Shown: piece after piece, positions 1-64,000 of the stretch
How the letters are laid out: each line of letters opens with the position of its first letter
Position numbering within the stretch: position 1 is the stretch's first letter
IMG/VR virus record: IMGVR_UViG_3300037067_004979
Location: 10,733 to 74,732 of that record
Source of the DNA: a virus
Taxonomy: Duplodnaviria > Heunggongvirae > Uroviricota > Caudoviricetes
DNA: 64,000 nucleotides
Direction: 5' to 3' (one strand)
Position numbers and translations under genes: made by a program
Notes under the pieces: model-generated
Told to the model about the DNA's origin: nothing
The model's database searches: none
What the model saw: the letters and a program-made list of their open reading frames with translations, nothing else

Positions 1-132
1 ATAGAGGCCCTTGGTCTGAGTGATAGTCAATATAAGGCGGTGAGAAAGTTGGTTTTGTCAGAGATAAATGGCTGTCAGGAAGTAGTCCTTAGATCTCTGG
101 ATGATAAGGTAACAGTTATAGAAAATAAGTAA
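1..132 (+). CDS. 3' end of upstream gene (partial, C-terminal 43 aa)
   Basis: Open frame 1 from the window edge to TAA at 130-132; followed by RBS GGGAGGAAAA for the next gene. Confidence 0.4.
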   Translation: MEALGLSDSQYKAVRKLVLSEINGCQEVVLRSLDDKVTVIENK

Positions 133-158
133 ATCCACCTTAGTGGATGGGAGGAAAA

Positions 159-1376
159 ATGAGTGGAGATTTAAGAAAATCAATCTCTAGGTTGACCGAC
201 ATAGTAGCTGAGCTACAAAAGGGTGAGGTCAAGGCAGATGGAAGGGATGGTCACGCAACAGTTGGTAATCCAATGAAGGATAGCATGCCACATCAGATTG
301 CTAAGCCTGCTGGTATGCCACTGGCTAAGAGTGCCAATTCAAAGATACCAACCCCAAAGAAGGGTATACCTAAGCCAACACATAGAGTACCTGTTAAACA
401 CATAAACCCAACTAAGGAGAGAGCATATCTTAAGGTACAGAAGAGTATTGTTCTCATTAACAGGGAAATTGATGCATCTTCATTTAGACCAATGACTGAT
501 GATATGATTATGAAGTCATTTGGTAACATGCCTGATTTTATGCAGAATGTTAACTCTCGGCCTAGTGTATCATGGTGGGAACGTGGTATGGAGAGAGTTG
601 GTAACTATGAGAGCAAACCAGCTGATTATCTGAGTAATATCTGGTATGGTGATATCAACAAGGAAGCCCCCTGGTCTGAGGAGAGGGGCCAATCCAATGC
701 CCAACAGGAACTTAAGGGAGAAAACAAGGATGATGATCTAAAGAGATGGATTGCAAGCGCTCTTGAGGGTGGTGGTCTAGGTTCTCTAAGAAATCATCCC
801 AGAGCTGGTGATGCTATCAAGAAGGCCTGCTCATATGTAGGTAAGTCTATTCTTGGAAAGTCAAATAATCTGATTAAATCTGGTGTTGGTGATATTGATC
901 CAGAGGTTCTTGGTTCTGCTGTTATTGATGCAATTGATGAGATAGTGAATACCTCTGGTGATGAAAAGTTAGCTAAGGCCTGGTCTGGTACACTTGGTGG
1001 CATCATAACAAAGGATGCTGGTAGTGTTATTGGTACTGGTGTTGGTGGTGTTATGGGTGGTGCTGCTGCAGGTCCTATTGGTGCTGGAGTTGGGGCACTT
1101 GGTGGACAGAAAATTGGTGAACAATTTGATAAGAAATCAATTGATGTTCCAGCTGCTGTGGCTGCTGCTGGTAAGGGTATTAATGAGGGGTCTAAGGAAT
1201 ACAGAACACTGACACAGAAATCTGTTGCTGAACCAATAAGTAGTAAGTTTACCCCCAAAGCTCGTAAGGGCAGATTAGGAGAGGAGTATGACGGTGAGTC
1301 TGCTGTTTCTGGAGATGGCACCAAGCTAAATGTTGGTGATCTAACCAGTAAGAATGAGACAGTAAAGGATATCTAA
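159..1376 (+). CDS. Gly-rich hypothetical protein (possible internal virion/scaffold-like protein)
   Basis: Long ORF; start moved to ATG 159 behind GGGAGGAAAA RBS; Gly/Ala-rich low-complexity middle (GTGVGGVMGGAAAGPIGAGVGALGG); no catalytic motif recognised. Confidence 0.55.
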   Translation: MSGDLRKSISRLTDIVAELQKGEVKADGRDGHATVGNPMKDSMPHQIAKPAGMPLAKSANSKIPTPKKGIPKPTHRVPVKHINPTKERAYLKVQKSIVLINREIDASSFRPMTDDMIMKSFGNMPDFMQNVNSRPSVSWWERGMERVGNYESKPADYLSNIWYGDINKEAPWSEERGQSNAQQELKGENKDDDLKRWIASALEGGGLGSLRNHPRAGDAIKKACSYVGKSILGKSNNLIKSGVGDIDPEVLGSAVIDAIDEIVNTSGDEKLAKAWSGTLGGIITKDAGSVIGTGVGGVMGGAAAGPIGAGVGALGGQKIGEQFDKKSIDVPAAVAAAGKGINEGSKEYRTLTQKSVAEPISSKFTPKARKGRLGEEYDGESAVSGDGTKLNVGDLTSKNETVKDI

Positions 1377-1377
1377 G

Positions 1378-1704
1378 ATGTCTGAAGAAGAGATTGAATA
1401 TGAGGGAGAACCAGTAGATACCATCTTTGTCAGTTATGATGAGGACAACAAGGTCTTCTACATGGAGATCAATGATGATTATGGATTCATTCTTACTCCC
1501 CAGCAATCACTTGAGTTTGTTAATAAGTACATCAAGGTTATAGATGAGATAATAAAGGATGGGTTCAAGACTTCCATGAACTCATTTCTCAATGCACACA
1601 GACAGGCTGCAATGATTAAGATAGAGAGTGGTGATGAATCAAGAGCTGTTGAGGAGATAGAGAGAATGCTATCAGAAAATGACAATGGTACGATAGCGTC
1701 ATGA
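1378..1704 (+). CDS. small acidic protein
   Basis: ATG overlaps previous stop (TAAGATG); strongly acidic 108 aa. Confidence 0.5.
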   Translation: MSEEEIEYEGEPVDTIFVSYDEDNKVFYMEINDDYGFILTPQQSLEFVNKYIKVIDEIIKDGFKTSMNSFLNAHRQAAMIKIESGDESRAVEEIERMLSENDNGTIAS

Positions 1705-1715
1705 GGTGATTTACT

Positions 1716-4343
1716 ATGGGTAGAAGAGGACCACAACCTGGTGATATTGCTGGTAAGGTAAGGGTTATGGTACCAGCAGAAAAGAATGGTAAGAGATACT
1801 ATATACCTAGATATGTAACACAGGAAGCTGCATCAAAATACCAGCAATACACACCTGGTATGGAGGAGCAGGAACAATCCACAGGTAAAAAGAGACCAGA
1901 AAACTGGAAGGATCCAAGATTAAACCAGGTATATAATCTTCCACCAAATGATGAATCTAGATACCATTCTCACCAGGGATCACTAAAGTATCATCCTGTT
2001 CATCTCCCACATGACGATGATAATGTAAGCATAGAGCATCGTAATGAGAAGGATGCCTATGAAAATAGGTATTATGGCTCAAAGATGCAGAAACCTCTCT
2101 ATGAACAACTTGGTTTTGATCTTAATCGTAGTGTGCCAATAAACATGAGGGGATTGAGGCTAAAGGCAGATAAGTATGTGCATCCCAAGATAGGAAACTT
2201 CTATCTGTTTGATCACAAGGGATGGAGTTATGTTGTATCACCAGCCAACAAGATCACAAAACACTTCTATAATAAGTTAGATGGTGAGGATTTCATATTT
2301 AACTTGATAAGAGGGCCAAAGAAGTCATTTGAATCTAAATCACTCATACTAGATAAGATACAAAAGATGATACAGGCTTTCTCAAGTTATACATCTGGTA
2401 ACAATTCAGTCAGGATAGAGTATAATGGTAATGAATACTCTGTTTTGGTAAACAGCAACCCAATTATGCAGAGTGGTGATTTTGGATCAGCAATGTCAGA
2501 GTATTACAGACAGATAGGAGAGATAGTTAGACTGCAGGAGAGTGATCCAGACATCTCACTTAATATATTTGGGGATCAGGTTGTTAGAACAAACAGAGAG
2601 GCCATTGACAAGCTATCAATGATGGGTAAATCCATGGAAGCTGGGATGCTTAAGAATTTTGATTACTCTAATGTCAAGCTACCATTTGAGGATATCATTT
2701 TTAAGTATGAATCCCCCAGTAATCAGATAGGACAGGTACCAATACAGGAAGATATGGGGCAGGCTGCTGCAGAGACTGGTAATAAGCCTCGTAGATTAGA
2801 TGAAAACAGGGAGAGAAAACAGATTGGTTCTAATACATTTGAACTAAAGTCTATAGATAAGGATAGAGCTCAACGTATAGGTAGGAGCATTGGGATTGAT
2901 TTTGATAAGTATAATCTAGATCAATTCACAAGGGGCATAAATGTAGAGAGAGAACACGGTTCTAGGGATCCAGAAACCGATGTTATTGGTGATGACCCAT
3001 TTGCTGCCGGCAAGATTGCATGGGCACACCTAAAGGAAGTGCCAGACTACTACACCAAGTTAGAGATGGTGGAAAAGGAATTAAGAGATCTAGGCATGAG
3101 ACCCGCTCCAGAGGAAGCTCTACAAGATAGACACAGAGATGTTGATAGGCCGCATAAGGTAAGTCGTACCTTTCAACAGAGAAACTCTCCAAGTGAAGAG
3201 GTACCAATGGAGTTCAAGGATTTTCCGATGATGGCAGAGGGTGTACAAGCACATGAGAGTGTTAAGTTAGAGGGAACAGCTGATAAGATCGGTGGTAAAC
3301 CAAAACCAATAATTGGGAAGTCCTTTGGACCCATGATGGCAGTGGATAGAATTGGTGATAATCCCAAGCCAATAGATGGTAGAGACAGTGTTGGTAGCTT
3401 TTCTACAGAGCGTGATACCACATCTGAGCTAGAGAATCAAACTCAGGAGCAGCATGAGGTTGAGGAAAATAAGGAGCCATTCTATCACAAGAGATTTAAT
3501 ACTGATATGATCTATGACCAGTTAGAGGATATCCTTAAATCCCGCGGATTAATAGAGGGATCACAACCAATGGGTGTAAAGAGCATTGGTAATCAGGTAG
3601 AGCATGCAGTTTATCATGGCCTAAGAGATACTGTTAATGATTGGTTTTCTAGGATTGAACCCACCACACAACTTGATAAGGCTGTGCTGGATCTAAAGGC
3701 TGATCTTCTTAAGTGGGAGATTGGGGTGAGTAGAGATGTTGTAACAGATGTTAATGATATCTTTAATAAGGGTATTCAAGCTGGGATGGGAAATACAGGT
3801 ATTGCTGTTCCTGACAGATTAACTGGAATGTTTAACTATCAGATGTATAAACCAACTGGTATATCACCAGCTCTTGAGAATTTTCAAAACAGTGTCTTTG
3901 ACTCACTGTCTGGTATACTGAGAAAGCACTACGATAATGGCTTCCCAATTTACAGCACTAAGAGAGACATTGACTCATATCTCAGGAAAGCTAGATATAA
4001 CACCAGATTAATGATAAAGTCCGAGGTAGCCCAGATGGCCAACCTAGGCCAGATCATAGCATGGGAGCAGGATCCTGATAGGTACATGTATGAGTATTTC
4101 TGGAATGCAATTGATGATGATAGGATTAAGGTTATATCTAAGTCCAGACTGGATGGTAACCCATATGCATATCCTGAGATTCGTTTCCTCTGGGAAAACC
4201 AGATACAGATCATAGATGGTGTTGAGTACAATGACGTATTTAATCAGAGGTGTAGTATTTCCAGGGGTGATCTCCTTAGTAAAAGCTGGGATACAAATAG
4301 ATTTTCCTCTAGTGTGAATCTATTTAAGTCTACAATGATATGA
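1716..4343 (+). CDS. large virion-associated protein with MuF-like C-terminal region and N-terminal copy of the shared RYY module
   Basis: 875-aa ORF, RBS GAGGTGA; C-terminal YEYFWNAIDDDRIKVISKSRLDGNPYAYPE resembles phage Mu F/SPP1 gp7 head-morphogenesis signature (Y.W...D.R......LdG); N-term VRVMVPAEKNGKRYYIP similar to module in downstream paralogs. Confidence 0.55.
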   Translation: MGRRGPQPGDIAGKVRVMVPAEKNGKRYYIPRYVTQEAASKYQQYTPGMEEQEQSTGKKRPENWKDPRLNQVYNLPPNDESRYHSHQGSLKYHPVHLPHDDDNVSIEHRNEKDAYENRYYGSKMQKPLYEQLGFDLNRSVPINMRGLRLKADKYVHPKIGNFYLFDHKGWSYVVSPANKITKHFYNKLDGEDFIFNLIRGPKKSFESKSLILDKIQKMIQAFSSYTSGNNSVRIEYNGNEYSVLVNSNPIMQSGDFGSAMSEYYRQIGEIVRLQESDPDISLNIFGDQVVRTNREAIDKLSMMGKSMEAGMLKNFDYSNVKLPFEDIIFKYESPSNQIGQVPIQEDMGQAAAETGNKPRRLDENRERKQIGSNTFELKSIDKDRAQRIGRSIGIDFDKYNLDQFTRGINVEREHGSRDPETDVIGDDPFAAGKIAWAHLKEVPDYYTKLEMVEKELRDLGMRPAPEEALQDRHRDVDRPHKVSRTFQQRNSPSEEVPMEFKDFPMMAEGVQAHESVKLEGTADKIGGKPKPIIGKSFGPMMAVDRIGDNPKPIDGRDSVGSFSTERDTTSELENQTQEQHEVEENKEPFYHKRFNTDMIYDQLEDILKSRGLIEGSQPMGVKSIGNQVEHAVYHGLRDTVNDWFSRIEPTTQLDKAVLDLKADLLKWEIGVSRDVVTDVNDIFNKGIQAGMGNTGIAVPDRLTGMFNYQMYKPTGISPALENFQNSVFDSLSGILRKHYDNGFPIYSTKRDIDSYLRKARYNTRLMIKSEVAQMANLGQIIAWEQDPDRYMYEYFWNAIDDDRIKVISKSRLDGNPYAYPEIRFLWENQIQIIDGVEYNDVFNQRCSISRGDLLSKSWDTNRFSSSVNLFKSTMI

Positions 4344-7300
4344 ATGATATACTGTCTAGAATAGATGGTTTTCTTGTGAAGGCAAAGAAACATGGTGTAT
4401 CATATGCTGAGTATGTTAATAATACATCAATCAAGAGTGGGCATGATAAATTTAATGAGTATACCCCAAGTACACAGAGTAAAATCATTAAAAATCCTGC
4501 TGAGATATTAGATTATGATCTTGAGATTGGGGTAATTGATCAGGATGATTATGATAATATCATGGCATATCTTAAATCAATAAATAGTGAGCAGGCACCC
4601 CAACCACAGGGCCAAAAGGTATATCTCAAGCCTGGTGAGCACTCTCCTGAGGGTACCAGAGAGTATCAGGGCAAGCGTGGTGGGAGATACTACCTTGCTA
4701 CAGGCAAAACTGGATCAACTGGGGCAGAACAATATGACATTGATGCAGATTTAGATAGACAGATTAGGGAAGATCCTGTATTCTCTGATATGGTTAAGAC
4801 AGGTGGTGTGGGGGAATCAATCTATAGGGATATAGTTGGGTATCTTAAACTTGATAATAACCAACTGTTAGAGACATATCATCTTCGTGGTGATTCTGAT
4901 ATAAGTAATAAGATATTAAATGAGATAATAACTAGAAGAATTGCTAATGGTGATTTGAGTCTCAAGATTGATAAGACATATCTAATAGATTCTAGGCATG
5001 GCCTCATTGGGTATATATGGAGTGCCCCAAAAAACATAAAGATAGACTTTATCAAGAGTAACATAGATACTGATAATGTTAATATAGGTAGAGTTATACT
5101 GGATATTCTTGAAGATAACATAAATCTACCAGGTAGAGATAATCTATATCTTGATCTAGCACATGGATTGGGCTCTAAAAATTTAACTATAATGGAAAAC
5201 ATATTACATCATATCTCTAGTGACCATATCTCTGATAAGATCTTTATAAGAAGTAAATACCCAGAGGTGAGGAGTTTGGCCATGTCTAGAATATCAGATC
5301 CAGATTTAATCAGAAGAATGTTGAACAATGAGTTAGGTATGAGCCTTAAGAGTCCCTATATACTTGAACGAGGGTTATCTAGGGGTGATAAGGATCTGGT
5401 TACCAGCCCAAGATATCTTGAAGCCTGCGCTGCTGATGATAGGGTTAGTTTAGGACGTCTTCTTAATAGGAGTGGTGATCCTCTAACTATACCAGATATC
5501 TATGGTGTATATAAATCAGTACCAAGTGGTACGTTTATATCAATCATCTGGGGTTTAAATAGTGAAGAGGGCATACTTGATTTAATGAGATATAATGATC
5601 CTGTACTAAATAATTTGATTTTTAATAACAGAAATTTTGATAATCAATTCATATCCCAAATTATTGATAGTGATGATATAGATAAAACCAGTGACATGTG
5701 GCGTAACATACTATACGATACAGATAGTGAGGATATCATCAGTGGTAAGCTAGATGATCCTGACATTCAGACATCTCGTATAGCTCTATCTAGATTGATA
5801 GATCTTGGGGGTGTAAATCGTTTTGGTAATGATAACTGGGTGTTAACAGCATATAATCACACAAATGAGGATAATCTAGATTATGTTATATCTAAGAAAA
5901 GCCCAAAGTTAAGTAATCTCCTCTTTGATGAGATATTCATCAGTGATAAATTTAGTGTGGTTGATAAGGATGATGTGTTGGATTACTTTTCTAGATACAT
6001 ACCAGACGATGCCTTTGCAGAAAAGATAGTTGGGTACATGGATATCAATTCTGCTAAGGTAGAATCCATATTTTATGATTTTCCAGGACCAGACCTAGCT
6101 CTAAGGTTAAGAGATACAGAGAATGATGAATTGAGAAGAAAGATAGCTCTGTATCTAAGAGAAGAGGATATCAATGAATCTTATATGTTTGATAGCAATC
6201 TATATGTTAGAAGAGTAATTGCTGATAGATTAATGGATAAGGATAAGATACATCAGATGATAATTAATACTCCCTATGATTCATCTAATAATGAGGGTTC
6301 TCTCTATAATCGCATGATGGATAAATTACTGTGGAAAGCCTCCAGTGAGGATAAGATACATAAGTTTGATGAGTTATTGTCTAACTTTGCTAGGGATGAA
6401 CGTACATATATCTTAACATCAATACTAGCAGATGCTGAATATGATGTACTGTCACATGTTATAAATAACATTAATAACATACCAGATACACATCTTAGGG
6501 ATATCATGACAAACTGCTCTGCTGATGATATCATTAGACTATCTAAAATGGAGAGAATTCCTAAAGATAAAATTCTTACTACCAGATTAAAAAACATAGA
6601 GAATCTCGGTGGTGTTACTGCCATCAATAAATTTAGGGAAACTGGAGAGATTGATACCAATGCTATGAGGAAGGATTTTCTGGATAAGATAAGGAGAGTT
6701 GATGGGATTAATATTCAGGCTGAGGAAATTCATGATGATGATGAACCAGTTGGTCTAGATGAGTTTCTCCATCATCATAGAATTCATGCTGGGTTAAGAC
6801 AGGGATGGCTGTCTAGCTCAAATAGTAGTAAGTCTGCTCTGCTTAAGGAAGCTGCAAGAAGACTGTTTGGTGGGCACGTCTTTTATCATGATAATGCTAT
6901 TGCCAGTGATAAGAAGTGGGATGATGAGGTTACTCAATATAGTAAGGATAATAATATAGATATTGGAGAGGTTGAGAGTTATGTTAGAGATCTATATCAG
7001 ATGACCCAGCAATTACTATCTATTAGATTTCCTGGTAAGGAGGAGTTTACTCTCTGGAGGGGTTCATCTGAGGATGAGATTGCTGAGAAAACTGGAGAGC
7101 AAGATGAGTTTTACTTAACTCCTATTAAGATAAGGCAAAACTCTATCTCATCATGGACACTCAAGAAGAATGTTGCTGCATCATTTGGTAACACAATATT
7201 TGAGATCAAGGTACCCAAGAATGAGATCATAGCCAGCTATCTAATGTACTCATATTCTGGGTTTGAGGCCGAGATTCTTCTACATGGATCTGAGAATAGG

Positions 7301-7360
7301 GATGGATATATAGTACCAGCAAAGGGTATCTGGGAAGATATAACGATAAAGCATGGTTAA
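4340..7360 (+). CDS. polyvalent virion protein with C-terminal ADP-ribosyltransferase domain
   Basis: 1006 aa; KVYLKPGEHSPEGTREYQGKRGGRYYL module (nt 4616-4696); HEAT-like repeats (EVRSLAMSRISDPDLI, YVRRVIADRLMDKD); C-terminal LWRGSS ... SISSWT ... FEAEILL = R / S-x-S / E-x-E ART triad. Confidence 0.65.
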   Translation: MNDILSRIDGFLVKAKKHGVSYAEYVNNTSIKSGHDKFNEYTPSTQSKIIKNPAEILDYDLEIGVIDQDDYDNIMAYLKSINSEQAPQPQGQKVYLKPGEHSPEGTREYQGKRGGRYYLATGKTGSTGAEQYDIDADLDRQIREDPVFSDMVKTGGVGESIYRDIVGYLKLDNNQLLETYHLRGDSDISNKILNEIITRRIANGDLSLKIDKTYLIDSRHGLIGYIWSAPKNIKIDFIKSNIDTDNVNIGRVILDILEDNINLPGRDNLYLDLAHGLGSKNLTIMENILHHISSDHISDKIFIRSKYPEVRSLAMSRISDPDLIRRMLNNELGMSLKSPYILERGLSRGDKDLVTSPRYLEACAADDRVSLGRLLNRSGDPLTIPDIYGVYKSVPSGTFISIIWGLNSEEGILDLMRYNDPVLNNLIFNNRNFDNQFISQIIDSDDIDKTSDMWRNILYDTDSEDIISGKLDDPDIQTSRIALSRLIDLGGVNRFGNDNWVLTAYNHTNEDNLDYVISKKSPKLSNLLFDEIFISDKFSVVDKDDVLDYFSRYIPDDAFAEKIVGYMDINSAKVESIFYDFPGPDLALRLRDTENDELRRKIALYLREEDINESYMFDSNLYVRRVIADRLMDKDKIHQMIINTPYDSSNNEGSLYNRMMDKLLWKASSEDKIHKFDELLSNFARDERTYILTSILADAEYDVLSHVINNINNIPDTHLRDIMTNCSADDIIRLSKMERIPKDKILTTRLKNIENLGGVTAINKFRETGEIDTNAMRKDFLDKIRRVDGINIQAEEIHDDDEPVGLDEFLHHHRIHAGLRQGWLSSSNSSKSALLKEAARRLFGGHVFYHDNAIASDKKWDDEVTQYSKDNNIDIGEVESYVRDLYQMTQQLLSIRFPGKEEFTLWRGSSEDEIAEKTGEQDEFYLTPIKIRQNSISSWTLKKNVAASFGNTIFEIKVPKNEIIASYLMYSYSGFEAEILLHGSENRDGYIVPAKGIWEDITIKHG

Positions 7361-8549
7361 TACATATAACATAGATAACAACACAGATAACTCTGATTGG
7401 ATCCAGACAGTCAGGAGGTTAAATGAATTCAGTGATTTCAGAAAAACCTATCTGAGAACTGGCCAGAAACCTCCTAAGGGAAAGGAACTATATCAGGGGC
7501 CAAGAGGTGGGCACTTCTACCTTGCTAATGAGGATGATAAGTCTGAGGTTGAGTTCATGATTGATAATAATCTTATCTCTGAGTTAAGAGATAGTGTATT
7601 ATCCAACTGGTATCCAGTTATAAATAGGGTAGCATCATCTATACCAGATTGGATTACAAGAGATCTGAGAATACACATCAGTACCAATCTATATCTTGAA
7701 TCCAGGAAGATGTCAGAGGCAACAATTACTGGTAGGTATCTAGGGAAGGATGATATAATTATGATCAATCCACTCCTGCTTGTTATTAGTGATGAGGATG
7801 AATTGAGAATAAAGAGTGTTGATTATAATAATGAGATAAGATCCAGTGCATTTATATGTGTGTTAACTCATGAGCTTGGACACAGGGTAGAGAGAATACT
7901 ATACGATCACAGACCAAGATTGGTGTCTGATCTATTTGTTGAATATGAAAATACACCTGGTGCTGTTACTAGATATGGGAAAACCAATAAGAATGAGAGA
8001 TTTGCTGAGGCCTTCCTCTACTACAATCAGAATCCCAGAATTCTAGCAGGGAGAGACCCAACATCATATAAATTTATGAGGATGCACGTGTTTGATAACA
8101 GAGATATTGATAATCCAGTCTTAAAATCTGCTGATACTGGTGATATACCACTAGGGTCTGCCTGGATTGAGGATAGGGGGGCCTCCCTAAAATTCTTTGA
8201 GAAAGTCATTCGTGGAAAGAAGATTAGTGAATCTAAGAGAGATAAATCAAAGGATAATAAATCAGCTAATCCACCATTCATAACAATAGAGCCAGATCAG
8301 GGATTAATGCAGAAGTCTAAGATCTACTCTGAGATGGGTGAGGATAGCACAAAGACCACTGATGGCCCTAGAGGCCAACCACAGGAAGATCCACTTGAAA
8401 ATCCTGAGTATGGTTATGGTAATGCTGTTGGTAGCATGTCTATTGATAAGAGTGAGGGACTAGATTCTGTGAAGAAAAAAATAAGAGGGATAACACACGG
8501 TGATGCGGATGTTAAGAGTAAGCAAGACTATCCTTCAAGAGGAGAATAA
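7353..8549 (+). CDS. polyvalent protein with HExxH zinc-metallopeptidase motif
   Basis: KGKELYQGPRGGHFYLAN module near N-terminus; ICVLTHELGHRVE HExxH motif (nt ~7856-7894); start overlaps upstream stop. Confidence 0.6.
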   Translation: MVNTYNIDNNTDNSDWIQTVRRLNEFSDFRKTYLRTGQKPPKGKELYQGPRGGHFYLANEDDKSEVEFMIDNNLISELRDSVLSNWYPVINRVASSIPDWITRDLRIHISTNLYLESRKMSEATITGRYLGKDDIIMINPLLLVISDEDELRIKSVDYNNEIRSSAFICVLTHELGHRVERILYDHRPRLVSDLFVEYENTPGAVTRYGKTNKNERFAEAFLYYNQNPRILAGRDPTSYKFMRMHVFDNRDIDNPVLKSADTGDIPLGSAWIEDRGASLKFFEKVIRGKKISESKRDKSKDNKSANPPFITIEPDQGLMQKSKIYSEMGEDSTKTTDGPRGQPQEDPLENPEYGYGNAVGSMSIDKSEGLDSVKKKIRGITHGDADVKSKQDYPSRGE

Positions 8550-8970
8550 GAGGTGGGAATCCTATCAGATTGGTTCAAGAGTAAGCAAGAGAACCAAGTT
8601 ATTGATTGGTAACTCCCTCAGTATCATGGGATCCATCATAGGTAATGCAGATGATAATGTCAGAGCTGTTTATCATGGTGGTGAGTTACAGGGTGCTGTT
8701 GTCTATGGTGTTAGTAATGATGAGATGAGAGTTGCATTTATTGCTGTTGCCCCTTGGAATGTCTATGGTATGCCAGATAGACTGAGTGGGTGTGGGGCAT
8801 ACATGATGAGACATATTTTCAAAATAGTCAGCAGAGATGTTAAAATTAAGGGTGTATCACTGGTTGCCTTTGATGAGGCAGTCAATTTTTATAGGAAACT
8901 TGGATTTACTGAGAGAGGTGCATCAATGTTTATATCAAGAAGGAAGATCAATGGGAAACTGGGAAAATAG
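8500..8970 (+). CDS. GNAT family N-acetyltransferase
   Basis: VAFIAVAPW...RLSGCGAYMMRHI...FYRKLGF matches GNAT motifs A/B; overlaps both neighbours by short stretches (translational coupling). Confidence 0.55.
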   Translation: MMRMLRVSKTILQEENKRWESYQIGSRVSKRTKLLIGNSLSIMGSIIGNADDNVRAVYHGGELQGAVVYGVSNDEMRVAFIAVAPWNVYGMPDRLSGCGAYMMRHIFKIVSRDVKIKGVSLVAFDEAVNFYRKLGFTERGASMFISRRKINGKLGK

Positions 8971-10060
8971 AGCCAGAAAACTAGATTCTAGAAAGAAGCA
9001 GAGGGGATTTAAGACACACAATAAGGGTATGGCTAATCTACATGCTAATATTGCTAGTAAGAGATCCGCTGAGGCTGATGTGGTTCTTGATAAGATAAAT
9101 AGATTAACCAAGGGTAAGGTATACCTCTATGGTGATGAACACTCCCCTGAGAATACCCAGGAATTTAGAGGTCCTAAGGGTGCTAGATTCTACTACAGTG
9201 ATCAGTCAGGTGGTGGAGAAGTCCAACAATCACCAGACATATCCAGTTTAAATAGCAGAGAGATTGATGATAACACACTCCAAATTCTACAGAAGCAATC
9301 TGCTGTATGGAAGCAGTATGCAGAGAAATTTGGAGATGAGAACTCAGTTAATGCTGCATGGTTATTTGATGAGTTGGTTGGTGATATACAGGATTCTCAC
9401 ATACCACGTAGACTTAAATTTATATCATCTGACAGGGGCATTGAGAATGTTGCTGAGTTTAGGGATGTTAAGAAGAACAATGCCTACTACATTGATGTTC
9501 TAGCGTCTTCCCCACTAAATCAGGTTGGTTCAAGAGATAGAAGACCTGGTGGTGGTAATAAGCTACTCTATGATATATGCAGGGAAGCTGTTGATAATAA
9601 CAAGGATTACATCAAGTTAACCACTCTGGATGCTGCAAAACCATATTATCTCCAGAATGGATTTAGGGAATCCCAGACAGAGGGAGACATGATCTTATCA
9701 AGAGATGGTATTATGAGTTTTGTTAAGCAATATGAATCTAAACTTGGTAAGGCCATAGATATTGAGCCTGTCGCAATACCAGAGGGATCTAATATTAGAA
9801 AGGAGTTTGGTATGGCAGCTGATGTTAATACTCCCACATTTGGTGGTGGTTCAAGAAAAATCAGGGATAGAATCAAGATGATACTTGGGAAATCCCAAAA
9901 TCAAATAGATGACATACATGGGGAAGCTAAGCAGGTGGTACCTAAAACCCACATACAGAGAAGGGTTTTACATGAAGTAGAATATTTTGATGATGATAAT
10001 TTAAAAAAGAGTTTAATATTATATGAAGAAGGAGACAAATATTTTGTTGAAGTTATCTAA
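8951..10060 (+). CDS. polyvalent protein with RYY module and GNAT-like C-terminal domain
   Basis: Start placed at ATG 8951 (MGNWENRARK); track start 8837 would overlap the GNAT gene by 130 nt in another frame. KVYLYGDEHSPENTQEFRGPKGARFYY module (nt 9113-9196); YYIDVLAS...RDRRPGGGNKLLYDI...YYLQNGF GNAT-like. Confidence 0.5.
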   Translation: MGNWENRARKLDSRKKQRGFKTHNKGMANLHANIASKRSAEADVVLDKINRLTKGKVYLYGDEHSPENTQEFRGPKGARFYYSDQSGGGEVQQSPDISSLNSREIDDNTLQILQKQSAVWKQYAEKFGDENSVNAAWLFDELVGDIQDSHIPRRLKFISSDRGIENVAEFRDVKKNNAYYIDVLASSPLNQVGSRDRRPGGGNKLLYDICREAVDNNKDYIKLTTLDAAKPYYLQNGFRESQTEGDMILSRDGIMSFVKQYESKLGKAIDIEPVAIPEGSNIRKEFGMAADVNTPTFGGGSRKIRDRIKMILGKSQNQIDDIHGEAKQVVPKTHIQRRVLHEVEYFDDDNLKKSLILYEEGDKYFVEVI

Positions 10061-10796
10061 GAATTGTTTGAAATGTGGGAAAGAAATATTTGTAAAGCCT
10101 TCTATCTATAATAGAAAAAAATACTGTTCTAGAGAATGTAGAAAAACAGTAAAAATAGAACATGAATGTATAGGATGTCATGAGAAGTTTTATGTTTTTC
10201 CTAGTAGTAAAAAAATATATTGTTCACGTAAATGTCTAGATAAATATAGACCTAATGTTTGGCAGAAAAAATGGCCAAAAATATATGAATATGCTAATGT
10301 TAAATGTAATATGTGTGGGTCTCTAATGTATAGATCTTTAAAAAATAAAAATAATTATTATTGTTCTCAAAAGTGTTATCAAGAATATATAAAAAATAAT
10401 CCACATACTATCAGAATTGATCAAATTAACAACCAAGAGGTATTTTTACAAATTCTTTTAGAAATTATTTTGCCTACAGAATGGATATACGTTGGGAATA
10501 ACCAATTAAATATTTCTGGTAAAAATCCTGATTATGTACATAAAAGTGGTAATAAGTTAATAGAATATTATGGAAGATATTGGCATAGGAATGATAATCC
10601 AAATGAAAGAATTAAATTTTTTAGGGAAAGAGGCTATGAGTGTTTAGTAATATGGGAAGATGAATTATTTAAACAAGGCAAGACAAAATTATGCCCTAAG
10701 TGGTTAGAAACATTAGAAAAAATAGTGATATTTTCTGGTTATACAGGAGATAACTATGTAGGAGCTAGTAATGAGAAAAGAATTTGGGAATATTGA
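10023..10796 (+). CDS. free-standing homing-endonuclease-like protein (three zinc ribbons + Vsr/DUF559-like PD-(D/E)xK nuclease)
   Basis: Three C-x2-C...YCS(R/Q)xC(R/L/Y) zinc-ribbon repeats; C-terminal ISGKNPDYVHKSGNKLIEYYGRYWH...RERGYECLVIWEDE resembles Vsr/DUF559 fold and the intein endonuclease at 13563-14579; very AT-rich. Confidence 0.5.
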   Translation: MKKETNILLKLSKNCLKCGKEIFVKPSIYNRKKYCSRECRKTVKIEHECIGCHEKFYVFPSSKKIYCSRKCLDKYRPNVWQKKWPKIYEYANVKCNMCGSLMYRSLKNKNNYYCSQKCYQEYIKNNPHTIRIDQINNQEVFLQILLEIILPTEWIYVGNNQLNISGKNPDYVHKSGNKLIEYYGRYWHRNDNPNERIKFFRERGYECLVIWEDELFKQGKTKLCPKWLETLEKIVIFSGYTGDNYVGASNEKRIWEY

Positions 10797-11361
10797 TGAA
10801 GCCTCTAAATTTTTTAATAAAATGAAAATTAAATCTAAAATAAATTATATTTCTAAAGAATTGGATAGCTGTATTAATGAAGAGGGGATGATTCAAAAGT
10901 TCCTTAATGGTTATAAAAAGCTGGCTTTATTAAGTAAATCTTTTAACGGCCAAGAACTTAAAGATCTAGTAGATTTAGCTAAGTATGTTAATTCCATCAA
11001 GGGATTTAATCTATCTATGTCTGATAATCCAGATAGAATAGATAGGGTGTGTTACATAGATGCTGTTGCTCATAACCTGCACAAGCAGAAGCTGGTTGAT
11101 GGATCCTCAATATATAAGCAATTGGATGAGTTAGCATCAATCTCAAAATCAATTGGTGAGAGTAATAGGGAAGATAGGTTATTATTGTTGCAATCTCCAG
11201 TATATAATATTAATAAGATAAATAGTCTGGGAATAAGCATCCTCCAAAAATCATCTCTATCTCTTTGGGGGTTATATGAAAAAGCTATTAAGATTGGGGT
11301 GGAGAGATTATCAAATAGAGAACTGGTCTTACTCAGGGAATTCCTATGGAGTAAGATCTAG
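10771..11361 (+). CDS. hypothetical protein
   Basis: 196-aa ORF, no recognisable motif. Confidence 0.45.
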   Translation: MRKEFGNIDEASKFFNKMKIKSKINYISKELDSCINEEGMIQKFLNGYKKLALLSKSFNGQELKDLVDLAKYVNSIKGFNLSMSDNPDRIDRVCYIDAVAHNLHKQKLVDGSSIYKQLDELASISKSIGESNREDRLLLLQSPVYNINKINSLGISILQKSSLSLWGLYEKAIKIGVERLSNRELVLLREFLWSKI

Positions 11362-11372
11362 AGGAGGTAACT

Positions 11373-12557
11373 ATGGAAGACAAGAATCTATATAAGTCTA
11401 GGGATTATGATAAGGCTAATCAATTTGACAGGGTATTTCATAAGAGATATGAGTCTGGTTCATCCAAGATTGAGATTGGCCAGAGACCTGATAACATGGG
11501 TGTTGGTGGAAGAGCAATAGACATACTTCTTAATACCCCAATTTCTAAACTAGAATCAGTACTAAAGGCAGTTGGTGGTGTACCTGGTCAAAAGGCTGGT
11601 AGAAGAGTATATGTGGCACCAGGTGAAGCCCCACCCAAGGGTATTACTCTCTATAGAGGAAAGGAGGGTGGAAGATTCTATCTTGAAAACGAGTTTGAAC
11701 AGATGAAGGGATCACCATCTACCAGAGAAAACAAGCCTGATTATAAAAAAGAGCACTCATCTTTGTCTGATAGGGTCAAGTCTATTACTGAGAAGATGGA
11801 GAAGGAATACAACAATCTTGGTAATACTAAACCCAGAAATCCAGTAAATAGGTTTCAACCTGATCTACCACAAAATCAGGGTGTATTTAAGGGTAAGAAT
11901 CTAGCTACTGAGTATACACAAAAACCTGCTTCTCCAAAGTTTGAAGCTCCACAGGGTACTGTAAAGAACATCAAGCCCCCAAAGATTGAGAAGGAAGCTG
12001 GTCTTGGTGATGTTGGGTATAAGTCACCTGAGGTTGTATCTAAATCAATTAGTAGATTTCTGGCTAAACAGAATAATCCCTTTGCAATTGCTACTGCACA
12101 AGCTAAGAAGATGGGCTATCATAATTTTAAGGAGGGTACTCCTGGTGAGAAAAAGGTAGATGATATCTCTGAGGCTATCAAGGGCACAAAGAAGGTAGAG
12201 AAACAGAATCTTCCTAGCTTCAATCCAACTGGTAATCCAATGACTGGTATGGGTAACAAAGTAAAAGCTCAGGGCATAAAGAATAAACTTCTTGCTGGTC
12301 AAGGACAAGCTAAACTTGGTGCGGGTGGCAATATGCCGTCTAGTGCACAGAATGATATAGTAACTACAAATCAGCCACAAATACCTAAGACTATTGATCA
12401 AAGAAATCAAACCTTGTCAAGTAGGTCTGCTGGAATGTCTTCTCCAAAGATACAAGCTCCTGCAATGAGAAGTAGGGGTCCAAGAAATATACCATTTGCC
12501 CAATTTTCTTTGGCTGATAGAATAAATAAGTATATCCAGAAGAATGAAAAGAAATAG
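11373..12557 (+). CDS. Lys/Pro/Gly-rich protein carrying the RYY module (putative internal/ejection protein)
   Basis: RBS AGGAGGTAAC; RRVYVAPGEAPPKGITLYRGKEGGRFYLENE (nt 11601-11681); basic low-complexity C-terminal half. Confidence 0.5.
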   Translation: MEDKNLYKSRDYDKANQFDRVFHKRYESGSSKIEIGQRPDNMGVGGRAIDILLNTPISKLESVLKAVGGVPGQKAGRRVYVAPGEAPPKGITLYRGKEGGRFYLENEFEQMKGSPSTRENKPDYKKEHSSLSDRVKSITEKMEKEYNNLGNTKPRNPVNRFQPDLPQNQGVFKGKNLATEYTQKPASPKFEAPQGTVKNIKPPKIEKEAGLGDVGYKSPEVVSKSISRFLAKQNNPFAIATAQAKKMGYHNFKEGTPGEKKVDDISEAIKGTKKVEKQNLPSFNPTGNPMTGMGNKVKAQGIKNKLLAGQGQAKLGAGGNMPSSAQNDIVTTNQPQIPKTIDQRNQTLSSRSAGMSSPKIQAPAMRSRGPRNIPFAQFSLADRINKYIQKNEKK

Positions 12558-12571
12558 ATCTGAGGTATTAG

Positions 12572-12853
12572 TTGAGGAATCTCTTAAGGAGCCTCCAGGC
12601 GATTCTTTGGAATCCGAGGCAGAAGAAATCATACAAGATAATAAAGTATGTGTCAATAGTATTTGGGCATATAACCTTGCCACTGGACTTCTATGTGGCC
12701 ATAATGTGGGATGATGGAAGATTATTGATGGCATACATCTTGTTATTTACCCTGATTGTTCTGGGAATAATTGATAACATAGCCTGGGTTTGGATAATGG
12801 AGGAGATGGCTAAGGATAAGGTAAACTATGGTAGAAGAGGCAGAAGAAAATAG
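12572..12853 (+). CDS. small membrane protein
   Basis: 93 aa with two hydrophobic helices. Confidence 0.35.
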   Translation: MRNLLRSLQAILWNPRQKKSYKIIKYVSIVFGHITLPLDFYVAIMWDDGRLLMAYILLFTLIVLGIIDNIAWVWIMEEMAKDKVNYGRRGRRK

Positions 12854-12969
12854 TGGGTTGTCAGATCTGTCCAATCTGTGGTAAACCAAAGCCCTGCTAT
12901 GATGATATCTGCTATCAGTGTGAGCTAAGAGGTTATGAGGTACCAAAGAAAGATGATAAATTGGCTTGA
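12853..12969 (+). CDS. zinc-ribbon micro-protein (38 aa, GTG start), not in ORF track
   Basis: VGCQICPICGKPKPCYDDICYQCELRGYEVPKKDDKLA; two CxxC pairs. Confidence 0.25.
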   Translation: MGCQICPICGKPKPCYDDICYQCELRGYEVPKKDDKLA

Positions 12970-13058
12970 AATATTTATTTGTATTCCCGTTTGTTTATGT
13001 GTATGTGTTCCAACATGTTCACTGGTATGCTATCTACTAGATAAGAGGAGACACAATA

Positions 13059-14651
13059 GTGAAAAAGATTCTAAATAGAGTAGAGCAAGAGATTGAGAAC
13101 AGAAATATAGGAGAGGATGAGTTATCTGATATACTATCCTCATTTGAGCCAGCAAAAAATAGACGAATAATTGCAGGGTATGCCTCAGTATCAATTGTTG
13201 ATAGAGAGGGGCATCGAATAAGTATTGCTGCTCTTAAGGATGCTGCCTCAAGATTTATGAAGAGTGGTTATCCCCTTCTAAATGTTTTTCACAGTGATAT
13301 ATCAGTTGGTAAGGTCTTGCCAAGATGGACTGATCCTGAAACAGGTAAGATCTGGGAATCAAGAGTTGATGATAAGGGTTGGTTTGTTGTCTGTGAACTA
13401 AGATCTGACATAGAGATAGCTGATAAGGTTTGGGAAGAGGTTGTTAAGGGTAATCTTAGATCATTCTCCATAGCTGGTTCATCTAAGGCTAAGCATCAGG
13501 CCTATGAGGGTGGCCAACAGTTTACATCAATTGATGAGCTGGATTTGGCAGAAATTACAATTTGTTTACCTGGTGATCAAAAAGTATGGACTAAGTCAGG
13601 TCTTAAAGATATTAAAGACATACAAATTGGTGAGGAAGTTATATCTCATAAAGCTAAATGGAGAAAAGTTACCAAAAAATTTGAAAGGCTAATATCTGAG
13701 AAAATAATTAAGATAACTACTTCAAAGGGATCAGTTATTATAACAAAGAATCATCCTGTCAGAACTTTAATTTATGGTGGACAAAATATTGGAACACATT
13801 ATGAATGGAAAGAAGCTGGTTTTCTTAATGAGGGAGATCTAATATCTTTATTATCATTTAGAGGTGTATGCCCAAGATGTGGTTCTCCGATTTTTATGAC
13901 TAAAGGAAATAGAAATAGAGATTATTGTTCTCTAAAATGTAGATATACTATTGGCAATAGAAGAGGCAAAACATATGCTTCTGGTGATAAAGGAGCTTTG
14001 AAACGTAAAAAGAAAATGGAAGAATTCTATTCTTTTGAAGAAAACAGAAAAAAGATGGGTGCTGGTGGTAGATCAACATGGAATATACGAAAAAATAACC
14101 CAGAAAAATTAAAAGAATGGTTTATGAGATTTAGATCTAAAGATAACTCTAATCATTTTGTGTCTGGAGAAAATCATAAAAAAACTAAACCAGAAAGAGA
14201 GCTAGAGATCATTCTTAAAGAGCTTGGCCTCAGTGAATGGAAGTTTACTGGTGATGGTTCTTATCCTATAGCAGGCAAGTTTCCTGATTTTTATGATGGT
14301 GATAAAAAGATAATCGAGGTATTTGGTGGATATTGGCATAAAAAGGAAGAAGAACAAGAAAGAATAGAACATTTCAGGAAACATGGTTATGATTGTATCA
14401 TTTTATGGGATCATCAATTTGGTGATAAGGCTAGCATTAGAGATACAGTTAGTCAATTTAGCAGAAATAAATTATATAAGATATTAAAGATAGAAGAAAT
14501 GGAATATTCTGGTCTTGTATATAATTTAGAGGTAGAAGAGGATAATTCATTCTGCACAAATATCTGTTTGGTACATAATTGTGAAACTCCAGTCAATCAG
14601 ATGAGTAAGTTTGACATACTATGGAATCCTGGAAGGGTGGATGTTTTTTGA
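13059..14651 (+). CDS. HK97-family prohead protease (S78/U35) interrupted by an intein
   Basis: GTG start behind AGAGGAG RBS; N-extein IIAGYASVSIVDREGHRI...PLLNVFHSD...RSFSIAGSS matches HK97 gp4-type protease (His, Ser); intein begins CLPGDQKVWT and ends LVHN|CETPV. Confidence 0.8.
   Translation: MKKILNRVEQEIENRNIGEDELSDILSSFEPAKNRRIIAGYASVSIVDREGHRISIAALKDAASRFMKSGYPLLNVFHSDISVGKVLPRWTDPETGKIWESRVDDKGWFVVCELRSDIEIADKVWEEVVKGNLRSFSIAGSSKAKHQAYEGGQQFTSIDELDLAEITICLPGDQKVWTKSGLKDIKDIQIGEEVISHKAKWRKVTKKFERLISEKIIKITTSKGSVIITKNHPVRTLIYGGQNIGTHYEWKEAGFLNEGDLISLLSFRGVCPRCGSPIFMTKGNRNRDYCSLKCRYTIGNRRGKTYASGDKGALKRKKKMEEFYSFEENRKKMGAGGRSTWNIRKNNPEKLKEWFMRFRSKDNSNHFVSGENHKKTKPERELEIILKELGLSEWKFTGDGSYPIAGKFPDFYDGDKKIIEVFGGYWHKKEEEQERIEHFRKHGYDCIILWDHQFGDKASIRDTVSQFSRNKLYKILKIEEMEYSGLVYNLEVEEDNSFCTNICLVHNCETPVNQMSKFDILWNPGRVDVF
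13563..14579 (+). mobile_element. intein (339 aa) with zinc ribbon and Vsr/DUF559-like homing endonuclease domain
   Basis: Block A CLPGDQKVW after extein AEITI; block G VHN followed by Cys; internal CPRCGSPIF...YCSLKCR zinc ribbon and GDGSYPIAGKFPDFYDGDKKIIEVFGGYWH...HGYDCIILWDHQF nuclease paralogous to ORF 10023. Confidence 0.65.
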
Positions 14652-14657
14652 TATAAT
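14640..14657 (+). promoter_or_regulatory. conserved phage promoter motif GATGTTTTTTGATATAAT (extended -10)
   Basis: TGnTATAAT extended -10 with upstream T-tract; one of >=9 copies. Confidence 0.5.
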
Positions 14658-14676
14658 ATAAGTGGGCTTGTATCCA

Positions 14677-14720
14677 ATGTCCTGCCGGAAATCCCCTGGA
14701 GTCTAAAAAGATTCTGGGGG
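14677..14720 (+). terminator. rho-independent terminator
   Basis: GGAAATCCCC...GGGGATTTTTATT hairpin + T-run after protease gene. Confidence 0.6.
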
Positions 14721-14730
14721 ATTTTTATTG

Positions 14731-14748
14731 ATGTTTTTTGGTATAATG
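14731..14748 (+). promoter_or_regulatory. conserved promoter motif GATGTTTTTTGGTATAAT
   Basis: Immediately after terminator; drives small-protein cluster. Confidence 0.55.
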
Positions 14749-14844
14749 TGTATATGCCAACTATTGAAATTGAGTTTAATGTTGTGGTGGGGGGTAATAA
14801 GATATAACCTTAACCATAACACTGTTGAGGATAGGGGAAAGTGT

Positions 14845-15027
14845 ATGGCTTGTGGGTATATTTTCCCTAATTACAAGCACTATATGGTAATATGTGATAA
14901 CTGTTTTGATGTGTGGAGTAATAATAGGTTATCCAAGGGGAGAGATCACTTCTTTAGAAATTTTAGGAGAATACCAACCATTGAGGAATACAAGAGATAC
15001 CGATTGCTTGATAGTTTAAGAGGATGA
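14845..15027 (+). CDS. small zinc-ribbon protein (MML-tail family)
   Basis: Start moved to ATG 14845 after AGGGGAAAG; CxxC...CDNCF; C-term EEYKRYRLLDSLRG. Confidence 0.45.
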   Translation: MACGYIFPNYKHYMVICDNCFDVWSNNRLSKGRDHFFRNFRRIPTIEEYKRYRLLDSLRG

Positions 15028-15275
15028 CTAAATTAGATAGAGTGTTATTTGCCTACTACAGGTATCACACAAACAGTCACAGAGAAACTGGTATGTGTAT
15101 ATGCTGTGATGCAAGGTGTAAGAATAACAACATCATGTTTTGTGAGAGTTGTCTCAATATCTATCTAACATTCAGGCAATCACTCAAAAAAAGTGAGCTA
15201 TATACCTTAGCTAAAGCCAGCAGTGATTTTGCTGACTTCAAGTATAAGCTAATGATGCTGAGGTTAAAAGCATAA
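15024..15275 (+). CDS. small zinc-ribbon protein (MML-tail family)
   Basis: CICCDARC...MFCESCL; C-term KLMMLRLKA. Confidence 0.5.
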   Translation: MTKLDRVLFAYYRYHTNSHRETGMCICCDARCKNNNIMFCESCLNIYLTFRQSLKKSELYTLAKASSDFADFKYKLMMLRLKA

Positions 15276-15529
15276 TGGATATTGATATTGCTAGATTAGC
15301 TAGAGCTGTATATTATCATTATAATCAAACATCATATGAAAAGATCAAAGAGTGCGTTGTTTGTGGTAAGGATGTAGCTTCTAATATGATCTTTTGTTCA
15401 GAACATGATAAACAGTGGGAGGATTTTAAGCATTATTCTCTTGGTTTGGAAGATACCTATGCTATGTTAGCTTCATCAGAATCTGAGGATGAGTATATTA
15501 GAAACCTAATGATGAGGGTAATGAGATGA
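15275..15529 (+). CDS. small zinc-ribbon protein (MML-tail family)
   Basis: CVVCGKDV...FCSEHD; C-term IRNLMMRVMR. Confidence 0.5.
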   Translation: MDIDIARLARAVYYHYNQTSYEKIKECVVCGKDVASNMIFCSEHDKQWEDFKHYSLGLEDTYAMLASSESEDEYIRNLMMRVMR

Positions 15530-15601
15530 TAGAGGATTTATGTATCTGTATATTTTTGTTAGTGCCTTGTTTTATCATAGCATTTATATTTTTTTGGCAG
15601 G

Positions 15602-15796
15602 ATGATATATAGATCAATCCTGAGAATCAAGAGAATTCATGAGGTATATCTATTCAGTAGTAAGATACTAGAAGAGGATATTAATGAATATTGTCTCTTG
15701 CCACCATTTAGATATATGGTAGATAGACATGATATACCATTAGAGGATTTTGCTAAGACTGAGAGAATATTATACAGGATGAGAAATAGCATATGA
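15602..15796 (+). CDS. small hypothetical protein, paralog of 15812
   Basis: Shares LLPPFRYMVDRHDIPLEDFAKTERILYRMRNSI-type C-terminus with next ORF. Confidence 0.4.
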   Translation: MIYRSILRIKRIHEVYLFSSKILEEDINEYCLLPPFRYMVDRHDIPLEDFAKTERILYRMRNSI

Positions 15797-15811
15797 GGAT
15801 CTACTAATAAG

Positions 15812-16084
15812 ATGTTTAGTATATTTATTATGATTATTTTTTCTATCATGGTAATTTGTTCAATTCCTTTTATAGTGACTGGTTTTATCAAAATTCATGA
15901 GTGTAATAAGGACTTAAAGAGAAATGAAGAGGTATATGATTACAGAGTAAGGATGATAAAAAAAGATTATGAGGAGTTTCTTCTTCTGCCAAGTTATGAT
16001 AAGATGTTGGAGGATAGAGACACACCCGTAGATGGTTTTGCCATAAGGGAAAGAATGCTGCATAGGATGAGAAAGAGTGTATGA
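15812..16084 (+). CDS. small protein with N-terminal TM helix, paralog of 15602
   Basis: LLLPSYDKMLEDRDTPVDGFAIRERMLHRMRKSV parallels previous ORF. Confidence 0.4.
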   Translation: MFSIFIMIIFSIMVICSIPFIVTGFIKIHECNKDLKRNEEVYDYRVRMIKKDYEEFLLLPSYDKMLEDRDTPVDGFAIRERMLHRMRKSV

Positions 16085-16368
16085 GTATCTGTGAAGATAT
16101 CCACTGCCCAGCCTGTTATTCAGTGAGTGGAGACCATGCAACTTATGAAATAGTACCAAAGTATACCTGTGGGACAATCTGGTGTGTGGGTGAGTGTATT
16201 ACTGGTGAGGCTGGTAACAGACTACAGTGCTGTTATCTATGTAGAAAGAGAGGCAGGTGTGATGAGTATGCACTGGTATATAAGGGTAGTGGACTAGAGG
16301 GTATCATGAGAACAAGAGCTATCAGAAAACACATAAGGAGATACTATAGAGATAATGAGTATATGTGA
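16081..16368 (+). CDS. Cys-rich small protein (CC-x-L-C subfamily)
   Basis: CPACYS...CGTIWCVGEC...CCYLCRKRGRC. Confidence 0.5.
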   Translation: MSICEDIHCPACYSVSGDHATYEIVPKYTCGTIWCVGECITGEAGNRLQCCYLCRKRGRCDEYALVYKGSGLEGIMRTRAIRKHIRRYYRDNEYM

Positions 16369-16621
16369 TGATATTAGGTGTCCCTGTGGTTATGATGTGC
16401 ATGGTATCTCTAGGTATGATCTTCACCCAAAATATGTAGATGATACATTACGATGTGATGAGTCTTGCCCCGATTCAAAGGATCATTTGTATGCATGCTG
16501 TTATCTATGTGATAGCAGAGATAAATGCAGTGTATTTACAGCTACCTTTGGTGGTCTTGAGGGTATAATAAGAGAAAAAAAGATCCGAGATCATCTGAAG
16601 GAACACTATGGTAAGTCCTGA
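16355..16621 (+). CDS. Cys-rich small protein (CC-x-L-C subfamily), tandem paralog
   Basis: MSICDDIRCPCGY...CCYLCDSRDKC; same N-terminus MSIC(E/D)DI as previous. Confidence 0.5.
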   Translation: MSICDDIRCPCGYDVHGISRYDLHPKYVDDTLRCDESCPDSKDHLYACCYLCDSRDKCSVFTATFGGLEGIIREKKIRDHLKEHYGKS

Positions 16622-16694
16622 GTATAGCTCAGTCTGGTAGAGCACTTGGCCTGGGACCAAGGGGTCGTTGGTTCGAATCCAACTACTCAGACCA
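16618..16694 (+). tRNA. tRNA-Pro (anticodon UGG), CCA encoded
   Basis: Cloverleaf read by hand: acceptor CTGAGTA/TACTCAG, D-arm GCTC-AGTCTGGTA-GAGC, anticodon arm CTTGG-CCTGGGA-CCAAG, T-arm GTTGG-TTCGAAT-CCAAC, ACCA 3' end. Confidence 0.75.
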
Positions 16695-16721
16695 AATAGA
16701 TGTTTGTTGTATAATGTAATT

Positions 16722-16982
16722 ATGCCAATAATAAAATTCTTTAGTAGTGATCTAGGATGCAGGATGGAGGATAATTCATCCTGTGAGTATAACACTGACA
16801 CTGGTGAGCTCATCTGTGCTGAGGAGTGTGATAGAATAACTGATAGTGATAACAATCACATCTGTTGTTTATTTTGTGGTAAATTTCCCTGTAAGGGATG
16901 GGATGAACCACTTGGAGCTATTATGATTAAGAACAATGCAATGAAGAAGATAGGTTATTGCATTGAGGAGAAACAACAGTGA
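16722..16982 (+). CDS. Cys-rich small protein
   Basis: Start trimmed to ATG 16722 to avoid tRNA; CEYNTDTGELICAEEC...CCLFCGKFPC. Confidence 0.4.
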   Translation: MPIIKFFSSDLGCRMEDNSSCEYNTDTGELICAEECDRITDSDNNHICCLFCGKFPCKGWDEPLGAIMIKNNAMKKIGYCIEEKQQ

Positions 16983-17278
16983 GTTGTGAGATCTGTGGTA
17001 GTCCTGATAAATTTAAGATCTGTTCATTTACCAGTGGAATCCGTTCAAATAGTTTGTATCATATCTTAGATCTGAAATCAGTAAATAACATGAATAGTGA
17101 GATTACTATACACCACAAGTTTTGCTCAGAACATCTAATTGAATTTTATCGTATGGAACTCATATTAAATGGGTTAAGAGATAATAACCTCCCTGTTGTG
17201 GGTGGTTGTAGGAGATGTAAGGATATACTAAAAAATTTATTTTCTGAGAGGGGACATGATATTACCAATCTACTCTGA
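16979..17278 (+). CDS. small zinc-ribbon protein
   Basis: CEICGSPDKFKIC...CSEH...CRRCKD. Confidence 0.45.
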   Translation: MSCEICGSPDKFKICSFTSGIRSNSLYHILDLKSVNNMNSEITIHHKFCSEHLIEFYRMELILNGLRDNNLPVVGGCRRCKDILKNLFSERGHDITNLL

Positions 17279-17446
17279 GATTATAGATATAATCATAGAG
17301 AGGAGGTTACCACTCCCCATGAATTGCAGTGGGAAAACAAATCATAACATGATGATGCTTCATCTCTGGTTTAACTCACTCATTGCAAGAGACAGGATTG
17401 TTTATCTGGATAGGAATGGTTATATACAGGAGGTTATGTTATAGAT

Positions 17447-17731
17447 ATGATTAAAGAATTAAGGGATTATATTGATATTTTCTTAAAAGTTGAAGAATTA
17501 GAGAATCAAGCAAGAACAGCAACTTCAGAGCTATATGGTATTCGTAATAAGACGTTCAAATTACTACAGGAAATAGGACACTCTGTTGCAATCTGTGTTG
17601 ATAATAAAGTTATTGTGCTTCAATCAGAGGGGACTTCCTCTGTAAAAGTCACTATTCACTACAGTGAGGATGAGGCTATCAAAAAATTAATGTTGGAGAA
17701 ACTGAATGACAAGAATCTGCCCAAAGTGTAA
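17447..17731 (+). CDS. small coiled-coil protein with LMLEKL C-terminal helix
   Basis: No Cys; C-term AIKKLMLEKLNDKN parallels ORF 18938. Confidence 0.45.
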   Translation: MIKELRDYIDIFLKVEELENQARTATSELYGIRNKTFKLLQEIGHSVAICVDNKVIVLQSEGTSSVKVTIHYSEDEAIKKLMLEKLNDKNLPKV

Positions 17732-17987
17732 GACAATTCTGTTTAGGGATGGCAAAAATACATATCATTGTATTGGTTGCTCTCTCAATGGTTCATACAT
17801 TGATATGGAGAGGCAGGCAATACAGATAAGAGATAGGGTAGAGAGACATGCCATCAAGGTCGAGTGTGTTAGGTGTGGTGTGAGAAAGGTACTCAATAAG
17901 GAGATATCCTGCTCTACACTAATCAATAATAACTCCAGATTTATCTGTCATGATTGCCAGAGTATTATCAGAATTGGTAGAAGATAA
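17706..17987 (+). CDS. small zinc-ribbon protein
   Basis: CPKCKT...CIGC...CVRCG...CHDCQ. Confidence 0.45.
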   Translation: MTRICPKCKTILFRDGKNTYHCIGCSLNGSYIDMERQAIQIRDRVERHAIKVECVRCGVRKVLNKEISCSTLINNNSRFICHDCQSIIRIGRR

Positions 17988-18358
17988 TGAGAATATACGC
18001 CAAGTTTAGTGAGATACATAATGTAGAGGTAAATGTGTCACATGTTGGATCATTCCACATGCCAGATTTATTGAAGATCCCTGGCGCTGAGATCACAGTT
18101 ATCAAGTGTAATAAATTTAATATAACCAAGGATAATAAGTATAATCCTAAGATTGTTGGTGATTTAATCAAACACATGAATTATAGATGGCATAGGGTTA
18201 AAGTTAAACTGTGTATTCCTGGTACCAGGTGTACTCTCACATACTCATCAGAGAGACTAATGGCAAGTGAGGTGAAGGCACTTGGGTTAGAGCCAATTGA
18301 ATCTGCTATTCTCAAGGAAGAGCAGTATGCCATGTTTGGAGCTATATCAGGTGGGTAA
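17987..18358 (+). CDS. hypothetical protein
   Basis: 123-aa ORF, no motif. Confidence 0.4.
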   Translation: MRIYAKFSEIHNVEVNVSHVGSFHMPDLLKIPGAEITVIKCNKFNITKDNKYNPKIVGDLIKHMNYRWHRVKVKLCIPGTRCTLTYSSERLMASEVKALGLEPIESAILKEEQYAMFGAISGG

Positions 18359-18533
18359 TTCTAGTGAGATAATCCTAATGATGCGTGCACAGTTAGACAG
18401 ATTACTGATTATCACTGGTGAGCTTGACATTAATCTGAGTGCTAGTGATTCTGTCTATGATGATATCATTCCATCTGTGGAAGCCATAAGAAGAGAACTG
18501 GCATCCATAGAGAGAGTCATCAGTAATGTATGA
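18297..18533 (+). CDS. hypothetical small protein
   Basis: 78-aa ORF, overlaps previous; weak. Confidence 0.3.
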   Translation: MNLLFSRKSSMPCLELYQVGNSSEIILMMRAQLDRLLIITGELDINLSASDSVYDDIIPSVEAIRRELASIERVISNV

Positions 18534-18611
18534 TACCATTGGCTTTATAATCTGGATTATTGTCTTTGTGGTTATTCTTGTGGTGTCTGCTATAGTTGGG
18601 AGGTCAAGCAG

Positions 18612-18896
18612 GTGAACTACGACAGAATAAGAAAGTTAGCATCAATTATAGTGGATTATTGTGAGGATCAATACCATACTGTTAAATATGATGGTAGATG
18701 TAGAGTGTGTGATGTGCTTATAGAACACGAATGTGTGTATTGCTGTAACACATGTTGGGAAACTTATTTTGAAAGTGGTATTTCCTTGATTGGGTGGGAT
18801 CCATCAACAGACTCCCTAATTAATTTCTATAGAAGTTTTAGAAATCTGTCTGATGAAGAAATCAGGTTGAAATTAATGCTAGGATCACTAAGGTAA
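18612..18896 (+). CDS. small zinc-ribbon protein (MML-tail family)
   Basis: GTG start after GGGAGG; CRVCDV...CVYCCNTCW; C-term IRLKLMLGSLR. Confidence 0.5.
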   Translation: MNYDRIRKLASIIVDYCEDQYHTVKYDGRCRVCDVLIEHECVYCCNTCWETYFESGISLIGWDPSTDSLINFYRSFRNLSDEEIRLKLMLGSLR

Positions 18897-18912
18897 GTTG
18901 TTTTTTGATATA
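18895..18912 (+). promoter_or_regulatory. conserved promoter motif GTTGTTTTTTGATATAAT
   Basis: Extended -10 copy; followed by GGAGGATTT RBS. Confidence 0.5.
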
Positions 18913-18937
18913 ATTATCATGTTTGGAGGATTTAACA

Positions 18938-19270
18938 GTGTTTAGAGAGAAATATCATGAGGTAAAAGCCATTGACGAAGAGGTAAAAAACATACAAAAA
19001 GAGATTGTTTCTTTTCTTGCCAAAACCCAGGCTAAATATTCTGATATGCAGATAGAGCTTCGTAAGAAAACTGGTGAACTTATCATGAAGAGAGGGGCTC
19101 TAATTGAATCCCTTGAGAAACTTGGTACAAATGTCTTTATTGAGGATGGTGACAAGAAGGTTATGATTACCTTCTTTACCAATAAGACTGGCAAGAAATC
19201 TGTGTTCTTTAATGAGGGAATTACCCCAGAGGAAGCAGATAGACAACTCATGCTGGAGAATCTAAAGTAG
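18938..19270 (+). CDS. small coiled-coil protein with LMLENLK C-terminus
   Basis: GTG 18938 sits 8 nt after GGAGGA (same RBS spacing as other genes after this promoter type); C-term ADRQLMLENLK. Confidence 0.45.
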   Translation: MFREKYHEVKAIDEEVKNIQKEIVSFLAKTQAKYSDMQIELRKKTGELIMKRGALIESLEKLGTNVFIEDGDKKVMITFFTNKTGKKSVFFNEGITPEEADRQLMLENLK

Positions 19271-19272
19271 AG

Positions 19273-19575
19273 ATGAAAACATACTTTGGGATAATTGATG
19301 ATATGGGCATAGAGAGTTTCATTGATCTTGAGGGTCTAAAGAGGGAGGATATGCTGAGGGCCCTCAAGAATGAGAAAAAATATAAGATGGCCTCTACCAT
19401 AAACTATCTATTACTCAGAGCAAGAATGAATCCACACAGGCACTCTCAGGTATACTGTGTCACTCTGAGTGATGGCCTTGCTAAGAAGATGAATAGCATG
19501 ATAGAGCGTGGTTTATATATGGAAGCTGTTAGGTTTCTTGGAAAGCATGACATAGAGATAGTAAAGATCAAATGA
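19273..19575 (+). CDS. hypothetical protein
   Basis: 100-aa ORF. Confidence 0.4.
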   Translation: MKTYFGIIDDMGIESFIDLEGLKREDMLRALKNEKKYKMASTINYLLLRARMNPHRHSQVYCVTLSDGLAKKMNSMIERGLYMEAVRFLGKHDIEIVKIK

Positions 19576-19793
19576 AGAAATCCGAGTGTGAGTTTGCTGT
19601 GTATTGCCCATTTGGTAATGATAGATACTGTGCTGGGATACCACATAAAACATATCACTGTTTTGAACCCAAAGCAAGTCATCTATTCTGTACTGATCAG
19701 TGTCATGTTAGGGGCGAGGTTATTAGTAATTTTGGCGAGTTTAGGGCTCTGATACTTAGACGCAAGGTGTTGGCATATCTTGAGAAAGCATAG
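19572..19793 (+). CDS. Cys/His-rich small protein
   Basis: CEFAVYCPFGNDRYCAG...HCFEP...CTDQCH. Confidence 0.45.
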   Translation: MKKSECEFAVYCPFGNDRYCAGIPHKTYHCFEPKASHLFCTDQCHVRGEVISNFGEFRALILRRKVLAYLEKA

Positions 19794-20079
19794 GATCATG
19801 TGTTATATCTGCGGTAAGCAGGAGTCTGAGTTTGTTGTATATAGAGACGACGAGATGTTATTCTTCTATTACCCACATAAAACCTACCTCCTATGTAAGA
19901 AGTGTGCTGTGTTGGAGAGGCTGACAAATTCCACATACACCATGTATAAGATACGCAGCATAAGAAATGTTGAGGAACACTCCAAGTGGATTCGTAAGGC
20001 TGTTGTCTATGTTATTATAGAGAATAGAAAACACGTGAAGAAACTCATTAGAGCCTGGGGGATCGATGTCAGGAAGTAA
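19780..20079 (+). CDS. small zinc-ribbon protein
   Basis: CYICGKQE...LCKKCAV. Confidence 0.45.
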   Translation: MRKHRIMCYICGKQESEFVVYRDDEMLFFYYPHKTYLLCKKCAVLERLTNSTYTMYKIRSIRNVEEHSKWIRKAVVYVIIENRKHVKKLIRAWGIDVRK

Positions 20080-20182
20080 GTGCCCAGTCTGTAATAACTA
20101 TTGTAGTGATCCTGGTGGTGTATGTGTTTATTATTGTTGTAATCATGAACAAACCTGTTGTCTGGTCTGTGATCATTTTTAA
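20066..20182 (+). CDS. Cys-rich micro-protein (38 aa, 10 Cys), not in ORF track
   Basis: MSGSKCPVCNNYCSDPGGVCVYYCCNHEQTCCLVCDHF; contains CC-L-V-C motif of the local family; competes with overlapping ORF 20106-20324. Confidence 0.35.
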   Translation: MSGSKCPVCNNYCSDPGGVCVYYCCNHEQTCCLVCDHF

Positions 20183-20329
20183 GAGAGTTGCTGCAAAGAA
20201 ACTTAGGGGACACTGTGGTCTTCTTCAGGGTGGCCTCTACAAGAAGGTATTTGAAACATATAATATCACTGATTATTGTTTTCCCCTGAAAAACCCAAAG
20301 AGCAAGAGAGAGCTTAGTAAGTAGTATTA

Positions 20330-20347
20330 ATTGTTTTTTGGTATAAT
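20330..20347 (+). promoter_or_regulatory. conserved promoter motif TTGTTTTTTGGTATAAT
   Basis: Extended -10 copy followed by GGAGGATTT RBS. Confidence 0.5.
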
Positions 20348-20366
20348 TTCAAGTGGAGGATTTCAA

Positions 20367-21083
20367 ATGATTGAATTAACGCCAATTGAGAAAAAAATAC
20401 TGAGTGTATTTAAGGCTAGGGGAGCAGATGATGCTCTTAACATTGTTAAAGCACTAAAACAGAAACCAATCTACTATCAGGTGAGTGGCCTGAGACAGGA
20501 ATATAACCTAAGATTTGTTAAGGCTCTGATGAAGACATCCAGTCCAGCTGGAGCCAATGAGTACATCATATACTCCAATGGTGATTTGGGTAGTTACCAC
20601 AATGAAAAATACTTCTCAGGTTCGTTTACTGTGGGTGGATATCACAGAATCTATAATGGTTCTAATATCTCAGCTATTGAGACACCCAGCTGGGTATCTT
20701 CCTGCTTTGGCAAGACTGTTTCTGATGAGATCATTCAATACATAACAGATAATCTAAAAAGAGAGCAGGTTGTGGGAAGTCTGATTAGTAGAATTTGTGC
20801 AGGTTTAATTAAGAATATGGGTGAGGAGGATTGGGGATACACAGTGTTTAAGTATCTCATGACTGATGAGCATCTAACTGCACTGGATCTAACACTAGAG
20901 AATCTAATTCAACCTAATAAGAAATATGGTGCGCGTGACCTACAGGAGTATATCAGTGATATACTTAAGGGATACATCAATGATAACTTTGAGAACTACC
21001 TATCTGGGGACAGGTCATTTATGAATGTATCTCTGTCAGAGTGTTTGAGAAAATCAATGATGCTGAGTTTACTAAGAAGGTAG
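20367..21083 (+). CDS. hypothetical protein
   Basis: Start placed at ATG 20367 after GTGGAGGATTTCAA; 238 aa. Confidence 0.5.
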   Translation: MIELTPIEKKILSVFKARGADDALNIVKALKQKPIYYQVSGLRQEYNLRFVKALMKTSSPAGANEYIIYSNGDLGSYHNEKYFSGSFTVGGYHRIYNGSNISAIETPSWVSSCFGKTVSDEIIQYITDNLKREQVVGSLISRICAGLIKNMGEEDWGYTVFKYLMTDEHLTALDLTLENLIQPNKKYGARDLQEYISDILKGYINDNFENYLSGDRSFMNVSLSECLRKSMMLSLLRR

Positions 21084-21100
21084 ATATTTTTTGATATAAT
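21083..21100 (+). promoter_or_regulatory. conserved promoter motif ATTTTTTGATATAAT
   Basis: Extended -10 copy; GGAGGATTT RBS; ATG 21121. Confidence 0.5.
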
Positions 21101-21120
21101 TAAAAAATGGAGGATTTATT

Positions 21121-22152
21121 ATGAAACCATCACAAGTACTGGAGGCAATGGCTGTCTCCTACAAGAACAACGGACCACGTATCATTCTCATTGGTAGCCC
21201 CGGCACTGCAAAGACAAGTCTGGTAAATCAGCTGCCAGCATACATGAAGAAACCCAATCTTCCTGTATACACATTCCAGGCAACACTCTATGCACCTGAT
21301 GAGGTAAAAGGTTTACCCACTCTTGTTACCAAGTCTGATGGTAGGCAAGAGGCTGTATTCCTTCCGTTTCAGGATATGCCATCTGCACCGGAGGGTATAC
21401 TCAACATTGATGACCTGCCACATGCACCGACAGCTACACAGAATGCCTTTATGAGACTGATTCTTGAAAACATCTGTGGGGCATGGAATCTGGGTGGTAT
21501 CAGACCATTTGCCACAGGAAACCGGTCAAGTGATCGAGCTGGTGCAAAGGATCTGCAATCTGCAATGGCCAACAGGTTTACCAGAATAGAGGTAGACATC
21601 AACTATGAGGATTGGAGATCCTGGGCAATAGGACAGAACATACGACCAGAGATCATATCATTTCTTGGTGCTCCCTATGGAGCAGAGTGGCTCAACAATG
21701 ACAAGTTTGATCCTGGTAGGCAGGTCAATCCCACCCCAAGGTCATGGGAGTTTGCCTCAAGGTGGTTTGAGGCCTTCAAGGGACAGGGTGAGGTGCTTCA
21801 TGAGTGTCTGAATGGATGCATTGGTGGAGCGGCTACATCAAAGTTCATGGGCTGGTTGAAGGTCTACTCTGAGTTGCCAGATCTTAATCTGATCATGCAG
21901 GGTGCTAAGACATACCCTGAAAAACTTGACATCTTCTATGCCTGCATATCTGGTCTGGTACAACTAGCCAGAAACTCAACAAAGAGAGCACAGGCTTTCC
22001 AGACTCTGGTTGATTATGCCACCACCATACCTGATAAGTATATTGAGATGGGTGCCATGCTCAGTAAAGACCTATTTCTTTTGGATGAGAAGGTCTTTAC
22101 CAAGTGCAACATCAGCAAGTGGCAAAACAGATATGAGGATGTAATTCTCTAA
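21121..22152 (+). CDS. MoxR-like AAA+ ATPase
   Basis: Walker A LIGSPGTAKTS, Walker B LNIDDL, sensor/arginine finger region; size 343 aa typical of MoxR/CbbQ family; GC-richer than flanks. Confidence 0.7.
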   Translation: MKPSQVLEAMAVSYKNNGPRIILIGSPGTAKTSLVNQLPAYMKKPNLPVYTFQATLYAPDEVKGLPTLVTKSDGRQEAVFLPFQDMPSAPEGILNIDDLPHAPTATQNAFMRLILENICGAWNLGGIRPFATGNRSSDRAGAKDLQSAMANRFTRIEVDINYEDWRSWAIGQNIRPEIISFLGAPYGAEWLNNDKFDPGRQVNPTPRSWEFASRWFEAFKGQGEVLHECLNGCIGGAATSKFMGWLKVYSELPDLNLIMQGAKTYPEKLDIFYACISGLVQLARNSTKRAQAFQTLVDYATTIPDKYIEMGAMLSKDLFLLDEKVFTKCNISKWQNRYEDVIL

Positions 22153-22206
22153 TATTCCAACGCAGTCCATCATTCACATGGTGGACTGAATGGAGGATTA
22201 AAGAAA

Positions 22207-23373
22207 ATGGATAAGAAAGTAATAAGAGCTAAGGTACAACTGATGTTGAAGTACCCCTTCTTTGGGGCTCTGTCAGCTCTTCTTGAACTTGTAGATTATG
22301 ATGGTAATACCTTTGCTACTGATGGAAAGCACATCTTTGTACCACCGAAGGAATACTATGATGGCACCAAGGGGCTTCTCTATGATGACTCACAACTGAT
22401 AACAGTCATAGCCCATGAAACTGCTCACTGTGCATTCCTGCATAGCTACAGAGAGGGCAATCGTAACCACATGGGATGGAATGTAGCTGGTGATCTTGCC
22501 ATTAATCCAATCCTGAAACAGGCAGGGCTGAGTGTTAATCCGGCCTGGTTATACAACAAGGATTATGAGGGGATGACTGCAGAGAGAATATATGAGCTTC
22601 TACCAAAGGTTTATGTTTCCTCTTCAGGTGGTGGATCTGGGTCTGGATCTGGGGGTGGCATGTCTGTTCCAGGAAATATGAATGACATCAAGGACTCAAA
22701 GGGTCAGAATAAGTCTAAGGGTAAGGACACTAACGATAGATACATGACTGAAAATGACTGGAAGGATGCTGTTGCTCAGGCTGCTCAGGATGCAAAGCAG
22801 AAGGGAAAGCTACCAGGTGGTCTTGAACAGTACATAGAGGAATTTCTTAATCCAAAGATTCCCTGGCAACAGGTGCTCATGAGATACCTGCAAACATCAA
22901 GGGGATGCAGTGACTATCGTAGTTATCCATATCGCCGGGCTCATCTTCACAGAGGATTATACATGAGTTCACTTGCTGGAGACAGCATTGAGTTGGTCTG
23001 TGCAATTGATACCTCTGGATCCATTGGTGATGTTGAGTTTAAATCATTCCTGGGTGAGATATGTGGAATATGTCAAGCCTTTGGTGAATATCAGATACAC
23101 CTATTTCAGTGTGATGCTCAAATTCATGAGTATACTGTGATAGAATCAGAGGCTGATGTTCCTCACAAGATGAAGGGTCGTGGTGGTACCAGTTTTGTAC
23201 CGGTATTTGAGAAGGTTAATGAACTTGAGCTTGATGATCTACCCCTGGTGTACTTCACCGATCTGTGTGGTGATTTCCCATCAGAGGGTAAATCTAACAC
23301 ATATTGGGTTGTTAGGGAGGAGTTTGCCAAGCAATTTAAGCCACCATTTGGGGAGGTCATCGAGCTAGACTAA
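22207..23373 (+). CDS. VWA-domain protein with N-terminal HExxH metallopeptidase-like domain (DUF2201-like partner of MoxR)
   Basis: AHETAHCAFLH HExxH; Gly/Ser linker; MIDAS motif CAIDTSGSIGD; adjacency to AAA+ ATPase. Confidence 0.65.
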   Translation: MDKKVIRAKVQLMLKYPFFGALSALLELVDYDGNTFATDGKHIFVPPKEYYDGTKGLLYDDSQLITVIAHETAHCAFLHSYREGNRNHMGWNVAGDLAINPILKQAGLSVNPAWLYNKDYEGMTAERIYELLPKVYVSSSGGGSGSGSGGGMSVPGNMNDIKDSKGQNKSKGKDTNDRYMTENDWKDAVAQAAQDAKQKGKLPGGLEQYIEEFLNPKIPWQQVLMRYLQTSRGCSDYRSYPYRRAHLHRGLYMSSLAGDSIELVCAIDTSGSIGDVEFKSFLGEICGICQAFGEYQIHLFQCDAQIHEYTVIESEADVPHKMKGRGGTSFVPVFEKVNELELDDLPLVYFTDLCGDFPSEGKSNTYWVVREEFAKQFKPPFGEVIELD

Positions 23374-23386
23374 ATCCTCCATTAGT

Positions 23387-23434
23387 ATGGGTGCTGGGGT
23401 ATATCTCTAGCACCCATATTCTCTCTTTATTTGG
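23387..23434 (+). terminator. rho-independent terminator
   Basis: Perfect 9-bp stem ATGGGTGCT/AGCACCCAT then T-rich tract. Confidence 0.55.
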
Positions 23435-23446
23435 TGAGGAAATCAA

Positions 23447-23749
23447 ATGAAAAATTCAGATAAGATTAAGACAATCCTAACAATCCTAGATGAATACTAT
23501 TCCTGTCATGAGACTAGTGATTCCTGGAGTCTTAGTTATACCAGAGAAACCAAATGTAGATGTTGTGATAAGATTCTGGAAGATCATGACTTTCCTATTC
23601 TATGTACTAGATGTTATCTATATATGTGTGATCAGGTTATTCGCAGTTTTCCTCATTTTAGTGGTTGGTTTTGGAAGGACATATTCAAAGAGTTTACAGT
23701 AGAGGAGATATATAAATCAATTCTCACGAGGAGTCTTTCTGGTGGATAG
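23447..23749 (+). CDS. small zinc-ribbon protein
   Basis: CRCCDK...LCTRCYLYMCD. Confidence 0.5.
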   Translation: MKNSDKIKTILTILDEYYSCHETSDSWSLSYTRETKCRCCDKILEDHDFPILCTRCYLYMCDQVIRSFPHFSGWFWKDIFKEFTVEEIYKSILTRSLSGG

Positions 23750-23999
23750 AGCTATCTGTTGTAGACTATTTTTGTGCAAGCAAGCAGAAGAAAGGCCTGA
23801 GGCACAATTAAAAATTATCAATGGATCCCTCTATTGTGGTAGTTGTGATAGGTATACTGGAATACACTCATGCTGTGTGTATTGTAATACAGATAGATAT
23901 TATGGTTGTAAGACACTTACCAAATACATAAGCAAATCTTTCATAGAAGAGAAAATACCTGAGATAAAGCTCGCCATGATGCTGAGAAATCTATCATGA
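23742..23999 (+). CDS. Cys-rich small protein (CC-x-Y-C, MML tail)
   Basis: CCRLFLC...CGSC...CCVYCNTDRYYGC; C-term KLAMMLRNLS. Confidence 0.5.
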   Translation: MDRAICCRLFLCKQAEERPEAQLKIINGSLYCGSCDRYTGIHSCCVYCNTDRYYGCKTLTKYISKSFIEEKIPEIKLAMMLRNLS

Positions 24000-24256
24000 A
24001 CAGACAGATTTGTTATGATCTGATTAAGTGTAAACAAGCCGAAAATGCCCTATATGATGAATTGATTCTCATTAATGATATGTTACATTGTGGTTACTGC
24101 TCCAATCTTGGACTTTTGCATCCCTGTTGTGTTTTCTGTAAAGAGAAATGTAAGGGTAGAGACTATGTAAGAGGTATTAATAAGAGTATGATCATCAAAG
24201 CTCTTCCTAAGATAAAGAAAGCCATGATGTTGGAGGCCTTGAATGATAGAGACTAA
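23996..24256 (+). CDS. Cys-rich small protein, tandem paralog
   Basis: CGYC...CCVFCKEKC; C-term IKKAMMLEALNDRD. Confidence 0.5.
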   Translation: MNRQICYDLIKCKQAENALYDELILINDMLHCGYCSNLGLLHPCCVFCKEKCKGRDYVRGINKSMIIKALPKIKKAMMLEALNDRD

Positions 24257-24551
24257 CAAGGTTAGATATGTGTTATCTACAATGGAGAAATTCTATCAAG
24301 ATAAAACTTACAAGACAGTTTGGGTTATTGGAGAGAATAATACAGATGTCTGCCCAACTTGTGGGAAACATGTCAAATATAAAGAATATATTTATGGGGT
24401 TTGTACACCATGCTATATAGATGTTTGTGATTTAGTGCGCTCAGCTATTGGTAGCTTTGAATATGGATACTGGGATGAAATTATAAGTGGAATAGGTGTT
24501 GAGAAACTGGTTGAGCTCTGCATGCTTAAGAAACTTGGGAGTACAGAGTAG
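24243..24551 (+). CDS. small zinc-ribbon protein
   Basis: CPTCGKHV...CTPCYIDVCD. Confidence 0.5.
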   Translation: MIETNKVRYVLSTMEKFYQDKTYKTVWVIGENNTDVCPTCGKHVKYKEYIYGVCTPCYIDVCDLVRSAIGSFEYGYWDEIISGIGVEKLVELCMLKKLGSTE

Positions 24552-24666
24552 ATGGTTGAGCTACTATTTGTGATATCAATCATCTCATTCATAGTTCAGT
24601 GCTATGCTAAGAAGAGAGAGAAGGAATGCAAGCATGATGAAAACAGAGAGGCTATGCTAAGGAAAC

Positions 24667-24888
24667 TTGGTGGTGATGACTAGTTTCTGTAGGATGGCCA
24701 GATGTACTATTAGTAGTGACTTCTTTAATGTTGCAACAAGAGAGTGCAGTTTTTCCTGCGGTAATGGTTCACGGCTGACTTGTTGTGTATTTTGTGGTAA
24801 GGAAAAATGTAGTCTCAGATGTGCTAAACAGATTATGGATACTCAGGAAATAAAAAGGATGATGATGCTATGTCAGTTAAGTCAGTAA
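24667..24888 (+). CDS. Cys-rich small protein (MML tail)
   Basis: CSFSCGNGSRLTCCVFCGKEKC; C-term IKRMMMLCQLSQ. Confidence 0.45.
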   Translation: MVVMTSFCRMARCTISSDFFNVATRECSFSCGNGSRLTCCVFCGKEKCSLRCAKQIMDTQEIKRMMMLCQLSQ

Positions 24889-25136
24889 AATGTCATGACG
24901 TGATTGGTAAGTGTGATTATGTCTTTACACAACATGGTGAGATATTAGAGGGAGCCATAGTTTGTAATAACTTAGCATATCAGTCAACCAATAATTCATG
25001 TTGTAAGACCTGCTGTTATCTATGTAAAAGTGATCGTAAGTGTCTGACTATAACAGGAGAGGGTGAGGGATTGTCTCTACTAATGAAAAAAAGAAAGATT
25101 ATGAAGATAATCAGAGACATGAAAAGATGTTTATGA
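24870..25136 (+). CDS. Cys-rich small protein (CC-x-L-C subfamily)
   Basis: CCKTCCYLCKSDRKC. Confidence 0.45.
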   Translation: MSVKSVKCHDVIGKCDYVFTQHGEILEGAIVCNNLAYQSTNNSCCKTCCYLCKSDRKCLTITGEGEGLSLLMKKRKIMKIIRDMKRCL

Positions 25137-25157
25137 TAAGATATCAATTGGAGGATT

Positions 25158-25403
25158 ATGAACATGAAAACAGAGAAAGAACTTGAATTAGCAGCAACAC
25201 TAATCAATGCTGTTTCAACAGAAGCCTCAAGGGGATTACCAACCTCAATCACTGAGGTATCACTCATGTGCCCCGGTGTGCTAACAGCCCTGGAAGCAGT
25301 TTCTCAATCAGAGGACAATAGGATTGCTCAGGCTGGATTCAGGATTGGAGCCTACGTTGGATTCCTTCTTAGCATTCAGATTGCCTTCGGGCAGAGGAAG
25401 TAA
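25158..25403 (+). CDS. hypothetical small protein
   Basis: RBS GGAGGATT; 81 aa. Confidence 0.45.
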   Translation: MNMKTEKELELAATLINAVSTEASRGLPTSITEVSLMCPGVLTALEAVSQSEDNRIAQAGFRIGAYVGFLLSIQIAFGQRK

Positions 25404-25697
25404 ATGAATATCCCAACCTTTGATGAATTGACCAGAAAATATAACATCACTGAACCAAATAGGGTACAGAAAGCCATTGACTTTGCCACTACCATGACAG
25501 ACTATGATGAGGCTCTTACACTGCTTATCATCACACATGATGAACATACCAAAGCTTTTAGAAATTCAAATTTAACAAAGCTTATGGAATCACCATTAGC
25601 AAATTATATCTTAAAGAATTTGCAGGATCACCCCATCTTTGTACAACTTCATGGTTGCCCTGTGTATATTGAAAATATAAAAAATATGGATGATTAA
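25404..25697 (+). CDS. hypothetical protein
   Basis: 97-aa ORF. Confidence 0.45.
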   Translation: MNIPTFDELTRKYNITEPNRVQKAIDFATTMTDYDEALTLLIITHDEHTKAFRNSNLTKLMESPLANYILKNLQDHPIFVQLHGCPVYIENIKNMDD

Positions 25698-25700
25698 AAA

Positions 25701-25985
25701 ATGTTAAAGAAAATATCAAATGTGATCAAAGAGTACCAAGGTAGGAGGAGGAATTTTAAATCTCTGCAGTCTGAGTATCAAAAGAAATTGAATGTCCTGT
25801 TACAAGATACATCAATGGATATTCAATACAGGCTTCTCTTTATCTGTCGCATGCGCATAGAGAATGAGAAGTTATTTGACAGTTTGGATTTATCTGTTTT
25901 TCAGGAGATATATGAGCAATATGTCCTTGATAAGAAATTCTATGATGGTTGGCTTGCCTGGGTAAGAGAAAATAAACTCGTCTAG
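25701..25985 (+). CDS. hypothetical protein
   Basis: 94-aa ORF. Confidence 0.45.
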   Translation: MLKKISNVIKEYQGRRRNFKSLQSEYQKKLNVLLQDTSMDIQYRLLFICRMRIENEKLFDSLDLSVFQEIYEQYVLDKKFYDGWLAWVRENKLV

Positions 25986-26002
25986 ATGTTTTTTGGTATA
26001 AT
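25985..26002 (+). promoter_or_regulatory. conserved promoter motif GATGTTTTTTGGTATAAT
   Basis: Exact copy of motif at 14731. Confidence 0.55.
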
Positions 26003-26041
26003 ACAGAATATAAAAATATTTTAAAAGGAGGAATTTAGAAT

Positions 26042-26686
26042 ATGTCAAAGAAAAACAAGGTCACTCATGCAGGGGGCATGACAGTAGAGCGAGTTGACAA
26101 TCTCCAGGAAATTCTGCCTGAGGTAGAGAAGTCAACAGCAAACTCTGTAGAACATACAGAGACAGACACCAAGCAAATGTATGATAGCTTTTTCGAGAAG
26201 CTCATACAGAAACTTGGCATTAAGCCTTCATGGGCCGGCACGCGTCATCTCAGGATATTCAATTCTGAGAAAGGCAGCAATTACTTCGTGGTTGTTTTCC
26301 ATCCAAAGACAGGACTGGTTGGCTGCGAGTTCTGGATGAGAGGAAAGAGGTCATTCACAGAAGAGATGCTGGAGAGGCTGCCCAGTCTCGGTCTAAATGA
26401 GGAAGTTGTACCAAAATACAACAACGGGAAGGATGCACACATCCAGGTCAGCATGGAAACAAAAAATGCCACCCCTGAATGGGCATCAAAGACATTGAAA
26501 AAAATGATGGACATCATCAACCCGCTTCTCAAAGTTGAAGAGACCACAGCGCCGGCGGCAACAGAAGAGAAAAAATCACATAAAGGCAAGGCCAGGAAGG
26601 TAGCTGAGGTGACCACTCCGACTGAGGAACACCTTGATGTTGAGGTTACTGATCAGGGTGCGGGGGAACCCCTTCTGATTAAATAG
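26042..26686 (+). CDS. hypothetical protein (compositionally GC-richer gene)
   Basis: RBS AAGGAGGAATT; 214 aa; visibly higher GC (e.g. GGGCCGGCACGCGTC, CAGCGCCGGCGGCAAC). Confidence 0.5.
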   Translation: MSKKNKVTHAGGMTVERVDNLQEILPEVEKSTANSVEHTETDTKQMYDSFFEKLIQKLGIKPSWAGTRHLRIFNSEKGSNYFVVVFHPKTGLVGCEFWMRGKRSFTEEMLERLPSLGLNEEVVPKYNNGKDAHIQVSMETKNATPEWASKTLKKMMDIINPLLKVEETTAPAATEEKKSHKGKARKVAEVTTPTEEHLDVEVTDQGAGEPLLIK

Positions 26687-26760
26687 AATTCCCAATCACA
26701 ACAAGATATTTGGGTAGGACAATAACAGTCCTACCCATTTTCTTTGTCTGTTGAGAACTA

Positions 26761-26778
26761 GATGTTTTGTGATATGAT
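26761..26778 (+). promoter_or_regulatory. variant of conserved promoter motif GATGTTTTGTGATATGAT
   Basis: Degenerate copy followed by ACGGAGGATTAG RBS. Confidence 0.4.
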
Positions 26779-26814
26779 ATATACATCTTAATAAAAAAAC
26801 GGAGGATTAGATAA

Positions 26815-27015
26815 ATGGCAAAGAAAGTACAGACACAGGAAACTGAGACCAAGACAAAGGCCATCAAGGTAGATATAACACAGATGGTAATAACTCACGC
26901 CTACCAGAGAAATTACAAAACTGGTTCAACTGGGTTCTTTGGCCAGGGAATGGATCCACAGACTGGAAAGAAGTATCAGATTCTCGGTTGTGTTGAGGTC
27001 AAACCGAAAGCATAA
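26815..27015 (+). CDS. small basic protein
   Basis: 66 aa, own promoter and terminator. Confidence 0.5.
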   Translation: MAKKVQTQETETKTKAIKVDITQMVITHAYQRNYKTGSTGFFGQGMDPQTGKKYQILGCVEVKPKA

Positions 27016-27035
27016 ATCAATTCAATTCATAATTT

Positions 27036-27068
27036 GGGGGAGTTGAAAGATATTCCCCCTTTTTATTG
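27036..27068 (+). terminator. rho-independent terminator
   Basis: GGGGGA-loop-TCCCCC followed by TTTTTATTGTT. Confidence 0.6.
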
Positions 27069-27069
27069 T

Positions 27070-28290
27070 TATTAAAAACTAGTCATATATGAACATCATA
27101 TTATATGAAGCTAATCATCCATCAATATAGACTCCAATCCAAATCAAATACGCAATATAAATGATGCCACAATAGCCAAGAGACACACACAAATACAAAA
27201 CCAATATAAACCTATATCAATAAAATGTGGGGCAAAAGAAAGATAGAACAAATGTATTAAACCTAGATACATGACAATATGATCAAATAAGAAGAGTACG
27301 ATTGAGACAGAATCAAACCAATTCAAAGCCAATTCAAAGTTGCTACCTCATCTCTCTGCCAACAGGTTCATATAAGACTATTTTTATCCAGGCGGACGGA
27401 GAAAGTACACTTTAGAACAAATGTATTATAATATTACCAGGTAGCAAATCGTATCCAAAACACGATCAATTATACAACAAATTTGCGCTCAGAATGACCA
27501 AGAATGATGCCGAAGTCATTTATTAATGATAGTATATTGATAAACACTTGTTCTATTAATCTTGAGCAAACGGGGCATTAAAAAGAACAAATACGTATGG
27601 ATGACTAGAACACTTGTATTATTCATATATGACTGTTTCTGAGACATCTTTATTGTAAAGCTGGAATTGGAATCAAATTCTATTCACGCCGTCAATGATA
27701 TAATATCAACAAATATGACTTTGTATTTGGTTAGAGAGTTCATTTATGACCATCAAAAGTTACTCAATTTGATCGTAATATTGCCAATTCCTAATTCAAG
27801 TATGTTTCTTTGACGCCACGAAGCTCAAGGATGATGCCGAGACAAGTTATGCGCTAGATTCTATTGGTGGATGAAATATATACTTATTTGCGCTCCAGAA
27901 GACCCTGATTAATAGCACAATTGTGTTGTCATATATGACTATTTGATCGTATCCTTATGTAAAGAAGCACACTTGTACTAGTTTGTTATAGAACAAATGG
28001 GCTAATTAGAACAGATGTGCTGTGTATCATTATGTAATGTAATTAACTAACTATCATATATGACATACATAATAACAAATATGGTTGGTTAATTAATACA
28101 TATATGACTATCTCTATGATATATGCTATATGACCATCATATATGACTGTCTTCCATGATTGTCTCATAACCCCCCATTATGTCAAATGCTTACTATATG
28201 ATATTCATATGTGACTATTGACCTGCAAGTCAGGGACTTACTTGAAAATTTTTTGACCTGAATTTATATCTGGGAACAATATATGATATC
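27070..28290. repeat. 1.2-kb non-coding divergent region with iterated motifs (TCATATATGACT x>=8; ACACTTGTA; AGAACAAATG)
   Basis: No ORF >62 aa; copies at ~27084, 27624, 27942, 28055, 28103, 28130, 28139, 28205; candidate origin/regulatory hub. Confidence 0.55.
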
Positions 28291-28544
28291 TATTGATGGT
28301 ACTCCTGTCGACTGTATTTTAGATATCTATGATACTTCTTGATGAATATTATGTGTGACAGTGGTTCAACACCCTCTAGTTTACCATCACATTTCTTTAT
28401 ATTTTTACATAGCATACAACACTTACACATATTTCTGTTGTGTATTTCCCAGACCACACAGCTAACAATACCATTCTCCATTCTATACCTACCATACATA
28501 CACCCCACTGATAGACAGTCTCTTGGATCGATTGGATTATTCAC
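28290..28544 (-). CDS. Cys-rich small protein (CC-M-L-C subfamily)
   Basis: CLSVGCMYG...CKCCMLCKNIKKC. Confidence 0.5.
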   Translation of the reverse strand: MNNPIDPRDCLSVGCMYGRYRMENGIVSCVVWEIHNRNMCKCCMLCKNIKKCDGKLEGVEPLSHIIFIKKYHRYLKYSRQEYHQ

Positions 28545-28557
28545 TGTGATCTACTCA

Positions 28558-28818
28558 TCATGTTAATTTAGATCTACTGTATCTTCTATACTTGAGATAT
28601 TTTTGGGAGAACATTAGACGTGCTAGGGGTTCTACCATTGCTAGGATGTTATGTTCTCTATCACATTCCCCTATATTCCTACATATCAGACAGCACTTGC
28701 ATTGATCTTTTTCACTTGTATTCCATATCTCACAGCTAAAAATACTGTTATTCTTTCTTGTTTTTCCATACTTGCATCCAACTGAGATGCAATCATCTAT
28801 ACTAATTGGGCTCTTCAT
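28558..28818 (-). CDS. Cys-rich small protein, tandem paralog
   Basis: CISVGCKYG...CKCCLICRNIGEC. Confidence 0.5.
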   Translation of the reverse strand: MKSPISIDDCISVGCKYGKTRKNNSIFSCEIWNTSEKDQCKCCLICRNIGECDREHNILAMVEPLARLMFSQKYLKYRRYSRSKLT

Positions 28819-29098
28819 CTCTAACCCCCAGATATTTTTGTCTAAAGACTAGTAGCATCAGTGGATCAACATCACTCATTTTCCCAACAACATTCCTGTG
28901 CCAGTTGCATGTGTCATCACACAGCAAACAGCACCCAGTTATACTGTTCATTCTATTAGAAATAGTGGGGGGATAGACTTTAAATCCATCACCTCTTCTA
29001 CAAACCTTTCCACAGTCATGTAAAGTTTTCATACTTGGTATTAACTCACTGTGTGGGCATCTGAGAGATTCACAGTCCTCTCTTCTTATAAATCTCAT
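28802..29098 (-). CDS. Cys-rich small protein
   Basis: CESLRCPHS...CGKVC...CCLLCDDTC. Confidence 0.45.
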   Translation of the reverse strand: MRFIRREDCESLRCPHSELIPSMKTLHDCGKVCRRGDGFKVYPPTISNRMNSITGCCLLCDDTCNWHRNVVGKMSDVDPLMLLVFRQKYLGVRDEEPN

Positions 29099-29439
29099 CT
29101 CATGTTCTCAAGTATTATTATTTTTTTAAACTCATCAAATGATATATTAACTACTTCTTCCATACTCATCCTTGTTACTCTTATTAATATATGATATATC
29201 ACATTTATCTCATCCCTAAATATCCTAGCTAATTTATCATGACAATGCAAGTGCATTTGATATGGCCATGATGACATAAAATAATCTGATTTACGTATAT
29301 GCACCGGATTATTACAGTAAATACATATTTGATCATATGATAGTGGTTGAACACGAGCGGACATCTTTTGAGATATCAGATATTTCTTTATCTGTATGAA
29401 GTCATTGATATCAATCACTCTAACCCCCCATATTTCCAA
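29095..29439 (-). CDS. hypothetical protein
   Basis: 114 aa; C-term IIILENMR. Confidence 0.4.
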   Translation of the reverse strand: MEIWGVRVIDINDFIQIKKYLISQKMSARVQPLSYDQICIYCNNPVHIRKSDYFMSSWPYQMHLHCHDKLARIFRDEINVIYHILIRVTRMSMEEVVNISFDEFKKIIILENMR

Positions 29440-29671
29440 TCATCAAGACCCTTCTATAATCGGGATCTGTTGGTAGTATTCCTTTATTTCTATAGTCACC
29501 AATTGCTGATATAAAACTAAAGATCTCATTATTGTGCTTATGAAAACACTTTTTGCAGCTGTAGAAGACTCTATCATGATGACAGTCTCTACCACAGATA
29601 AGGCACCTGCGGAGAGGTACAGCCCTGGTAGTATGCTGCTGATATATACCTAGTAATATCTCAAATTTCAT
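29420..29671 (-). CDS. small zinc-ribbon protein (MML tail)
   Basis: CLICGRDCHHDRVFYSCKKCFHKH; C-term RRVLMIGNMGG. Confidence 0.5.
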   Translation of the reverse strand: MKFEILLGIYQQHTTRAVPLRRCLICGRDCHHDRVFYSCKKCFHKHNNEIFSFISAIGDYRNKGILPTDPDYRRVLMIGNMGG

Positions 29672-29882
29672 TACTGCCTCATCCTTAAAAGCATTATCAG
29701 TCTTTTTACAGTATCTTCATTATTTTCTGTTATCTTTAAATTAACCTGAAAACATACTTGTCTTTTATTAACATAAAGACACTCATAACAGCAAACATAA
29801 TCATTGCATAACTACTGTCCACCAAAACAGTCCTCTCTGAATGAACAATTAAGCTTATCACACAATTCATTTCTCATTGTTT

Positions 29883-29957
29883 TGGTACCCCCGGCAGGAG
29901 TTGAACCTGCATTCTCTGTTTAGAAGACAGATGCTCTATCCACTGAGCTACGGAGGC
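29883..29957 (-). tRNA. tRNA-Arg (anticodon UCU), CCA encoded
   Basis: Reverse complement GCCTCCG-TA-GCTC-AGTGGATA-GAGC-A-TCTGT-CTTCTAA-ACAGA-GAAT-GCAGG-TTCAACT-CCTGC-CGGGGGT-A-CCA. Confidence 0.8.
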
Positions 29958-29962
29958 ACACA

Positions 29963-30214
29963 CTATCTTGACTCCAACTTTCCGAGCATTATTACTCTTC
30001 TGTATGTCTCATCATTTGGCAGTATTTGATATGAGTAATATAGATCGATTGCTGAGATAAACTTCCTTGCCTCATTACCATGAATAGCCCAACAGTCATT
30101 ACACATAAATATTGTTTGATCATCCCTACAGTATTTACCACAGACTGGGCAATCTTCTATTATCCCATAATAGTAGCATCTTCTATATATGTGTTGCAGT
30201 ATTGAGATATCCAT
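29963..30214 (-). CDS. small zinc-ribbon protein (MML tail)
   Basis: CPVCGKYCRDDQTIFMCNDCW; C-term RRVIMLGKLESR; close paralog of 29420. Confidence 0.5.
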   Translation of the reverse strand: MDISILQHIYRRCYYYGIIEDCPVCGKYCRDDQTIFMCNDCWAIHGNEARKFISAIDLYYSYQILPNDETYRRVIMLGKLESR

Positions 30215-30221
30215 GTATTTA

Positions 30222-30584
30222 CTAGATCCTCTTTCTGACAGGCCTTGTCTCCCTTACTGTTTTAGAGACCACCTTATTGGTTTCCTTAAATAAACCGGAT
30301 TGATAAAATCTGATTTCCTCACCACAAAATGGGCAGAATTTAATTTTCCTGGTTGAGGATTCATCATCAAAATAGGCATGACCAAGATATATCTCAATGA
30401 TTGGCTTGGGGTCTTCCATGGTGTCATAATAGGCACCAAAAGATACATGATGATCTGAATAGGCTTCCTCTAATTCATCACAGCAAAACTCCCTGGTCTT
30501 ATACTCTTCTAGGTAGGGTAGTTCCCTCTTGGATTTCCCTCCATCCATAACCTCTCTGATAACTCTATTGTATTCAAAAATCAT
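30222..30584 (-). CDS. hypothetical protein with C-terminal zinc ribbon
   Basis: CPFCGEE; RBS GAGGTGA; preceded by conserved promoter motif. Confidence 0.5.
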   Translation of the reverse strand: MIFEYNRVIREVMDGGKSKRELPYLEEYKTREFCCDELEEAYSDHHVSFGAYYDTMEDPKPIIEIYLGHAYFDDESSTRKIKFCPFCGEEIRFYQSGLFKETNKVVSKTVRETRPVRKRI

Positions 30585-30602
30585 ATATCACCTCATGTTA
30601 TT

Positions 30603-30619
30603 ATTATATCAAAAACATC
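30603..30619 (-). promoter_or_regulatory. conserved promoter motif (minus strand) GATGTTTTTGATATAAT
   Basis: Reverse complement of + strand attatatcaaaaacatc; followed by GAGGTGA RBS and ATG of 30584. Confidence 0.5.
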
Positions 30620-30855
30620 TATTCACTTTTTCTCAGTTGGTTGAGCATGGCTAGCTGTATTAGTTCACTCTCAGATAAATTTTGTAGAGTGGTGCACTCT
30701 TCCAGTACATGATAATTATTTTTTATGACAAGCATGAATTTTCTCCAGCAATCATCACAGGCAAATACTCTTGGCATCTTAATACCACAGTATGGGCACT
30801 CAGTGTGATTAATGGGGCTTTTGCTAAGCATTTCACTTATTATTTCCCTGTACAT
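30619..30855 (-). CDS. small zinc-ribbon protein (MML tail)
   Basis: CPYCGIKMPRVFACDDCW; C-term LAMLNQLRKSE. Confidence 0.45.
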   Translation of the reverse strand: MYREIISEMLSKSPINHTECPYCGIKMPRVFACDDCWRKFMLVIKNNYHVLEECTTLQNLSESELIQLAMLNQLRKSE

Positions 30856-30878
30856 CAGCTATCTTAATCCATCTTTAC

Positions 30879-31130
30879 TCATTGTGTAAAGTTACTTATT
30901 ATTGCTTCCTGTATTGTGTAATAGGTTGGATTACCCTTTTCCAATTTTATTTGACTATCATAAGAATCAAGATGATATGTATGAGCTGATTCATACCTTA
31001 CGAAGGCTCTCTCAAGCCAGATTATTCTCCCATCATTTAAGTTGTGTGGGAGAAAACAAAACACCGTATAACCAACTTGTAATCTCATTACCTTTTTGTT
31101 TATATCTTCTTTACATTTACCAATTATCAT
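30879..31130 (-). CDS. hypothetical small protein
   Basis: 83 aa. Confidence 0.4.
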   Translation of the reverse strand: MIIGKCKEDINKKVMRLQVGYTVFCFLPHNLNDGRIIWLERAFVRYESAHTYHLDSYDSQIKLEKGNPTYYTIQEAIISNFTQ

Positions 31131-31402
31131 TTTAATATCCCTATCTTTATAAACATCTTAATTTTCTGTATGAGTGATTGTGATTTACCTTCATATTGAC
31201 TTTTCTTGCACACTATAAAAAACATAAATTTTGTGTCTTTATCAACCTCTCCGGAAAAAAAACAGTAATCTGTGTCATTATCTATGTGACATTTAACACA
31301 ACAGATATACTTTTTACTTTGTCCACATAAGTGAGTTCGACAATGTAACATATTTTTTTGTGGACAAATAATTTGACATTGTTTTTCTGTGGGTACAAAC
31401 AT
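31127..31402 (-). CDS. Cys-rich small protein
   Basis: CQIICPQ...CRTHLCG...CCVKCH. Confidence 0.45.
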   Translation of the reverse strand: MFVPTEKQCQIICPQKNMLHCRTHLCGQSKKYICCVKCHIDNDTDYCFFSGEVDKDTKFMFFIVCKKSQYEGKSQSLIQKIKMFIKIGILK

Positions 31403-31428
31403 ATTATATAACCTCTAGTTAATATGAG

Positions 31429-31515
31429 TGGCGGAGTCGGTGAGATTTGAACTCACGATGCTGTTAGCATGACCGCTTTCAAGACGGCTCCGATAAACCA
31501 CTCCGGCACGACTCC
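31429..31515 (-). tRNA. tRNA-Ser (anticodon UGA), type II, CCA encoded
   Basis: Reverse complement GGAGTCG...GCCGT-CTTGAAA-GCGGT, long variable arm CATGCTAACAGCATC, T-arm GTGAG-TTCAAAT-CTCAC, CGACTCC-G-CCA. Confidence 0.75.
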
Positions 31516-31590
31516 TGGTAGGGAGTGCAAGATTCAAACTTGCGTCTCCGAGATATAAGCTCGGTATCCTAATCACTGAACTAACTCCCC
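31516..31590 (-). tRNA. candidate tRNA-Ile (anticodon UAU), CCA encoded; weak D-stem
   Basis: Reverse complement GGGGAGT..CCGAG-CTTATAT-CTCGG..GCAAG-TTTGAAT-CTTGC-ACTCCCT-A-CCA; anticodon loop has U33 and A37; D-stem has 2 G-U pairs. Confidence 0.55.
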
Positions 31591-31598
31591 CCATCAAG

Positions 31599-32387
31599 CT
31601 AGTCTGTTGGTAATACAATAGGCATGCCCTGTGGTACAACAACAATCTTTGCATCAGGAGCAAGCTTATTAATGTATAGATACTGTAGATACTCCCTTGT
31701 CAATGTTGATTGTAATACCTTGATGGCCTCTGCCTGTCCCTTGGCCTGAGCAACAGCCTGTTCTGCCTCTACTCTTATTTGGAGTAACTTATTTTCGGCC
31801 TTTAAGACATCCTGTGCAGCAGCTACCTTTGATTCAATTGCAGCAGAGAATTCCTTGGAAAAGGCAAAATCAGTAAGACTGACAGTCTCAACAACTATGT
31901 GTCTTAGTGCTAGACGCTCAGTTATAGCCTTTGCAATATCATCCTTAACCTGGGCTCTCTTGGTAATCATCTCCTCTGCAGGATACTTTGCAGTGATTTC
32001 CTTTAGTGTTTCCTGAATCATGTTGTGCCCAACTGTATTCATATAACTAACACCCAGTTGATTGTAGACATCAATGGCATAGTTCTTATCAAGATGATAG
32101 TTTATCTTTATGGTAGTTTTTACTTCCTGAAGGTCCCTGGTACCAGCAGATGATTCTGGTTCCTCATATAGCTGTGTTTGAAGTGATATGAGCTGTAAGC
32201 CCTCAAACAATGGCATCTTAACGGAGTATCCAGCCTCTCTCACACCAACAGCCTTACCACCCTGAAGAACAATATTTAGGTGTCCTGCAGGTGTGGTTAT
32301 GATACCACCAACAAGGGTAACAATGAGTAATATAACTATTACCACTGCCCCAAAAATGATTAAACCGACCTTAGTATCTTCGTCCAT
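31599..32387 (-). CDS. SPFH/band-7 (prohibitin/HflK/C-like) membrane protein
   Basis: N-terminal TM helix; SPFH core ...IVLQGGKAVGVREAGYSVKMPLFEGLQLISLQTQ...; C-terminal coiled coil AEQAVAQAKGQAEAIKVLQ; GC-richer. Confidence 0.7.
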   Translation of the reverse strand: MDEDTKVGLIIFGAVVIVILLIVTLVGGIITTPAGHLNIVLQGGKAVGVREAGYSVKMPLFEGLQLISLQTQLYEEPESSAGTRDLQEVKTTIKINYHLDKNYAIDVYNQLGVSYMNTVGHNMIQETLKEITAKYPAEEMITKRAQVKDDIAKAITERLALRHIVVETVSLTDFAFSKEFSAAIESKVAAAQDVLKAENKLLQIRVEAEQAVAQAKGQAEAIKVLQSTLTREYLQYLYINKLAPDAKIVVVPQGMPIVLPTD

Positions 32388-32557
32388 TTTTCTTTTCTCC
32401 TATTTATTTTATTTGTTGCTAGTTCTGGTTAGAGACTTGTTGTATGTATGAAAATAACACCTCCTGAAATTTTTTACAGTAATTAATCAATTCAGCCACA
32501 TATAAAAAATTTTACAAAACATAAAAAATATGATACAATAAATTCTGTCCTTCCAAC

Positions 32558-32821
32558 CTAATATAATCTATTTAACATTATTGTCTTCTTTATTTTTCTA
32601 TTAGATATACCCTCTCTACATAATCTAATTATCTCATACCTTTCACTCTGAAATTCACTAGATAAATCCAAGTATATACCAACACAATCATTACACAAGA
32701 TAAAAGCTCTTTCTCTTGATACTTTACACAGACAAAAACAGCAAACACTCCTATCAGAAGTTGGTGATGAATAATTAGTCATTGACCTAATCATATTAAT
32801 ATATTTATCTATACTACTCAT
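32558..32821 (-). CDS. small zinc-ribbon protein (MML tail)
   Basis: CCFCLCKVSRERAFILCNDCV; C-term KKTIMLNRLY. Confidence 0.5.
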   Translation of the reverse strand: MSSIDKYINMIRSMTNYSSPTSDRSVCCFCLCKVSRERAFILCNDCVGIYLDLSSEFQSERYEIIRLCREGISNRKIKKTIMLNRLY

Positions 32822-33086
32822 TATTTAGCCTATGCAGCATACATTTCTTTACTATATCATCAATACTATATCTTTCTAGTAGACCCTCAATACTAGTAGT
32901 ACCAGGAAATAACACAATATTAAGATCTCTTAGATATTTATTTCTGCAACTACCGCAGACAGGGTATCTTGTTAATACAAAACTATTATTCTTCTCACAC
33001 AGTATACAAACATCAGGTGGATCTATCTCTCTATTTGTGGCAAAGAAATCTTTTATCTTTTCTAGAACTTCTCTAAAAGACATCAC
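32814..33086 (-). CDS. small zinc-ribbon protein (MML tail)
   Basis: CILCEKNN...CGSCRNKY; C-term VKKCMLHRLNNE. Confidence 0.5.
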   Translation of the reverse strand: MMSFREVLEKIKDFFATNREIDPPDVCILCEKNNSFVLTRYPVCGSCRNKYLRDLNIVLFPGTTSIEGLLERYSIDDIVKKCMLHRLNNE

Positions 33087-33529
33087 TTATCATTCCAAAA
33101 TTTAGATTTTCTGAGATACTGCTGTTGTCTCTTATCATTCCAAGAGTCCATTCTTGATAGATTAGATAGTCTGTCTGCAAATTTCAGCATAATAGCCTTT
33201 TTGGTGTGGAGTCTGGGGAAGTAATATCCATGTTCATCATTGGTGCCATCATGCGTTACCTCATTCACAAGATCTGCTATCACAGGACCAAAATTCTCTG
33301 TTAGTTCCTCAAGAGTGGTGTCTGTATCTTCCAGTGTATCATGTAGATATGCAGCACAAATTATGTCATCATCATCAGTTACCATGGATAGTATACGTAC
33401 CACATTAAGTATGTGAGCAGATAGATAATCTCTATTATCATCATCTACCTGTCCATGATGTTTTACCATGGCAAAGCCATATGCTTTTGATCTTAGGGAT
33501 AAATCTTTTTCTGGAAATCCAACTTTCAT
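33083..33529 (-). CDS. small HD-domain phosphohydrolase (RelA/SpoT-like HD, candidate small alarmone hydrolase)
   Basis: HGQ...H...AAYLHDTLEDTDTT matches SpoT/Mesh1 HD motif (HD..ED); 148 aa. Confidence 0.6.
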   Translation of the reverse strand: MKVGFPEKDLSLRSKAYGFAMVKHHGQVDDDNRDYLSAHILNVVRILSMVTDDDDIICAAYLHDTLEDTDTTLEELTENFGPVIADLVNEVTHDGTNDEHGYYFPRLHTKKAIMLKFADRLSNLSRMDSWNDKRQQQYLRKSKFWNDK

Positions 33530-33536
33530 ATATTAC

Positions 33537-33552
33537 ATTATATCAAAAACAT
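33537..33552 (-). promoter_or_regulatory. conserved promoter motif (minus strand) ATGTTTTTGATATAAT
   Basis: -10 ends 7 nt before ATG 33529: near-leaderless, or true start is downstream. Confidence 0.4.
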
Positions 33553-33665
33553 TAAATTGTCTGTAATATTTTAGAAGTTTGAGTTTCTTTAATATAATAA
33601 AGAGTAGGAGACGGGTCGATTCCGCCTCTATTTTTTATTATTAGGAGGTATCAGAGAAAGAACCT

Positions 33666-34451
33666 ATGGCTGATAATGCTTTATGGGGTGAAATGTTGGA
33701 TGTCCTTAAGGACATTGGAGAGTATTTGAATAAACAAGATGCTCATCAAGAGCAGGCTAAGATAGATAAACCTCCCAAGATAGGTGAAAATCAGGCTAAA
33801 CAACCAATCAAGGGTGGTGAAGCTCCTGGATTTGGTCCTGGTAAGGATGCTCTAGTACAAAAAGAGTATCCTGGTGTAGTTAATGAACCAAGGGTAAATG
33901 ATAGTGAGCCTATAGATGCTAAGGAAGGAACTCTTCTAAAGGAAGATAATCTTGAAGCCTTAGAGGAAGATGGAGAGAATGAGGATTATAGGGATGATGA
34001 ACCATCTGAGTATCAATCTCTGAATAGAGAAGATCGTGGTGATGAGGATGAGGAACTGGAGCTTAAATCTATATTAAAGGACATCAGAAGTGCTCTGAAT
34101 GTTATTAAGAGTTCTAAATCTACTGAATCATCTAAGACCAAGGAAAAATCTACTAAGAGTTCAGAATCTGTTTCAAAGTCTTTGGTGGATGGTGTTGTGA
34201 CTGAGATTAAGAAAGCTCTGCCTTCTATAGTTAGTGCAGAATCTCATAGAATGCTTAGAAAGATGGGATTTTCTCCCTCTAGGCCAGATATTGTAAAGTT
34301 TGGTTTGGATGAAGACATCAAGAAAAGTGAAGATGTAAAGGATGAATCCAAAGAGGTTGAGAAGGTCGTTAATGAGCTCTCCCACAAATCATGGGGAGAA
34401 CTTGGAGCTCTTAGAGAGAGTACTGGTGGATTCAACGCCTTCAGTAGATAA
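33666..34451 (+). CDS. acidic coiled-coil protein, putative scaffolding protein
   Basis: RBS AGGAGGT; very acidic (EEDGENEDYRDDEPSE..); sits immediately upstream of capsid-like gene. Confidence 0.45.
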   Translation: MADNALWGEMLDVLKDIGEYLNKQDAHQEQAKIDKPPKIGENQAKQPIKGGEAPGFGPGKDALVQKEYPGVVNEPRVNDSEPIDAKEGTLLKEDNLEALEEDGENEDYRDDEPSEYQSLNREDRGDEDEELELKSILKDIRSALNVIKSSKSTESSKTKEKSTKSSESVSKSLVDGVVTEIKKALPSIVSAESHRMLRKMGFSPSRPDIVKFGLDEDIKKSEDVKDESKEVEKVVNELSHKSWGELGALRESTGGFNAFSR

Positions 34452-34473
34452 ACATAGGAGGTGAGTTTATAAA

Positions 34474-35847
34474 GTGGCAGATATTTCATTAGGTGAATAT
34501 TTAGCGCAAGCACAGAGATCCATGGGTGGAGGCCAATTCGGAAGAGTTAGTGGTCCTCTTAGTGGATATCTCTTTGGTCCGGATTTTTTTAGGAAACAGA
34601 CCTATCTTCAGGTAGCGGATACATTTACTGCTACATATGGTAAAAAGGTTTGGGATGCCCTAAATAACAAAACTGTAACATTCAATGCAATTAAAAAAGT
34701 TGATTGGGGTCCTACGGTTGGTTGGCGTCTTAGGACAGATCGTGGTAAGACTGGTGCTTCTTCTGAAACCATAACAAAGCGTTCTCGTCCTGTTACAGAG
34801 ACAGGGTCTCTTCCAACTATAGATGTATCAAATTATGTTGGTGTCTATAGCTATCCAAAGAACATAGTGTCTACCTTTGGTGTGAGCTTGAAATCTCAGG
34901 CTGTGTCAGCACTTGAAGGCGGCATTGGGAACCAATTTGCTGTGGAGCAGGAGGGTGCATCTCGTGACCACATCAAAGAAATAAACCAGGAAATAATGGC
35001 TTCTGGTGGATATCTGATGTCTGGTGGAAGTTCTGATTATGGTATAGTTGGTACTGCTACTGCTACCTTTGCTCTGGCTGATCACTTTAAGATCGGTGAT
35101 GGAGTGGCAAAATCTGGTACTGATACATCCAGGACAGTTACATATGTTACCACAGCTGATGGACATGTAAATGCAACATCTCTCAGTGGTGCAGATGGTT
35201 ATACTGTTTATGTAAAATCAAGGGCTGGTCTTACTAGCATTGATGATATCGTAGCAGATGATTCTCAGAAGATTGGCAATGTAACAACCCCCATAGATGT
35301 ATATAATCTTACCACAAGAACAGCTGGTGGGTATGCTGCTGCAGCCTACTGCAGTGATAATGCAGGTTCTGGCAGAGATCTTACTCTAAAGTTAGTTGAT
35401 CAGTGCTTTGAGAATATACGTCAGAATGGTGGTGAACCAAAACTTATCATAACTGGTCTTGATCAGTATGATAACTTTAACCAGCTTTTACAGGCTCAAC
35501 AGAGATTTGTAGATGTGACTGATTACATTGTTGGTGCTGGGGATGAGAGGACCTACCCTGGAACAAGAGCAGGCTTCCAGCTTGCTACCTACAGGGGTGT
35601 TCCCATTCTTCCTGATCCTGATACTCCAAAATCAATGAGTTCAGCAGATGCCTTACTTGGTAGTAATTTATATGTACTGGATACTGATTATCTGGAAACT
35701 GCTGTCATGTATCCTACTCAGTACATTGAAAATAGAGACTACTTTGCGGCAAATGCTCTTGTGATAAGAGGCATGTTTATCACAATGGCAGAAACCAGGG
35801 CTCTTAGGTTTGATGTACATGCAAAGCTGTCTGACTTAAATACATAA
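34474..35847 (+). CDS. putative major capsid protein
   Basis: 457 aa after scaffold-like gene, RBS AGGAGGTGAG, followed by strong terminator; family not provable by eye. Confidence 0.5.
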   Translation: MADISLGEYLAQAQRSMGGGQFGRVSGPLSGYLFGPDFFRKQTYLQVADTFTATYGKKVWDALNNKTVTFNAIKKVDWGPTVGWRLRTDRGKTGASSETITKRSRPVTETGSLPTIDVSNYVGVYSYPKNIVSTFGVSLKSQAVSALEGGIGNQFAVEQEGASRDHIKEINQEIMASGGYLMSGGSSDYGIVGTATATFALADHFKIGDGVAKSGTDTSRTVTYVTTADGHVNATSLSGADGYTVYVKSRAGLTSIDDIVADDSQKIGNVTTPIDVYNLTTRTAGGYAAAAYCSDNAGSGRDLTLKLVDQCFENIRQNGGEPKLIITGLDQYDNFNQLLQAQQRFVDVTDYIVGAGDERTYPGTRAGFQLATYRGVPILPDPDTPKSMSSADALLGSNLYVLDTDYLETAVMYPTQYIENRDYFAANALVIRGMFITMAETRALRFDVHAKLSDLNT

Positions 35848-35884
35848 TCTGATATTTTAGCATAAGCTAAATAAGTTATATAAT

Positions 35885-35918
35885 ATAGAGAGGCTTAATA
35901 ACCTCTCTATATTTTTGT
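35885..35918 (+). terminator. rho-independent terminator
   Basis: ATAGAGAGG-cttaataa-CCTCTCTAT + TTTTTGTT. Confidence 0.65.
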
Positions 35919-35929
35919 TCAAGGAGATT

Positions 35930-36445
35930 TTAGTGTATTCAAGAGAATTGATGGGAGAAGAAAGATATAATAAAATTAATGAAAAGAGGAAATTAAAAAT
36001 AAGTTTAAATTCAAACAAAGAAGGATGTAGAAATGGACAGAGATTGGGTGTTGAGTCTAGAAGAAAAAATGGTACTAAATGGTCTGTTTATGCAAAAGGT
36101 AGAACAAGTGAAAAATATAAGGGAAGAGTTCCTTGGAATAAAGGACTAACAAAACTAACCGATGCTAGAATTAAGAAACTTGCTGACTCTAAAACTATTC
36201 ATCATGAAAAAATAAATCGCAAGGACTATGGTTGGACTCTTGAACTACGTCAGAAAATTCGTACTAGAGATAATTGGTGTTGTACAAAGTGTGGTAAGAA
36301 TCAACATCATCTAAGGTGGGTATTATGTATACATCATATTGATCTTAACCCTAAAAATAATTCTGAAGATAATCTTATATCAATGTGTAGAGCTTGTCAT
36401 AATGCATTTCATAGTTCTTTATTTCCAAAGCGAAAAAAGTTTTAA
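35930..36445 (+). CDS. HNH homing endonuclease with AP2-like VPWNKGL motif
   Basis: GRVPWNKGLTK; CCTKCGKNQ...HHIDLNPKNN...CRACHN = HNH; very AT-rich insertion between capsid and decoration genes; start ambiguous (TTG 35915 / GTG 35930 / ATG 35951). Confidence 0.65.
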   Translation, partial: LVYSRELMGEERYNKINEKRKLKISLNSNKEGCRNGQRLGVESRRKNGTKWSVYAKGRTSEKYKGRVPWNKGLTKLTDARIKKLADSKTIHHEKINRKDYGWTLELRQKIRTRDNWCCTKCGKNQHHLRWVLCIHHIDLNPKNNSEDNLISMCRACHNAFHSSLFPKRKKF

Positions 36446-36532
36446 GTGTATCGGTTTATCAATATATAATGAATAATCACATCCAGTATGGATGTCTAGA
36501 TTATGGCTATGAGATATTAGGAGGTATAATTA

Positions 36533-36874
36533 ATGGGTGCTTTATCCTTAGGTAGTCCCACAATTGTATTTAAGTCTGTTTTTGGTAATAAGAGAGTTGT
36601 GGTTTGTACTCTCACATTTGGGGATGGTTCCTCAACCTGGACATCAGGTGGTTTTGCATTTACACCATCACAGGTTGGTATGACAAAGTTTGAATTTGTG
36701 GCAATTGATGGTGATGGACAGCAATTCTATATCTATGATTACACAAATGAGAAGATTAATGCTTACTTACCTGGGTCTACTACAGGTGCTACATATGTAA
36801 TGGGTTTGGCTAGTGCTAGTACACCTGCTGCAGGAACAATAAGACTTCTTTGTATTGGATATGGTGCATTTTAA
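36533..36874 (+). CDS. 113-aa structural protein (possible head decoration/fibre), tandem duplicate A
   Basis: RBS TAGGAGGT; LTFGDG...FTPSQVGMTKFEFVAIDGDG...TIRLLCIGYGAF. Confidence 0.5.
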   Translation: MGALSLGSPTIVFKSVFGNKRVVVCTLTFGDGSSTWTSGGFAFTPSQVGMTKFEFVAIDGDGQQFYIYDYTNEKINAYLPGSTTGATYVMGLASASTPAAGTIRLLCIGYGAF

Positions 36875-36892
36875 TTACGGAGGTGAAAATTA

Positions 36893-37234
36893 ATGGCTGA
36901 TGTAACTTTAGGTAATCCAACCACAATTTTCAGATCCGTATTTGGTAACAAGAGAATTGTAACTGCTACCCTAACTTTTGGTGGTGGTACACTTGATTGG
37001 CCAAAAGAAGGGCTCTCTTTTACACCATCACAACTGGGATTGACTAAATTCGAATTTGTTAAGATAGATTCTGATGGAGAATTTCTCTATTGGTATAATT
37101 ATACAAGTCAGTTAATCATGGCTTTTACAGCGGCTTCAGTTCCTGGTGCTAGTGTATTAAATGTAGTGGTGGATGATGCTCATAAAACATCTTGTACTAT
37201 AAGATTGTTATGTGTTGGTTATGGTGCTGGATAA
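36893..37234 (+). CDS. 113-aa structural protein, tandem duplicate B
   Basis: Colinear with A: LTFGGG...FTPSQLGLTKFEFVKIDSDG...TIRLLCVGYGAG. Confidence 0.5.
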   Translation: MADVTLGNPTTIFRSVFGNKRIVTATLTFGGGTLDWPKEGLSFTPSQLGLTKFEFVKIDSDGEFLYWYNYTSQLIMAFTAASVPGASVLNVVVDDAHKTSCTIRLLCVGYGAG

Positions 37235-37251
37235 GGAGGAGGTGATATTTA

Positions 37252-37815
37252 ATGGCTACCAAGATCCTTAGAGTTGTACAAGACATAGCACATGATCAGC
37301 TAACTGTATATAGCACTCTACAGAATCTGATTAATACCAATCATGTATATTCAGATGAAATAAAGGACTATGAGGTAACTCCATTTGGAGCTAATCAATT
37401 TCTCATATCTCTGATATTCCTGTGGTTACAACAGGAGTGGGCAGAAGGAATGATAAAGCTCCAAGTTGGTGTTGCTAGACGGCTTAAAAAGAGATGTACT
37501 AAGGCAATTGGATTTGTTGTGAAAACAATAAAGACCTTTCAGGTTAATCATCTCATGAGTAAAACCTCTACACTATTACTAACTGCTGTTAAAGCCTTTA
37601 GGATTAGATATAAGAGATCAATAAATACAACTAGTGTGTTAATCACAGCTGTACTGGTGCATCTTGTAAGGCACTATTGGTCTGCTGATACTCTACTTGT
37701 GGTGATTAAGACATTCCTGAGTGGATTTAGTCGTAGTGGTACTAATCTTAATCTATATTGTGTAACAACAAATTATAGAGCTTGGTATAATGGAGTAGAA
37801 GTAGAGCAGGGTTAA
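37252..37815 (+). CDS. basic hydrophobic hypothetical protein
   Basis: RBS AGGAGGT; 187 aa. Confidence 0.45.
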   Translation: MATKILRVVQDIAHDQLTVYSTLQNLINTNHVYSDEIKDYEVTPFGANQFLISLIFLWLQQEWAEGMIKLQVGVARRLKKRCTKAIGFVVKTIKTFQVNHLMSKTSTLLLTAVKAFRIRYKRSINTTSVLITAVLVHLVRHYWSADTLLVVIKTFLSGFSRSGTNLNLYCVTTNYRAWYNGVEVEQG

Positions 37816-37827
37816 AGGAGGTAAATA

Positions 37828-38010
37828 ATGACTGTTAAGAAGGAAAAGGGAATATCTGTTGGTAAGGTAGTTAAATCTAAGAAAAATAATAAATACCTTG
37901 AGTGTACTTTTTGTGGTAATAAACAAACCACTCTTAATAACCTAGATGAAACTGCATTCTGGTGTACAGTATGTGGTAGATGTAATTTGGCGAGGTGGAA
38001 AGAGGATTAG
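37828..38010 (+). CDS. small zinc-ribbon protein
   Basis: RBS AAGGAGGT; CTFCGNKQ...CTVCGRC. Confidence 0.45.
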   Translation: MTVKKEKGISVGKVVKSKKNNKYLECTFCGNKQTTLNNLDETAFWCTVCGRCNLARWKED

Positions 38011-38384
38011 GCTTAATGGAATGGAGAGATCTAGTACCAATACTGATATCAATATTTACACTAATAATAGGATTTGTTATTCAGTACTTTACCATAATCA
38101 GTAAGATAACTGAGAGATTAAAAGAGGTTGAGATAAAGGTTGAACCATTCTGGAAGATAATTGAGCAGGAGATACCAAAGATACTACACTCTCCCCACAC
38201 TCCAGAATTAGACAGTCTACTGGAAAAGATGATGGCTGGTAACCTAACCAGTGGTGAGGCCTATACTCTAAAGTGTATTTTAAAGAGAGATCTTGATACG
38301 GAATCTGATAAGGTTAGGGCTCTTTCAATGGTTCTTTTAATGGCTAGATTGGAACAATATGATAAGAGGATGTGCATAAAGTGA
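37995..38384 (+). CDS. membrane-anchored hypothetical protein
   Basis: N-terminal TM helix. Confidence 0.4.
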   Translation: MERGLGLMEWRDLVPILISIFTLIIGFVIQYFTIISKITERLKEVEIKVEPFWKIIEQEIPKILHSPHTPELDSLLEKMMAGNLTSGEAYTLKCILKRDLDTESDKVRALSMVLLMARLEQYDKRMCIK

Positions 38385-38698
38385 TACCAATACTAAATTT
38401 AATAGATGTTTTTGCTCTATTGATTGTTACGTCATGTACAATTGTATCATGGAAGATGTATCGATTAATACCAATAAAGCATCTCTTATTTCTATTTGTG
38501 GGGTTTTTGTTACTGATAATAACAAGAATTGGATTTGTTGTTATCAATTATCTGCCTCTTGGTGAGGACGTTATGATAAATAGATTTATTGGTGAAAACA
38601 TGGTGGCCTTTGCAGTAGTTCCCTATACATTTATATTACTTGGATTGTACTTTCTTTATCAGGCGATCAATACATTTATTGGAGGAGATGGTGAGTAA
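38372..38698 (+). CDS. multi-pass membrane protein (holin-like candidate)
   Basis: Three hydrophobic helices in 108 aa. Confidence 0.35.
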   Translation: MHKVIPILNLIDVFALLIVTSCTIVSWKMYRLIPIKHLLFLFVGFLLLIITRIGFVVINYLPLGEDVMINRFIGENMVAFAVVPYTFILLGLYFLYQAINTFIGGDGE

Positions 38699-38984
38699 GA
38701 CACGAGAGAAAGTTGTTTTAAAAGTTAGAATACCTAAATTTATAATTAGTATGTTAGATAGGAGTGGTCTGCTAGGTCTTGAGAAAAATATAACTGAGAG
38801 TGAATTTCAGCAGATTGCTCTTTATAACTATGAACATAGAACTTCCGAGGGAAGGATTAAGGCCTCAGGTAAGTCCTATGTTGACTGGCTTGGAAATGTA
38901 CATTTTATACAGAGGGATGCTAAGGGTAGGAAGATATCTGAATCAATTCACCTACCTGATGGGCGCATATTAAATAGGAGGTAA
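38640..38984 (+). CDS. hypothetical protein
   Basis: 114-aa ORF. Confidence 0.35.
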   Translation: MDCTFFIRRSIHLLEEMVSKTREKVVLKVRIPKFIISMLDRSGLLGLEKNITESEFQQIALYNYEHRTSEGRIKASGKSYVDWLGNVHFIQRDAKGRKISESIHLPDGRILNRR

Positions 38985-38990
38985 TTAAAA

Positions 38991-39392
38991 TTGGCTGTAG
39001 TTATTAATAGTGGTTTTACTGAGACTGCCTTACTTATGATCGGTGGGTCTGCTACTGCATTTAAGATCATGGGTCTTGGTACTGGATCTCTAGCAGATAG
39101 TGTTGCACAGACTTCAACAGCTCTTGCTACTCTAATTACTGAGGATAGTGGTTTGTCAAAAGCTACCGCTACCACAGCAGTAGCAAACAGTGCGGTAACA
39201 GGTGATACCTCAACCTTTGAGTATACCTGGACTTCAACAAAGGGTTCTACCGTTAATGTGAAGGAGTGTGGTGTATTTAACAGTGCTGGTTCGCCTGTTG
39301 AGTTATGCTATGGTACCTTTGCAAACGCAATACCTATGGAATCAGGTGATACTCTTAAGGTTTCTTGGTCTGTACAAGTTAAGGGTCCGTAA
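38991..39392 (+). CDS. Ala/Thr/Ser-rich structural protein
   Basis: 133 aa followed by terminator. Confidence 0.45.
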   Translation: MAVVINSGFTETALLMIGGSATAFKIMGLGTGSLADSVAQTSTALATLITEDSGLSKATATTAVANSAVTGDTSTFEYTWTSTKGSTVNVKECGVFNSAGSPVELCYGTFANAIPMESGDTLKVSWSVQVKGP

Positions 39393-39431
39393 AACAAATA
39401 GTTAAAAAAGAGCAGGGTGTTGCTCTATAAA

Positions 39432-39475
39432 ACAGGGTGGAGGTTGATGAGACTTTCGCCCTGTTTTTATTTTTG
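39432..39475 (+). terminator. rho-independent terminator
   Basis: ACAGGGTGG...CGCCCTGT + TTTTTATTTTT. Confidence 0.6.
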
Positions 39476-39490
39476 AAAGGAGGTATAGCT

Positions 39491-39622
39491 ATGAATATAG
39501 AATTACATGCAGTTAGATATAATCCTAATGTTGCAGGGGATGCCATCACTATAAAAATTAATTGTGATAAGGATGAGTATGCCGCTGCTATGAAACTAAT
39601 AGACAAATTTAAGAATAGTTAA
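39491..39622 (+). CDS. small hypothetical protein (43 aa)
   Basis: RBS AGGAGGT; track ORF 39437 trimmed to this ATG. Confidence 0.35.
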   Translation: MNIELHAVRYNPNVAGDAITIKINCDKDEYAAAMKLIDKFKNS

Positions 39623-39633
39623 GGAGGTAGGTT

Positions 39634-41679
39634 TTGAAACTCATTTGGCATAGTACCGCAAATTTTGTGGGGACTGGTTATGGTGTAATAACCAGAGACC
39701 TTGTGCATAGAATAAAGAGTCTTGGTCATGATGTAGATATCTACACAAAGCACTTTCTAGGTGGAAACATAGTTGTTGAGGGTGTTAATAACTATGATGG
39801 TACTCAGATGGATGTAATTAATCATAAACTTGAGAGTGAGGGGTACGACTACATTATTACCTTTGGGGATGCTTGGGTGTATCCAGATAGAGTAAATTAC
39901 TACTTTACAAAAAACAAGTGGGTGTCATCTATGTTTTTGGATGTGCAATTTATGCATCCAAGAATGGTAGAGGCCATGAATCAGTGTCAATACCAGTTAA
40001 CTCTTACAAAGCACGGTAAGAGTGAGTTGGAGAGATCTGGATTTAAGCCACTCTATGCACCACTTGGTGTTGACATGAAGAAATTTAGGCCAGATGAGGA
40101 GCTACGTAATTCATTTAGGAAGAAGTATGGTTGGGAGGATAAATTTGTTTATGGTTTTTTAGGTATCAACTATGGTACAGATAGAAAAAATATCATAAAT
40201 CTAATAAAGGCCTTCCAGGCAATAAACAAGAAGCATCCAGAAACAATCCTATACTTGCATACATCTTTGAATGGTGCACCAACAAGTGGTTTACCAATAG
40301 ACTGGATACTTCAATCATGTGGATTTCCAGTAGATAATACTGGTCCAGTTAGGTTTTGTAACCAGGATGACTACAGGACCTGGGTTATATCTCAAGATGA
40401 ACTTGTTGGTCTCTATAATGCATTTGATGTATTTGCATTCCCAACACAGGGTGAGGGATTTGGTATGCCAATTGTTGAGGCTCAGGCTTGTGGTTGTCCG
40501 ATCATAACAACTGATACCACAAGTGGTGGGGAGCTATTTAAGAGTGGTTGGTTAATTCCAATTGATGATGATGATTATGAGTTCTCCACACATAAGTCAT
40601 GGTTTGCCAAGGTTAGATTAAATAAGATTTATGAATATATGGAGAAATCCTATAATGATGTTAAAGCTGATACTGATAATATTCTAAGAAAAAATGCAAG
40701 AAATAATATACTTGAGTATGATATAGATACAGTATTTAATAAGTATTGGGTACCAATGCTAAACTTCCTTGAAGAGGCCAAGAAAACCCCTGTTAAGTTA
40801 CCAAACTGGACAAAGGAGATATATAGTGTTTGTGGTGGTAGAATATATCCTGACGCAGGGGATTGTGGGGCCTATCACTCATGTGATAGACAGTGTGATA
40901 AATTAAATCTATTTAGATTTCCATGTGAACCTCTTACAGAGGGTAGAAGTTTAATGATGAGAAGTTATCCATTATTCCCAGATAGAGATATGAAGGACAT
41001 GCTTATAGATTCTAGATGTCCAATGTCTAAGTGGGTAGCTGAGAGATTTACAGATGAGGTAAATGCTGCATGGGATAGAGTTATTGAGTACCCATCTCTA
41101 AGAAGATTCTATAAGGATAAGTGTGATGAGGGATTCTTTGATAACTTTGTTACCTCTAAATTGAAAGATAGAAACCTTAATTTTGATTCTGAGTATTCAA
41201 GGATCTTTTCTCTGCCATGGACAACCATATTTCAGGTAAGTGAAGAGGTTATAAATTTCTTTAGTGATTGCAAGCAGGTTCTTGATATTGGTTCTGGGGA
41301 AGGCAAGATAGTTAGAGCTCTTAATGATAGAGGAATAAATACAAAGGGTCTTGAGATAAACAGGGATAGAGTTGATAATAATCTAATTCTTTATGGTAAT
41401 GTTACAGATATACCATATGGGGATAAGACAATAGATGGCATAATTTGTATTGATACACTAGAGCATATCAGTGATCCTATCAAGGCCTTAAGAGAGATAT
41501 TTAGGGTAGCTAGAAAACGTGTTTTAATACAGGTTACATCTCTTAATTCGTGGGCTTTCAGAGAGGATCCTACACACGTTGTAAAGTGGCAGGATTACAG
41601 ATGGTGGAGAGAGATAGCTGAATTTGGTAGGATTATCAAGAAGGACGGCCAGAGGTTCTATGTGGAGGTAGTAGACTAA
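39634..41679 (+). CDS. GT4 glycosyltransferase fused to C-terminal class I SAM methyltransferase
   Basis: TTG start after AAGGAGGT; EGFGMPIVEAQACGCPIITTD (GT4 E-x7-E); Cys-rich middle; VLDIGSGEGKIV...D methyltransferase motif I. Confidence 0.65.
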   Translation: MKLIWHSTANFVGTGYGVITRDLVHRIKSLGHDVDIYTKHFLGGNIVVEGVNNYDGTQMDVINHKLESEGYDYIITFGDAWVYPDRVNYYFTKNKWVSSMFLDVQFMHPRMVEAMNQCQYQLTLTKHGKSELERSGFKPLYAPLGVDMKKFRPDEELRNSFRKKYGWEDKFVYGFLGINYGTDRKNIINLIKAFQAINKKHPETILYLHTSLNGAPTSGLPIDWILQSCGFPVDNTGPVRFCNQDDYRTWVISQDELVGLYNAFDVFAFPTQGEGFGMPIVEAQACGCPIITTDTTSGGELFKSGWLIPIDDDDYEFSTHKSWFAKVRLNKIYEYMEKSYNDVKADTDNILRKNARNNILEYDIDTVFNKYWVPMLNFLEEAKKTPVKLPNWTKEIYSVCGGRIYPDAGDCGAYHSCDRQCDKLNLFRFPCEPLTEGRSLMMRSYPLFPDRDMKDMLIDSRCPMSKWVAERFTDEVNAAWDRVIEYPSLRRFYKDKCDEGFFDNFVTSKLKDRNLNFDSEYSRIFSLPWTTIFQVSEEVINFFSDCKQVLDIGSGEGKIVRALNDRGINTKGLEINRDRVDNNLILYGNVTDIPYGDKTIDGIICIDTLEHISDPIKALREIFRVARKRVLIQVTSLNSWAFREDPTHVVKWQDYRWWREIAEFGRIIKKDGQRFYVEVVD

Positions 41680-42806
41680 TGAAGATAATGTGGTCTTTTA
41701 TATCTCCATTAACACCATTTGGGTATGGTGTTGTTAGTAAGAACATGGTTCCAAGAATGATGGCAGATGGGCATGAGGTCATTGTTTGTGCATCACAGTA
41801 TGTTGGTCATCCAATGCAATATAATGGCATGAATATGATTTCCTTTCTTGATTGGCATGTGGTTAGGAATCTGTGTGATCACTTTGGTGTGGATTATATC
41901 TTTGATCTGTATAACTATAAGTTACCAGAGCAGCCACACTATAGAGACTGGGTAATGTGTGCAGCAATGGATTTTCCCTTTATGTATGATAGATATGCTG
42001 GACACATAAATGAGTTGGCTTCTCATGTGATAGCACCATCTAAACATAACATTAAGGAAATAAAGAGATTTGGGTTTAATCCTACATATGCTCCCTGGGG
42101 AGTTGATACAAAGTTATATAGACAGGATATGGATGCCAGAAAGAGAAAGAGAGATTCACTAAAGATAGATGATGATGTATTCATTGTTGGTACTGTGGGG
42201 GCAAACATATTTGATGATAGAAAAAATCTATTCAATACAATAAGAGCATTTAATAAGTTAGCCTCAGTTCATCCGGATGTGGCTCTATATATACACTGTT
42301 ATTTACATTCATCTTTACCATTGCTTAGATTTATTCAAACCAGTGGTTTTTCAGATAGAATTTACTATCCAGATCAGAGAAAGATAGAGCTGATGTCTAT
42401 ACAGGATGAGGAGATGGTAGATACATATAATGCAATGGATGTATTTGTCTGTGCTTCAAAGGGTGAGTCCTTTTGTTTACCTCTTGTTGAGGCACAATCC
42501 TGTGGTGTACCAGCCATAGTGACTGATACAACTGCCTTACCAGAGATGCTATATGGTGGATGGAAAATACCAGTTGATGAGGACGACTATGAATGGGCAT
42601 ACTTTGGTGGATGGTGGCCTAAGGTAAGGGCACAAAGTATATATGAACAGATGGAAATAGCTTATCAGGAGTGGAAAACTGGGACCATACAGTGTGAATC
42701 AGAAAGAGCTGAGCAGATCAGAACAGAGTTTGATTGGGATGTTGTCTATGATAAGCATTGGAAGCCTCTTTTAAAGGATCTGGAGAGTAAAAAATGCACC
42801 TTATAG
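41679..42806 (+). CDS. GT4 glycosyltransferase
   Basis: GESFCLPLVEAQSCGVPAIVTD; paralog of N-domain of previous. Confidence 0.65.
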   Translation: MKIMWSFISPLTPFGYGVVSKNMVPRMMADGHEVIVCASQYVGHPMQYNGMNMISFLDWHVVRNLCDHFGVDYIFDLYNYKLPEQPHYRDWVMCAAMDFPFMYDRYAGHINELASHVIAPSKHNIKEIKRFGFNPTYAPWGVDTKLYRQDMDARKRKRDSLKIDDDVFIVGTVGANIFDDRKNLFNTIRAFNKLASVHPDVALYIHCYLHSSLPLLRFIQTSGFSDRIYYPDQRKIELMSIQDEEMVDTYNAMDVFVCASKGESFCLPLVEAQSCGVPAIVTDTTALPEMLYGGWKIPVDEDDYEWAYFGGWWPKVRAQSIYEQMEIAYQEWKTGTIQCESERAEQIRTEFDWDVVYDKHWKPLLKDLESKKCTL

Positions 42807-43588
42807 TATTCCCAACTTTTAGATGTGGATTAAACTGTCCTTACTGTAGTTATATACATGATGGTGATAAATTGATCTTTCGTGGTTCTGGCATGGAGTT
42901 CGATCAGAATAGTATAATTAGTGCCAGTGAATGGATAGATATTTTCAATCAACAAAGAGCAGATATAATTGAATTTTCAGGGGGAGGTGAGCCATATAAA
43001 CATCCAGAGATACTTTCCATATTATCAGGGGTTCCTAGTAAATGGGCAATCACATCAAACACTCTTAATTCAAAAATTAATGAAACAGATTTATCTAAGT
43101 GTTGTTTATGGACTGCTAGTTTTCATCCACAGGTGTCAGACAAGGCAAAAATAACATTTTTTAATAATATACACTTTATAGCATCAAAAGTACCAACTTC
43201 TGTTACTCTAGTAGCAACACCACAAAGAATACAAGAGACTCTCCAGTGGGCTAATAGAATTCATAATATGGGTTTTAGAGTAAATATACATCCCTACTAT
43301 GATGATAGGGAGTTTAGTTGGTATGATTATCCAAACGAACTAGCCTTTCTTAAAAGATCAAAATTTGTGGTTTATGATGAAATGATGTTTAAATATAGTG
43401 GATATAAGAGTCCTAGATTATGTGGGGCTGGTAACAATTATAAGATGTACGGACCAGATGGAAAATCATACAGATGTATGTCTGATTTGATGTTTAAAAG
43501 GGATTCAACAGAAGCTGTTTTTTGTGATAATTTTTGTCCTTTCCCTTGTGATTGGAGTCAAGTGATTAAAGATGATAGAAACATTTAG
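42794..43588 (+). CDS. radical SAM enzyme with Cys-rich C-terminal region
   Basis: FRCGLNCPYCSY (CxxxCxxC), SGGGEP motif; C-terminal C...C...C-x3-C-x3-C. Confidence 0.65.
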   Translation: MHLIVFPTFRCGLNCPYCSYIHDGDKLIFRGSGMEFDQNSIISASEWIDIFNQQRADIIEFSGGGEPYKHPEILSILSGVPSKWAITSNTLNSKINETDLSKCCLWTASFHPQVSDKAKITFFNNIHFIASKVPTSVTLVATPQRIQETLQWANRIHNMGFRVNIHPYYDDREFSWYDYPNELAFLKRSKFVVYDEMMFKYSGYKSPRLCGAGNNYKMYGPDGKSYRCMSDLMFKRDSTEAVFCDNFCPFPCDWSQVIKDDRNI

Positions 43589-44270
43589 ATTTAGAGGTAA
43601 GTCAAATAGTGGTGTTTTCTTTTTTAAGGGTAAACCCTATCAATATTACAATCATACATATAATGCTGTTGGTTTAAATGAAAGAACTATAGAAATACCA
43701 ATAATTAATGGCTACTTTGAGAAATACAGAGGAAAAGATGTATTGGAAATAGGACACACTCTTGGACACTATCTAACTAAATATGATCATGATATAGTTG
43801 ATAAGTGTGAAGAAGCTCCTGGGGTAACCAATGTTGATATAGTAGATTTTGAGCCCACTAAAAAATACGATTTAATATTTTCTATATCTACTATGGAGCA
43901 TGTTGGTAATGATGAGGCTTTTGAGGAAAGCCCAGATAAAGATAAGGTTAAAGTGGCCTTTGATAGGTGTGTATCTTGGTTAAAGCCAGATGGAGCATTT
44001 ATCTGTACTTTCCCACTAGGGTTTAACTATCACCTTGATACTAGAGTTATGAATGGTGAAATAAAGTTTGATGAGTTGTATTGTTTTGGTAGGGAGAGTT
44101 CTACTATCAATCATTGGATATTTACCTCCTTTGAAACAGCTTATAAATCAGATCTTAAGGTAATGAGGACTTCTATTAAAGATATAAATGGTGTTTTACA
44201 GCCATTTACAATATGTTTCTTTGTAGCTATAGGTATAATTTATGGAGGAAATAATGACAGAGAAGAATAA
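43572..44270 (+). CDS. putative SAM-dependent methyltransferase-fold protein
   Basis: DVLEIGHTLGHY, DLIFSISTMEHV, LKPDGAFI resemble MTase motifs I-III; tentative. Confidence 0.4.
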   Translation: MIETFRFRGKSNSGVFFFKGKPYQYYNHTYNAVGLNERTIEIPIINGYFEKYRGKDVLEIGHTLGHYLTKYDHDIVDKCEEAPGVTNVDIVDFEPTKKYDLIFSISTMEHVGNDEAFEESPDKDKVKVAFDRCVSWLKPDGAFICTFPLGFNYHLDTRVMNGEIKFDELYCFGRESSTINHWIFTSFETAYKSDLKVMRTSIKDINGVLQPFTICFFVAIGIIYGGNNDREE

Positions 44271-44913
44271 ACATATTCCATGGAATAGAGGTCTTACTAA
44301 GTATTCAGACAACAGAATTATGAAAGTTTCTATTGAAATGTCCGGGAAAATTAGATCAAAGGAACACAGTTTAAATATTTCTCTATCTAAAATTGGTGTA
44401 AAAAATATAAAAAAATCTATACAAATGAAAGATAATTCTAGTGGTTCTAAGAATTTATTCTATGGTCATCATCATACACAAGAAACTAAAAACAAGATTA
44501 GTATTGCAAATAAAGGTAGAAGATACCCAGGCAGAAAATTACCCTCTCTTATGGGAAATAATAACCCATCTAAACGTCCGGAAGTAAGATTATTGATAAG
44601 TAAGAGAGTTAGTGAAACTCATTGGAATACTTCCTTAGAGAAAAATCCTAACTGGAGAGGAGGTATATCTTTTTTACCTTATAAACCTTATAGACATCTA
44701 AAAAATCAAATTATTCATAGAGATAAATCTGATAGATGTCTTTTATGCGGAGAGGACACTAAGGTCCGTGTTATTCATCATATAGATTATATTAAGGTAA
44801 ATAATAATTTAAATAATCTATGTATATTATGTAATAGTTGTAATTCTAAAGTTAATAAAAATAGGTCTTATTGGGAAAACTATTTTGTTGGGAGGATTAA
44901 AGATGGAGTATAA
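44242..44913 (+). CDS. HNH homing endonuclease (AP2-like IPWNRGLTK)
   Basis: IPWNRGLTKYSD; CLLCGED...HHIDY...N...CNSCN HNH motif; AT-rich insertion in glycan cluster. Confidence 0.6.
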   Translation: MEEIMTEKNKHIPWNRGLTKYSDNRIMKVSIEMSGKIRSKEHSLNISLSKIGVKNIKKSIQMKDNSSGSKNLFYGHHHTQETKNKISIANKGRRYPGRKLPSLMGNNNPSKRPEVRLLISKRVSETHWNTSLEKNPNWRGGISFLPYKPYRHLKNQIIHRDKSDRCLLCGEDTKVRVIHHIDYIKVNNNLNNLCILCNSCNSKVNKNRSYWENYFVGRIKDGV

Positions 44914-45910
44914 ATTTACTTCAGAAGTACAAATGAACTATGAACACAGTAAGAAAAAATTAATTTCTTGTATATCTGGGGTTAATGGACAAGATGGTTC
45001 GTTTTTGGCTGAAATATTGTTAGAAAAAGGGTACGAAGTACATGGGATACTGCGTAGAAGTAGTGTTTCTAATACAAAAAATATAGATCATATAAAGAAT
45101 AATATATACTTACATGTGGGTGATGTAAATGATTCTAATTTTATTAATACTATACTCTATGATATACAACCAAATGAGTTTTATCATTTAGCTGCTCAGA
45201 GTCATGTCGGGTTAAGCTTTGATATCCCCATTTATACAGCTGAAACTGTTGCTATAGGTACATTAAATGTTCTCGAATCTGTAAGAAAATATTCCCCATT
45301 CACTAAAATATATTATGCGGGGACTTCTGAGTTATATGGCTCAGCTAAACCTCCTCAGAATGAAAATACTTTAATGCATCCCAATAGTCCATATTCTATA
45401 TCAAAGTTATTTGGTTTTGAGATGTCTAGATTATATAGAAAATCATATAATTTATTTATATCATGTGGCATACTTTTCAACCACGAATCTGAACGCAGAG
45501 GTGATGAATTTGTAACACAAAAAATTGTTAAGGGGTTGATAAACTGTAAATTAGGCAAACAAAAAAAGTTATACTTGGGCAATCTAGATGCTAAGAGAGA
45601 TTGGGGTTATGCAAGAGATTACTGTGAAGCTATGTGGATGATGCTTCAGCATGGAGAAGCAGATGATTTTGTTATAGGGACTGGAGAATCTTATTCAATA
45701 AGAGATTTTTTAAATGTTACTGGAGACTATGTTAAGATAGATTGGAAGGACTATGTTGAAATTGATTCTAATTTATTCAGACCCACTGAAACTGAGTACC
45801 TATTGGCAGCTCCCGGTAAGGCCTTCAGTAAGTTGGGTTGGAGACCTAAGGTTAGATTTGAACAATTGGTAAGAATTATGGTTGATGCACAGATAAATTT
45901 GGAGGTATAA
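44903..45910 (+). CDS. gmd: GDP-mannose 4,6-dehydratase
   Basis: ISGVNGQDGSFLAEILLEKGYEVHGILRRSS (Rossmann GxxGxxG), YSISK, catalytic region; start moved to ATG 44903 after GGAGGATTAAAG. Confidence 0.75.
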   Translation: MEYKFTSEVQMNYEHSKKKLISCISGVNGQDGSFLAEILLEKGYEVHGILRRSSVSNTKNIDHIKNNIYLHVGDVNDSNFINTILYDIQPNEFYHLAAQSHVGLSFDIPIYTAETVAIGTLNVLESVRKYSPFTKIYYAGTSELYGSAKPPQNENTLMHPNSPYSISKLFGFEMSRLYRKSYNLFISCGILFNHESERRGDEFVTQKIVKGLINCKLGKQKKLYLGNLDAKRDWGYARDYCEAMWMMLQHGEADDFVIGTGESYSIRDFLNVTGDYVKIDWKDYVEIDSNLFRPTETEYLLAAPGKAFSKLGWRPKVRFEQLVRIMVDAQINLEV

Positions 45911-45911
45911 T

Positions 45912-46631
45912 ATGCCAGGTTTTGGTTGGGTTAAGGATAAATTTGATATCAGAGATTTTAATGTCAGGAGTTTAATTACTCCAGAGAAAAAGCAAGCTCT
46001 GCTACCAAATCACTTCGTTGTCTATGATGGTACAATCATATATGATCAGGGTCAGACATCAAAGTGTGTTGCATACTCTGCTAGTGGTGTTAAGACAGAT
46101 CAGGAATTTATACAGTATGGTAAGCAATATCGATTTGATGCAAACTGGCTCTATTCTGAGTGTAAGAAGATAGATGGCATACCAAATGAAAATGGCACGT
46201 ATCCCAGAATAGCCTGTAAAATACTTCAGGAAAAGGGTGATAAACTAGATACATCAAATCTGTGCTTTCTTAAGAAAATGGTATCTGGTCCAGATAAAAA
46301 GTGGGGCATAGATTCCTACTATAGGATAGATATATCAAATACAGATGAGGACATCAAGCAAATTCTGTTTTCCTATGGTAGTTTTATAGCTGCATCATCA
46401 TGGTATAGCAATTGGATGGATAAGTTTACTGAGTTTCCAGAACCAAATGGCATTGTTGATGGTGGCCATGCCTATCGAATAATTGGCTGGAATGAAAAGG
46501 GCTGGATAATTGCTAACTCATGGGGTACCATTCTATGGGGTGACGGTGGTAAGGCAACAATGTCATATGATATTTTTAGAAGAAGGGTATTGTCTGAAGG
46601 CGACTGCTGGAAGCTAGTCGATTCAAAATAA
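45912..46631 (+). CDS. papain-like (C1 family) cysteine peptidase
   Basis: QGQTSKCVAYSA (Gln...Cys), GGHAYRIIGW (His), NSWG (Asn-Ser-Trp). Confidence 0.6.
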   Translation: MPGFGWVKDKFDIRDFNVRSLITPEKKQALLPNHFVVYDGTIIYDQGQTSKCVAYSASGVKTDQEFIQYGKQYRFDANWLYSECKKIDGIPNENGTYPRIACKILQEKGDKLDTSNLCFLKKMVSGPDKKWGIDSYYRIDISNTDEDIKQILFSYGSFIAASSWYSNWMDKFTEFPEPNGIVDGGHAYRIIGWNEKGWIIANSWGTILWGDGGKATMSYDIFRRRVLSEGDCWKLVDSK

Positions 46632-46640
46632 GGAGGAAAA

Positions 46641-47414
46641 ATGAAGGATAATTTAGATCAAATCATCGTAGCACTGTGTTCACTTGCTGCGGCAATAATT
46701 CTGTTTGTTTGGCCAGATAAGACACAGCTTGCAGGGTTGATAACCAGTACAGTTGGTCCTACTCTGTCAATTGTTGTTGGTATAATCTATACCTGGATTG
46801 CTGGTAGTCAGAAGATTGAGGTTGCTAAGCAGAGGACTGCTGAATTGCAGTACAAGTTAGCAATGCTTAGTCCGAAGGGAACTGGTGCAAAACCATCTGC
46901 AAGTACAATCCCAACATATACCTATACCAGTAAGGATGTTGAGATTGTTGAGAGTGAGGCAAAGGCAGATATTCAAGGTAACTCTCTAACTGTAGATAAG
47001 CTAAATTTTGCAGAGTATAACTATACTCACATGTCTAACTATGACTTGAGGCCTGTTGCAAGGGAGTTAAGGGTAGACCTAGCTAAGGAATTTCTTGATA
47101 ATGAGGTCTCACTGTTGAACGATGCCTGGGTGTTTGCTACAAACATTCAGACTCCACCAACTCCAGAGCAGGCGGCTAGTAAGTCAACAAGCATGTACTA
47201 CTTCAAGAAGGAGTGGGAAAAGGCAAATGGTCTTAAGTGTGGAGACAATGTGTATACCACAATGTCTACGCTGCTTGGGTACTACAATGGAACATACTCA
47301 GCTCTTTCTGGTGTAGAATCACTCATAGGCAAGACTGTTGATTACAGTGTGTTTGGGGGTGGTATGTTTAGTCCGACCTCACTGGGTTGGGAAGCTGCAA
47401 ACCTAGTTGTATAG
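46641..47414 (+). CDS. membrane-anchored hypothetical protein
   Basis: RBS AGGAGGAAAA; N-terminal TM helix. Confidence 0.45.
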   Translation: MKDNLDQIIVALCSLAAAIILFVWPDKTQLAGLITSTVGPTLSIVVGIIYTWIAGSQKIEVAKQRTAELQYKLAMLSPKGTGAKPSASTIPTYTYTSKDVEIVESEAKADIQGNSLTVDKLNFAEYNYTHMSNYDLRPVARELRVDLAKEFLDNEVSLLNDAWVFATNIQTPPTPEQAASKSTSMYYFKKEWEKANGLKCGDNVYTTMSTLLGYYNGTYSALSGVESLIGKTVDYSVFGGGMFSPTSLGWEAANLVV

Positions 47415-47427
47415 ATAAAGTGTGATG

Positions 47428-47464
47428 CCCGGTGATATAGATTTTTTCATGTCACCGGGTATTT
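47428..47464 (+). terminator. hairpin, possible terminator
   Basis: CCCGGTGA...TCACCGGG 8-bp stem, weak T tract. Confidence 0.35.
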
Positions 47465-47474
47465 AGGAGGATGA

Positions 47475-48968
47475 ATGGCAACAACCTTTCTGGTACCAAA
47501 GAATAATGCTGCTACAACTCTAAATGGGGATATAAATAACTCTGTAACCTCAATAGTGGTGACAGCTAGCTCTGTGTTTCCAACTACCTATCCATTTCAT
47601 ATCACAATTGATAGCGAGATCATGGAGGTTAATAATAATAACACAGGGACAAACACACTCACAGTTGAGGCCAGAAATGGTGATGCAGCAAAGTGTGAGG
47701 GTACTGCTGCAGCAACACACTCAAGTGGGGCTGTTGTTAGGTTAAATATCACAGCAAAGGCTATCAGTGATATCAGTACTGCAGTAAATACATTAGAGGG
47801 CTGTGTTTATCCAAGTGGTTCTACTTTTCCAACTGGTTCTACCGGTATGCTCTTTACACACTCTGTTACTGGAAGAAGTATCCTATATGAGTATGATGGT
47901 TCTTCGTGGATACCTTTATATTCTATTGGAGCCATGACGGTTTATGTTGATTCTACTGATGGAACAGATGATAGAGACCATGGTACTGCAGTAGATGCTT
48001 CAGCATTTAAAACTATACAATATGCTATAAATCAAATACCGCCTATATTTACTGGTAATGTATCTATTTATATAGCTGCTGGTACATATGCTGAAAGTAT
48101 TGGTGTTGTGGGTAAAACACCAAGTGGTTCTTATACTATTTCAATATATGGAACATTAATTGCTCATGATGCTGAAAATCAAATAATGGATGGTGATGGT
48201 GTAAAAGGAGCAACTACTTCTCAATCTTCAGTACATAAGCATGGTCTATCTGCTGATCATTATCAGAATCAATTAATTAAGTTTACAAGTGGTACAAATA
48301 ATAATTTATATAGAATAGTAGACAGTAATACTACTACAGATTTAATTTTGGTTGGTACCACATTATCAGCACAGCCGTTAACTGGTGATACCTTTACTAT
48401 CTACGATTGGGGAACTATAATAACAACCGTGACTATATCAGATTCACAAAATTTTGTTTATTTATATGATTTAAAGGTAGATGCTAGTTCAGCAGCAGCA
48501 CTTACGGTCGGTTTGAATGCTGTGGTTTATATAAATCGTTGTTGGTTTAATGGCTCTGGATTTTTATTTTATTCACAACGGAGAGGATCAATAAAACCAT
48601 ACTGGTCATTTCTTTCTTCTACCACAGGTAGCGTAGTTGGATATCATTGTGAAAATTCTCTTTGTGAATATAAAAGTTGTAAGGTTACAGTTACAAACGG
48701 TACAGGATTAACTTCTGCTAGTTGTTCATATGTAGATATTAATGCTTGTGTGATAGACGGTATTACGAAAGCAACTCAAGTAGGAATATCTTCAACTGGT
48801 GTTTCTTCATTTGTTTGTTCAGGTAGCCCTTATAATATTATCAGACATTTAGGAACAGGTGTAACTGCTTCTACAGGAGGTCAAGTTACAGGTACATCAG
48901 CTAATGTTTATACTGATAATACAGCAGATGAGTCTGCTACAGCGGCTTCATATGGATATATAGATTAA
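47475..48968 (+). CDS. putative tailspike/fibre with right-handed beta-helix (pectate-lyase-like) domain
   Basis: RBS TAGGAGGATGA; TIQYAINQIPPIFTGNVSIYIAAGTYAE; Thr/Ser/Gly-rich. Confidence 0.45.
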   Translation: MATTFLVPKNNAATTLNGDINNSVTSIVVTASSVFPTTYPFHITIDSEIMEVNNNNTGTNTLTVEARNGDAAKCEGTAAATHSSGAVVRLNITAKAISDISTAVNTLEGCVYPSGSTFPTGSTGMLFTHSVTGRSILYEYDGSSWIPLYSIGAMTVYVDSTDGTDDRDHGTAVDASAFKTIQYAINQIPPIFTGNVSIYIAAGTYAESIGVVGKTPSGSYTISIYGTLIAHDAENQIMDGDGVKGATTSQSSVHKHGLSADHYQNQLIKFTSGTNNNLYRIVDSNTTTDLILVGTTLSAQPLTGDTFTIYDWGTIITTVTISDSQNFVYLYDLKVDASSAAALTVGLNAVVYINRCWFNGSGFLFYSQRRGSIKPYWSFLSSTTGSVVGYHCENSLCEYKSCKVTVTNGTGLTSASCSYVDINACVIDGITKATQVGISSTGVSSFVCSGSPYNIIRHLGTGVTASTGGQVTGTSANVYTDNTADESATAASYGYID

Positions 48969-48976
48969 AGGGTTTT

Positions 48977-50128
48977 TTGATGTACAATGCTTACTTATAT
49001 AATGAAGCAGAATATAATAAACACTCATTTGGGGCAATTAAGACTACTGTTCTCATTGTCTCTTCTATATCCACACTCCTAAAAAACATAACAAAGAATT
49101 CAAATAGAGTAATTACATCTCTTATAACAGAAATGCATGGCTGTATAGCTACTATATTAAGAGCTATATTACTACAAGCTATTAATAGGAGTTCTAATAT
49201 TGAATTCAATAGATATCTAGATGTAATTACTGTTATGAGCTCTGTAATAGATATTCTCATTTACTATGGCAGATTAATCTTCGTAGAATTGATAATTAAT
49301 GGTGTGGATAGCCATACCACAAAATTTACTCGTATCATAGAAATATATGTTGATCTAATTCTCAACAAGATTCAACAGATAAATTTCAATATCACAAGAT
49401 ACTTAAGTATCATTATGTATACTGTGATCTATAGAATCATAGGTATAAATAGATTAATATTAATTGTCTTGAATATTCTAGATGTATTTAATAAGAAATA
49501 CGCAGATATTGAAGAGATAATCACAGCAGCAAAGGTAATGACTGCTAACAATGACTTTGTAATAAACTATAACAGAGACATAGATGATCTAATATATGCC
49601 GTATCTAACTTACTCTACAGAGGTAATCTGGTAAGAGATATAAGGGTATCTGAATTGATGGAATCTATGCTGATTAGATATATTAACATCAATAGAATCA
49701 GTGCAATAATATCTGTTATTGCTTGTATTGTATGGATAAACACTACCCTACATAGAATAATCACATCTAATCTATTGATATCACAGGTATTATCTAACTC
49801 AGTTAGATATATGAGATCAAGTGGGTTGATCATAAGGATGGAATCCAGATTAAGAAGAACATTACATGATATTGAGGTAATAATCATAACTGGTTTTGCG
49901 TTTATGGTTAGGATAACCAGGGGTTTTAGGAAATATCTATTCTCAATTGGTGTGTTAAGCCCAAGATTAACCAGGATATTAAACATAAAAAAGACGGTGA
50001 TAACTATTATTAAATTGGGGGTATTACCATTGTCATATTTTCTTAGTAGGAAGGGCTTGAAATGGATGAAATTCTGGGTTAGGGATTACTCTGTTAGTAT
50101 AAAGAAGACCTCAGTGAGATCATATTAA
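48977..50128 (+). CDS. Ile/Leu/Arg/Tyr/Asn-rich hypothetical protein (IRYN family member 1)
   Basis: MMYNAYLYNEAEYNKH N-terminus; extremely AT-rich. Confidence 0.45.
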   Translation: MMYNAYLYNEAEYNKHSFGAIKTTVLIVSSISTLLKNITKNSNRVITSLITEMHGCIATILRAILLQAINRSSNIEFNRYLDVITVMSSVIDILIYYGRLIFVELIINGVDSHTTKFTRIIEIYVDLILNKIQQINFNITRYLSIIMYTVIYRIIGINRLILIVLNILDVFNKKYADIEEIITAAKVMTANNDFVINYNRDIDDLIYAVSNLLYRGNLVRDIRVSELMESMLIRYININRISAIISVIACIVWINTTLHRIITSNLLISQVLSNSVRYMRSSGLIIRMESRLRRTLHDIEVIIITGFAFMVRITRGFRKYLFSIGVLSPRLTRILNIKKTVITIIKLGVLPLSYFLSRKGLKWMKFWVRDYSVSIKKTSVRSY

Positions 50129-50928
50129 TGACTACATATAATGATTATCTATACAATGAGGAAGTATATAACATACACCCTATAAGATATATTATCTCAT
50201 ATGTAAAATCACTTATTAATAAGATAAAGTTAATAATTCATGGTAGATGGTCAGAGGAATTTTTAATATCAGTAATTACCAGCGGGGTTTTAAGAAGGAT
50301 TGCGCCATCTAGCGTGCTATTTAATATTCTATTTAGATTAGATAATGTATTTATATTTAGAGGTTCAAGGTATGTTGAGTTTGATTTGATTGTATCTGTG
50401 ATACAATCAAATCTAAAAAAATCTAAGGCATATATTAGATATATACTTCTAGAGCTTATTCAGTTAAGAAAATTAGTGAGAAATATATCTATAATTAGGG
50501 GATATATATTATATATAACCTTTGCCTGGTATCATAGGGTAGAGAATACTATAGAATTCAGTAATATTCTGTATATCATTAACAAGATACATATTTATAC
50601 AAGATATATCAGGATAAATAATATATCTACTAAGCTATCTCTGGTATTATCAAGAAGATTATATAACTTTAGCCGTAAGATGGCTATTAGATACATATTT
50701 ATTATATATAAGAGAGTAAACTATACCGGTATATTCAGGTCTGTAATATCTTTGATATCATCAATTATAAAAATCTATGGCTCTAATGTTATTATTAAGC
50801 TAGTAGTTAGACGTGTTTGTTCACTTATAGGTCTGAAATATGGTGTTATAGAAGAACAGAGAAATACAAAATTTTTGGGAAGAGAGTATGTTGTGGATAT
50901 AAAGATAATATATGAGAGAGATTATTAA
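50128..50928 (+). CDS. IRYN family member 2
   Basis: MTTYNDYLYNEEVYNIH N-terminus paralogous to member 1. Confidence 0.45.
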   Translation: MTTYNDYLYNEEVYNIHPIRYIISYVKSLINKIKLIIHGRWSEEFLISVITSGVLRRIAPSSVLFNILFRLDNVFIFRGSRYVEFDLIVSVIQSNLKKSKAYIRYILLELIQLRKLVRNISIIRGYILYITFAWYHRVENTIEFSNILYIINKIHIYTRYIRINNISTKLSLVLSRRLYNFSRKMAIRYIFIIYKRVNYTGIFRSVISLISSIIKIYGSNVIIKLVVRRVCSLIGLKYGVIEEQRNTKFLGREYVVDIKIIYERDY

Positions 50929-51707
50929 TGACAACTGACACATTCTATGCTGTTGCTGATGATTCTATAGATAGATCAACTACAGAAGAAACTTGGGCTG
51001 CTAAGCATGATGCAGCCAGTGGTAGTACATTATATCAGTATGGATCTATAAATTTACTTTGTGGTTTGAGTGGTTATGATAGTCTTAGACGGTATATATG
51101 TACATTTGATACATCTTCAATTTCAGATACAGCTAGAATTACATCTGCTACTCTGTATATTAGGGGTTATTCTAAAACCAATGATCAAGCTGGGAGCTGG
51201 TTTCCTACCATAAATGTTGTTTCCTCAACACCAGCTTCAAATACAGAAATAGTAATTGGAGATTATGATCAATTAGGTACTTCAGCTCTTTCTTCAGCCA
51301 TAAGTTATTCATCATTTAGTAGTTCTGGCTGGAACAGCTTTTCTTTAAACTCTACAGGTTTGGATTTGATCAGTAAAGTTGGGTATACCAGACTAGGTAT
51401 TAGAGAAATGGTATATGATGCTGCGAATAGCCCTCCTTATATTTTTGGTGGAAATAGATTTGAATTTAGATTTTATGGTAATGAAAATGGCACCTACCCA
51501 ATACATTTGGAAGTTATATATTCCACACAAACCGATTATACAGAGTCTTTAAGCACACAAATTTTAAGGAGCTCTTCTTTTTCTAGAAAAGTGCCACCCA
51601 ATATTCATTGGTCTATGCCAGAAACTAAATCTGTGATAGATAGGGCCTCACTAAAAAAGAAAACAAATTATCATAGAGACTCAAAATATTGGAGATCAAG
51701 GTGGTAA
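50928..51707 (+). CDS. Ser/Thr-rich structural protein (fibre-like)
   Basis: 259 aa, ATGA overlap with previous. Confidence 0.45.
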   Translation: MTTDTFYAVADDSIDRSTTEETWAAKHDAASGSTLYQYGSINLLCGLSGYDSLRRYICTFDTSSISDTARITSATLYIRGYSKTNDQAGSWFPTINVVSSTPASNTEIVIGDYDQLGTSALSSAISYSSFSSSGWNSFSLNSTGLDLISKVGYTRLGIREMVYDAANSPPYIFGGNRFEFRFYGNENGTYPIHLEVIYSTQTDYTESLSTQILRSSSFSRKVPPNIHWSMPETKSVIDRASLKKKTNYHRDSKYWRSRW

Positions 51708-51710
51708 TGA

Positions 51711-52247
51711 ATGTCAGCTATTATAACAGTTTGTGAAAAGAACGGTGTTAGTGGTGTGGTATCATCTCTGGTTAATAACAACATCAGGTATTGTACATCT
51801 GATGCATTTAATCCAGGTACTCAATACACAATCCCAAATCCCACATCAGGTATACAGAGAAGTTACTGGAAGAGTATCTGTCTAGCCATATCTGGTACAT
51901 ACACACAGATTTCAAATATAAGATTATATATTATGGATCTGGTATGGTCTAATATAAATATATACATAGGTAGTCCTACTCTGACTACAGCACAGTATTC
52001 CATTGCTACTGGTACGCCAAGTGTATCTGGTAATGCCATGGTAGGTAGTCACCCAAACATAACCTCAAGAACATCATTATTTTCTTACACATCTAGTAAT
52101 ACATTTCTGGTTGATTCTAGTACATACACATATTCACCCTCTGTAATATACACCAAGCATGTTGTTTTACAGATGGAGGTTTTACCAGGTGTTTCTAATG
52201 GTCCTATTGCAGCAAAAAATTTAACCTGGATTTATGATGAAGTATAA
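51711..52247 (+). CDS. Ser/Thr-rich structural protein
   Basis: 178 aa. Confidence 0.45.
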   Translation: MSAIITVCEKNGVSGVVSSLVNNNIRYCTSDAFNPGTQYTIPNPTSGIQRSYWKSICLAISGTYTQISNIRLYIMDLVWSNINIYIGSPTLTTAQYSIATGTPSVSGNAMVGSHPNITSRTSLFSYTSSNTFLVDSSTYTYSPSVIYTKHVVLQMEVLPGVSNGPIAAKNLTWIYDEV

Positions 52248-52587
52248 GATTGGATGGCGTGTGTATTTTGATGATAATTCAGTACTCTCTCAATATAAGA
52301 TAAATTCATTAACTGAAACGTCATACTCAGAGGTAATAGAAAAGAGTAAAGCCTGTAATATAACTAGAATTGATTGGTTATATTACATTGGTATGGACTC
52401 CACAAATATTGAGATATTCTCTACTGTGGTTGAAGATGGGTCTGTTGCAGAAGTATTTAGTAGACACTATATTACCGGATCTAATGAGGTTATTGAATAC
52501 TGTGTTGCACTAAGTAAAAATGGTGTAAAGACAGTCTATTATATTTCACCAGATGGTAGTATCAAGACTGAAGTAACAAATGGATAA
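52234..52587 (+). CDS. hypothetical protein
   Basis: 117 aa. Confidence 0.4.
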   Translation: MMKYKIGWRVYFDDNSVLSQYKINSLTETSYSEVIEKSKACNITRIDWLYYIGMDSTNIEIFSTVVEDGSVAEVFSRHYITGSNEVIEYCVALSKNGVKTVYYISPDGSIKTEVTNG

Positions 52588-55500
52588 CATTGAAAAGTTA
52601 AGACAGATAAAAAAAGACAAGCGAGACGCTGTATTTAAAAAACCCAATGTAGTAGGCTTGTCTGTTGGTTATAAGGAAATACAGGGTATCCTAACTGATA
52701 CTCCGTGTATAAAGGTATTTGTCTCTAAAAAGATAGATAAGAAGAAAATCAAGAAGAGTGATCTAATACCAGAGTCAATTGATGGTGAGATGACTGATGT
52801 TATAGAGAGCATGCCAGAAGCTCTGGATGTTAGAACATCTAAGCAAAGACCTGCCTTTGGTGGTATTTCCATAGGACATCCAAGTATAACGGCTGGTACA
52901 CTTGGATGTTTGATTAATACTGGTGGCTCAAATTACATCATCTCAAATAATCACGTGTTAGCTGCTGTAAATACAGCAACCATTGGTGATTACATATATC
53001 AACCAGGTGTTTATGATGGAGGTACTGCCTCTGATATAATAGGCCGTTTAACAAAATTTGTACCAATAACTCTCTATGAAAATATAGTAGAGGATCCAAC
53101 TGTAAACTATGTTGATGGAGCATTGTGTTTACCAACAACTCAATCACTTGTAAATAACACAATCTATGAGGTAGGTACTTACTCAGGATTAGTTGTAGAG
53201 CCATACCTTGGACAGACAGTTACAAAATCTGGTAGAACCACAGGTGTTTCTGTTGGCACAGTCTCATCCATAGATTTTGAGGGCTGGGTTTCATACAGTA
53301 CACATGGTTATGGATATTTTGTTGATCAAATACAGGTTAGTGCTACAGTAGCTGGTGGTGATTCTGGTAGTGCTGTATTAGATAGTTCAATGGGGTTTGT
53401 TGGGCTTCTGTTTGCTGGTGGTGGTGGATATTATGTTGCAAGTAAATCTGGTCAGGTGTTTACTAGACTAATATATGGTAACTTTTCACAGTCTTCTATG
53501 GATTCAATCATAGGTGGTTTAGTACAAACCAATACAATGGATGCCTTTATAGGTACATATAACATGACTGTCATAACTCAGTATATGTCTGGGTTTAACA
53601 TAGATACATATACAGCATTGCGGTCAATTGTAAGAGATTCCAGTGGTACTCTTTGGTATGCAGATAAATTAGGTAGAGGGGCTGTTGGTGGAACCTGGGG
53701 TATTGTTAGAGTTTTTAACTCTGTTGATAATGGTGTTACCTGGTCTTATGAGAATTTAGCAGTGCCGGTTTTTCCATCTGGGGAGGGTATTGGTAATTTT
53801 TTCTATAATCCACACATAATCACCAATGGCCTAGATATATATGTTGTGGCATATGGATGGATTTTGCCTCACTATAATACATACCCAGTTGATTATGGTA
53901 TTTATGGATTTTATAGGAATCACACCACTGGTGTATGGAGTGGTCCTGAAGCTGTAGCATTAGCATCAGAAATAGGTATAAGCACATTTGGTAGTTATAC
54001 CATTGAACCAGCTGCAATATATGATGAGTTTGATAATATACATTTTGTCTGGTCAAATCTAGGCACCATACCATTTTATAGAAAAAAGAGTTCATCTGGG
54101 GTATTTTCTGCTATAGAAATACCAAGTGTTACTTACAAGGTACCAGGGGCTTTCTTTAATTCAGTGGCTCCATTAATCTTTATGGATAAAATTACAAGAG
54201 ATATATATCTAGTTATGCCTGGTTGTATCTATCCAAATTCAACTCCCTTTGTAATTTATTGTTTTGTTAAGGATTACATTACAAATCAATGGTCCACAGA
54301 GGTAGTGGATAGCTATCTAACAAATATATCTTTCTGGTCTTCTTGTATGGATAGTGATAACACCATACATGTTGTATATGGTGGTTCAAAGGGTAATCCA
54401 TATCTAGATATATACTATACAAAGAGAACTACATCAGCTGGGTGGTCTACACCCATAAAATTAGTTACAAATACAACGGGAGACGTATTTGATGCAGATA
54501 GTATATCATCTGATATAAATAACAATCTGTATGTTTTATATAATTCAAGATCTGGTGAATTACCAGACACCACAAAACCAACATTACACTTGATTAGATG
54601 TGTTTCTAATGTATGGCAAAGTCCAGAGATTATCATAGATAGTTCTGTTGGTGGTCATAGAGGTAGACTAATACATCAAAATACTCCAAATAATTATAAT
54701 TTGACAAAGAGTGGATATTATGGTAGTGCAGAAGATAGGATTGATTCTGGTACTATGACAGGATATTCAATTATGGCTATACCAGATAGTGCTATATTTA
54801 CTTCACAAACTACTAATTATACCAAGATAGTTGCAGCACCATTGATATTTTTAAATAGAATGGTTAGAAAAATTGCTGGTAAGAGAATAGAGAACATTAG
54901 ATTAATATTAACTAGAGTCTTGTCAAAACACACAAAGAAAAATGCAGAATTCCTTGTTGGTGTGTTGTCTTTTTATAATTTATTAACTAAGAAAGATAAA
55001 AATTCCCCAGAAGAATTCATAAGAAATTTTATAATCTCTATGAAGGTAATCCTTAATGATATATCTATAAATGAGATTGCTAGTTTCATTGTTGGTGTTA
55101 TAGTTAATCAAGTGAAGAAGAGGACTTCTGGTAAATTGATTACCAAACAGATATCACTATCAAAGAATATACAGAGTAGCCATGGTTTTATAAGATCTAT
55201 TCTATTACAATTAAAGACAAAGAGTTTAGAGACTAAGTTAATGGCTATATCAAAAACCATTCTTACCAGAATATACATGACAAACACTAGATTAATAAAG
55301 TTTATATCTAAATTAATTAGGATATCCATATATACACGTAATGATCTGGATTTTGATAATAAAAATATAAAGAGGTTTAGAGTAACTGGTTTTATTAGTT
55401 CAAAGATAAATAGATCAGTTAATTTGAGTAGTATCTATAAACCACCTATAATATTCAGTTCTGTTAAGAGATTGAATTGGCCTACAAGTGTTCTGATTAC

Positions 55501-55609
55501 ATTGTTATTTACCAGTGGTTCTAGACTTATTTATCTATATATAAAAGGCAGATTTATAAGTGTGTCTATATATCTTAACTCTAGCATGGATAGATTTTCT
55601 GCTATTTAG
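52580..55609 (+). CDS. 1009-aa multidomain fibre protein: trypsin-like serine protease + BNR/Asp-box domain + IRYN-like basic tail
   Basis: NNHVLAA (His), DGALCLP (Asp), GDSGSAVL (Ser) protease triad; SVDNGVTWSY Asp-box; last ~250 aa of IRYN composition. Confidence 0.55.
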   Translation: MDNIEKLRQIKKDKRDAVFKKPNVVGLSVGYKEIQGILTDTPCIKVFVSKKIDKKKIKKSDLIPESIDGEMTDVIESMPEALDVRTSKQRPAFGGISIGHPSITAGTLGCLINTGGSNYIISNNHVLAAVNTATIGDYIYQPGVYDGGTASDIIGRLTKFVPITLYENIVEDPTVNYVDGALCLPTTQSLVNNTIYEVGTYSGLVVEPYLGQTVTKSGRTTGVSVGTVSSIDFEGWVSYSTHGYGYFVDQIQVSATVAGGDSGSAVLDSSMGFVGLLFAGGGGYYVASKSGQVFTRLIYGNFSQSSMDSIIGGLVQTNTMDAFIGTYNMTVITQYMSGFNIDTYTALRSIVRDSSGTLWYADKLGRGAVGGTWGIVRVFNSVDNGVTWSYENLAVPVFPSGEGIGNFFYNPHIITNGLDIYVVAYGWILPHYNTYPVDYGIYGFYRNHTTGVWSGPEAVALASEIGISTFGSYTIEPAAIYDEFDNIHFVWSNLGTIPFYRKKSSSGVFSAIEIPSVTYKVPGAFFNSVAPLIFMDKITRDIYLVMPGCIYPNSTPFVIYCFVKDYITNQWSTEVVDSYLTNISFWSSCMDSDNTIHVVYGGSKGNPYLDIYYTKRTTSAGWSTPIKLVTNTTGDVFDADSISSDINNNLYVLYNSRSGELPDTTKPTLHLIRCVSNVWQSPEIIIDSSVGGHRGRLIHQNTPNNYNLTKSGYYGSAEDRIDSGTMTGYSIMAIPDSAIFTSQTTNYTKIVAAPLIFLNRMVRKIAGKRIENIRLILTRVLSKHTKKNAEFLVGVLSFYNLLTKKDKNSPEEFIRNFIISMKVILNDISINEIASFIVGVIVNQVKKRTSGKLITKQISLSKNIQSSHGFIRSILLQLKTKSLETKLMAISKTILTRIYMTNTRLIKFISKLIRISIYTRNDLDFDNKNIKRFRVTGFISSKINRSVNLSSIYKPPIIFSSVKRLNWPTSVLITLLFTSGSRLIYLYIKGRFISVSIYLNSSMDRFSAI

Positions 55610-55623
55610 AAAAATTTTGAATA

Positions 55624-55859
55624 CAATGATATACTCTATAAATAGGAGAGTATTAATTGGCAGAAATAGAAAACTGTCATCAATTCTTAAATATATCAAT
55701 ACACTATGGTCTGAGCACATACGTTTACCCAAGGTATATTATTTTAAATTTGAGAAGAGCTTAATTGTTATTAGAGCTTCTAATTCTGTGCAAAAATTAC
55801 TTGTACTAGGAAAAACCTGGGTCAAGTTCTTATATGATAATAAGACATTTAGATCTTAA
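55624..55859 (+). CDS. small IRYN-like basic protein (uncertain)
   Basis: Fills 270-nt gap; composition like IRYN family. Confidence 0.25.
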
Positions 55860-55882
55860 TGATAGGGGTTTTATAATTAACT

Positions 55883-56302
55883 ATGGCTAATGAGTTAAAG
55901 CATGCAGATCCAGGTGGTTCCTTACCAAAAGCTACATATACGAGTACAAGTGCCCATATAGCTGATGGACAGATTCTAGGGGATACATTTTATTTTAATG
56001 GTTCTACCTGGATCAGAAGACCCATAAATTATCAGAATGTAACTATTCAAACTGGTGGTACTTATTCTGTACAACTAAGTGATTTTACGGTTATTTGTAA
56101 CAATGCTACTGCAATTACAGTATCTTTACCAGCTGCCACTGGTACTGGAAGGATAATAGAGATAAAGAATATTGGGGAAGGTAATACCACAATTGATGGT
56201 AATAGTAGTGAAACAATTGATGGTGATTCTACACAGACATTATACCAGTGGGAAGGAATAAAAGTTGTGGATTATTCAGCTGGTGCCTGGATAGTACTAT
56301 AG
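55883..56302 (+). CDS. structural protein (fibre/baseplate-like)
   Basis: 139 aa, Thr/Gly-rich. Confidence 0.45.
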   Translation: MANELKHADPGGSLPKATYTSTSAHIADGQILGDTFYFNGSTWIRRPINYQNVTIQTGGTYSVQLSDFTVICNNATAITVSLPAATGTGRIIEIKNIGEGNTTIDGNSSETIDGDSTQTLYQWEGIKVVDYSAGAWIVL

Positions 56303-56311
56303 GAGATAATT

Positions 56312-57139
56312 ATGGCAGATATTCATGGGATAAAATGGATTGACACAGATGGTGTAGTAAGATCATTTGAAAATATTGGTGGTGATCCTTGTGTGGCGTC
56401 TCACGATTACTTGTATCAGATGTCACAAGGCAATGTACCGGGTCATTCTCCATGGTTCAAACTAGGTTATAATCCAGATGTAGGTACCACAGAAGAGGAC
56501 ATATGGCCTGTTGGTGGTATATATGTTCCTCCCTCAGCTGAAATGCAAATGAGAGTATTGGGAGCTAATGCTTCAGATACCTCAGCAGGTACTGGTATAA
56601 GGACAGTAAGGCTGAGATACTTAGATGATTTATACGCCGAAAAATATGAAGATATAACTCTCACTGGGACAACTCCGGTAAACACAGTGGCAACAGATAT
56701 TTTTAGAGTTCAAAGTTTTAGAGCTCTTACTGTTGGATCAAATGGTTCTGCAGTGGGTAATGTATACCTACAGAATACAGGTGGTACTACATACTATGGT
56801 CAAATATCTGCTGGAAGAACAAAGGCTAGGACAATATTTTACACTGTTCCAGCAGGAAAAGTCTTATACATAACCAGTGTTAAGTTTAGTGCTGGTTCTT
56901 CACAGTCAGGGAAGCATGTTGTTTTTACTACAAAGGCTACATATGATGATGCCACGGCCTCAGTGAATACCTTTTTTATGAGCTATCATGAAATGGGTGT
57001 ACAAGATGGGGCTTTTACAGTTGATCTAGAACTACCTACTAGGTTTCCAGCTACTGTGGATCTAAAAGTTAGTGCTATATCTGATAGTTCTGGTGCTGTT
57101 TGTACTAGTGCTCTAAGAGGTTGGTTAGAGACTGCCTAA
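56312..57139 (+). CDS. structural protein
   Basis: 275 aa. Confidence 0.45.
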   Translation: MADIHGIKWIDTDGVVRSFENIGGDPCVASHDYLYQMSQGNVPGHSPWFKLGYNPDVGTTEEDIWPVGGIYVPPSAEMQMRVLGANASDTSAGTGIRTVRLRYLDDLYAEKYEDITLTGTTPVNTVATDIFRVQSFRALTVGSNGSAVGNVYLQNTGGTTYYGQISAGRTKARTIFYTVPAGKVLYITSVKFSAGSSQSGKHVVFTTKATYDDATASVNTFFMSYHEMGVQDGAFTVDLELPTRFPATVDLKVSAISDSSGAVCTSALRGWLETA

Positions 57140-57148
57140 GGAGTAATA

Positions 57149-58246
57149 ATGCCTTTTCCTTATGACTGGCCAATAATATGGGACCATGAAGAGAGTGGTT
57201 CTTTTGAGATAGATTTTAATTCTGTAAATTCAAAGAGATCTATACTAAGTAGAATCAAAAATGCCTATCTGTATTATCCTTCTTACATAGATAGATTGAT
57301 TAATAGTAGTATAATAAAATCCTCTAATTTCAAAGAAACAGCCTTATATTTTAATGATAATTGGTATATAAGAAGCTTATCTAAATATCTGTCATTAGAA
57401 ACAAAGACACTAAAAGATATATTTCTACATTTTGTAACATCGTTAAATATTAGACCTGCTTTAAATAAAACAGCAAATTATGTAAAAGCTTCTGCAATAC
57501 AAATTTCTAATGGTATAGAAAATGTAATATCCTTAAGTAAGTCATTTATTTCTGAATTTAATTTTAGTGGCTTGTTAAACCGTAATATTAATATAAATAA
57601 TGTAATTATATCTACTGTAGGCTACTTTACTATGTATATAGAAGAGAGCTTTTTGCACAATGGCTTATATACATATATGAGAAATATCATATCTACTGTT
57701 AAAGTAGAACACAATATAGGTAGATTGTTGTTTTACTATAGGCTATATACCATAAATATAATAAGTGCCTTTCTTTTAATCAAGAACATAACCAAATCGT
57801 TTAAAGCATATAAGTTATTAAGTGGCATTAAAAATTCGATATCTTGGTTCTCTAGAAACATGTTATCTAATATTGTAACAGAGATAACACTAGGAAGGTC
57901 ATATAGAAAAATATCAGTTTATAGACTTGTATTACAAAATAGTATATCCAAGAAAATTGGGCAAGGCAAGAAACTTAGTGTTCAATTCTACCTGCTTAGC
58001 TTGAGAGAAGACTTAGCTGGATATTGGGAACACCCTGTTGTGTATATGATTACAAGATTAACTGTATTAAGAAATATAGTGGTTAATCAACTTTATAGTA
58101 TTAGAGTTAGTGTTAGTCCTAGAGAGTATAAGTATGCTAATATATATAAGAGATTCAGAATATATCTATTGGTGTTATCTAGTGTTATTTCTGGTATTAC
58201 AGATAAATACCTTAAGAGAATATTGAGTGCTGTATTTATTAGATAG
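57149..58246 (+). CDS. IRYN family member 3
   Basis: 365 aa of same composition (ILRNSYK-rich), AT-rich. Confidence 0.45.
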   Translation: MPFPYDWPIIWDHEESGSFEIDFNSVNSKRSILSRIKNAYLYYPSYIDRLINSSIIKSSNFKETALYFNDNWYIRSLSKYLSLETKTLKDIFLHFVTSLNIRPALNKTANYVKASAIQISNGIENVISLSKSFISEFNFSGLLNRNININNVIISTVGYFTMYIEESFLHNGLYTYMRNIISTVKVEHNIGRLLFYYRLYTINIISAFLLIKNITKSFKAYKLLSGIKNSISWFSRNMLSNIVTEITLGRSYRKISVYRLVLQNSISKKIGQGKKLSVQFYLLSLREDLAGYWEHPVVYMITRLTVLRNIVVNQLYSIRVSVSPREYKYANIYKRFRIYLLVLSSVISGITDKYLKRILSAVFIR

Positions 58247-58285
58247 AGTTTTTAAATAATGAACAGGAGGAATTATAATAAGTAG

Positions 58286-58633
58286 ATGGCTACTGATTCA
58301 ATAAGTATAAGAGAGGGCACTACCTCTGACATAGAGATGCAATTATTATCTGGTTCTACTCCTATTGACCTGTCTGGGATAGACCATCTAGAGCTAGAGA
58401 TGAGAGATTCAAAGAGAAAGGTATATAGATATAGTACCAGTGATGCCTCACCAAAGATATCAATAGTTAGTGCATCACTTGGGAGAGTAAAGTATTCACC
58501 ACCAAATAATAAGATATTTCTGGCTACAAACTCTCCATATAGGGGATATTGGATAATATATGAAACATCTACTAAGGAATACACTGTGCCTGAAGATAAT
58601 GAATGGGAAATAAAGATCAGGGAGGATTTTTAA
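58286..58633 (+). CDS. hypothetical structural protein
   Basis: 115 aa. Confidence 0.45.
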   Translation: MATDSISIREGTTSDIEMQLLSGSTPIDLSGIDHLELEMRDSKRKVYRYSTSDASPKISIVSASLGRVKYSPPNNKIFLATNSPYRGYWIIYETSTKEYTVPEDNEWEIKIREDF

Positions 58634-59713
58634 TTGCTGCGTCCTGAGGCTGTATGGAAGTATTCAGCTGGTACACCAAGTGGAACATATACTGACTATA
58701 CAAACAATGTCAGAGTTAATTCAGATATAACTTTTTTGGGGTTAACCACAGACTACTTTTACATAGGTTTCCCAAGAAGATTTACTGGAATCTATGTTGA
58801 TTTATCAACAAATGGGTCATATTCTGGATTAACATATGAATTCTATGATGGTACTCAATGGGTCAGTTTATCTCTGATAGATACATATACATTTTCAGAG
58901 TCAAAGTATCTTAGATGGGTTATGCCAGATCAGTGGCAGAAATATAGATTATCAAGTGAGGAACCTCACGTAGGTATTACCCCACCAGACAGCACAGAGA
59001 GATATTGGGTTAGAGTTAATGCAGCAACATCAGTAACAACTGCTGCAGTGATCAGTAAGATAAGAGTTATACCCTATTCAATGTATACGACTCCAACAAA
59101 GGTATTTCAGATGCTCCAGTTTAAGAAGGACTTTGATCACAGCACCACTCCCAGTGATCTAACTGTAGAAGATATAATTAGAAGGGCTGAGGATAGGATA
59201 GATTATTTAACAACTAAATCATGGCGTGCAAATGTTATAGATAGTGAATTAGTATCATATAATAGATATGGTTTATTCCCAAGATATAAAAATTTTATAA
59301 AGATATATTCTATAAAGTTATGGAATGGTAGTGGTTGGACAACAATGACAGAGGGTAGAAATAATGATTACTTTATTGATTATGATAGAGGTATGATTTA
59401 TTTTACTAGACTATTCTTATTGCCAGCTTCCTATGGGATAAGTGGGAGATATTTTCACTATGGTTTTGGAGAATTCGCTTATTCATGTCAATTAAATTAT
59501 ATATATGGTAGAGATATAGAAAAAGATTCTCAGTTTTTTCTTGTTGAAGATGTAGCTACTAAGATAGCTGCTTTGGACATACTCAAACATCATGATTACT
59601 CTACAATGGTTGTTAGTGGTACAGATAAATTTGATTTACCATCAAAAGTTAGGTTTCTTGAAGAAGAAGTTGAGAAAAAGATTGAAGACTTGAAGGGTGT
59701 AACACTATGGTAA
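58634..59713 (+). CDS. hypothetical structural protein
   Basis: 359 aa. Confidence 0.45.
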   Translation: MLRPEAVWKYSAGTPSGTYTDYTNNVRVNSDITFLGLTTDYFYIGFPRRFTGIYVDLSTNGSYSGLTYEFYDGTQWVSLSLIDTYTFSESKYLRWVMPDQWQKYRLSSEEPHVGITPPDSTERYWVRVNAATSVTTAAVISKIRVIPYSMYTTPTKVFQMLQFKKDFDHSTTPSDLTVEDIIRRAEDRIDYLTTKSWRANVIDSELVSYNRYGLFPRYKNFIKIYSIKLWNGSGWTTMTEGRNNDYFIDYDRGMIYFTRLFLLPASYGISGRYFHYGFGEFAYSCQLNYIYGRDIEKDSQFFLVEDVATKIAALDILKHHDYSTMVVSGTDKFDLPSKVRFLEEEVEKKIEDLKGVTLW

Positions 59714-60504
59714 TATGTAAGATTTGTGGACAGAAAATGAAAAGATTACAATCTCATTTAAGAATTCATGGGATTAATTCTATTAAATATCTTGAAAAAT
59801 TTCCAGGTTCAGAAATTGAATCAATAGAAACTAGAAATTTGAGAACTGGTATTTTAAGAAAATACTGGGATAGTAATGATTATAGATCTAAGTTGAGTGT
59901 TGTCCATATGGGAATAAAACCTTCAAAGGAATCTATCATAAAAAGAACAAATTCAAGGAGACGTAATGGTTGGTATTCTGATAGAGATAGTACAGTAGCT
60001 AAGATATCTGCTGCAAATAAATCACAGGTACCATGGAATAAGGGTTTAAGAATAGAAGATCACTCATCATTAAAATCTTGGCACGAAAAAATGAAAAAAT
60101 ATTATGGTGATCAAGACTGGATAGAAAATAGACAGAGAAGAATCAAACATTCAGGTATAGGTAAGAGTGGTTTTAGAGAAGATATAGGACACTTTGTCAG
60201 ATCTACTTGGGAGGCAAATTTTGCTAGATGGTTAAGATATCTAGATATCCCATATATCTATGAGCCAAAGGGTTTTAGATTATCCAATGGTAAGGTATAC
60301 ATATTAGATTTTTGTATATATCCAGATAGTGATATACCAACTTATATAGAAATAAAGGGTTACAAGAATAATGAATTTATGGATAAATATAATTTATTTT
60401 GTAGTGATTATCCTAATATAGAAGTTGGATTGATCTGTTCTGATGATTACAGATGTATAGAAAAACAATGGTCTTCCAAAATAGAATTATGGGAGAAATC
60501 TTAA
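59707..60504 (+). CDS. homing-endonuclease-like protein (C2H2-like finger, VPWNKGL, PD-(D/E)xK-like C-terminus)
   Basis: CKICGQKMKRLQSHLRIH; VPWNKGLRIEDH; ILDFCIYPDSD...YIEIKGY (D...E-x-K). Confidence 0.5.
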   Translation: MVICKICGQKMKRLQSHLRIHGINSIKYLEKFPGSEIESIETRNLRTGILRKYWDSNDYRSKLSVVHMGIKPSKESIIKRTNSRRRNGWYSDRDSTVAKISAANKSQVPWNKGLRIEDHSSLKSWHEKMKKYYGDQDWIENRQRRIKHSGIGKSGFREDIGHFVRSTWEANFARWLRYLDIPYIYEPKGFRLSNGKVYILDFCIYPDSDIPTYIEIKGYKNNEFMDKYNLFCSDYPNIEVGLICSDDYRCIEKQWSSKIELWEKS

Positions 60505-60505
60505 T

Positions 60506-60958
60506 ATGCCATATACTGCAGAATTTGATCCCGTATCCACAATGAGAGATCTATTAGAGGATAACTGGGTTCCCTATAATGAGTGCCCAGCTCCATCTAT
60601 TGTTGTTGGTAATGAGGCAGAGGAACCATATGCAAGAATTGATATAAATCTCGGTGATTACATTGTTATAAGATCTGGTGGGGGAGAGATATTTAAGGGA
60701 CGTGGTAATCTTAAATACTTTGATAAGGAGTATCCAATAACACTAGATGTCTGGACTAAGTATAATCGTCAGAGATTAAGAGATATATATAGAGAGATAA
60801 AGGCAATATGCATGGCTAATAAGTTTAGCTTTACTGGGTTTCAACTTATTCTCCCAGTTTCCTATACAGAGATGGTTAATGAGCAGTTGAACATATGGAG
60901 AGCAGAGGTACAGATTAAGGTTACCTCAGCAGGAGTGTGTGTGGATACAATATCATGA
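60506..60958 (+). CDS. hypothetical protein (tail-completion-like position)
   Basis: 150 aa. Confidence 0.4.
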   Translation: MPYTAEFDPVSTMRDLLEDNWVPYNECPAPSIVVGNEAEEPYARIDINLGDYIVIRSGGGEIFKGRGNLKYFDKEYPITLDVWTKYNRQRLRDIYREIKAICMANKFSFTGFQLILPVSYTEMVNEQLNIWRAEVQIKVTSAGVCVDTIS

Positions 60959-61100
60959 TGGAACAGAAGATATGTCCTCATTGTAATACCTCTAACCCAA
61001 TTGATATAATATACTGTGTATCCTGTGGTGCTAATCTTAAGTATCTAAGGGTGATGGTTGAGGCTGAAAAAATTCTTAAGAAGAAGAGGGGTGATAGATA
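60955..61100 (+). CDS. zinc-ribbon micro-protein (48 aa), not in ORF track
   Basis: MMEQKICPHCNTSNPIDIIYCVSCGANLKYL; ATGA/TAATG overlaps both neighbours. Confidence 0.4.
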
Positions 61101-62147
61101 ATGGGCTATGTGATTCGTGGAGAGAATTTTAAGGTAACCTATGCAGTGGAATCAGCGTATGGCACAGATCCTGGTACTGCAAGTCTGGTAAATTCATTTG
61201 GTGTGGTTCAAACTGCTAACATAACTGATCCACAGATTGATTACATGCCATTCTGGGGTATGAGTACTGGACAGTATAGAAACTGGTGGATTACCTACAA
61301 GGGTAAGATATCACTGGGTATGTCAATTCCAGATATAGTTCTTCTTAATGGTGCCCCCCTGTTTCTTCCACTAGGGTCTTGTACAACCACAGGAACAAAT
61401 CCATATACTCACACAATGGCAGAAACATATGATCTGCCAACAATAACAACTCATGTTACGTATACTGATACCAATGATGCTGACGTACTCATGAGAAGAT
61501 TCTGTGGGGGTAAGGTTGGTAGAGCTACATACTCTGCCACAGAGGGTGGATTCCTGACAATGGCTTTAGAGGATATACAGTTTAAGAATCTTTATCATAA
61601 TAAATCTGGACATACTTGGTATAGTGCAAATGTTGCAGATGTAACACCATCATATCCTTGCACAGAACCATACCTATTTTCATATGGGTCTCTTACACTA
61701 GATGGATCAGAGTTTGCTCGTGTCAAGGAATGGAGATTAAGTGTTGATAATGCTCTAGAACCAAAATACTATGTTACCAATGATGCAATTAGTCAATTAC
61801 CATATGAGCATAGAGAGGGTAGAAGGCAATATCAGATGTCAGTAACATGTGATATAGAGGATGCCGCCTTATATCAGGAACTAATTGACCAGGGTACATA
61901 CTCAAGTGTATATAAGGGATTTGTAGCAACAATGGTATTTACCAGGGGATCAAATGATACAATCACATTCACCACACCATCAAGTGGTTCAGTTGCTTGT
62001 GGTGGTGGTAATATGGGATGTTTAATAAAGACTGCACCTCACTCCATAGTGTCTGATCCTATAGTTCCAGTATCATTAGATATAATTTGTAGAAGCTTAA
62101 GCATTGTTTCTGTTGATGCAGTATCTACCTATAGTGGTAGTGTTTAA
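61101..62147 (+). CDS. putative major tail protein
   Basis: 348 aa immediately upstream of G/GT chaperone pair. Confidence 0.45.
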   Translation: MGYVIRGENFKVTYAVESAYGTDPGTASLVNSFGVVQTANITDPQIDYMPFWGMSTGQYRNWWITYKGKISLGMSIPDIVLLNGAPLFLPLGSCTTTGTNPYTHTMAETYDLPTITTHVTYTDTNDADVLMRRFCGGKVGRATYSATEGGFLTMALEDIQFKNLYHNKSGHTWYSANVADVTPSYPCTEPYLFSYGSLTLDGSEFARVKEWRLSVDNALEPKYYVTNDAISQLPYEHREGRRQYQMSVTCDIEDAALYQELIDQGTYSSVYKGFVATMVFTRGSNDTITFTTPSSGSVACGGGNMGCLIKTAPHSIVSDPIVPVSLDIICRSLSIVSVDAVSTYSGSV

Positions 62148-62163
62148 TAATTAGGAGGTAAAG

Positions 62164-62505
62164 ATGGATATAAATGATATCTTCGTAAAAGAGGATGTTC
62201 AAGAGGTGTGGCTGGATTATCGAGAGCAGAAGATAGGACCAATTAAGGTTAGATCTCTTTCCTGGAGTCGCAAGAATCAGATACTAACTAACTGTTTTAC
62301 ATATGGTCAGGATGGTCAAATGAAGTTTAATTTTGATAAGTATATGAAAGATATGCTTTCAGAGATAATCATTGAAGCTCCATGGGGAAAAACAGATCAG
62401 ATATTTCTAAGTAGGATCAAACCAGACTTTGGAACAACACTAGAGAAACTTGTACCGAAGGCGTTTGAGGAGATAGCTAATGCGGATTTTTTCGCAAGAG
62501 AGTAA
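62164..62505 (+). CDS. tail assembly chaperone (G-like)
   Basis: RBS TAGGAGGTAAAG; 113 aa; slippery T_TTT_TTC 4 codons before stop. Confidence 0.55.
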   Translation: MDINDIFVKEDVQEVWLDYREQKIGPIKVRSLSWSRKNQILTNCFTYGQDGQMKFNFDKYMKDMLSEIIIEAPWGKTDQIFLSRIKPDFGTTLEKLVPKAFEEIANADFFARE

Positions 62506-62714
62506 GAAGGCTACTGTCTGGTGGAATACAAAATCCAGACATGTTTGATGGACTATTATCTCGTAAGTTAGTTGATGTTTATCTAATGAAGAGAGGCATA
62601 TCTTATAATAGCATAAATCAAATGTGTGAGAGAGATGTAATGGAGTATTACTTCATATTACAGGAAATGGACAAAATAGAGATGGAATCCATGGAAAAGA
62701 ATATCAGGAGATAA
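62164..62714 (+). CDS. tail assembly chaperone -1 frameshift fusion (GT-like)
   Basis: -1 slip at 62487-62493 opens a 74-codon extension ending TAA 62712-62714, 2 nt before next gene. Confidence 0.45.
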
Positions 62715-62716
62715 GT

Positions 62717-63676
62717 ATGGCAGAAGAAACCTGGAAGGTAATTTTAGAGGAAGGTACTGCTGGGACTGGTTCTACCACAGGTTCAGCTGGGGGAACATCA
62801 GGTGGTAAATCACCAGTAACACAGAGCAAGACCTGGGGGGATATAGGTAAGATAGCCGGTGCTGTGGCAGGATTTGCTTCTGCTATTGGATTTATCATAC
62901 AAGCATTGAGAAGAAGTAAGATTCTCTCTACCTTTACAGATAATCTATTAACCATAATGGGTGCTGTTGTTGATATGCTATTGATTCCACTCATACCAGT
63001 ATTAGTTCCATTCCTTCAACTAGCAGTGAAGTTACTGCCAATAGCAAAGAAAATTGGTGAAATGGTGGCTCCAGTACTTGAACAATTAGTCAAGGCTATA
63101 GGGGTTTTACTAGATACTGGTGATCTTGGCCCAATAGTTCAATGGTTTGATGATCTTTTTAATAAATATTTGATACCATGGATTAGGGATTTCTTTACTA
63201 ATGTTATGCCTAAGGTAATGGAGTTTTTAAAGGCTGTTATACCAAAGGTTGTGTCATTTTTATCTGAGATAATACCAGTAATAATTAAGACCTTGACTGA
63301 GTTGTGGCCAATGATAGTTGGGGCTCTTGTTGGTTTATGGAATTTAATAGCACCATATGTAAACGACTTTTTAATTAACATAGTTTTGCCGACCATAAAA
63401 ACTCTAATAGATTCAATATTATCTTATACCATAGAATTTATCAAAAATATGGCAGATTGGTTACCAAAGGTAATCGGTGTGGCCATAAATAATAATCTAC
63501 CAGATGTACTTAAAATACCTGGTTTTTGGAAATCACAAGAAATGCCTGATTTTCAAATGCCAACATTCAAGATAGATCTTCAGATAAATGGCCAGAAAGT
63601 AAAGAGCACAACATCTACATCTGGTGGTACATCTCTGAGTTGGGAAGATTCATTTTTTAGTTCAGCTTTAGGATAG
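62717..63676 (+). CDS. tape-measure-like protein (short)
   Basis: Gly/Ser/Thr N-terminus then long hydrophobic helical region; downstream of chaperones. Confidence 0.4.
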   Translation: MAEETWKVILEEGTAGTGSTTGSAGGTSGGKSPVTQSKTWGDIGKIAGAVAGFASAIGFIIQALRRSKILSTFTDNLLTIMGAVVDMLLIPLIPVLVPFLQLAVKLLPIAKKIGEMVAPVLEQLVKAIGVLLDTGDLGPIVQWFDDLFNKYLIPWIRDFFTNVMPKVMEFLKAVIPKVVSFLSEIIPVIIKTLTELWPMIVGALVGLWNLIAPYVNDFLINIVLPTIKTLIDSILSYTIEFIKNMADWLPKVIGVAINNNLPDVLKIPGFWKSQEMPDFQMPTFKIDLQINGQKVKSTTSTSGGTSLSWEDSFFSSALG

Positions 63677-63680
63677 TAAG

Positions 63681-64000
63681 ATGTCATTATTAGTAAATAT
63701 ACAAAAGACAGGTGAAACACCTAGTTCATATAATTTGAAGGTAGATACTGTTCAACACAGTATGGTGAGGATGCCCATACAATCTGGTTTACCAGGTGAT
63801 ATAGACAATAATTCCATTAATTTGTTTGGGCTGGATCTTGGTCAATGTATAGAACAGATAACAATAACTGGTGTGGTTGATGAGGTTCCAGAATCAGGTG
63901 AACCCTCAAAAAAGAATCTAGAAAGTGTGGTTAGATCATGGTGGTCAGAGGAATGTAATGATCAATCAACTTGTACTGATGGTATTGGATTAACAATTGA
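63681..64000 (+). CDS. hypothetical tail protein (partial, continues beyond window)
   Basis: Open to window end. Confidence 0.4.
   Translation, partial: MSLLVNIQKTGETPSSYNLKVDTVQHSMVRMPIQSGLPGDIDNNSINLFGLDLGQCIEQITITGVVDEVPESGEPSKKNLESVVRSWWSEECNDQSTCTDGIGLTI

Follow-up and report, generated by a model that had tools for sequence, protein, structure and literature searches.

A phage N4 gp24/gp25-type pair of a MoxR-like AAA+ ATPase and a zincin-VWA protein in an uncultured tailed phage: vertical inheritance and a putative role as a guided protease

Organization of the locus

The window analysed here is a stretch of 64,000 nucleotides from a 106-kb contig of an uncultured tailed phage. It carries two genes for a MoxR/dynein-type AAA+ ATPase and for a protein in which a zincin metallopeptidase domain precedes a VWA domain with a MIDAS (Table 1). 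The first-pass annotation had placed both open reading frames correctly, and the motifs that it quoted (Walker A, Walker B, HExxH, Gly/Ser linker and MIDAS) are all present. These motifs do not reflect chance, since both proteins match Pfam and PHROGs families, both give confident structure models and the zincin and MIDAS residues of the second protein are invariant across 37 homologs. The two genes share a strand, the ATPase gene coming first and a gap of 54 nt following it, and are preceded by an identical strong ribosome-binding context, AATGGAGGATT. The spacer between them is predicted to fold into a stable RNA structure, in which the region of the ATPase stop codon (22150-22159) pairs with the Shine-Dalgarno sequence GGAGGA of the VWA gene (22192-22197) to form an outer stem, with an inner hairpin at 22163-22188. 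Among the related phage contigs considered below, L007 (z = -6.6) and L009 (z = -2.8) have stable hairpins in the corresponding spacer, the sequence of which is not conserved; in L005 a local hairpin is present, with a fold that is not significant (z = -0.18). The structure may serve translational coupling of the two genes or control of their stoichiometry. Downstream of the VWA gene, a hairpin resembling an intrinsic terminator (-25.5 kcal/mol, z = -5.8) is the sole site of this kind detected in 19.5-24.5 kb, and comparable hairpins are found 3' of the VWA gene in L005 and L007, which suggests that the pair closes its own transcription unit.

The gene immediately upstream of the ATPase has no match in Pfam or PHROG; its longest open reading frame, from a TTG start at 20331, would encode 250 aa. 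Syntenic genes of 230-324 aa are located directly 5' of the ATPase in L005, L007 and L009, and their similarity to the window's gene or to each other is weak but significant (21-30% identity, E 6e-6 to 3e-4). The other immediate neighbours of the pair are small ORFs of early or non-structural type. On a larger scale, the pair is flanked at a distance by a gene with a region similar to prohead proteases (13059-14651) and by a gene similar to those of major capsid proteins (34474-35847). The layout of L009 is the same; there, the upstream gene is a weak Peptidase_S78 match. When the region was compared with 50,697 phage records by megablast, no match was obtained; thus, the source phage is novel at the DNA level.

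Table 1. Genes, protein motifs and predicted RNA structures at the locus
Feature	Position (nt)	Strand	Size or residues	Remarks
Upstream gene	20367..21083	+	238 aa	From ATG 20367; unassigned
AAA+ ATPase gene	21121..22152	+	343 aa	N4 gp24-like; MoxR/dynein type
Walker A, GSPGTAKTS	21193-21219		aa 25-33	
Walker B, LNIDDL	21400-21417		aa 94-99	
Putative sensor 1, N134/R135	21520-21525			
R152	21574-21576			
Putative sensor 2, R207	21739-21741			In TPRSWE
Helical C-terminal domain			~aa 215-343	Family-specific
Intergenic RNA structure	22150..22200	+		MFE -21.6 kcal/mol; z = -5.9; 0/200 shuffles as stable
Zincin-VWA gene	22207..23373	+	388 aa	N4 gp25-like
Metallopeptidase domain			aa 1-135	M48/minigluzincin-like
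HETAH	22414-22428		aa 70-74	
H79	22441-22443			
Gly/Ser-rich linker	22618-22734		aa 138-176	Disordered; Gly/Ser stretch ~aa 138-152
VWA domain			aa 260-388	
MIDAS, DTSGS	23008-23022		aa 268-272	
MIDAS, T328	23188-23190			
MIDAS, D352	23260-23262			
Intrinsic-terminator-like hairpin	23384..23430	+		16-bp stem, then T-rich tail; 11 nt past VWA stop

The ATPase

The ATPase is assigned to the MoxR/dynein-related clade (AAA_5/AAA_3, COG0714). It matches Pfam AAA_5 barely above threshold (E 2.3e-5, 24.8 bits versus a cut-off of 22) and a PHROGs family with E 1.6e-53, and its structure was modelled with a pLDDT of 92. The window protein has no match to AAA_3 (PF07726), and several homologs that are 47-52% identical to it carry a precomputed match to this family. 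The helix-2 insert and the pre-sensor-1 beta-hairpin of the MoxR/dynein/midasin/McrB/MCM superclade are both present. Together with its partner, the protein had been recognized in the first-pass annotation as one half of a dyad of a MoxR-type AAA+ ATPase and an HExxH/VWA-MIDAS protein, a known type of chaperone and co-chaperone. This domain assignment is correct, and both the AAA+ and the VWA fold were found by Pfam and in the structure models.

The nucleotide-binding motifs deviate from the consensus at two positions. In Walker A, Lys31 and Thr32 are kept and Ala30 stands in place of the Gly of GxxGxGK[ST]. Glycine precedes the P-loop lysine in 150 of 153 aligned family members, the exceptions being Ala in the window protein, another Ala and a Ser. 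In Walker B (ILNIDD), an aspartate replaces the catalytic glutamate of hhhhDE. Since this DD form predominates in the family (94 DD, 56 DE and 5 EE in 155 aligned members), it appears to be a family trait rather than a sign of decay. Nevertheless, the combination of the rare G30A substitution with a DD Walker B suggests that the ATPase activity of the window protein may be weak or absent. N134 and R207 are invariant and R152 is conserved in 158 of 160 aligned sequences; their positions in the model and the alignment are consistent with roles as sensor 1, sensor 2 and arginine finger, respectively.

The zincin-VWA protein

Both halves of the partner protein match Pfam far over the cut-off: DUF2201_N (PF13203) over aa 4-240 (E 5.5e-34, 118.5 bits) and the VWA-like DUF2201 (PF09967) over aa 263-388 (E 3.7e-21, 76 bits). 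The domain order, zincin then VWA, is that of the DUF2201_N/DUF2201 family (COG3864, 'predicted metal-dependent peptidase'), and the protein also matches phrog_1314 with E 2.2e-86. In the structure model (pLDDT 81), the VWA domain adopts a Rossmann-like fold and a helical region lies between it and the linker. The label 'HNH endonuclease', widely propagated for the protein family of the pair, is without domain support.

The zincin (clan MA) and MIDAS sites are strictly conserved. Residues H70, E71 and H74 of the former and D268, T269, S270, S272, T328 and D352 of the latter are invariant across 37 homologs, and G271 of the MIDAS is invariant or nearly so. R82, R86 and D96 of the zincin domain are also invariant, with H79 kept in at least 90%. 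A direct sequence search of the PDB gave no significant homolog for either protein of the pair; the PDB was reached only by the profile of the zincin N-terminal domain, via M48 peptidases (3c37 with E 7e-5, MJ1213 with E 1e-3, as well as BepA and HtpX). The invariance of the zincin site points to proteolysis rather than metal insertion. In NCBIfam neither protein was matched, and neither was matched by the curated defence models of PADLOC at E up to 0.01.

Relatives of the pair in phages and bacteria

By sequence comparison, the window pair is a copy of the gp24/gp25-type module of phage N4, which is old and widespread. The ATPase is 26% identical to N4 gp24 (E 9e-22) and the zincin-VWA protein 30% identical to N4 gp25 (E 7e-33), and the N4 genes (Schitoviridae) match the window pair in their order, in the sizes of their products and in the arrangement of the domains. 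The identity is only 26-30%, and the source phage is unrelated to N4 and larger. The core of N4-like phages comprises 14 genes, gp24 and gp25 being two of them, and in N4 both give middle transcripts (PMC4193335). Membership in this family brings no mechanism to the window pair; we found no functional study on DUF2201/COG3864 or N4 gp24/gp25 in the literature, nor any experimental work on a DUF2201_N protein.

The best matches among isolated phages are jumbo-phage homologs (phage G, PA5oct, RaK2-like). A MoxR ATPase and a vWA protein with an N-terminal metallopeptidase, the architecture of the window pair, have been described in group 2.2 jumbo phages, with a predicted role in assembly (Iyer et al. 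2021, Viruses 13:63, PMC7824862). Thus, the pair is no oddity in a phage. A distance of 3-4 kb separates the two genes in phage G and PA5oct, whereas in the window they are adjacent. A further dispersed arrangement is found in the Vequintavirinae (rV5-like phages), where the MoxR protein Bas58_0063 is 27% identical to the window ATPase and the 'putative metallopeptidase' bas58_0055, which has both DUF2201_N and DUF2201, is 22% identical to the zincin-VWA protein. Unlike the window genes, which are adjacent on the same strand, these two are ~4 kb apart on opposite strands. The MoxR ATPase bas54_0063, which we infer to be orthologous to bas58_0063 from the shared locus-tag number 0063 and the annotation, is a distant homolog (~27%) and the sole family member with a genetic phenotype. 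Its knock-out was obtained and plated, and the gene was specifically needed against defence DS-28; the screen flagged the ATPase only, not the zincin-VWA gene (bioRxiv 10.1101/2025.11.20.689424).

Linkage of the ATPase and VWA genes is near-obligate and their order is fixed, in phages as well as in bacteria. The ATPase gene is located 5' of the VWA gene on the same strand in all 70 IMG/VR loci with enough upstream sequence, and N4 and an N4-like Pantoea phage have the two genes next to each other. In bacterial genome assemblies, scanned with a profile from a 15-sequence alignment, the ATPase gene again precedes the VWA gene on its strand in 51 of 60 loci, the median distance between the two being 4 nt. 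Around the bacterial copies, ordinary cellular genes and no obvious phage genes were found among the 10 neighbours scanned, in a survey for which ORF calling was crude in GC-rich DNA. Within this survey, a prophage location of the bacterial copies is not supported.

By contrast with the pair, the adjoining genes vary. In different lineages they belong to three mutually unrelated families. The gene often found between the ATPase and VWA genes of other phages was considered as a counterpart of the window's upstream gene and rejected (hhalign probability <1%), and the two families of such intervening genes are unrelated to each other according to hhalign. Their Pfam matches are sub-threshold only (DUF3150 with E 0.018 and Nmad5 with E 0.0012). 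Beside the pair, we found no third conserved partner of the kind known from VMAP-type vWA-MoxR ternary conflict systems (Kaur et al. 2020).

Few non-structural, non-replicative gene pairs of tailed phages are conserved as widely as this module. Besides belonging to the core of N4-like phages, it occurs in this uncultured lineage, in rV5-like phages, in jumbo phages and in many bacteria. The divergent copy in the window adds little that is new alone. The comparative results, namely, the fixed order, the invariant zincin and MIDAS sites, the majority DD state, the variable adjacent third gene and the intergenic hairpin, sharpen the question for N4 and for Bas54 of the BASEL collection.

Base composition and descent

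The pair is GC-richer than its surroundings, as the first-pass annotation had noticed: the GC content is 0.465 for the ATPase gene and 0.440 for the zincin-VWA gene versus 0.359 for the rest of the window. The two genes rank second and fourth of 93 ORFs (z = +2.2 and +1.7 among long genes), and the codon usage of the ATPase gene is the second most deviant among long genes. The patch is not unique, since the gene at 26042-26686 is GC-richer than either. Within the block at 14.7-27.1 kb, GC3 of the pair is ordinary, with z-scores of only +1.2 and +0.3, whereas GC1 is 0.515 and 0.553 versus 0.393 in the block. The excess over the neighbours sits at first codon positions and thus reflects the amino-acid composition of the proteins. 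The GC-richness as a whole is explained by this composition together with the codon usage of the gene block rather than by a foreign origin.

The same is apparent from related phages. Four related contigs, L002, L005, L007 and L009, all carry the pair in the same gene order, and the region around it is collinear with that in L007 and L009. Across these relatives the pair is 46-62% identical, its divergence matching that of the flanking conserved genes (36-64%), and the GC excess recurs in all four (0.38-0.47 versus 0.30-0.38 in the surroundings). The pair is therefore vertically inherited in this phage lineage and not newly acquired. Recent horizontal transfer into this phage, which had been proposed from the GC-rich patch and would be in line with the GC rank, the deviant ATPase codon usage and the occurrence of homologous dyads in GC-rich bacteria, has a next to negligible probability, given the orthologs at the same syntenic position, their shared divergence and GC excess, the ordinary GC3 and the identity of just 28-34% to the nearest bacterial relatives. 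An elevated GC content in part of an AT-rich phage genome is no evidence of recent transfer.

Possible function of the module

We propose with fair confidence that the pair is a vertically inherited gp24/gp25-type module that acts as an ATPase-driven, MIDAS-guided zincin protease, probably on a host target. Judging from CbbQ/CbbO, NorQ/NorD and midasin, a ring of the ATPase would engage one VWA protein, the MIDAS ion of which would hold a target protein by an acidic residue. Hydrolysis of ATP would then remodel or pull on this target, and the linker-tethered zincin would cleave what has been captured; the net result would be a two-polypeptide, adaptor-guided ATP-dependent protease. Expression is probably ahead of the late genes, as in N4, from a transcription unit that the pair appears to end. 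The putative mechanism departs from its models in several respects. The adaptors of the Rubisco activase CbbQ/CbbO and of NorQ/NorD are without a peptidase domain and their known clients are encoded nearby; unlike CbbQ and NorQ, the window ATPase carries ~120 additional residues as a helical C-terminal domain, and its Walker B is of the DD form. FtsH and Lon also couple an AAA+ motor to a protease, an HExxH zincin in the case of FtsH. This is a functional analogy and not homology: motor and protease form one chain, the AAA+ clades and the peptidase families differ, and no VWA/MIDAS adaptor takes part.

The identity of the target is the weakest step. We judge a host protein, e.g., a defence or takeover-related factor, to be the most likely one, because the sole genetic evidence in the family is a conditional need against host defence. 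A stronger version, in which the pair, driven by ATP and guided by the MIDAS, recognizes and then destroys or disables an immunity protein of the host or some other host complex midway through infection, is possible but doubtful. It derives from the Bas54 homolog only, and core status in N4-like phages together with the bacterial chromosomal copies fits housekeeping remodelling better than dedicated anti-defence. If true, it would define a new mechanistic class of anti-defence common to N4-like, rV5-like and jumbo phages and to this lineage. More speculatively, the zincin substrates could be phage proteins, e.g., the neighbouring small zinc-ribbon proteins. Many such Cys-rich proteins are encoded near the pair and have a common C-terminal motif, [KR]xxhMLxxL. 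As zincin substrates these motif proteins were rejected: in L002, L005 and L009, three of the four relatives, the pair is present and the motif is not enriched.

A role in virion assembly has been proposed for the jumbo-phage pair by analogy with Acidianus two-tailed virus (Iyer et al. 2021, PMC7824862). Its MoxR protein p618 and VWA protein p892 form a viral MoxR-VWA pair and are the cited precedent for virion assembly. The virus is archaeal, and p892 is without a peptidase domain. Applied to the window, this would make the pair a chaperone-protease that folds or assembles head or tail components, with the zincin processing structural proteins. The location between prohead-protease-like and major-capsid-like genes, similar in L009, and the core status in N4-like phages are consistent with such a role. 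So is the annotation of the PA5oct ATPase homolog, which belongs to work on purified particles and flags the protein as seen by ESI-MS/MS; since the paper uses another gp numbering, the association of this homolog with the virion is tentative. By contrast, the transcripts of N4 gp24/gp25 are middle rather than late, a Bas54 MoxR knock-out was obtained and plated, the gene being needed only against a specific defence, and the dyad also occurs in bacterial chromosomes without obvious phage genes nearby. The neighbours in the window are small ORFs of non-structural type, and a separate prohead-protease-like gene is already there. We thus regard an assembly role as a tentative alternative to the guided protease.

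Two other alternatives concern the chemistry of the pair. A metal-insertion role, suggested in the first-pass annotation, received no specific support. In such a chaperone for cofactor maturation, similar to NorQ/NorD, CoxD/CoxE or CobS/CobT, the HExxH would merely bind metal, whereas the N-terminal domain is an M48/minigluzincin-type zincin with an invariant catalytic Glu. Moreover, no metalloenzyme client gene is conserved beside the pair in phages or bacteria, and the partner belongs to DUF2201, not to CobT, NorD or CoxE, which makes this role very unlikely. It is also highly improbable that hydrolysis has been lost in this phage and that the ATPase merely binds or regulates the zincin-VWA protein as a scaffold. 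The absence of the Gly before the P-loop Lys, seen in only 3 of 153 members, and the change of the Walker B Glu to Asp would agree with such a loss. However, the DD state, as that of the family majority, is compatible with function, K31, T32, N134, R152 and R207 are all retained, and the gene is full length and otherwise conserved.

The pair belongs to the N4 gp24/gp25 family

Both ORFs lie on the plus strand exactly where the first-pass annotation had placed them, and its reading of the two products as a MoxR-type AAA+ ATPase and an HExxH-VWA protein is upheld by Pfam, PHROG, structure models and conserved residues. The ATPase matches the Pfam domain AAA_5 (dynein-related AAA domain) barely over the curated cut-off (E 2.3e-5) and the PHROG family 'ATPase', phrog_1297 (E 1.6e-53). 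Its alignment-based structure model is confident (pLDDT 92.4), and K31, N134 and R207 are invariant in the alignment, with R152 nearly so. The protein has a MoxR/dynein-clade AAA+ fold with nucleotide-sensing residues and a helical C-terminal domain of ~120 aa; the full fold is also present in phage G gp566 and the RaK2 'Gp24-like protein'.

The zincin-VWA protein matches DUF2201_N ('putative metallopeptidase domain', E 5.5e-34) and DUF2201 ('VWA-like domain', E 3.7e-21) in Pfam and phrog_1314 in PHROGs (E 2.2e-86). Used as a profile, its N-terminal 134 residues recover solved M48-family peptidases and minigluzincins (3c37, E 7e-5; MJ1213, 1e-3; BepA, 4e-3). The HExxH residues H70, E71 and H74 and the MIDAS residues D268, T269, S270, S272, T328 and D352 are invariant in 37 homologs, so that, judged from the alignment, the predicted zincin site and complete MIDAS are strongly conserved. 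In the structure model (alignment-based and likewise confident, pLDDT 81.2) disorder is confined to the Gly/Ser-rich linker (aa 138-176), a flexible tether joining the zincin and VWA parts. Some homologs (P0042, P0047 and P0050 in the protein alignment A2) carry in this otherwise disordered linker a CxxC...CxxC insert that looks like a zinc ribbon. In PHROGs (phrog_1314) and RefSeq phage records the family is commonly labelled 'HNH endonuclease' or 'homing endonuclease', as for N4 gp25 (locus L095, 4165-5307), PA5oct gp144 (locus L011, 4986-6170) and phage G gp576. Because Pfam detects no HNH domain in the family, only DUF2201_N and DUF2201, the naming seems to be an error passed on from record to record.

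Features of the window
Feature	Position	Strand	Remark
ORF with HNH endonuclease PHROG match	10023-10796		E 8.6e-13
Small CxxC ORFs	14728-25136; 28558-33086	+; -	60-115 aa
tRNA genes Pro-TGG, Arg-TCT, Ser-TGA, Ile-TAT	16618-16694; 29883-29957; 31429-31590	+; -; -	four genes
ATPase gene	21121-22152	+	343 aa
ATPase Walker A	21193-21219		GSPGTAKTS, aa 25-33
Spacer RNA structure	22150-22200		-21.6 kcal/mol, z -5.9
Zincin-VWA gene	22207-23373	+	388 aa
Gene with the highest GC	26042-26686		214 aa
Small neighbouring gene	26815-27015
Glycosyltransferase-like/epimerase-like gene cluster	39634-47414

The ATPase is 26% identical to gp24 of Escherichia phage N4 (E 9e-22) and the zincin-VWA protein 30% identical to N4 gp25 (E 7e-33); gp24 and gp25 are adjacent and in the same order as in the window. 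The pair is a new, divergent addition to the N4 gp24/gp25 family (MoxR-like ATPase plus DUF2201 zincin-VWA) and comes from a phage that is otherwise novel and uncultured, with no DNA match to isolated phages. By tblastn, 631 phage records contain relatives of the VWA protein and 704 contain relatives of the ATPase; among them are N4-like phages, Vequintavirinae, jumbo phages (G, PA5oct and the RaK2 group), cyanophage S-TIM5 and Thermus phage phiFa. The gene pair is an ordinary one for phages, and its function is now testable in model phages.

Linkage of the two genes is close to obligate. All 70 IMG/VR loci that extend far enough upstream have a family ATPase gene ahead of the VWA gene and in the same orientation, as do 51 of 60 loci from bacterial assemblies, complete chromosomes included (median gap in the bacterial loci 4 nt). 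The bacterial dyads (loci L096-L175, e.g. CP037918.1, NZ_CP182342.1 and Thioalkalivibrio denitrificans), in which the two genes as a rule overlap or are separated by a few bases, occur in sulfur-oxidising Gammaproteobacteria, Campylobacterota and Acidobacteriota among others, and their sampled neighbours are ordinary cellular genes. Since the dyad is common in bacterial genome assemblies, the module is not phage-specific. At most phage loci outside the window's lineage (IMG/VR loci L015-L094), a single gene (216-293 aa) stands between those for the ATPase and the VWA protein (e.g. L052, 7127-7999; L023, 3985-4650). Two families supply this gene, one at 33 loci and the other at 14; they are unrelated to each other and to the gene upstream of the pair in the window, and their only matches, to DUF3150 and Nmad5, are sub-threshold. 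This variable third gene may encode an adaptor or a substrate.

Possible functions of the pair

The pair agrees structurally with MoxR-VWA remodellers, deviates from them in two motifs and adds a predicted protease. With no conserved third partner found, it falls outside the VMAP-type ternary systems, and neither protein has a PADLOC hit that would place it in a known defence or anti-defence family. By analogy with CbbQ/CbbO, NorQ/NorD and midasin, the ATPase would assemble into a ring and engage a single adaptor molecule, the MIDAS ion would capture an acidic residue of a client and ATP hydrolysis would remodel that client; the tethered zincin, on the same kind of analogy, would then cleave it.

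The sole genetic evidence for the family comes from phage Bas54, where a knock-out of the MoxR ATPase gene bas54_0063 could be obtained and the gene is specifically required against the predicted defence DS-28 (HIDEN-SEQ preprint, bioRxiv 10.1101/2025.11.20.689424). In the related phage Bas58, the gene sharing its number, bas58_0063, encodes a protein 27% identical to the window ATPase, with a DUF2201 zincin-VWA gene, bas58_0055, 4 kb away. In N4, gp24 and gp25 are middle transcripts, and the core set shared by all N4-like phages, which numbers only 14 genes, includes gp24 ('unknown') and gp25 ('vWFA domain') (Chan et al. 2014, PMC4193335). Given the Bas54 phenotype, the middle-phase timing in N4 and the early-type genes around the pair in the window, a host target is somewhat more likely than a virion target, by a small margin.

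The same architecture, a MoxR ATPase together with a vWA protein that has an N-terminal metallopeptidase, has been described in jumbo phages (Iyer et al. 2021, PMC7824862). The role in virion assembly proposed in that paper agrees with several observations: head genes flank the pair in the window and in the related contig L009, the pair is core in N4-like phages, and an ATPase homolog is flagged as detected by mass spectrometry in the annotation of the PA5oct particle study. However, the Bas54 mutant is viable, and both the middle-phase timing and the bacterial copies of the dyad argue against assembly. It is also possible that the ATPase is a catalytically dead scaffold. The Walker motifs quoted in the first-pass annotation are present, and both deviate from the canonical form. 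In Walker A, Ala precedes the catalytic Lys (G30A) at a position occupied by Gly in 150 of 153 aligned relatives, including all of the closest (54-65% identity); one other IMG/VR homolog has Ala and one has Ser. Walker B reads DD instead of the canonical DE, but most family members share DD (94 DD, 56 DE, 5 EE). The G30A substitution would allow for a dead enzyme, but every other catalytic residue is kept. Metal insertion, as suggested at first pass, finds no conserved client gene, and the peptidase site of the partner is intact.

GC content and descent

The pair is GC-richer than its surroundings, as had been noted earlier (0.465/0.440 versus 0.359 in the rest of the window; second and fourth among 93 ORFs), but the recent horizontal acquisition proposed on this ground is contradicted by the synteny and divergence of relatives, their shared GC excess and codon-position GC. 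The closest relatives are all metagenomic (46-62% amino-acid identity), and their pairs occupy the same site, preceded by a weakly related gene of 230-324 aa and amid arrays of 60-100-aa ORFs. The window shares its gene order with L009 from gene 10771, past the prohead-protease-like gene 13059 and the pair, to gene 26815, and with L007 over five small ORFs that precede the pair. At 50-56%, the identity between the window's pair and those of these two contigs is inside the range of other conserved genes (36-64%). The nearest bacterial relatives reach only 28-34%. GC of the pair exceeds that of its surroundings in all four relatives (0.417/0.406 versus 0.360; 0.467/0.383 versus 0.300; 0.471/0.454 versus 0.377; 0.422/0.391 versus 0.326). 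Third-position GC differs between the small-ORF block at 14.7-27.1 kb (0.377 +/- 0.072) and the structural block at 33.6-64 kb (0.263 +/- 0.053), and that of the pair is ordinary within its own block (z = +1.2 and +0.3). What sets the pair apart from its neighbours is first-position GC (0.515/0.553 versus 0.393 +/- 0.061), an excess that reflects amino-acid composition.

RNA signals around the pair

Each gene of the pair is preceded by the same strong ribosome-binding context, AATGGAGGATT. The 54-nt spacer between them folds into a stable RNA structure, whose outer stem in the window pairs the Shine-Dalgarno of the VWA gene with the ATPase stop-codon region. Hairpins of different sequence occupy the same position in L007 (9117-9194, z -6.6) and L009 (9907-10005, z -2.8); the spacer of L005 has only a local hairpin, and its fold is non-significant. 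The hairpin may serve to couple translation of the two genes or to control dosage; that it keeps the adaptor less abundant than the ATPase is speculation. Directly 3' of the VWA gene is a terminator-like hairpin (-25.5 kcal/mol, z -5.8), and stable hairpins follow this gene in L005 and L007 as well.

Other features of the window

At least 17 small ORFs of the window, and others in L007, contain at least two CxxC pairs and look like zinc ribbons; ten of these ORFs were scanned, and none has a Pfam family. Many small ORFs share a C-terminal motif, [KR]xxhMLxxL: in the window 9 of 54 have it, where shuffles predict 0.7, and in L007 11 of 50, with no enrichment in L002, L005 or L009. The 250-aa gene directly upstream of the ATPase also ends in ...RKSMMLSLLRR. 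The gene with the highest GC (0.468) has, among genes of at least 150 aa, the highest third-position GC (0.521) and the most deviant codon usage, and lacks a confident Pfam or PHROG match; its small neighbour is kept in L009 (45% identity). The lowest-GC kilobase (10001-11000, 0.257) coincides with the HNH-matching ORF, which may be a homing endonuclease gene that has inserted into a stretch of large conserved genes. Three of the four tRNA genes lie in a minus-strand block at ~27-33 kb, across which the sign of GC skew flips, the genome being otherwise plus-strand. Finally, two glycosyltransferase-like genes (phrog_2170, E ~1e-36) and a nucleotide-sugar epimerase-like gene (phrog_540, E 1.9e-78), flanked by a capsid-like gene and tail-like genes, may modify virion or host-surface glycans.

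What the first reader, a model, noticed from the sequence alone, without database searches (positions are those of the whole stretch)
27070..28290. 1.2-kb ORF-free region packed with iterated motifs where the two gene blocks diverge
The region contains at least 8 copies of TCATATATGACT(A/G)T (at ~27084, 27624, 27942, 28055, 28103, 28130, 28139, 28205). It also repeats ACACTTGTA(T/C) and AGAACAAATG words, in an AT-rich context. It is flanked by a terminator on the left and leftward-reading (minus-strand) genes on the right. The spacing is irregular, so this is not CRISPR. It could be an origin of replication with iterons, a cluster of operator sites for a phage regulator, or non-coding RNA loci.
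Basis: seen in the sequence. Interest (0 to 1): 0.6.

Follow-up and report, generated by a model that had tools for sequence, protein, structure and literature searches.

The report
Phage non-coding array of palindromic sites
A 1.27-kb gene-free stretch in an uncultivated ~106-kb phage holds about nine copies of one 14-bp palindrome and eight of a second; it looks like a docking platform for DNA-binding proteins, most likely a replication-origin-type site, which is a familiar kind of phage feature whose exact job cannot be fixed from sequence alone.

Summary
Window 27016-28289 is the only stretch of 500 bp or more in 64 kb that has no ORF of 75 aa or more. It stays closed under any single stop-codon recoding.

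It holds two motif families that are almost absent elsewhere:
- Motif A is AGTCATATATGACT. Its 10-bp core occurs exactly 5 times and with one mismatch 4 times.
- Motif B is TAGAACAnnTGTAtTA, with 8 copies.

In 500 shuffles no 10-mer reached the observed copy number. The two gene blocks converge here; they do not diverge.

The region is built from diverged repeats, roughly 60% alike, in which the motif cores stay exact. It also has a 22-bp unit inverted at the two edges and a 154-bp imperfect palindrome.

I found no Rfam match, no convincing RNA structure, no copy of the phage's own early promoter, no DnaA boxes and no recognisable DNA-binding or replication gene nearby. I found no homologous region anywhere. 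The only other copies are identical, so conservation cannot be tested.

Best reading: a cis-acting protein-binding array, most likely origin-like (about 0.35). Rivals are an operator or outward-promoter cluster, a T5 "Repeat Region 3"-like end or packaging site, and decayed duplicated DNA. Interest is modest.

The parts
27016..28289 (.). ORF-free region, 1274 bp and about 32% GC, between two converging early gene blocks.
   Evidence: No gene is called here in two public assemblies.
27036..27059 (+). Intrinsic terminator closing the plus-strand block: 8-bp stem with 5 G-C pairs, followed by TTTTTATT.
27080..27101 (+). Left-edge 22-bp unit TAGTCATATATGAACATCATAT. It combines a motif A core (27083-27092, exact, extended flank on the minus strand) with a weaker half-site 16 bp away.
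27100..27340 (+). Strand-asymmetric A+C-rich tract (AT skew up to +0.55, GC skew down to -0.54). It has 3 copies of CAATATA(A/G)A and a tandem 11-mer, CCAATTCAAAG x2, at 27318-27339.
27244..27259 (+). Motif B copy, TAGAACAAATGTATTA. An identical copy lies at 27413-27428.
27368..27383 (+). Motif A copy with one core mismatch, TCATATAAGACTATTT.
27413..27428 (+). Motif B copy, TAGAACAAATGTATTA.
27541..27556 (-). Motif B copy on the minus strand (ATAGAACAAGTGTTTA). A weaker B-like copy lies at 27583-27598 on the plus strand.
27600..27660 (+). Composite B-A module 1: B at 27606-27621, then A at 27623-27638 (TCATATATGACTGTTT, exact), then TTATTGTAAAG.
   Evidence: 74% identity over 61 nt to module 2, E = 5e-5.
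27696..27708 (.). Near-palindrome TGATATAATATCA. It reads as an extended -10 (TGnTATAAT-like) on both strands but lacks the T-tract of the phage's own promoters. An A-like half-site (ACAAATATGACT, 27709-27720) sits at the predicted plus-strand start.
   Evidence: There is no PWM hit above 10 bits..
27907..27964 (+). Composite B-A module 2: B-like TAGCACAATTGTGTTG at 27913-27928, then A at 27929-27944 (TCATATATGACTATTT, exact), then CTTATGTAAAG.
27920..28073 (.). Imperfect 154-bp palindrome. The outer 19-bp arms carry the A cores at 27929 and 28054. Three B copies (27965, 27989, 28007) lie around the centre.
   Evidence: E = 2e-5; DNA fold, z = -1.8.
28054..28217 (+). Dense right-hand cluster of motif A sites in the most AT-rich part of the region (25-26% GC). 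Cores start at 28054 (exact), 28098 (1 mismatch), 28137 (exact) and 28205 (1 mismatch). Half-sites start at 28124 and 28192. Centre-to-centre spacings are 44, 26, 13, 55 and 13 bp. It includes two inverted copies of the 22-bp edge unit, at 28128-28148 and 28196-28217.
26770..27015 (+). Left neighbour: a self-contained unit with an early promoter (TG at 26770), a GGAGGA ribosome-binding site and a 66-aa lysine-rich ORFan (26815-27015). It is a candidate binding protein by position only.
   Evidence: No homologue or family found. The three-strand beta model has pLDDT 65 and no fold match.
28290..28544 (-). Right neighbour: the last gene of the minus block, an 84-aa Cys-rich protein. It is 45% identical to the next gene (28558-28818), so it is a real gene and sets the right boundary.
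   Evidence: It is not called in the public assemblies.

Best explanation
The region is a cis-acting DNA element, not a gene and not an RNA locus. It is an array of binding sites for one or two sequence-specific, probably dimeric, DNA-binding proteins.

- Motif A is the 14-bp palindrome AGTCATATATGACT, with a conserved asymmetric flank ACT(A/G)T(C/T)T.
- Motif B is the 16-bp imperfect palindrome TAGAACAnnTGTAtTA.

**Inferred mechanism:** the proteins load cooperatively on the dense, AT-rich right-hand cluster (28054-28217). They bridge to the scattered single sites and to the inverted 22-bp unit at the left edge. This forms a looped nucleoprotein complex. Its most likely purpose is to mark and open a phage replication origin, in the way lambda O protein acts on its dyad-symmetric ori repeats.

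**Shown:** there is no coding capacity, the motifs are real and confined to this region, the cores are kept exact inside diverged repeats, and RNA and promoter signals are absent.

**Inferred:** that proteins bind here, which proteins they are, and that the outcome is replication initiation.
For: - It is the only ORF-free gap in 64 kb of an otherwise tightly packed genome. No ORF appears under any single stop recoding.
- Two dyad-symmetric motif families are enriched 44-fold or more and are essentially confined to the region. No shuffle out of 500 reaches the observed counts.
- The region is made of old duplications that now align at about 60-74% identity, while the 10-16-bp motif cores remain exact. 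This points to selection on the sites themselves.
- Higher-order symmetry is present. A 22-bp unit sits at the left edge and is inverted twice at the right edge. There is also a 154-bp imperfect palindrome.
- Four cores and two half-sites lie within 164 bp, in the lowest-GC part of the region, 25-26%.
- There is no Rfam family and no general RNA-structure signal. There is no match to the phage's early-promoter matrix and no terminator inside. The DNA is therefore probably transcriptionally quiet. The putative origin of phage K is described in the same way: a silent non-coding stretch with direct repeats (PMC11598898).
- From general knowledge: every phage needs at least one unique cis site for replication. 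ORF-free stretches rich in repeats are where lactococcal and lambdoid phage origins were found.
Against: - The region lies where transcription units converge. Origins more often sit at divergence points or inside replication modules.
- No replication or recognisable DNA-binding family was found in the neighbours or in 43 early ORFs. Any replication genes must lie in the roughly 42 kb of the genome outside the window.
- There are no DnaA boxes.
- Site spacing is irregular and not in helical phase.
- The region is not the most AT-rich part of the window.
- The GC-skew flips are fully explained by gene orientation.
- Distant relatives (major capsid protein 48-81% identical) show no comparable array within 10 kb of their capsid gene.
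- The only other copies of the region are 99.98-100% identical, so conservation cannot be assessed.
Confidence: 0.35

Rival explanations
1. Operator and promoter cluster. A and B are operators of phage regulators that control weak promoters inside the region. These include outward-facing promoters at both edges that would send antisense RNA into the two converging early arms, as a shut-off switch.
For: - Palindromes of 14-16 bp are typical operators.
- Three extended -10-like elements lie in the region: 27696 (+), 27708 (-) and 28077 (-). Two of them have an A or A-like site 4-5 bp downstream, at the predicted start.
- The 22-bp units read as TATA(A/T)(T/G)-N4-7-TCATATATGA and point outward at both edges.
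Against: - -10-like elements are not enriched: 3 seen against about 1.2 expected from the window-wide density.
- None has the TAGATG-T6 context of the nine real early promoters, and no PWM hit exceeds 10 bits.
- There are no genes to regulate, because both flanks are 3' ends.
- The TATATG 'hexamers' are simply half-sites of motif A.
Confidence: 0.2
2. Genome-end, packaging or DNA-entry control region. This would be analogous to the 1.2-kb untranslated Repeat Region 3 of phage T5 at the inner border of its terminal repeat, or to a pac/cos or terminal-repeat boundary.
For: - The gross anatomy matches T5 Repeat Region 3: about 1.2 kb, untranslated, with nested direct repeats, inverted repeats and palindromes, lying beside a block of small early genes (bioRxiv 10.1101/866236).
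- The phage resembles T5 in scale and content: about 106 kb, tail tape-measure-like genes, HNH endonucleases, and relatives carrying 25-28 tRNA genes.
Against: - There are no DnaA boxes, which are the conserved hallmark of the T5 region.
- There is no sequence similarity to any deposited phage.
- No terminase gene was recognised anywhere in the window.
- Three independent assemblies run straight through the region.
Confidence: 0.15
3. No present function. The region would be the decayed product of tandem duplications of an intergenic segment, or a nest of small palindromic mobile elements (MITE-like, with 22-bp terminal inverted repeats flanked by TA), sitting in a hypervariable accessory region.
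For: - Repeat units of roughly 280-420 bp are detectable.
- A 20/22 inverted repeat lies at 27080-27101 and 28196-28217, with TA on both outer sides.
- The flanking genes are ORFans.
- Relatives lack the region.
Against: - The cores stay exact while the surrounding repeat sequence has drifted to about 60% identity.
- There are no other copies in the window, in IMG/VR or in 185,579 species genomes.
- The TA flanks are part of the palindrome itself.
- 1.27 kb of junk is unusual in a genome with no other gap of 500 bp or more.
Confidence: 0.15
4. Polar barrier at the convergence point. Oriented A sites, bound by a protein, would stop replication forks or RNA polymerase coming from either arm, like Tus/Ter or RTP/Ter fork traps or mycobacteriophage 'stoperators'.
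For: - The region sits exactly where the two arms converge.
- The minus arm has no intrinsic terminator.
- The extended motif is asymmetric. One copy at the left edge faces one way and six copies face the other way.
Against: - Nothing of this kind is known in phages.
- The six co-oriented sites are spread over the whole region rather than forming two opposed groups.
- Motif B is left unexplained.
Confidence: 0.05
5. One or several non-coding RNA genes.
For: - The segment 27335-27455 folds better than shuffles (z = -2.2 to -2.8), closed by a 9-bp stem, TTGCTACCT/AGGTAGCAA.
- The left part has strongly strand-asymmetric composition.
Against: - There is no Rfam match.
- All other 120-nt windows give z between -2.5 and +2.6, with the minus strand often less structured than shuffles.
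- There are no promoters of the phage type and no terminators inside.
- A 9-bp inverted repeat within 120 nt is about what chance gives in 1.3 kb.
Confidence: 0.05
6. A plasmid-type partition (centromere) or incompatibility site of a phage that can persist as a plasmid.
For: Clustered short palindromes resemble parS, sopC or parC arrays (general knowledge).
Against: No ParA/ParB, integrase or repressor family was found in any ORF scanned.
Confidence: 0.05

Closest known systems
Iteron-type phage and plasmid origins (lambda ori with four dyad-symmetric O-binding repeats next to an AT-rich stretch; P1 oriR/incA; lactococcal phage ori or 'Per' fragments). Comparison from general knowledge.
   Same: Both are unique, non-coding or cis-acting loci. 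Both have many copies of a short binding motif, here also with dyad symmetry. Both have a dense site cluster in AT-rich DNA, with extra distal copies that could loop or 'handcuff'.
   Different: Spacing here is irregular (13-55 bp in the cluster, 125-285 bp outside it). Two motif families are interleaved. No initiator gene lies in cis, and there are no DnaA boxes. The location is at a convergence of transcription units. Function is untested.
Phage T5 untranslated Repeat Region 3 / injection stop signal region (bioRxiv 10.1101/866236)
   Same: Both are about 1.2 kb of untranslated DNA with nested direct repeats, inverted repeats and palindromes, lying next to a block of small early genes in a large tRNA-carrying siphovirus-like phage.
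   Different: There is no sequence similarity. The paired DnaA boxes that define the T5 region are absent here. A position at a terminal-repeat border is not demonstrable. The T5 region is conserved across 25 relatives, whereas this one has no detectable counterpart.
Putative origin of Staphylococcus phage K (PMC11598898)
   Same: Both are non-coding stretches between transcription units that carry repeated candidate initiator sites. The phage K stretch is transcriptionally silent, and this one is predicted to be.
   Different: Phage K has two 28-bp direct repeats. Here there are about 17 palindromic sites of two kinds. Neither has been tested experimentally.
Multi-site transposon ends (Tn7 TnsB sites, Mu attL/attR). 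Comparison from general knowledge.
   Same: Both have an inverted terminal unit. Sites are sparse on one side and densely packed on the other.
   Different: There is no transposase, no target duplication that can be told apart from the motif, and no other copy anywhere searched. Sites also occur in the middle of the region.

Membership tests
Iteron-type replication origin | Cluster of three or more initiator-binding repeats, closely and regularly spaced. | tested here: inconclusive
   Four cores and two half-sites lie in 28054-28217, but the spacings are 44, 26, 13, 55 and 13 bp, which is neither regular nor helically phased.
Iteron-type replication origin | Adjacent AT-rich unwinding element. 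| tested here: inconclusive
   GC is 25-26% at 28000-28149 and 27050-27149. Other 1-kb stretches of the window are equally or more AT-rich.
Iteron-type replication origin | Initiator or replication genes in cis or nearby. | tested here: not met
   No replication or DNA-binding family was found in the flanking genes or in 43 early ORFs.
Iteron-type replication origin | Host DnaA boxes (only for DnaA-dependent origins). | tested here: not met
   TTWTNCACA has 0 matches in the region, and 5 in the whole window against 9 expected.
Iteron-type replication origin | Supports autonomous or phage-dependent replication. | not testable with these tools
   This needs cloning or marker-frequency data.
CRISPR array | Identical repeats at regular spacing, separated by unique spacers. 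| tested here: not met
   Spacing ranges from 13 to 285 bp, and the repeats are 10-16 bp palindromes.
Phage T5 Repeat Region 3 / iss | About 1.2 kb untranslated region dense in direct repeats, inverted repeats and palindromes. | tested here: met
Phage T5 Repeat Region 3 / iss | Paired DnaA or DnaA-like boxes in conserved inverted repeats. | tested here: not met
Phage T5 Repeat Region 3 / iss | Lies at the inner border of a long terminal repeat. | not testable with these tools
   No read-level data are available. Three assemblies are collinear through the region.
Known non-coding RNA families (Rfam 15) | Covariance-model match. | tested here: not met
   No hit at gathering score. At E <= 5 there are only three sub-threshold hits, all over the left terminator and gene end, and none in the motif array.
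This phage's early promoter class (TAGATG-T6-G-R-TATAAT) | Match to the matrix built from nine promoters. | tested here: not met
   No hit above 10 bits between 27016 and 28289. The real sites score 20-31 bits.
MITE / IS-derived element | Terminal inverted repeats. | tested here: met
   27080-27101 versus 28196-28217, 20 of 22 positions.
MITE / IS-derived element | Target-site duplication and further copies elsewhere. | tested here: not met
   The TA flanks belong to the palindrome itself. There are no further copies in the window, in IMG/VR or in GTDB genomes, which gave 15 isolated chance hits.
Gram-positive LexA (Cheo) box | GAAC-N4-GTTC core. | tested here: not met
   Reading the motif B copies directly, most match 5-6 of the 8 core bases and the best (27541-27556) matches 7 of 8. 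The right half is usually GTAT, GTAC or GTGC.
Plasmid-type centromere (parS/sopC/parC) | Adjacent ParA/ParB-type genes. | tested here: not met
   None found in any ORF scanned.

The most novel reading that the evidence does not exclude
The array could be a phage-encoded polar barrier, or 'trap', placed where two early transcription arms (and possibly two replication forks) meet. Oriented copies of the asymmetric extended A site (TCATATATGACTRTYT; one copy at the left edge facing left, six facing right), bound by an unknown phage protein, would halt polymerases or replisomes. An equally unconventional alternative is a decoy array that titrates a host or rival-phage DNA-binding protein. Neither has a described precedent in tailed phages.
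Probability: 0.06. Interest if true: 0.75.

Novelty: new member of a known kind. Interest (0 to 1): 0.3.

Why it matters
If this is an origin or another essential cis site, it gives a handle on how an uncultivated ~106-kb phage lineage from groundwater and lake sediment replicates or packages its DNA. It also provides two new protein-DNA recognition motifs, each with a partner protein still to be found among the ORFan early genes. In practice it is the one place in this genome where a pull-down or a replication assay could quickly assign a function. By itself, though, a repeat-rich non-coding region in a phage is a familiar feature and does not bear on an open question.

Tried and rejected
- **Missed gene or alternative genetic code.** Rejected. 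Each frame has 25-32 stops, and the longest stretch with one stop recoded is 122 codons.
- **Known RNA family.** None found.
- **Structured RNA array.** A sliding-window z-score scan on both strands was flat apart from 27330-27449.
- **Decayed tRNA array.** Relatives carry 25-28 tRNA genes upstream of the capsid gene. ARAGORN and Rfam find nothing here.
- **Homologous regions for covariation or conservation.**
  - No DNA match in 50,697 phage records.
  - The only other contigs are 99.98-100% identical.
  - The flanking 214-aa and 66-aa proteins have no homologues in 5.8 billion proteins.
  - Capsid-based relatives from IMG/VR and JGI metagenomes lack the motifs and lack any comparable k-mer array.
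- **Motif-pair scan of IMG/VR.** It gave only coincidental hits. The recurring 39-bp spacing came from redundant unrelated contigs.
- **22-bp unit scan of 185,579 species genomes.** 15 isolated hits, at chance level.
- **Walking to the rest of the 106-kb genome.** Failed. The long contig is not retrievable.
- **Binding-protein candidates.** Pfam, PHROGs and NCBIfam found nothing on the neighbours or on 43 early ORFs. There was no PDB sequence match for the 66-aa protein. Single-sequence models were too weak to use: pLDDT 65 and 53, and no fold match with E <= 0.001.
- **GC skew as an origin test.** Uninformative, because it follows gene orientation.
- **DnaA boxes.** None.
- **Inversion of 27-33.5 kb flanked by inverted repeats.** No such repeats found.
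- **Archaeal host with a TATA-box reading of motif A.** The idea came from the capsid's nearest cultured matches being archaeal viruses. Rejected because the distances from promoter to ribosome-binding site to start codon fit a bacterial extended -10 promoter, including one leaderless start 7 nt after the -10.
- **Literature search for the motif.** Nothing relevant.
Full report
**Context**

The window is part of an uncultivated tailed phage.
- It encodes a prohead protease (13059-14651), an HK97-type major capsid protein (34474-35847), tail and tape-measure-like proteins (47-64 kb), HNH endonucleases and four tRNAs.
- The longest contig on record for the flanking ORFans is 106,335 bp.
- Capsid relatives (48-81% amino-acid identity) come from groundwater and lake or sediment metagenomes. 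Many carry 25-28 tRNA genes upstream of the capsid gene.

**Gene layout**
- Plus-strand genes run from 1 to 27015.
- An empty stretch follows.
- Minus-strand genes run from 33529 down to 28290.
- Plus-strand late genes start at 33666.

The two blocks that flank the finding therefore converge on it. The true divergence point is 33530-33665.

A 19-nt promoter motif, TAGATG-T6-G-R-TATAAT, occurs nine times and always in front of genes:
- plus strand: 14649, 14739, 18906, 20339, 21092, 25994, 26770;
- minus strand: 30611, 33545.

Its distances to GGAGGA ribosome-binding sites, and one leaderless ATG 7 nt after the -10, fit a bacterial extended -10 promoter. All nine lie between 14.6 and 33.5 kb. 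That segment therefore looks like an early or accessory region with two converging arms, and the finding sits where the arms meet.

- Positions 27016-28289 hold no credible ORF. Every frame has 25-32 stops, and recoding any single stop opens at most 122 codons.
- Gene callers on two other public assemblies left the region empty.
- It is the only gap of 500 bp or more without an ORF of 75 aa or more in 64 kb.
- The right boundary at 28290 is sound. The ORF at 28290-28544 was not called in the public assemblies, but it is 45% identical to its neighbour at 28558-28818 and belongs to a Cys-rich paralogue family.

Motif A counts:
- Exact CATATATGAC occurs seven times (both strands), all within 27082-28147, and nowhere else in the window.
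- ATATGAC occurs 7 times against 0.07 expected from the rest of the window.
- The palindromic core TCATATATGA with at most one mismatch occurs 9 times inside and 10 times outside (44-fold, p = 4e-11). No 8-, 10- or 12-mer in 500 dinucleotide shuffles reaches the observed count.

It has 8 copies inside the region and 4 outside on both strands.

- The stated 14-mer is exact only three times, at 27623, 27929 and 28137.
- Four more copies have one mismatch.
- Three of the listed coordinates are off by 2-13 bp.

**Anatomy**
- Motif A is a 14-bp palindrome, AGTCATATATGACT. Its right flank is better kept, giving TCATATATGACTRTYT. By that flank, six copies face right (27368, 27623, 27929, 28098, 28137, 28205) and one, at the far left (27083), faces left. 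The copy at 28054 is ambiguous.
- Motif B is an imperfect 16-bp palindrome around ACAnnTGT.
- The motifs sit inside old duplications:
  - A B-A composite module occurs twice, at 27600-27660 and 27907-27964, with 74% identity over 61 nt.
  - 27464-27720 aligns loosely with 27870-28148, at 60% identity.
  - A 22-bp unit, TAGTCAYATATGAAYATCATAT, stands at the left edge (27080-27101) and is inverted twice at the right edge (28128-28148 and 28196-28217).
  - 27920-28073 is a 154-bp imperfect palindrome. Its 19-bp outer arms carry A cores, and three B copies surround its centre.
- The cores are exact while the surrounding repeat sequence has drifted to about 60% identity. This is the main argument that the sites themselves are under selection.
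- The right-hand 164 bp (28054-28217) holds four cores and two half-sites. GC there is the lowest of the region, 25-26% in the 100-bp windows covering 28000-28149. Centre-to-centre spacings are 44, 26, 13, 55 and 13 bp.
- The left 250 bp is an A+C-rich, strongly strand-asymmetric tract with its own small repeats.

**What it is not**
- **Not CRISPR.** The spacing is irregular.
- **Not a known RNA.** There is no Rfam hit at gathering score. At E <= 5 there are only three sub-threshold hits over the left terminator.
- **Not an array of structured RNAs.** Windows of 120 nt on both strands give z-scores between -2.5 and +2.6. The one exception is 27330-27449, which is closed by a 9-bp stem that chance could supply.
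- **No internal transcription signals of the phage's type.** There is no intrinsic terminator inside and no match to the early-promoter matrix. Three extended -10-like elements occur (27696+, 27708-, 28077-), which is about what the window-wide density predicts.
- **No DnaA boxes**.
- **GC skew is uninformative.** It changes sign at about 27 kb and about 33 kb, exactly with gene orientation and with equal size, so it says nothing about replication.

**Comparative evidence.** This is where the analysis stalls.
- No deposited phage matches at the DNA level.
- The two other contigs that carry the region are 100% and 99.98% identical.
- The flanking proteins have no homologues.
- Capsid relatives show neither the motifs nor any comparable cluster of short exact repeats within 10 kb of their capsid gene.
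- Motif-pair and 22-bp-unit scans of IMG/VR and of 185,579 species genomes returned only isolated chance hits.

The element is therefore private to this lineage and sits among ORFans. This weakens any "core function" reading. It also argues against an active mobile element.

**Candidate partners.** No neighbour or early ORF matches a DNA-binding or replication family. The 66-aa lysine-rich gene immediately to the left is a self-contained promoter-gene-terminator unit. It models as a three-strand beta sheet at low confidence, with no significant fold match. The 214-aa neighbour models poorly, with pLDDT 53. Any link between these proteins and the array rests on position alone.

**Interpretation**

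I am fairly confident (about 0.7) that this is a cis-acting array of protein-binding sites rather than coding sequence, RNA genes or junk.

Its purpose is much less certain. I rank an origin-type nucleoprotein site first, at about 0.35. My reasons are:
- it is a unique locus;
- it has two dyad-symmetric site families;
- it has a dense cluster in AT-rich DNA plus distal copies;
- it is predicted to be transcriptionally silent;
- there is precedent, from lambda's dyad-symmetric O-binding repeats (general knowledge) and from phage K's silent non-coding putative origin (PMC11598898).

Against this reading:
- the region lies at a convergence of transcription units;
- there are no nearby replication genes;
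- there are no DnaA boxes;
- the spacing is irregular;
- relatives have no counterpart.

Rivals:
- an operator or outward-promoter cluster (0.2);
- a T5 Repeat-Region-3-like end, packaging or DNA-entry site (0.15). The gross anatomy is strikingly similar, but the DnaA boxes that define the T5 region are absent;
- decayed duplications or a nest of palindromic elements (0.15);
- a polar fork or transcription barrier (0.05);
- non-coding RNA (0.05);
- a plasmid-type centromere (0.05).

**Verdict.** This is a real, statistically solid and structurally elaborate repeat array. It belongs to a familiar class, the repeat-rich non-coding cis region of a large phage, and it has novel motif sequences. 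It is worth a pull-down or replication assay if the phage is ever cultivated or synthesised. It is not surprising to a specialist.

Noticed in passing
window 14649, 14739, 18906, 20339, 21092, 25994, 26770 (+); 30611, 33545 (-); weaker variant at 16707 (+): A 19-nt promoter motif, TAGATG-TTTTTT-G-(A/G)-TATAAT (extended -10 with no -35), precedes genes only between 14.6 and 33.5 kb. This marks that segment as a separate (early or accessory) transcription class inserted between the head-protease and capsid gene blocks. One instance (33545) gives a leaderless start 7 nt after the -10.
   Followed up: partly
window 33590-33665: The first late gene (33666) is preceded by a weaker promoter-like TTTAATATAAT. 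A terminator-like hairpin with a T-run (GGAGACGGGTCGATTCCGCCTC TATTTTTT) follows, then the ribosome-binding site. This layout is reminiscent of antitermination-controlled late operons such as lambda PR'-tR'.
   Followed up: no
window 28290-28544, 28558-28818, 28802-29098 (-); 16081-16368, 16355-16621 (+): A family of small Cys-rich paralogues (C...C...CCxLC...C, with a C-terminal (V/L)E(P/G)(L/I)...(K/D)(Y/H) motif) has no database family. Three of them lie immediately to the right of the repeat array.
   Followed up: partly
window 26711-27059: The 66-aa lysine-rich ORFan (26815-27015) is a fully insulated unit: an upstream terminator (26711-26737), its own promoter (26770), a strong ribosome-binding site and a downstream terminator (27036-27059). 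It has no homologue in 5.8 billion proteins. It is predicted to have a disordered basic N-terminus followed by a three-strand sheet.
   Followed up: partly
loci L001, L007/L074, L061, L069, L071 versus window 29883-31590: Relatives carry arrays of 11-28 tRNA genes directly upstream of the scaffold and capsid genes, all on the capsid strand. This phage has only three tRNAs there (Arg-TCT, Ser-TGA, Ile-TAT), on the opposite strand inside the minus block, plus tRNA-Pro at 16618. The segment may have been inverted and its tRNA set reduced.
   Followed up: partly
window 1716-8549: Three very large consecutive proteins carry toxin-like or enzyme domains: DUF5661 (1716-4343), a DRAT-type ADP-ribosyltransferase domain (4340-7360) and an anthrax-lethal-factor-like metalloprotease domain (7353-8549). 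They lie in the head-morphogenesis block and may be ejected 'polyvalent' proteins.
   Followed up: no
window 34474-35847: The nearest cultured or named matches of the major capsid protein are archaeal viruses: Haloarcula siphoviruses HVTV-1, HCTV-1 and HCTV-5 (about 102-104 kb) and a Methanofastidiosa virus. Identity is only 26-29% over a third to a half of the protein. The promoter and ribosome-binding-site geometry nevertheless points to a bacterial host.
   Followed up: partly
window 27335-27455: A 110-nt segment closed by a perfect 9-bp stem (TTGCTACCT/AGGTAGCAA) folds better than shuffles (z = -2.2 to -2.8 on both strands). It encloses one A-like and one B site. This could be chance or a small structured element.
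   Followed up: partly
window 39634-42806: A fused glycosyltransferase-methyltransferase (681 aa) and a second glycosyltransferase sit inside the structural gene block. They may modify the virion or DNA.
   Followed up: no
L007 (IMG/VR, 100,207 bp) versus L074 (JGI Ga0209668_10000008, 105,988 bp): The IMG/VR record of a relative equals the JGI contig minus its first 5,780 bp. This could reflect trimming of a long terminal redundancy. It would bear on whether this phage group has long terminal repeats.
   Followed up: no

What the first reader, a model, noticed from the sequence alone, without database searches (positions are those of the whole stretch)
29883..31590. tRNA set includes a candidate genomically encoded tRNA-Ile(UAU)
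Four tRNAs were read by hand: Pro-UGG (+, 16618-16694), Arg-UCU, Ser-UGA (type II) and a 75-nt gene whose anticodon loop is CTTATAT (UAU). The last three lie tail-to-head on the minus strand, and all four encode CCA. AGA, ATA and TCA are heavily used codons here, so the set looks tuned to the phage's own codon bias. A UAU anticodon would read AUA without the lysidine pathway and is uncommon. The D-stem of this one is weak, so it needs confirmation.
Basis: seen in the sequence. Interest (0 to 1): 0.55.

Follow-up and report, generated by a model that had tools for sequence, protein, structure and literature searches.

The report
Phage tRNA-Ile with UAU anticodon
The phage really does carry four tRNA genes, one of them an isoleucine tRNA with a UAU anticodon that should read the phage's very common AUA codon without the usual bacterial lysidine modification; it is a sound but fairly ordinary example of a kind also present in many other viral genomes.

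Summary
Observation confirmed. All four encode CCA.

The Ile-UAU gene is not a decayed copy.
- Its minimum-energy fold is the cloverleaf.
- Orthologues occur in related uncultivated phages (capsid protein 63-74% identical, 25-28 tRNAs each). 13 of 22 pairs show compensatory changes.
- The "weak" D-stem (U12.G23) is invariant.
- The G19:C56 elbow pair is replaced by A19:U56.

ATA is 50% of Ile codons (42 per 1000) and AGA 64% of Arg. The AGA bias goes with extreme CpG depletion (observed/expected 0.19).

Most likely function: codon supply, as in the T4 tRNA cluster, but with a lysidine-independent AUA reader. T4's Ile gene has CAT.

"Uncommon" holds for cellular bacteria, not for viruses. One capped IMG/VR scan gave 109 ARAGORN-confirmed tRNA-Ile(TAT) genes. 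The cultured Synechococcus phage S-CREM1 also has one.

The host is unknown. Charging by IleRS, the state of U34 and discrimination between AUA and AUG are inferred, not shown.

Verdict: new member of a known kind, modest interest.

The parts
31516..31590 (-). tRNA-Ile(UAU), 75 nt with encoded CCA. Anticodon at 31557-31555. A37, U38, discriminator A73, G1.U72, 4-nt variable loop. D-loop G18-A19 is paired with T-loop U56.
   Evidence: ARAGORN. Rfam 62.0 bits, E 5e-11. Cloverleaf is the minimum-energy fold. Covariation with orthologues. A19:U56.
31429..31515 (-). tRNA-Ser(UGA), type II, 87 nt, CCA encoded. Starts at the base immediately after the CCA of tRNA-Ile.
   Evidence: ARAGORN. Rfam 52.4 bits. 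Sequence.
29883..29957 (-). tRNA-Arg(UCU), 75 nt, CCA encoded. Same strand as Ile and Ser, 1.47 kb downstream of Ser.
   Evidence: ARAGORN. Rfam 70.4 bits.
16618..16694 (+). tRNA-Pro(UGG), 77 nt, CCA encoded. 88% identical to the Pro(UGG) of the related 100-kb phage contig.
   Evidence: ARAGORN. Rfam 66.3 bits. Identity.
31599..32387 (-). Band_7 / SPFH (HflC-like) gene. Its stop codon lies 8 nt upstream of tRNA-Ile, so it is probably on the same transcript (context).
   Evidence: ORF list. PF01145. PHROG 200.
29963..31402 (-). Five small ORFs between tRNA-Ser and tRNA-Arg. Two of them belong to a CxxC...CxxC zinc-ribbon paralogue family (context). Relatives have a continuous tRNA array upstream of their capsid gene instead.
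   Evidence: ORF list. Alignment A3. No Pfam hit above cut-off. Relatives' arrays.

Best explanation
These are four functional phage tRNA genes that top up the supply of decoders for codons the phage uses heavily and its host probably uses rarely: AUA, AGA/AGG, CCA and UCA.

Proposed steps:
- The Ile-Ser pair is transcribed from the minus strand, probably together with the upstream Band_7 gene.
- RNase P cleavage at the 5' end of Ser leaves the encoded CCA end of Ile ready for charging.
- Host IleRS charges the UAU tRNA.
- U34 pairs with the A of AUA, so AUA is read as Ile with no need for TilS and lysidine.

Shown here: the genes, their folds, their conservation with covariation, and the codon usage. 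Inferred: transcription and processing, aminoacylation by IleRS, the modification state of U34, discrimination against AUG, and the mismatch with the host.

This phage appears to keep a small subset of the 25-28-tRNA array seen in its relatives.
For: Detection and fold:
- Both tRNA finders accept all four genes. The cloverleaf is the minimum-energy fold.

Conservation:
- A tRNA-Ile(UAU) with the same D-arm, the same anticodon loop (CUUAUAU) and the same A19:U56 pair occurs in related phage contigs. Their capsid protein is 63-74% identical.
- Across 5 distinct sequences, 99% of cells pair and 13 of 22 pairs carry changes on both sides. 0 of 500 shuffles reach this, and slid controls give 1-3 pairs.
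- In 15 of the 16 tRNAs of these arrays that have U56, it goes with G18-A19; the other has A18-A19. This shows selection on the three-dimensional fold.
- Ile(UAU) next to Ser(UGA) is shared with the 100-kb relative. Pro(UGG) is 88% identical to that relative's.

Relatives' arrays:
- Each has Ile(GAU), Ile(UAU) and exactly one CAU tRNA. The L002/L030-type array covers all 20 amino acids only if that CAU tRNA is Met. If so, UAU is the family's AUA reader.

Codon usage:
- ATA is 50% of Ile and rises to 56% in the structural half. AGA is 64% of Arg and CCA 56% of Pro.
- CpG observed/expected is 0.19, which explains the avoidance of CGN and the reliance on AGR.
- Against a sample of the only host clade hinted at (Anaerolineae), ATA and AGA show the two largest excesses of all 61 codons: 42 vs 5 and 34 vs 5 per 1000.

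Precedent:
- T4 carries Arg(UCU), Ser(UGA), Pro(UGG) and an AUA-reading Ile.
- Unmodified U34 tRNA-Ile reads AUA in M. mobile and in B. subtilis lacking tilS (PMC3575796, PMC3919564).
Against: - The host is unknown. The Chloroflexota hint rests on one gene at 55-57% identity. The phage's 36% GC and CpG o/e of 0.19 differ from those genomes, which have 47-48% GC and CpG 0.77-0.92.
- E. coli-type IleRS (Trp905) charges a UAU anticodon about 360-fold worse than LAU. On E. coli ribosomes a UAU tRNA also binds AUG (PMC3575796). Function therefore depends on host properties that could not be checked.
- E. coli Ile identity pairs, recalled from memory, are not present. The tRNA has G4-C69, U12.G23 and G29-C41, and U38 where E. 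coli has A38.
- The capsid gene, presumably the most expressed, uses ATA and AGA less than the genome average: 43% and 36%.
- No promoter or terminator signal above chance was found around the tRNAs.
- About 30 kb of the ~106-kb genome was not seen and could hold more tRNAs.
Confidence: 0.7

Rival explanations
1. The tRNAs are insurance against loss of host tRNAs rather than a codon-usage supplement. They would replace tRNAs that are degraded or cleaved during infection (host shut-off, anticodon nucleases). A UAU Ile tRNA would have the added merit of needing no TilS step. The unusual loops (U38, A19:U56) would then help it escape host enzymes.
For: Relatives carry near-complete sets of 25-28 tRNAs covering all 20 amino acids, more than codon bias alone requires. 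All Ile tRNAs of the family have a pyrimidine at position 38, and many family tRNAs have altered elbow pairs. Published work on a T4-like vibriophage argues that phage tRNAs sustain translation while host RNA is degraded (summarised in PMC13191261).
Against: This phage keeps only four tRNAs in the ~75 kb examined. They are those for the codons with the largest usage (ATA, AGA), as codon supply predicts. I know of no nuclease that targets tRNA-Ile (from memory). No defence or counter-defence gene was identified beside the tRNAs.
Confidence: 0.15
2. The Ile(UAU) gene is a decaying remnant of the ancestral tRNA array, or a CAU or GAU tRNA that picked up a point mutation at position 34. On this reading it no longer works.
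For: Compared with relatives, the array has clearly been cut down and broken up by small ORFs. The D-stem has two G.U pairs, there is a G1.U72 wobble, and C56 is absent.
Against: U34 is present in all five distinct family sequences, which fall into three deeply diverged types. Stems are kept by compensatory changes in 13 of 22 pairs. U56 is matched by A19. CCA is retained. The Rfam score of 62 bits is in the range of the other three tRNAs.
Confidence: 0.05
3. The tRNA is functional but is not a clean Ile/AUA decoder. It might be charged poorly or with another amino acid. It might also read AUG as well as AUA and place Ile at Met codons.
For: On E. coli ribosomes M. mobile tRNA-Ile(UAU) binds both AUA and AUG, and E. 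coli IleRS charges UAU poorly (PMC3575796). The tRNA lacks several E. coli Ile identity pairs (determinants recalled from memory).
Against: In B. subtilis an unmodified U34 tRNA-Ile binds AUG only weakly and supports normal growth (PMC3919564). The tRNA shares its D-arm (GUUCA...) and anticodon-loop pattern (CU-NAU-AY) with the family's tRNA-Ile(GAU), not with its CAU tRNAs. The gene is conserved in phages that use ATA for half of all Ile codons.
Confidence: 0.08

Closest known systems
Phage T4 tRNA cluster (NC_000866, 71173-72530)
   Same: T4 also encodes Arg(UCU), Ser(UGA), Pro(UGG) and an AUA-reading tRNA-Ile. They sit on one strand, and a protein gene (segB) separates Arg from the rest. 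They are classically explained as supplying A-ending codons that the host uses rarely.
   Different: T4's Ile gene has anticodon CAT, so it needs host TilS and lysidine. Here the gene encodes TAT. T4 has eight tRNAs, while four were found here. There is no sequence relationship.
Mycoplasma mobile tRNA-Ile2(UAU) (Taniguchi et al. 2013, PMC3575796)
   Same: A genomically encoded UAU anticodon with A37 that reads AUA without lysidine.
   Different: It is a cellular tRNA in an organism that lost tilS. That organism's IleRS (Arg865) and ribosome have co-adapted. Here the tRNA is phage-borne, and the host's tilS, IleRS and ribosome are unknown.
Bacillus subtilis suppressor tRNA1-Ile with G34 changed to U34 (Kohrer et al. 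2014, PMC3919564)
   Same: A GAU-type Ile tRNA body carrying U34. U34 is unmodified, binding to AUA is strong and binding to AUG weak. The window tRNA likewise resembles the family's GAU tRNAs in its D-arm and anticodon loop.
   Different: It is a laboratory suppressor, not a conserved natural gene.
tRNA-Ile(TAT) genes of other viruses: Synechococcus phage S-CREM1 (OP535465.1), a Latilactobacillus curvatus prophage, and at least 109 IMG/VR contigs
   Same: The same anticodon in viral genomes. It often stands alone (32 of 109) or within small tRNA groups (PMC10688831).
   Different: All of these have the canonical G18-G19 / U54-U55-C56 elbow, which the search pattern required. The window's family has A19:U56. 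No sequence similarity was detectable by blastn.

Membership tests
tRNA (Rfam RF00005) | Score above the curated gathering threshold of the covariance model | tested here: met
   62.0 bits against 29, E 5e-11, full-length match 1-71. ARAGORN agrees.
tRNA (Rfam RF00005) | Cloverleaf helices maintained by compensatory substitutions in homologues | tested here: met
   13 of 22 pairs changed on both sides and 99.1% of cells paired. 0 of 500 shuffles reach this.
tRNA (Rfam RF00005) | D-loop/T-loop elbow pair 19:56 | tested here: met
   A19:U56 replaces G19:C56. In 15 of 16 family tRNAs with U56 it goes with G18-A19; the other has A18-A19.
Lysidine-independent AUA decoder, tRNA-Ile(UAU) | T at position 34 of the gene, with A35, U36 and A37 | tested here: met
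   Loop CTTATAT at 31559-31553 on the minus strand.
Lysidine-independent AUA decoder, tRNA-Ile(UAU) | Aminoacylated with isoleucine by IleRS | not testable with these tools
   Only indirect support: discriminator A73, and a D-arm and anticodon loop shared with the family's tRNA-Ile(GAU).
Lysidine-independent AUA decoder, tRNA-Ile(UAU) | Reads AUA and rejects AUG; U34 unmodified or suitably modified | not testable with these tools
   Needs mass spectrometry and ribosome-binding assays. Precedents: PMC3575796, PMC3919564.
tRNA-Ile2(CAU) / TilS-lysidine system | C at position 34 of the gene | tested here: not met
   Position 34 is T. No CAU tRNA in the window.
Phage codon-compensating tRNA set (T4-like) | The tRNAs match codons that are frequent in the phage | tested here: met
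   ATA 50% of Ile, AGA 64% of Arg, CCA 56% of Pro, TCA 28% of Ser.
Phage codon-compensating tRNA set (T4-like) | Those codons are rare in the host, or the cognate host tRNAs are scarce | tested here: inconclusive
   Host unknown. Against two Anaerolineae genome samples, ATA and AGA show the largest excesses. That host guess rests on one gene.

The most novel reading that the evidence does not exclude
Phage-borne tRNA-Ile(UAU) may be a widespread, overlooked way for phages to bypass the host's TilS/lysidine step. In this family it appears to be the only AUA reader in otherwise complete 25-28-tRNA sets, and it has a rewired elbow (A19:U56). At least 75 unrelated sequence clusters of such tRNAs exist in viral metagenomes. 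Reviews nonetheless treat the UAU anticodon as effectively absent from bacteria and their phages. If these tRNAs work in hosts with ordinary Trp-type IleRS, then the published rules for IleRS anticodon recognition and for AUA/AUG discrimination are incomplete.
Probability: 0.25. Interest if true: 0.55.

Novelty: new member of a known kind. Interest (0 to 1): 0.3.

Why it matters
This single gene adds little. Phage tRNA sets tuned to A-ending codons have been known since T4, and UAU-anticodon Ile tRNAs have been described in a few bacteria.

The more useful result is the wider view. The gene is conserved with covariation across a family of ~100-kb uncultivated phages. UAU Ile tRNAs are also numerous and diverse in viral contigs, although reviews describe this anticodon as missing from bacteria and phages (PMC8007984).

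This gives natural test material for two questions raised in PMC3575796: how bacterial IleRS tolerates U34, and how ribosomes avoid reading AUG with a UAU anticodon. For annotation, it warns that ARAGORN can miss these tRNAs, as it did for the orthologue in the 100-kb relative.

Tried and rejected
- Megablast of 29000-33000 against deposited phages found no match. Blastn of the 75-nt tRNA found none either. Blastn of another viral UAU tRNA hit only tRNAs of other types.
- My first IMG/VR pattern had the wrong D-loop gap and found nothing. The corrected pattern worked.
- A scan of 185,579 species genomes for the family-specific Ile(UAU) pattern gave one hit. It lies inside a coding region and is not a tRNA.
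- Contigs carrying homologues of the adjacent Band_7 gene hold no tRNAs. They place that gene in a replication module with DnaB, primase, PolA and RecA. This does show that the family are bacterial viruses.
- Attempts to reach the rest of the ~106-kb genome gave only 8.3 kb upstream and about 2.4 kb downstream. Neither stretch has a tRNA.
- Literature searches for phage tRNA-Ile(UAU) found almost nothing specific. Morgado and Vicente 2019 gives no anticodon counts in its main text.
- Promoter and terminator scans around the tRNAs did not exceed shuffled controls for promoters.
- An archaeal host was considered because of the ATA/AGR-rich, CpG-poor codon usage. It was rejected because of the bacterial-type replication genes in relatives, the Shine-Dalgarno-like sequences and the encoded CCA.

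Full report
**Observation**

ARAGORN on the whole window returns four tRNA genes and no others:
- Pro(tgg) 16618-16694 +
- Arg(tct) 29883-29957 -
- Ser(tga) 31429-31515 -
- Ile(tat) 31516-31590 -

Rfam's tRNA model scores all four above its 29-bit threshold (Arg 70.4, Pro 66.3, Ile 62.0 with E 5e-11, Ser 52.4). A permissive scan adds only three sub-threshold matches that are not tRNAs.

The Ile gene reads GGGGAGU-UA-GUUC-AGUGAUUA-GGAU-A-CCGAG-CUUAUAU-CUCGG-AGAC-GCAAG-UUUGAAU-CUUGC-ACUCCCU-A-CCA. Its minimum-energy fold is the cloverleaf. All four genes encode CCA.

Only Ile and Ser are truly tail-to-head, with no spacer between them. Arg follows 1.47 kb further on, after five small ORFs.

**What the element is**

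The window is a densely coding phage sequence using the standard genetic code (about 92% coding).
- It has an SU10-type major capsid protein (PF17236) and a tail tube protein.
- A portal gene lies just upstream of the window.
- It has no near relative among deposited phages.
- It comes from a metagenome. Identical proteins sit on Logan contigs of run SRR18595300 and on a 106,335-bp JGI contig.
- Relatives have DnaB, DnaG-type primase, PolA and RecA, so this is a virus of bacteria.

**Relatives**

A capsid-based search of IMG/VR found 12 related contigs. Two relatives with 74% and 63% identical capsid proteins carry arrays of 25-28 tRNAs a few kb upstream of the capsid gene. In the window, the minus-strand block with Ile, Ser and Arg lies upstream of the capsid gene.

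Both arrays contain a tRNA-Ile(UAU). In the 100-kb relative ARAGORN missed it. Rfam scores it at 46 bits, and it sits 4 nt upstream of Ser(UGA), the same neighbour as in the window. A family-specific pattern found further copies in JGI metagenomes.

Comparison of the five distinct sequences (three deeply diverged types) shows the following:
- 99% of cells pair, and 13 of 22 pairs have changes on both sides. No shuffle out of 500 reaches this, and slid controls give 1-3 pairs.
So is the loop CUUAUAU.

All copies have G18-A19 in the D-loop and U54-U55-U56 in the T-loop. The near-universal G19:C56 pair is therefore replaced by A19:U56. Across the family's arrays, 15 of the 16 tRNAs with U56 also have G18-A19, in several tRNA types; the other has A18-A19. 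This is a tertiary covariation, and it argues that these are working tRNAs.

The window's Pro(UGG) is 88% identical to that of the 100-kb relative. The simplest history is that this phage keeps a reduced, rearranged remnant of an ancestral array. No more tRNAs lie in the 8.3 kb upstream or about 2.4 kb downstream of the window. About 30 kb of the genome was not seen.

**Codon usage**

Over 19,164 codons:
- ATA is 50% of Ile (42.3 per 1000, third most used codon). It is 56% in the structural half.
- AGA is 64% and AGG 25% of Arg.
- CCA is 56% of Pro.
- TCA is 28% of Ser, second to TCT.

The Arg bias goes with an extreme and uniform CpG shortage. There are 409 CpGs where 2042 are expected, an observed/expected ratio of 0.19, and every NCGN context is depleted. 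Relatives have ratios of 0.41-0.49.

**Host**

The host is unknown. The only hint comes from the phage's GDP-mannose dehydratase. All nine named cellular homologues among its best hits or in their clusters (55-57% identity) are Chloroflexota, mostly Anaerolineae. In 20-kb samples of two such genomes, ATA and AGA are each about 5 per 1000. Of all 61 codons, these two show the largest phage excess.

This fits codon compensation, but the host guess is weak. Those genomes have 47-48% GC and CpG ratios of 0.77-0.92. The capsid gene uses ATA and AGA less, and CGT more, than the phage average. That is what one expects if these codons are costly in the host.

**Mechanism**

The best reading is a T4-like codon-supply set. 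T4's cluster, re-examined here, has Arg(tct), Ser(tga), Pro(tgg) and an annotated tRNA-Ile whose gene anticodon is CAT, plus four others. The window's four tRNAs have the same codon specificities as four of T4's eight. The AUA reader, however, is encoded as TAT and so needs no lysidine.

Published work shows that unmodified U34 Ile tRNAs read AUA in M. mobile and in B. subtilis lacking tilS. It also shows that E. coli IleRS charges a UAU anticodon about 360-fold worse than LAU, and that E. coli ribosomes let such a tRNA bind AUG (PMC3575796, PMC3919564). Charging and fidelity in the unknown host are therefore inferred, not shown.

In the relatives each array has exactly one CAU tRNA. The L002/L030-type array covers all 20 amino acids only if that tRNA is Met. 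This suggests that UAU is the family's sole AUA reader.

**How unusual it is**

For cellular bacteria the UAU anticodon is rare: 9 species lacking tilS in PMC3575796 and 19 species in PMC4013482. A review calls it the one UNN anticodon missing from prokaryotes and says phage tRNAs lack the same genes (PMC8007984).

For viruses this does not hold.
- 109 of the 120 are ARAGORN tRNA-Ile(tat) genes. They comprise 101 unique sequences in 75 clusters below 85% identity.
- 32 of them are the only tRNA in their neighbourhood.
- At least two are giant-virus contigs.
- A narrower pattern had already found 13 others.
- The cultured Synechococcus phage S-CREM1 has an annotated tRNA-Ile that ARAGORN reads as tat.
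- A Latilactobacillus curvatus prophage with one is in the literature (PMC10688831).

**Verdict**

The gene is a conserved, structurally sound tRNA-Ile(UAU) within a small codon-matching tRNA set. It is a new member of a known kind. The points of some interest are the family-wide A19:U56 elbow, the apparent absence of a lysidine-type Ile tRNA in the relatives' full arrays, and the abundance of such tRNAs in viral metagenomes.

Noticed in passing
window 1-64000: Extreme, uniform CpG depletion: 409 CpGs against 2042 expected (o/e 0.19). Every NCGN context is depleted (0.10-0.43), and TpG/CpA are at 1.2. Relatives are at 0.41-0.49. The four tRNA genes (0.5% of the bases) hold 15 of the 409 CpGs. 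This drives the avoidance of CGN, TCG, CCG, ACG and GCG codons. The cause is unknown; possibilities are CpG methylation followed by deamination, or avoidance of a defence system.
   Followed up: partly
window 28290-33086, minus strand: The block around the tRNAs is filled with small Cys-rich ORFs in paralogous families. Five are CxxC...CxxC zinc-ribbon proteins of 78-90 aa (29420-29671, 29963-30214, 30619-30855, 32558-32821, 32814-33086). Three more are 84-98 aa proteins (28290-28544, 28558-28818, 28802-29098). None has a Pfam hit above cut-off. Relatives have a tRNA array upstream of their capsid gene instead.
   Followed up: partly
window 4340-7360 and 7353-8549, + strand: A 1006-aa protein carries a C-terminal DRAT-like ADP-ribosyltransferase domain (E 4e-16). 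The next gene (398 aa) has an anthrax-lethal-factor-like metalloprotease domain. The preceding 875-aa protein has only DUF5661. These may be injected effector proteins; they lie downstream of the portal gene.
   Followed up: no
window 13059-14651, + strand: A 530-aa protein with an intein splicing domain (PF14890, just above cut-off). Its N-terminal part hits prohead-protease-type PHROGs.
   Followed up: no
window 39634-46631, + strand: A sugar-modification cassette sits inside the structural module. It comprises a glycosyltransferase fused to a SAM methyltransferase, a second glycosyltransferase, GDP-mannose 4,6-dehydratase (383 bits) and a papain-like protease. The nearest named cellular dehydratases are all Chloroflexota, a weak host hint.
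   Followed up: partly
L002:663-738 and L008:5531-5605 (relatives' arrays): The single CAU tRNA of each related array has a U1.U72 mismatch at the top of the acceptor stem. This recalls bacterial initiator tRNAs, but the three G-C pairs in the anticodon stem are absent. Whether it is Met, fMet or Ile2 is undecided.
   Followed up: no
L008, L002, L029, L034, L038, L039 (family tRNA arrays): Many family tRNAs have non-canonical but covarying elbow contacts. Examples: A19:U56 in Lys(CUU), Gln, Cys and some Ile(GAU); U19:A56 in one Arg(UCU); and an A18-G19 D-loop with a U54-G55-C56 T-loop in the L008 CAU tRNA, Trp and one Arg(UCU). ARAGORN missed several members that Rfam found.
   Followed up: partly
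window 14678-14728 and 26333-26394, + strand: Sub-threshold Rfam matches to NsiR1 (30 bits against 39, E 0.05) and skipping-rope RNA (26 bits against 37, E 0.09). Probably chance.
   Followed up: no
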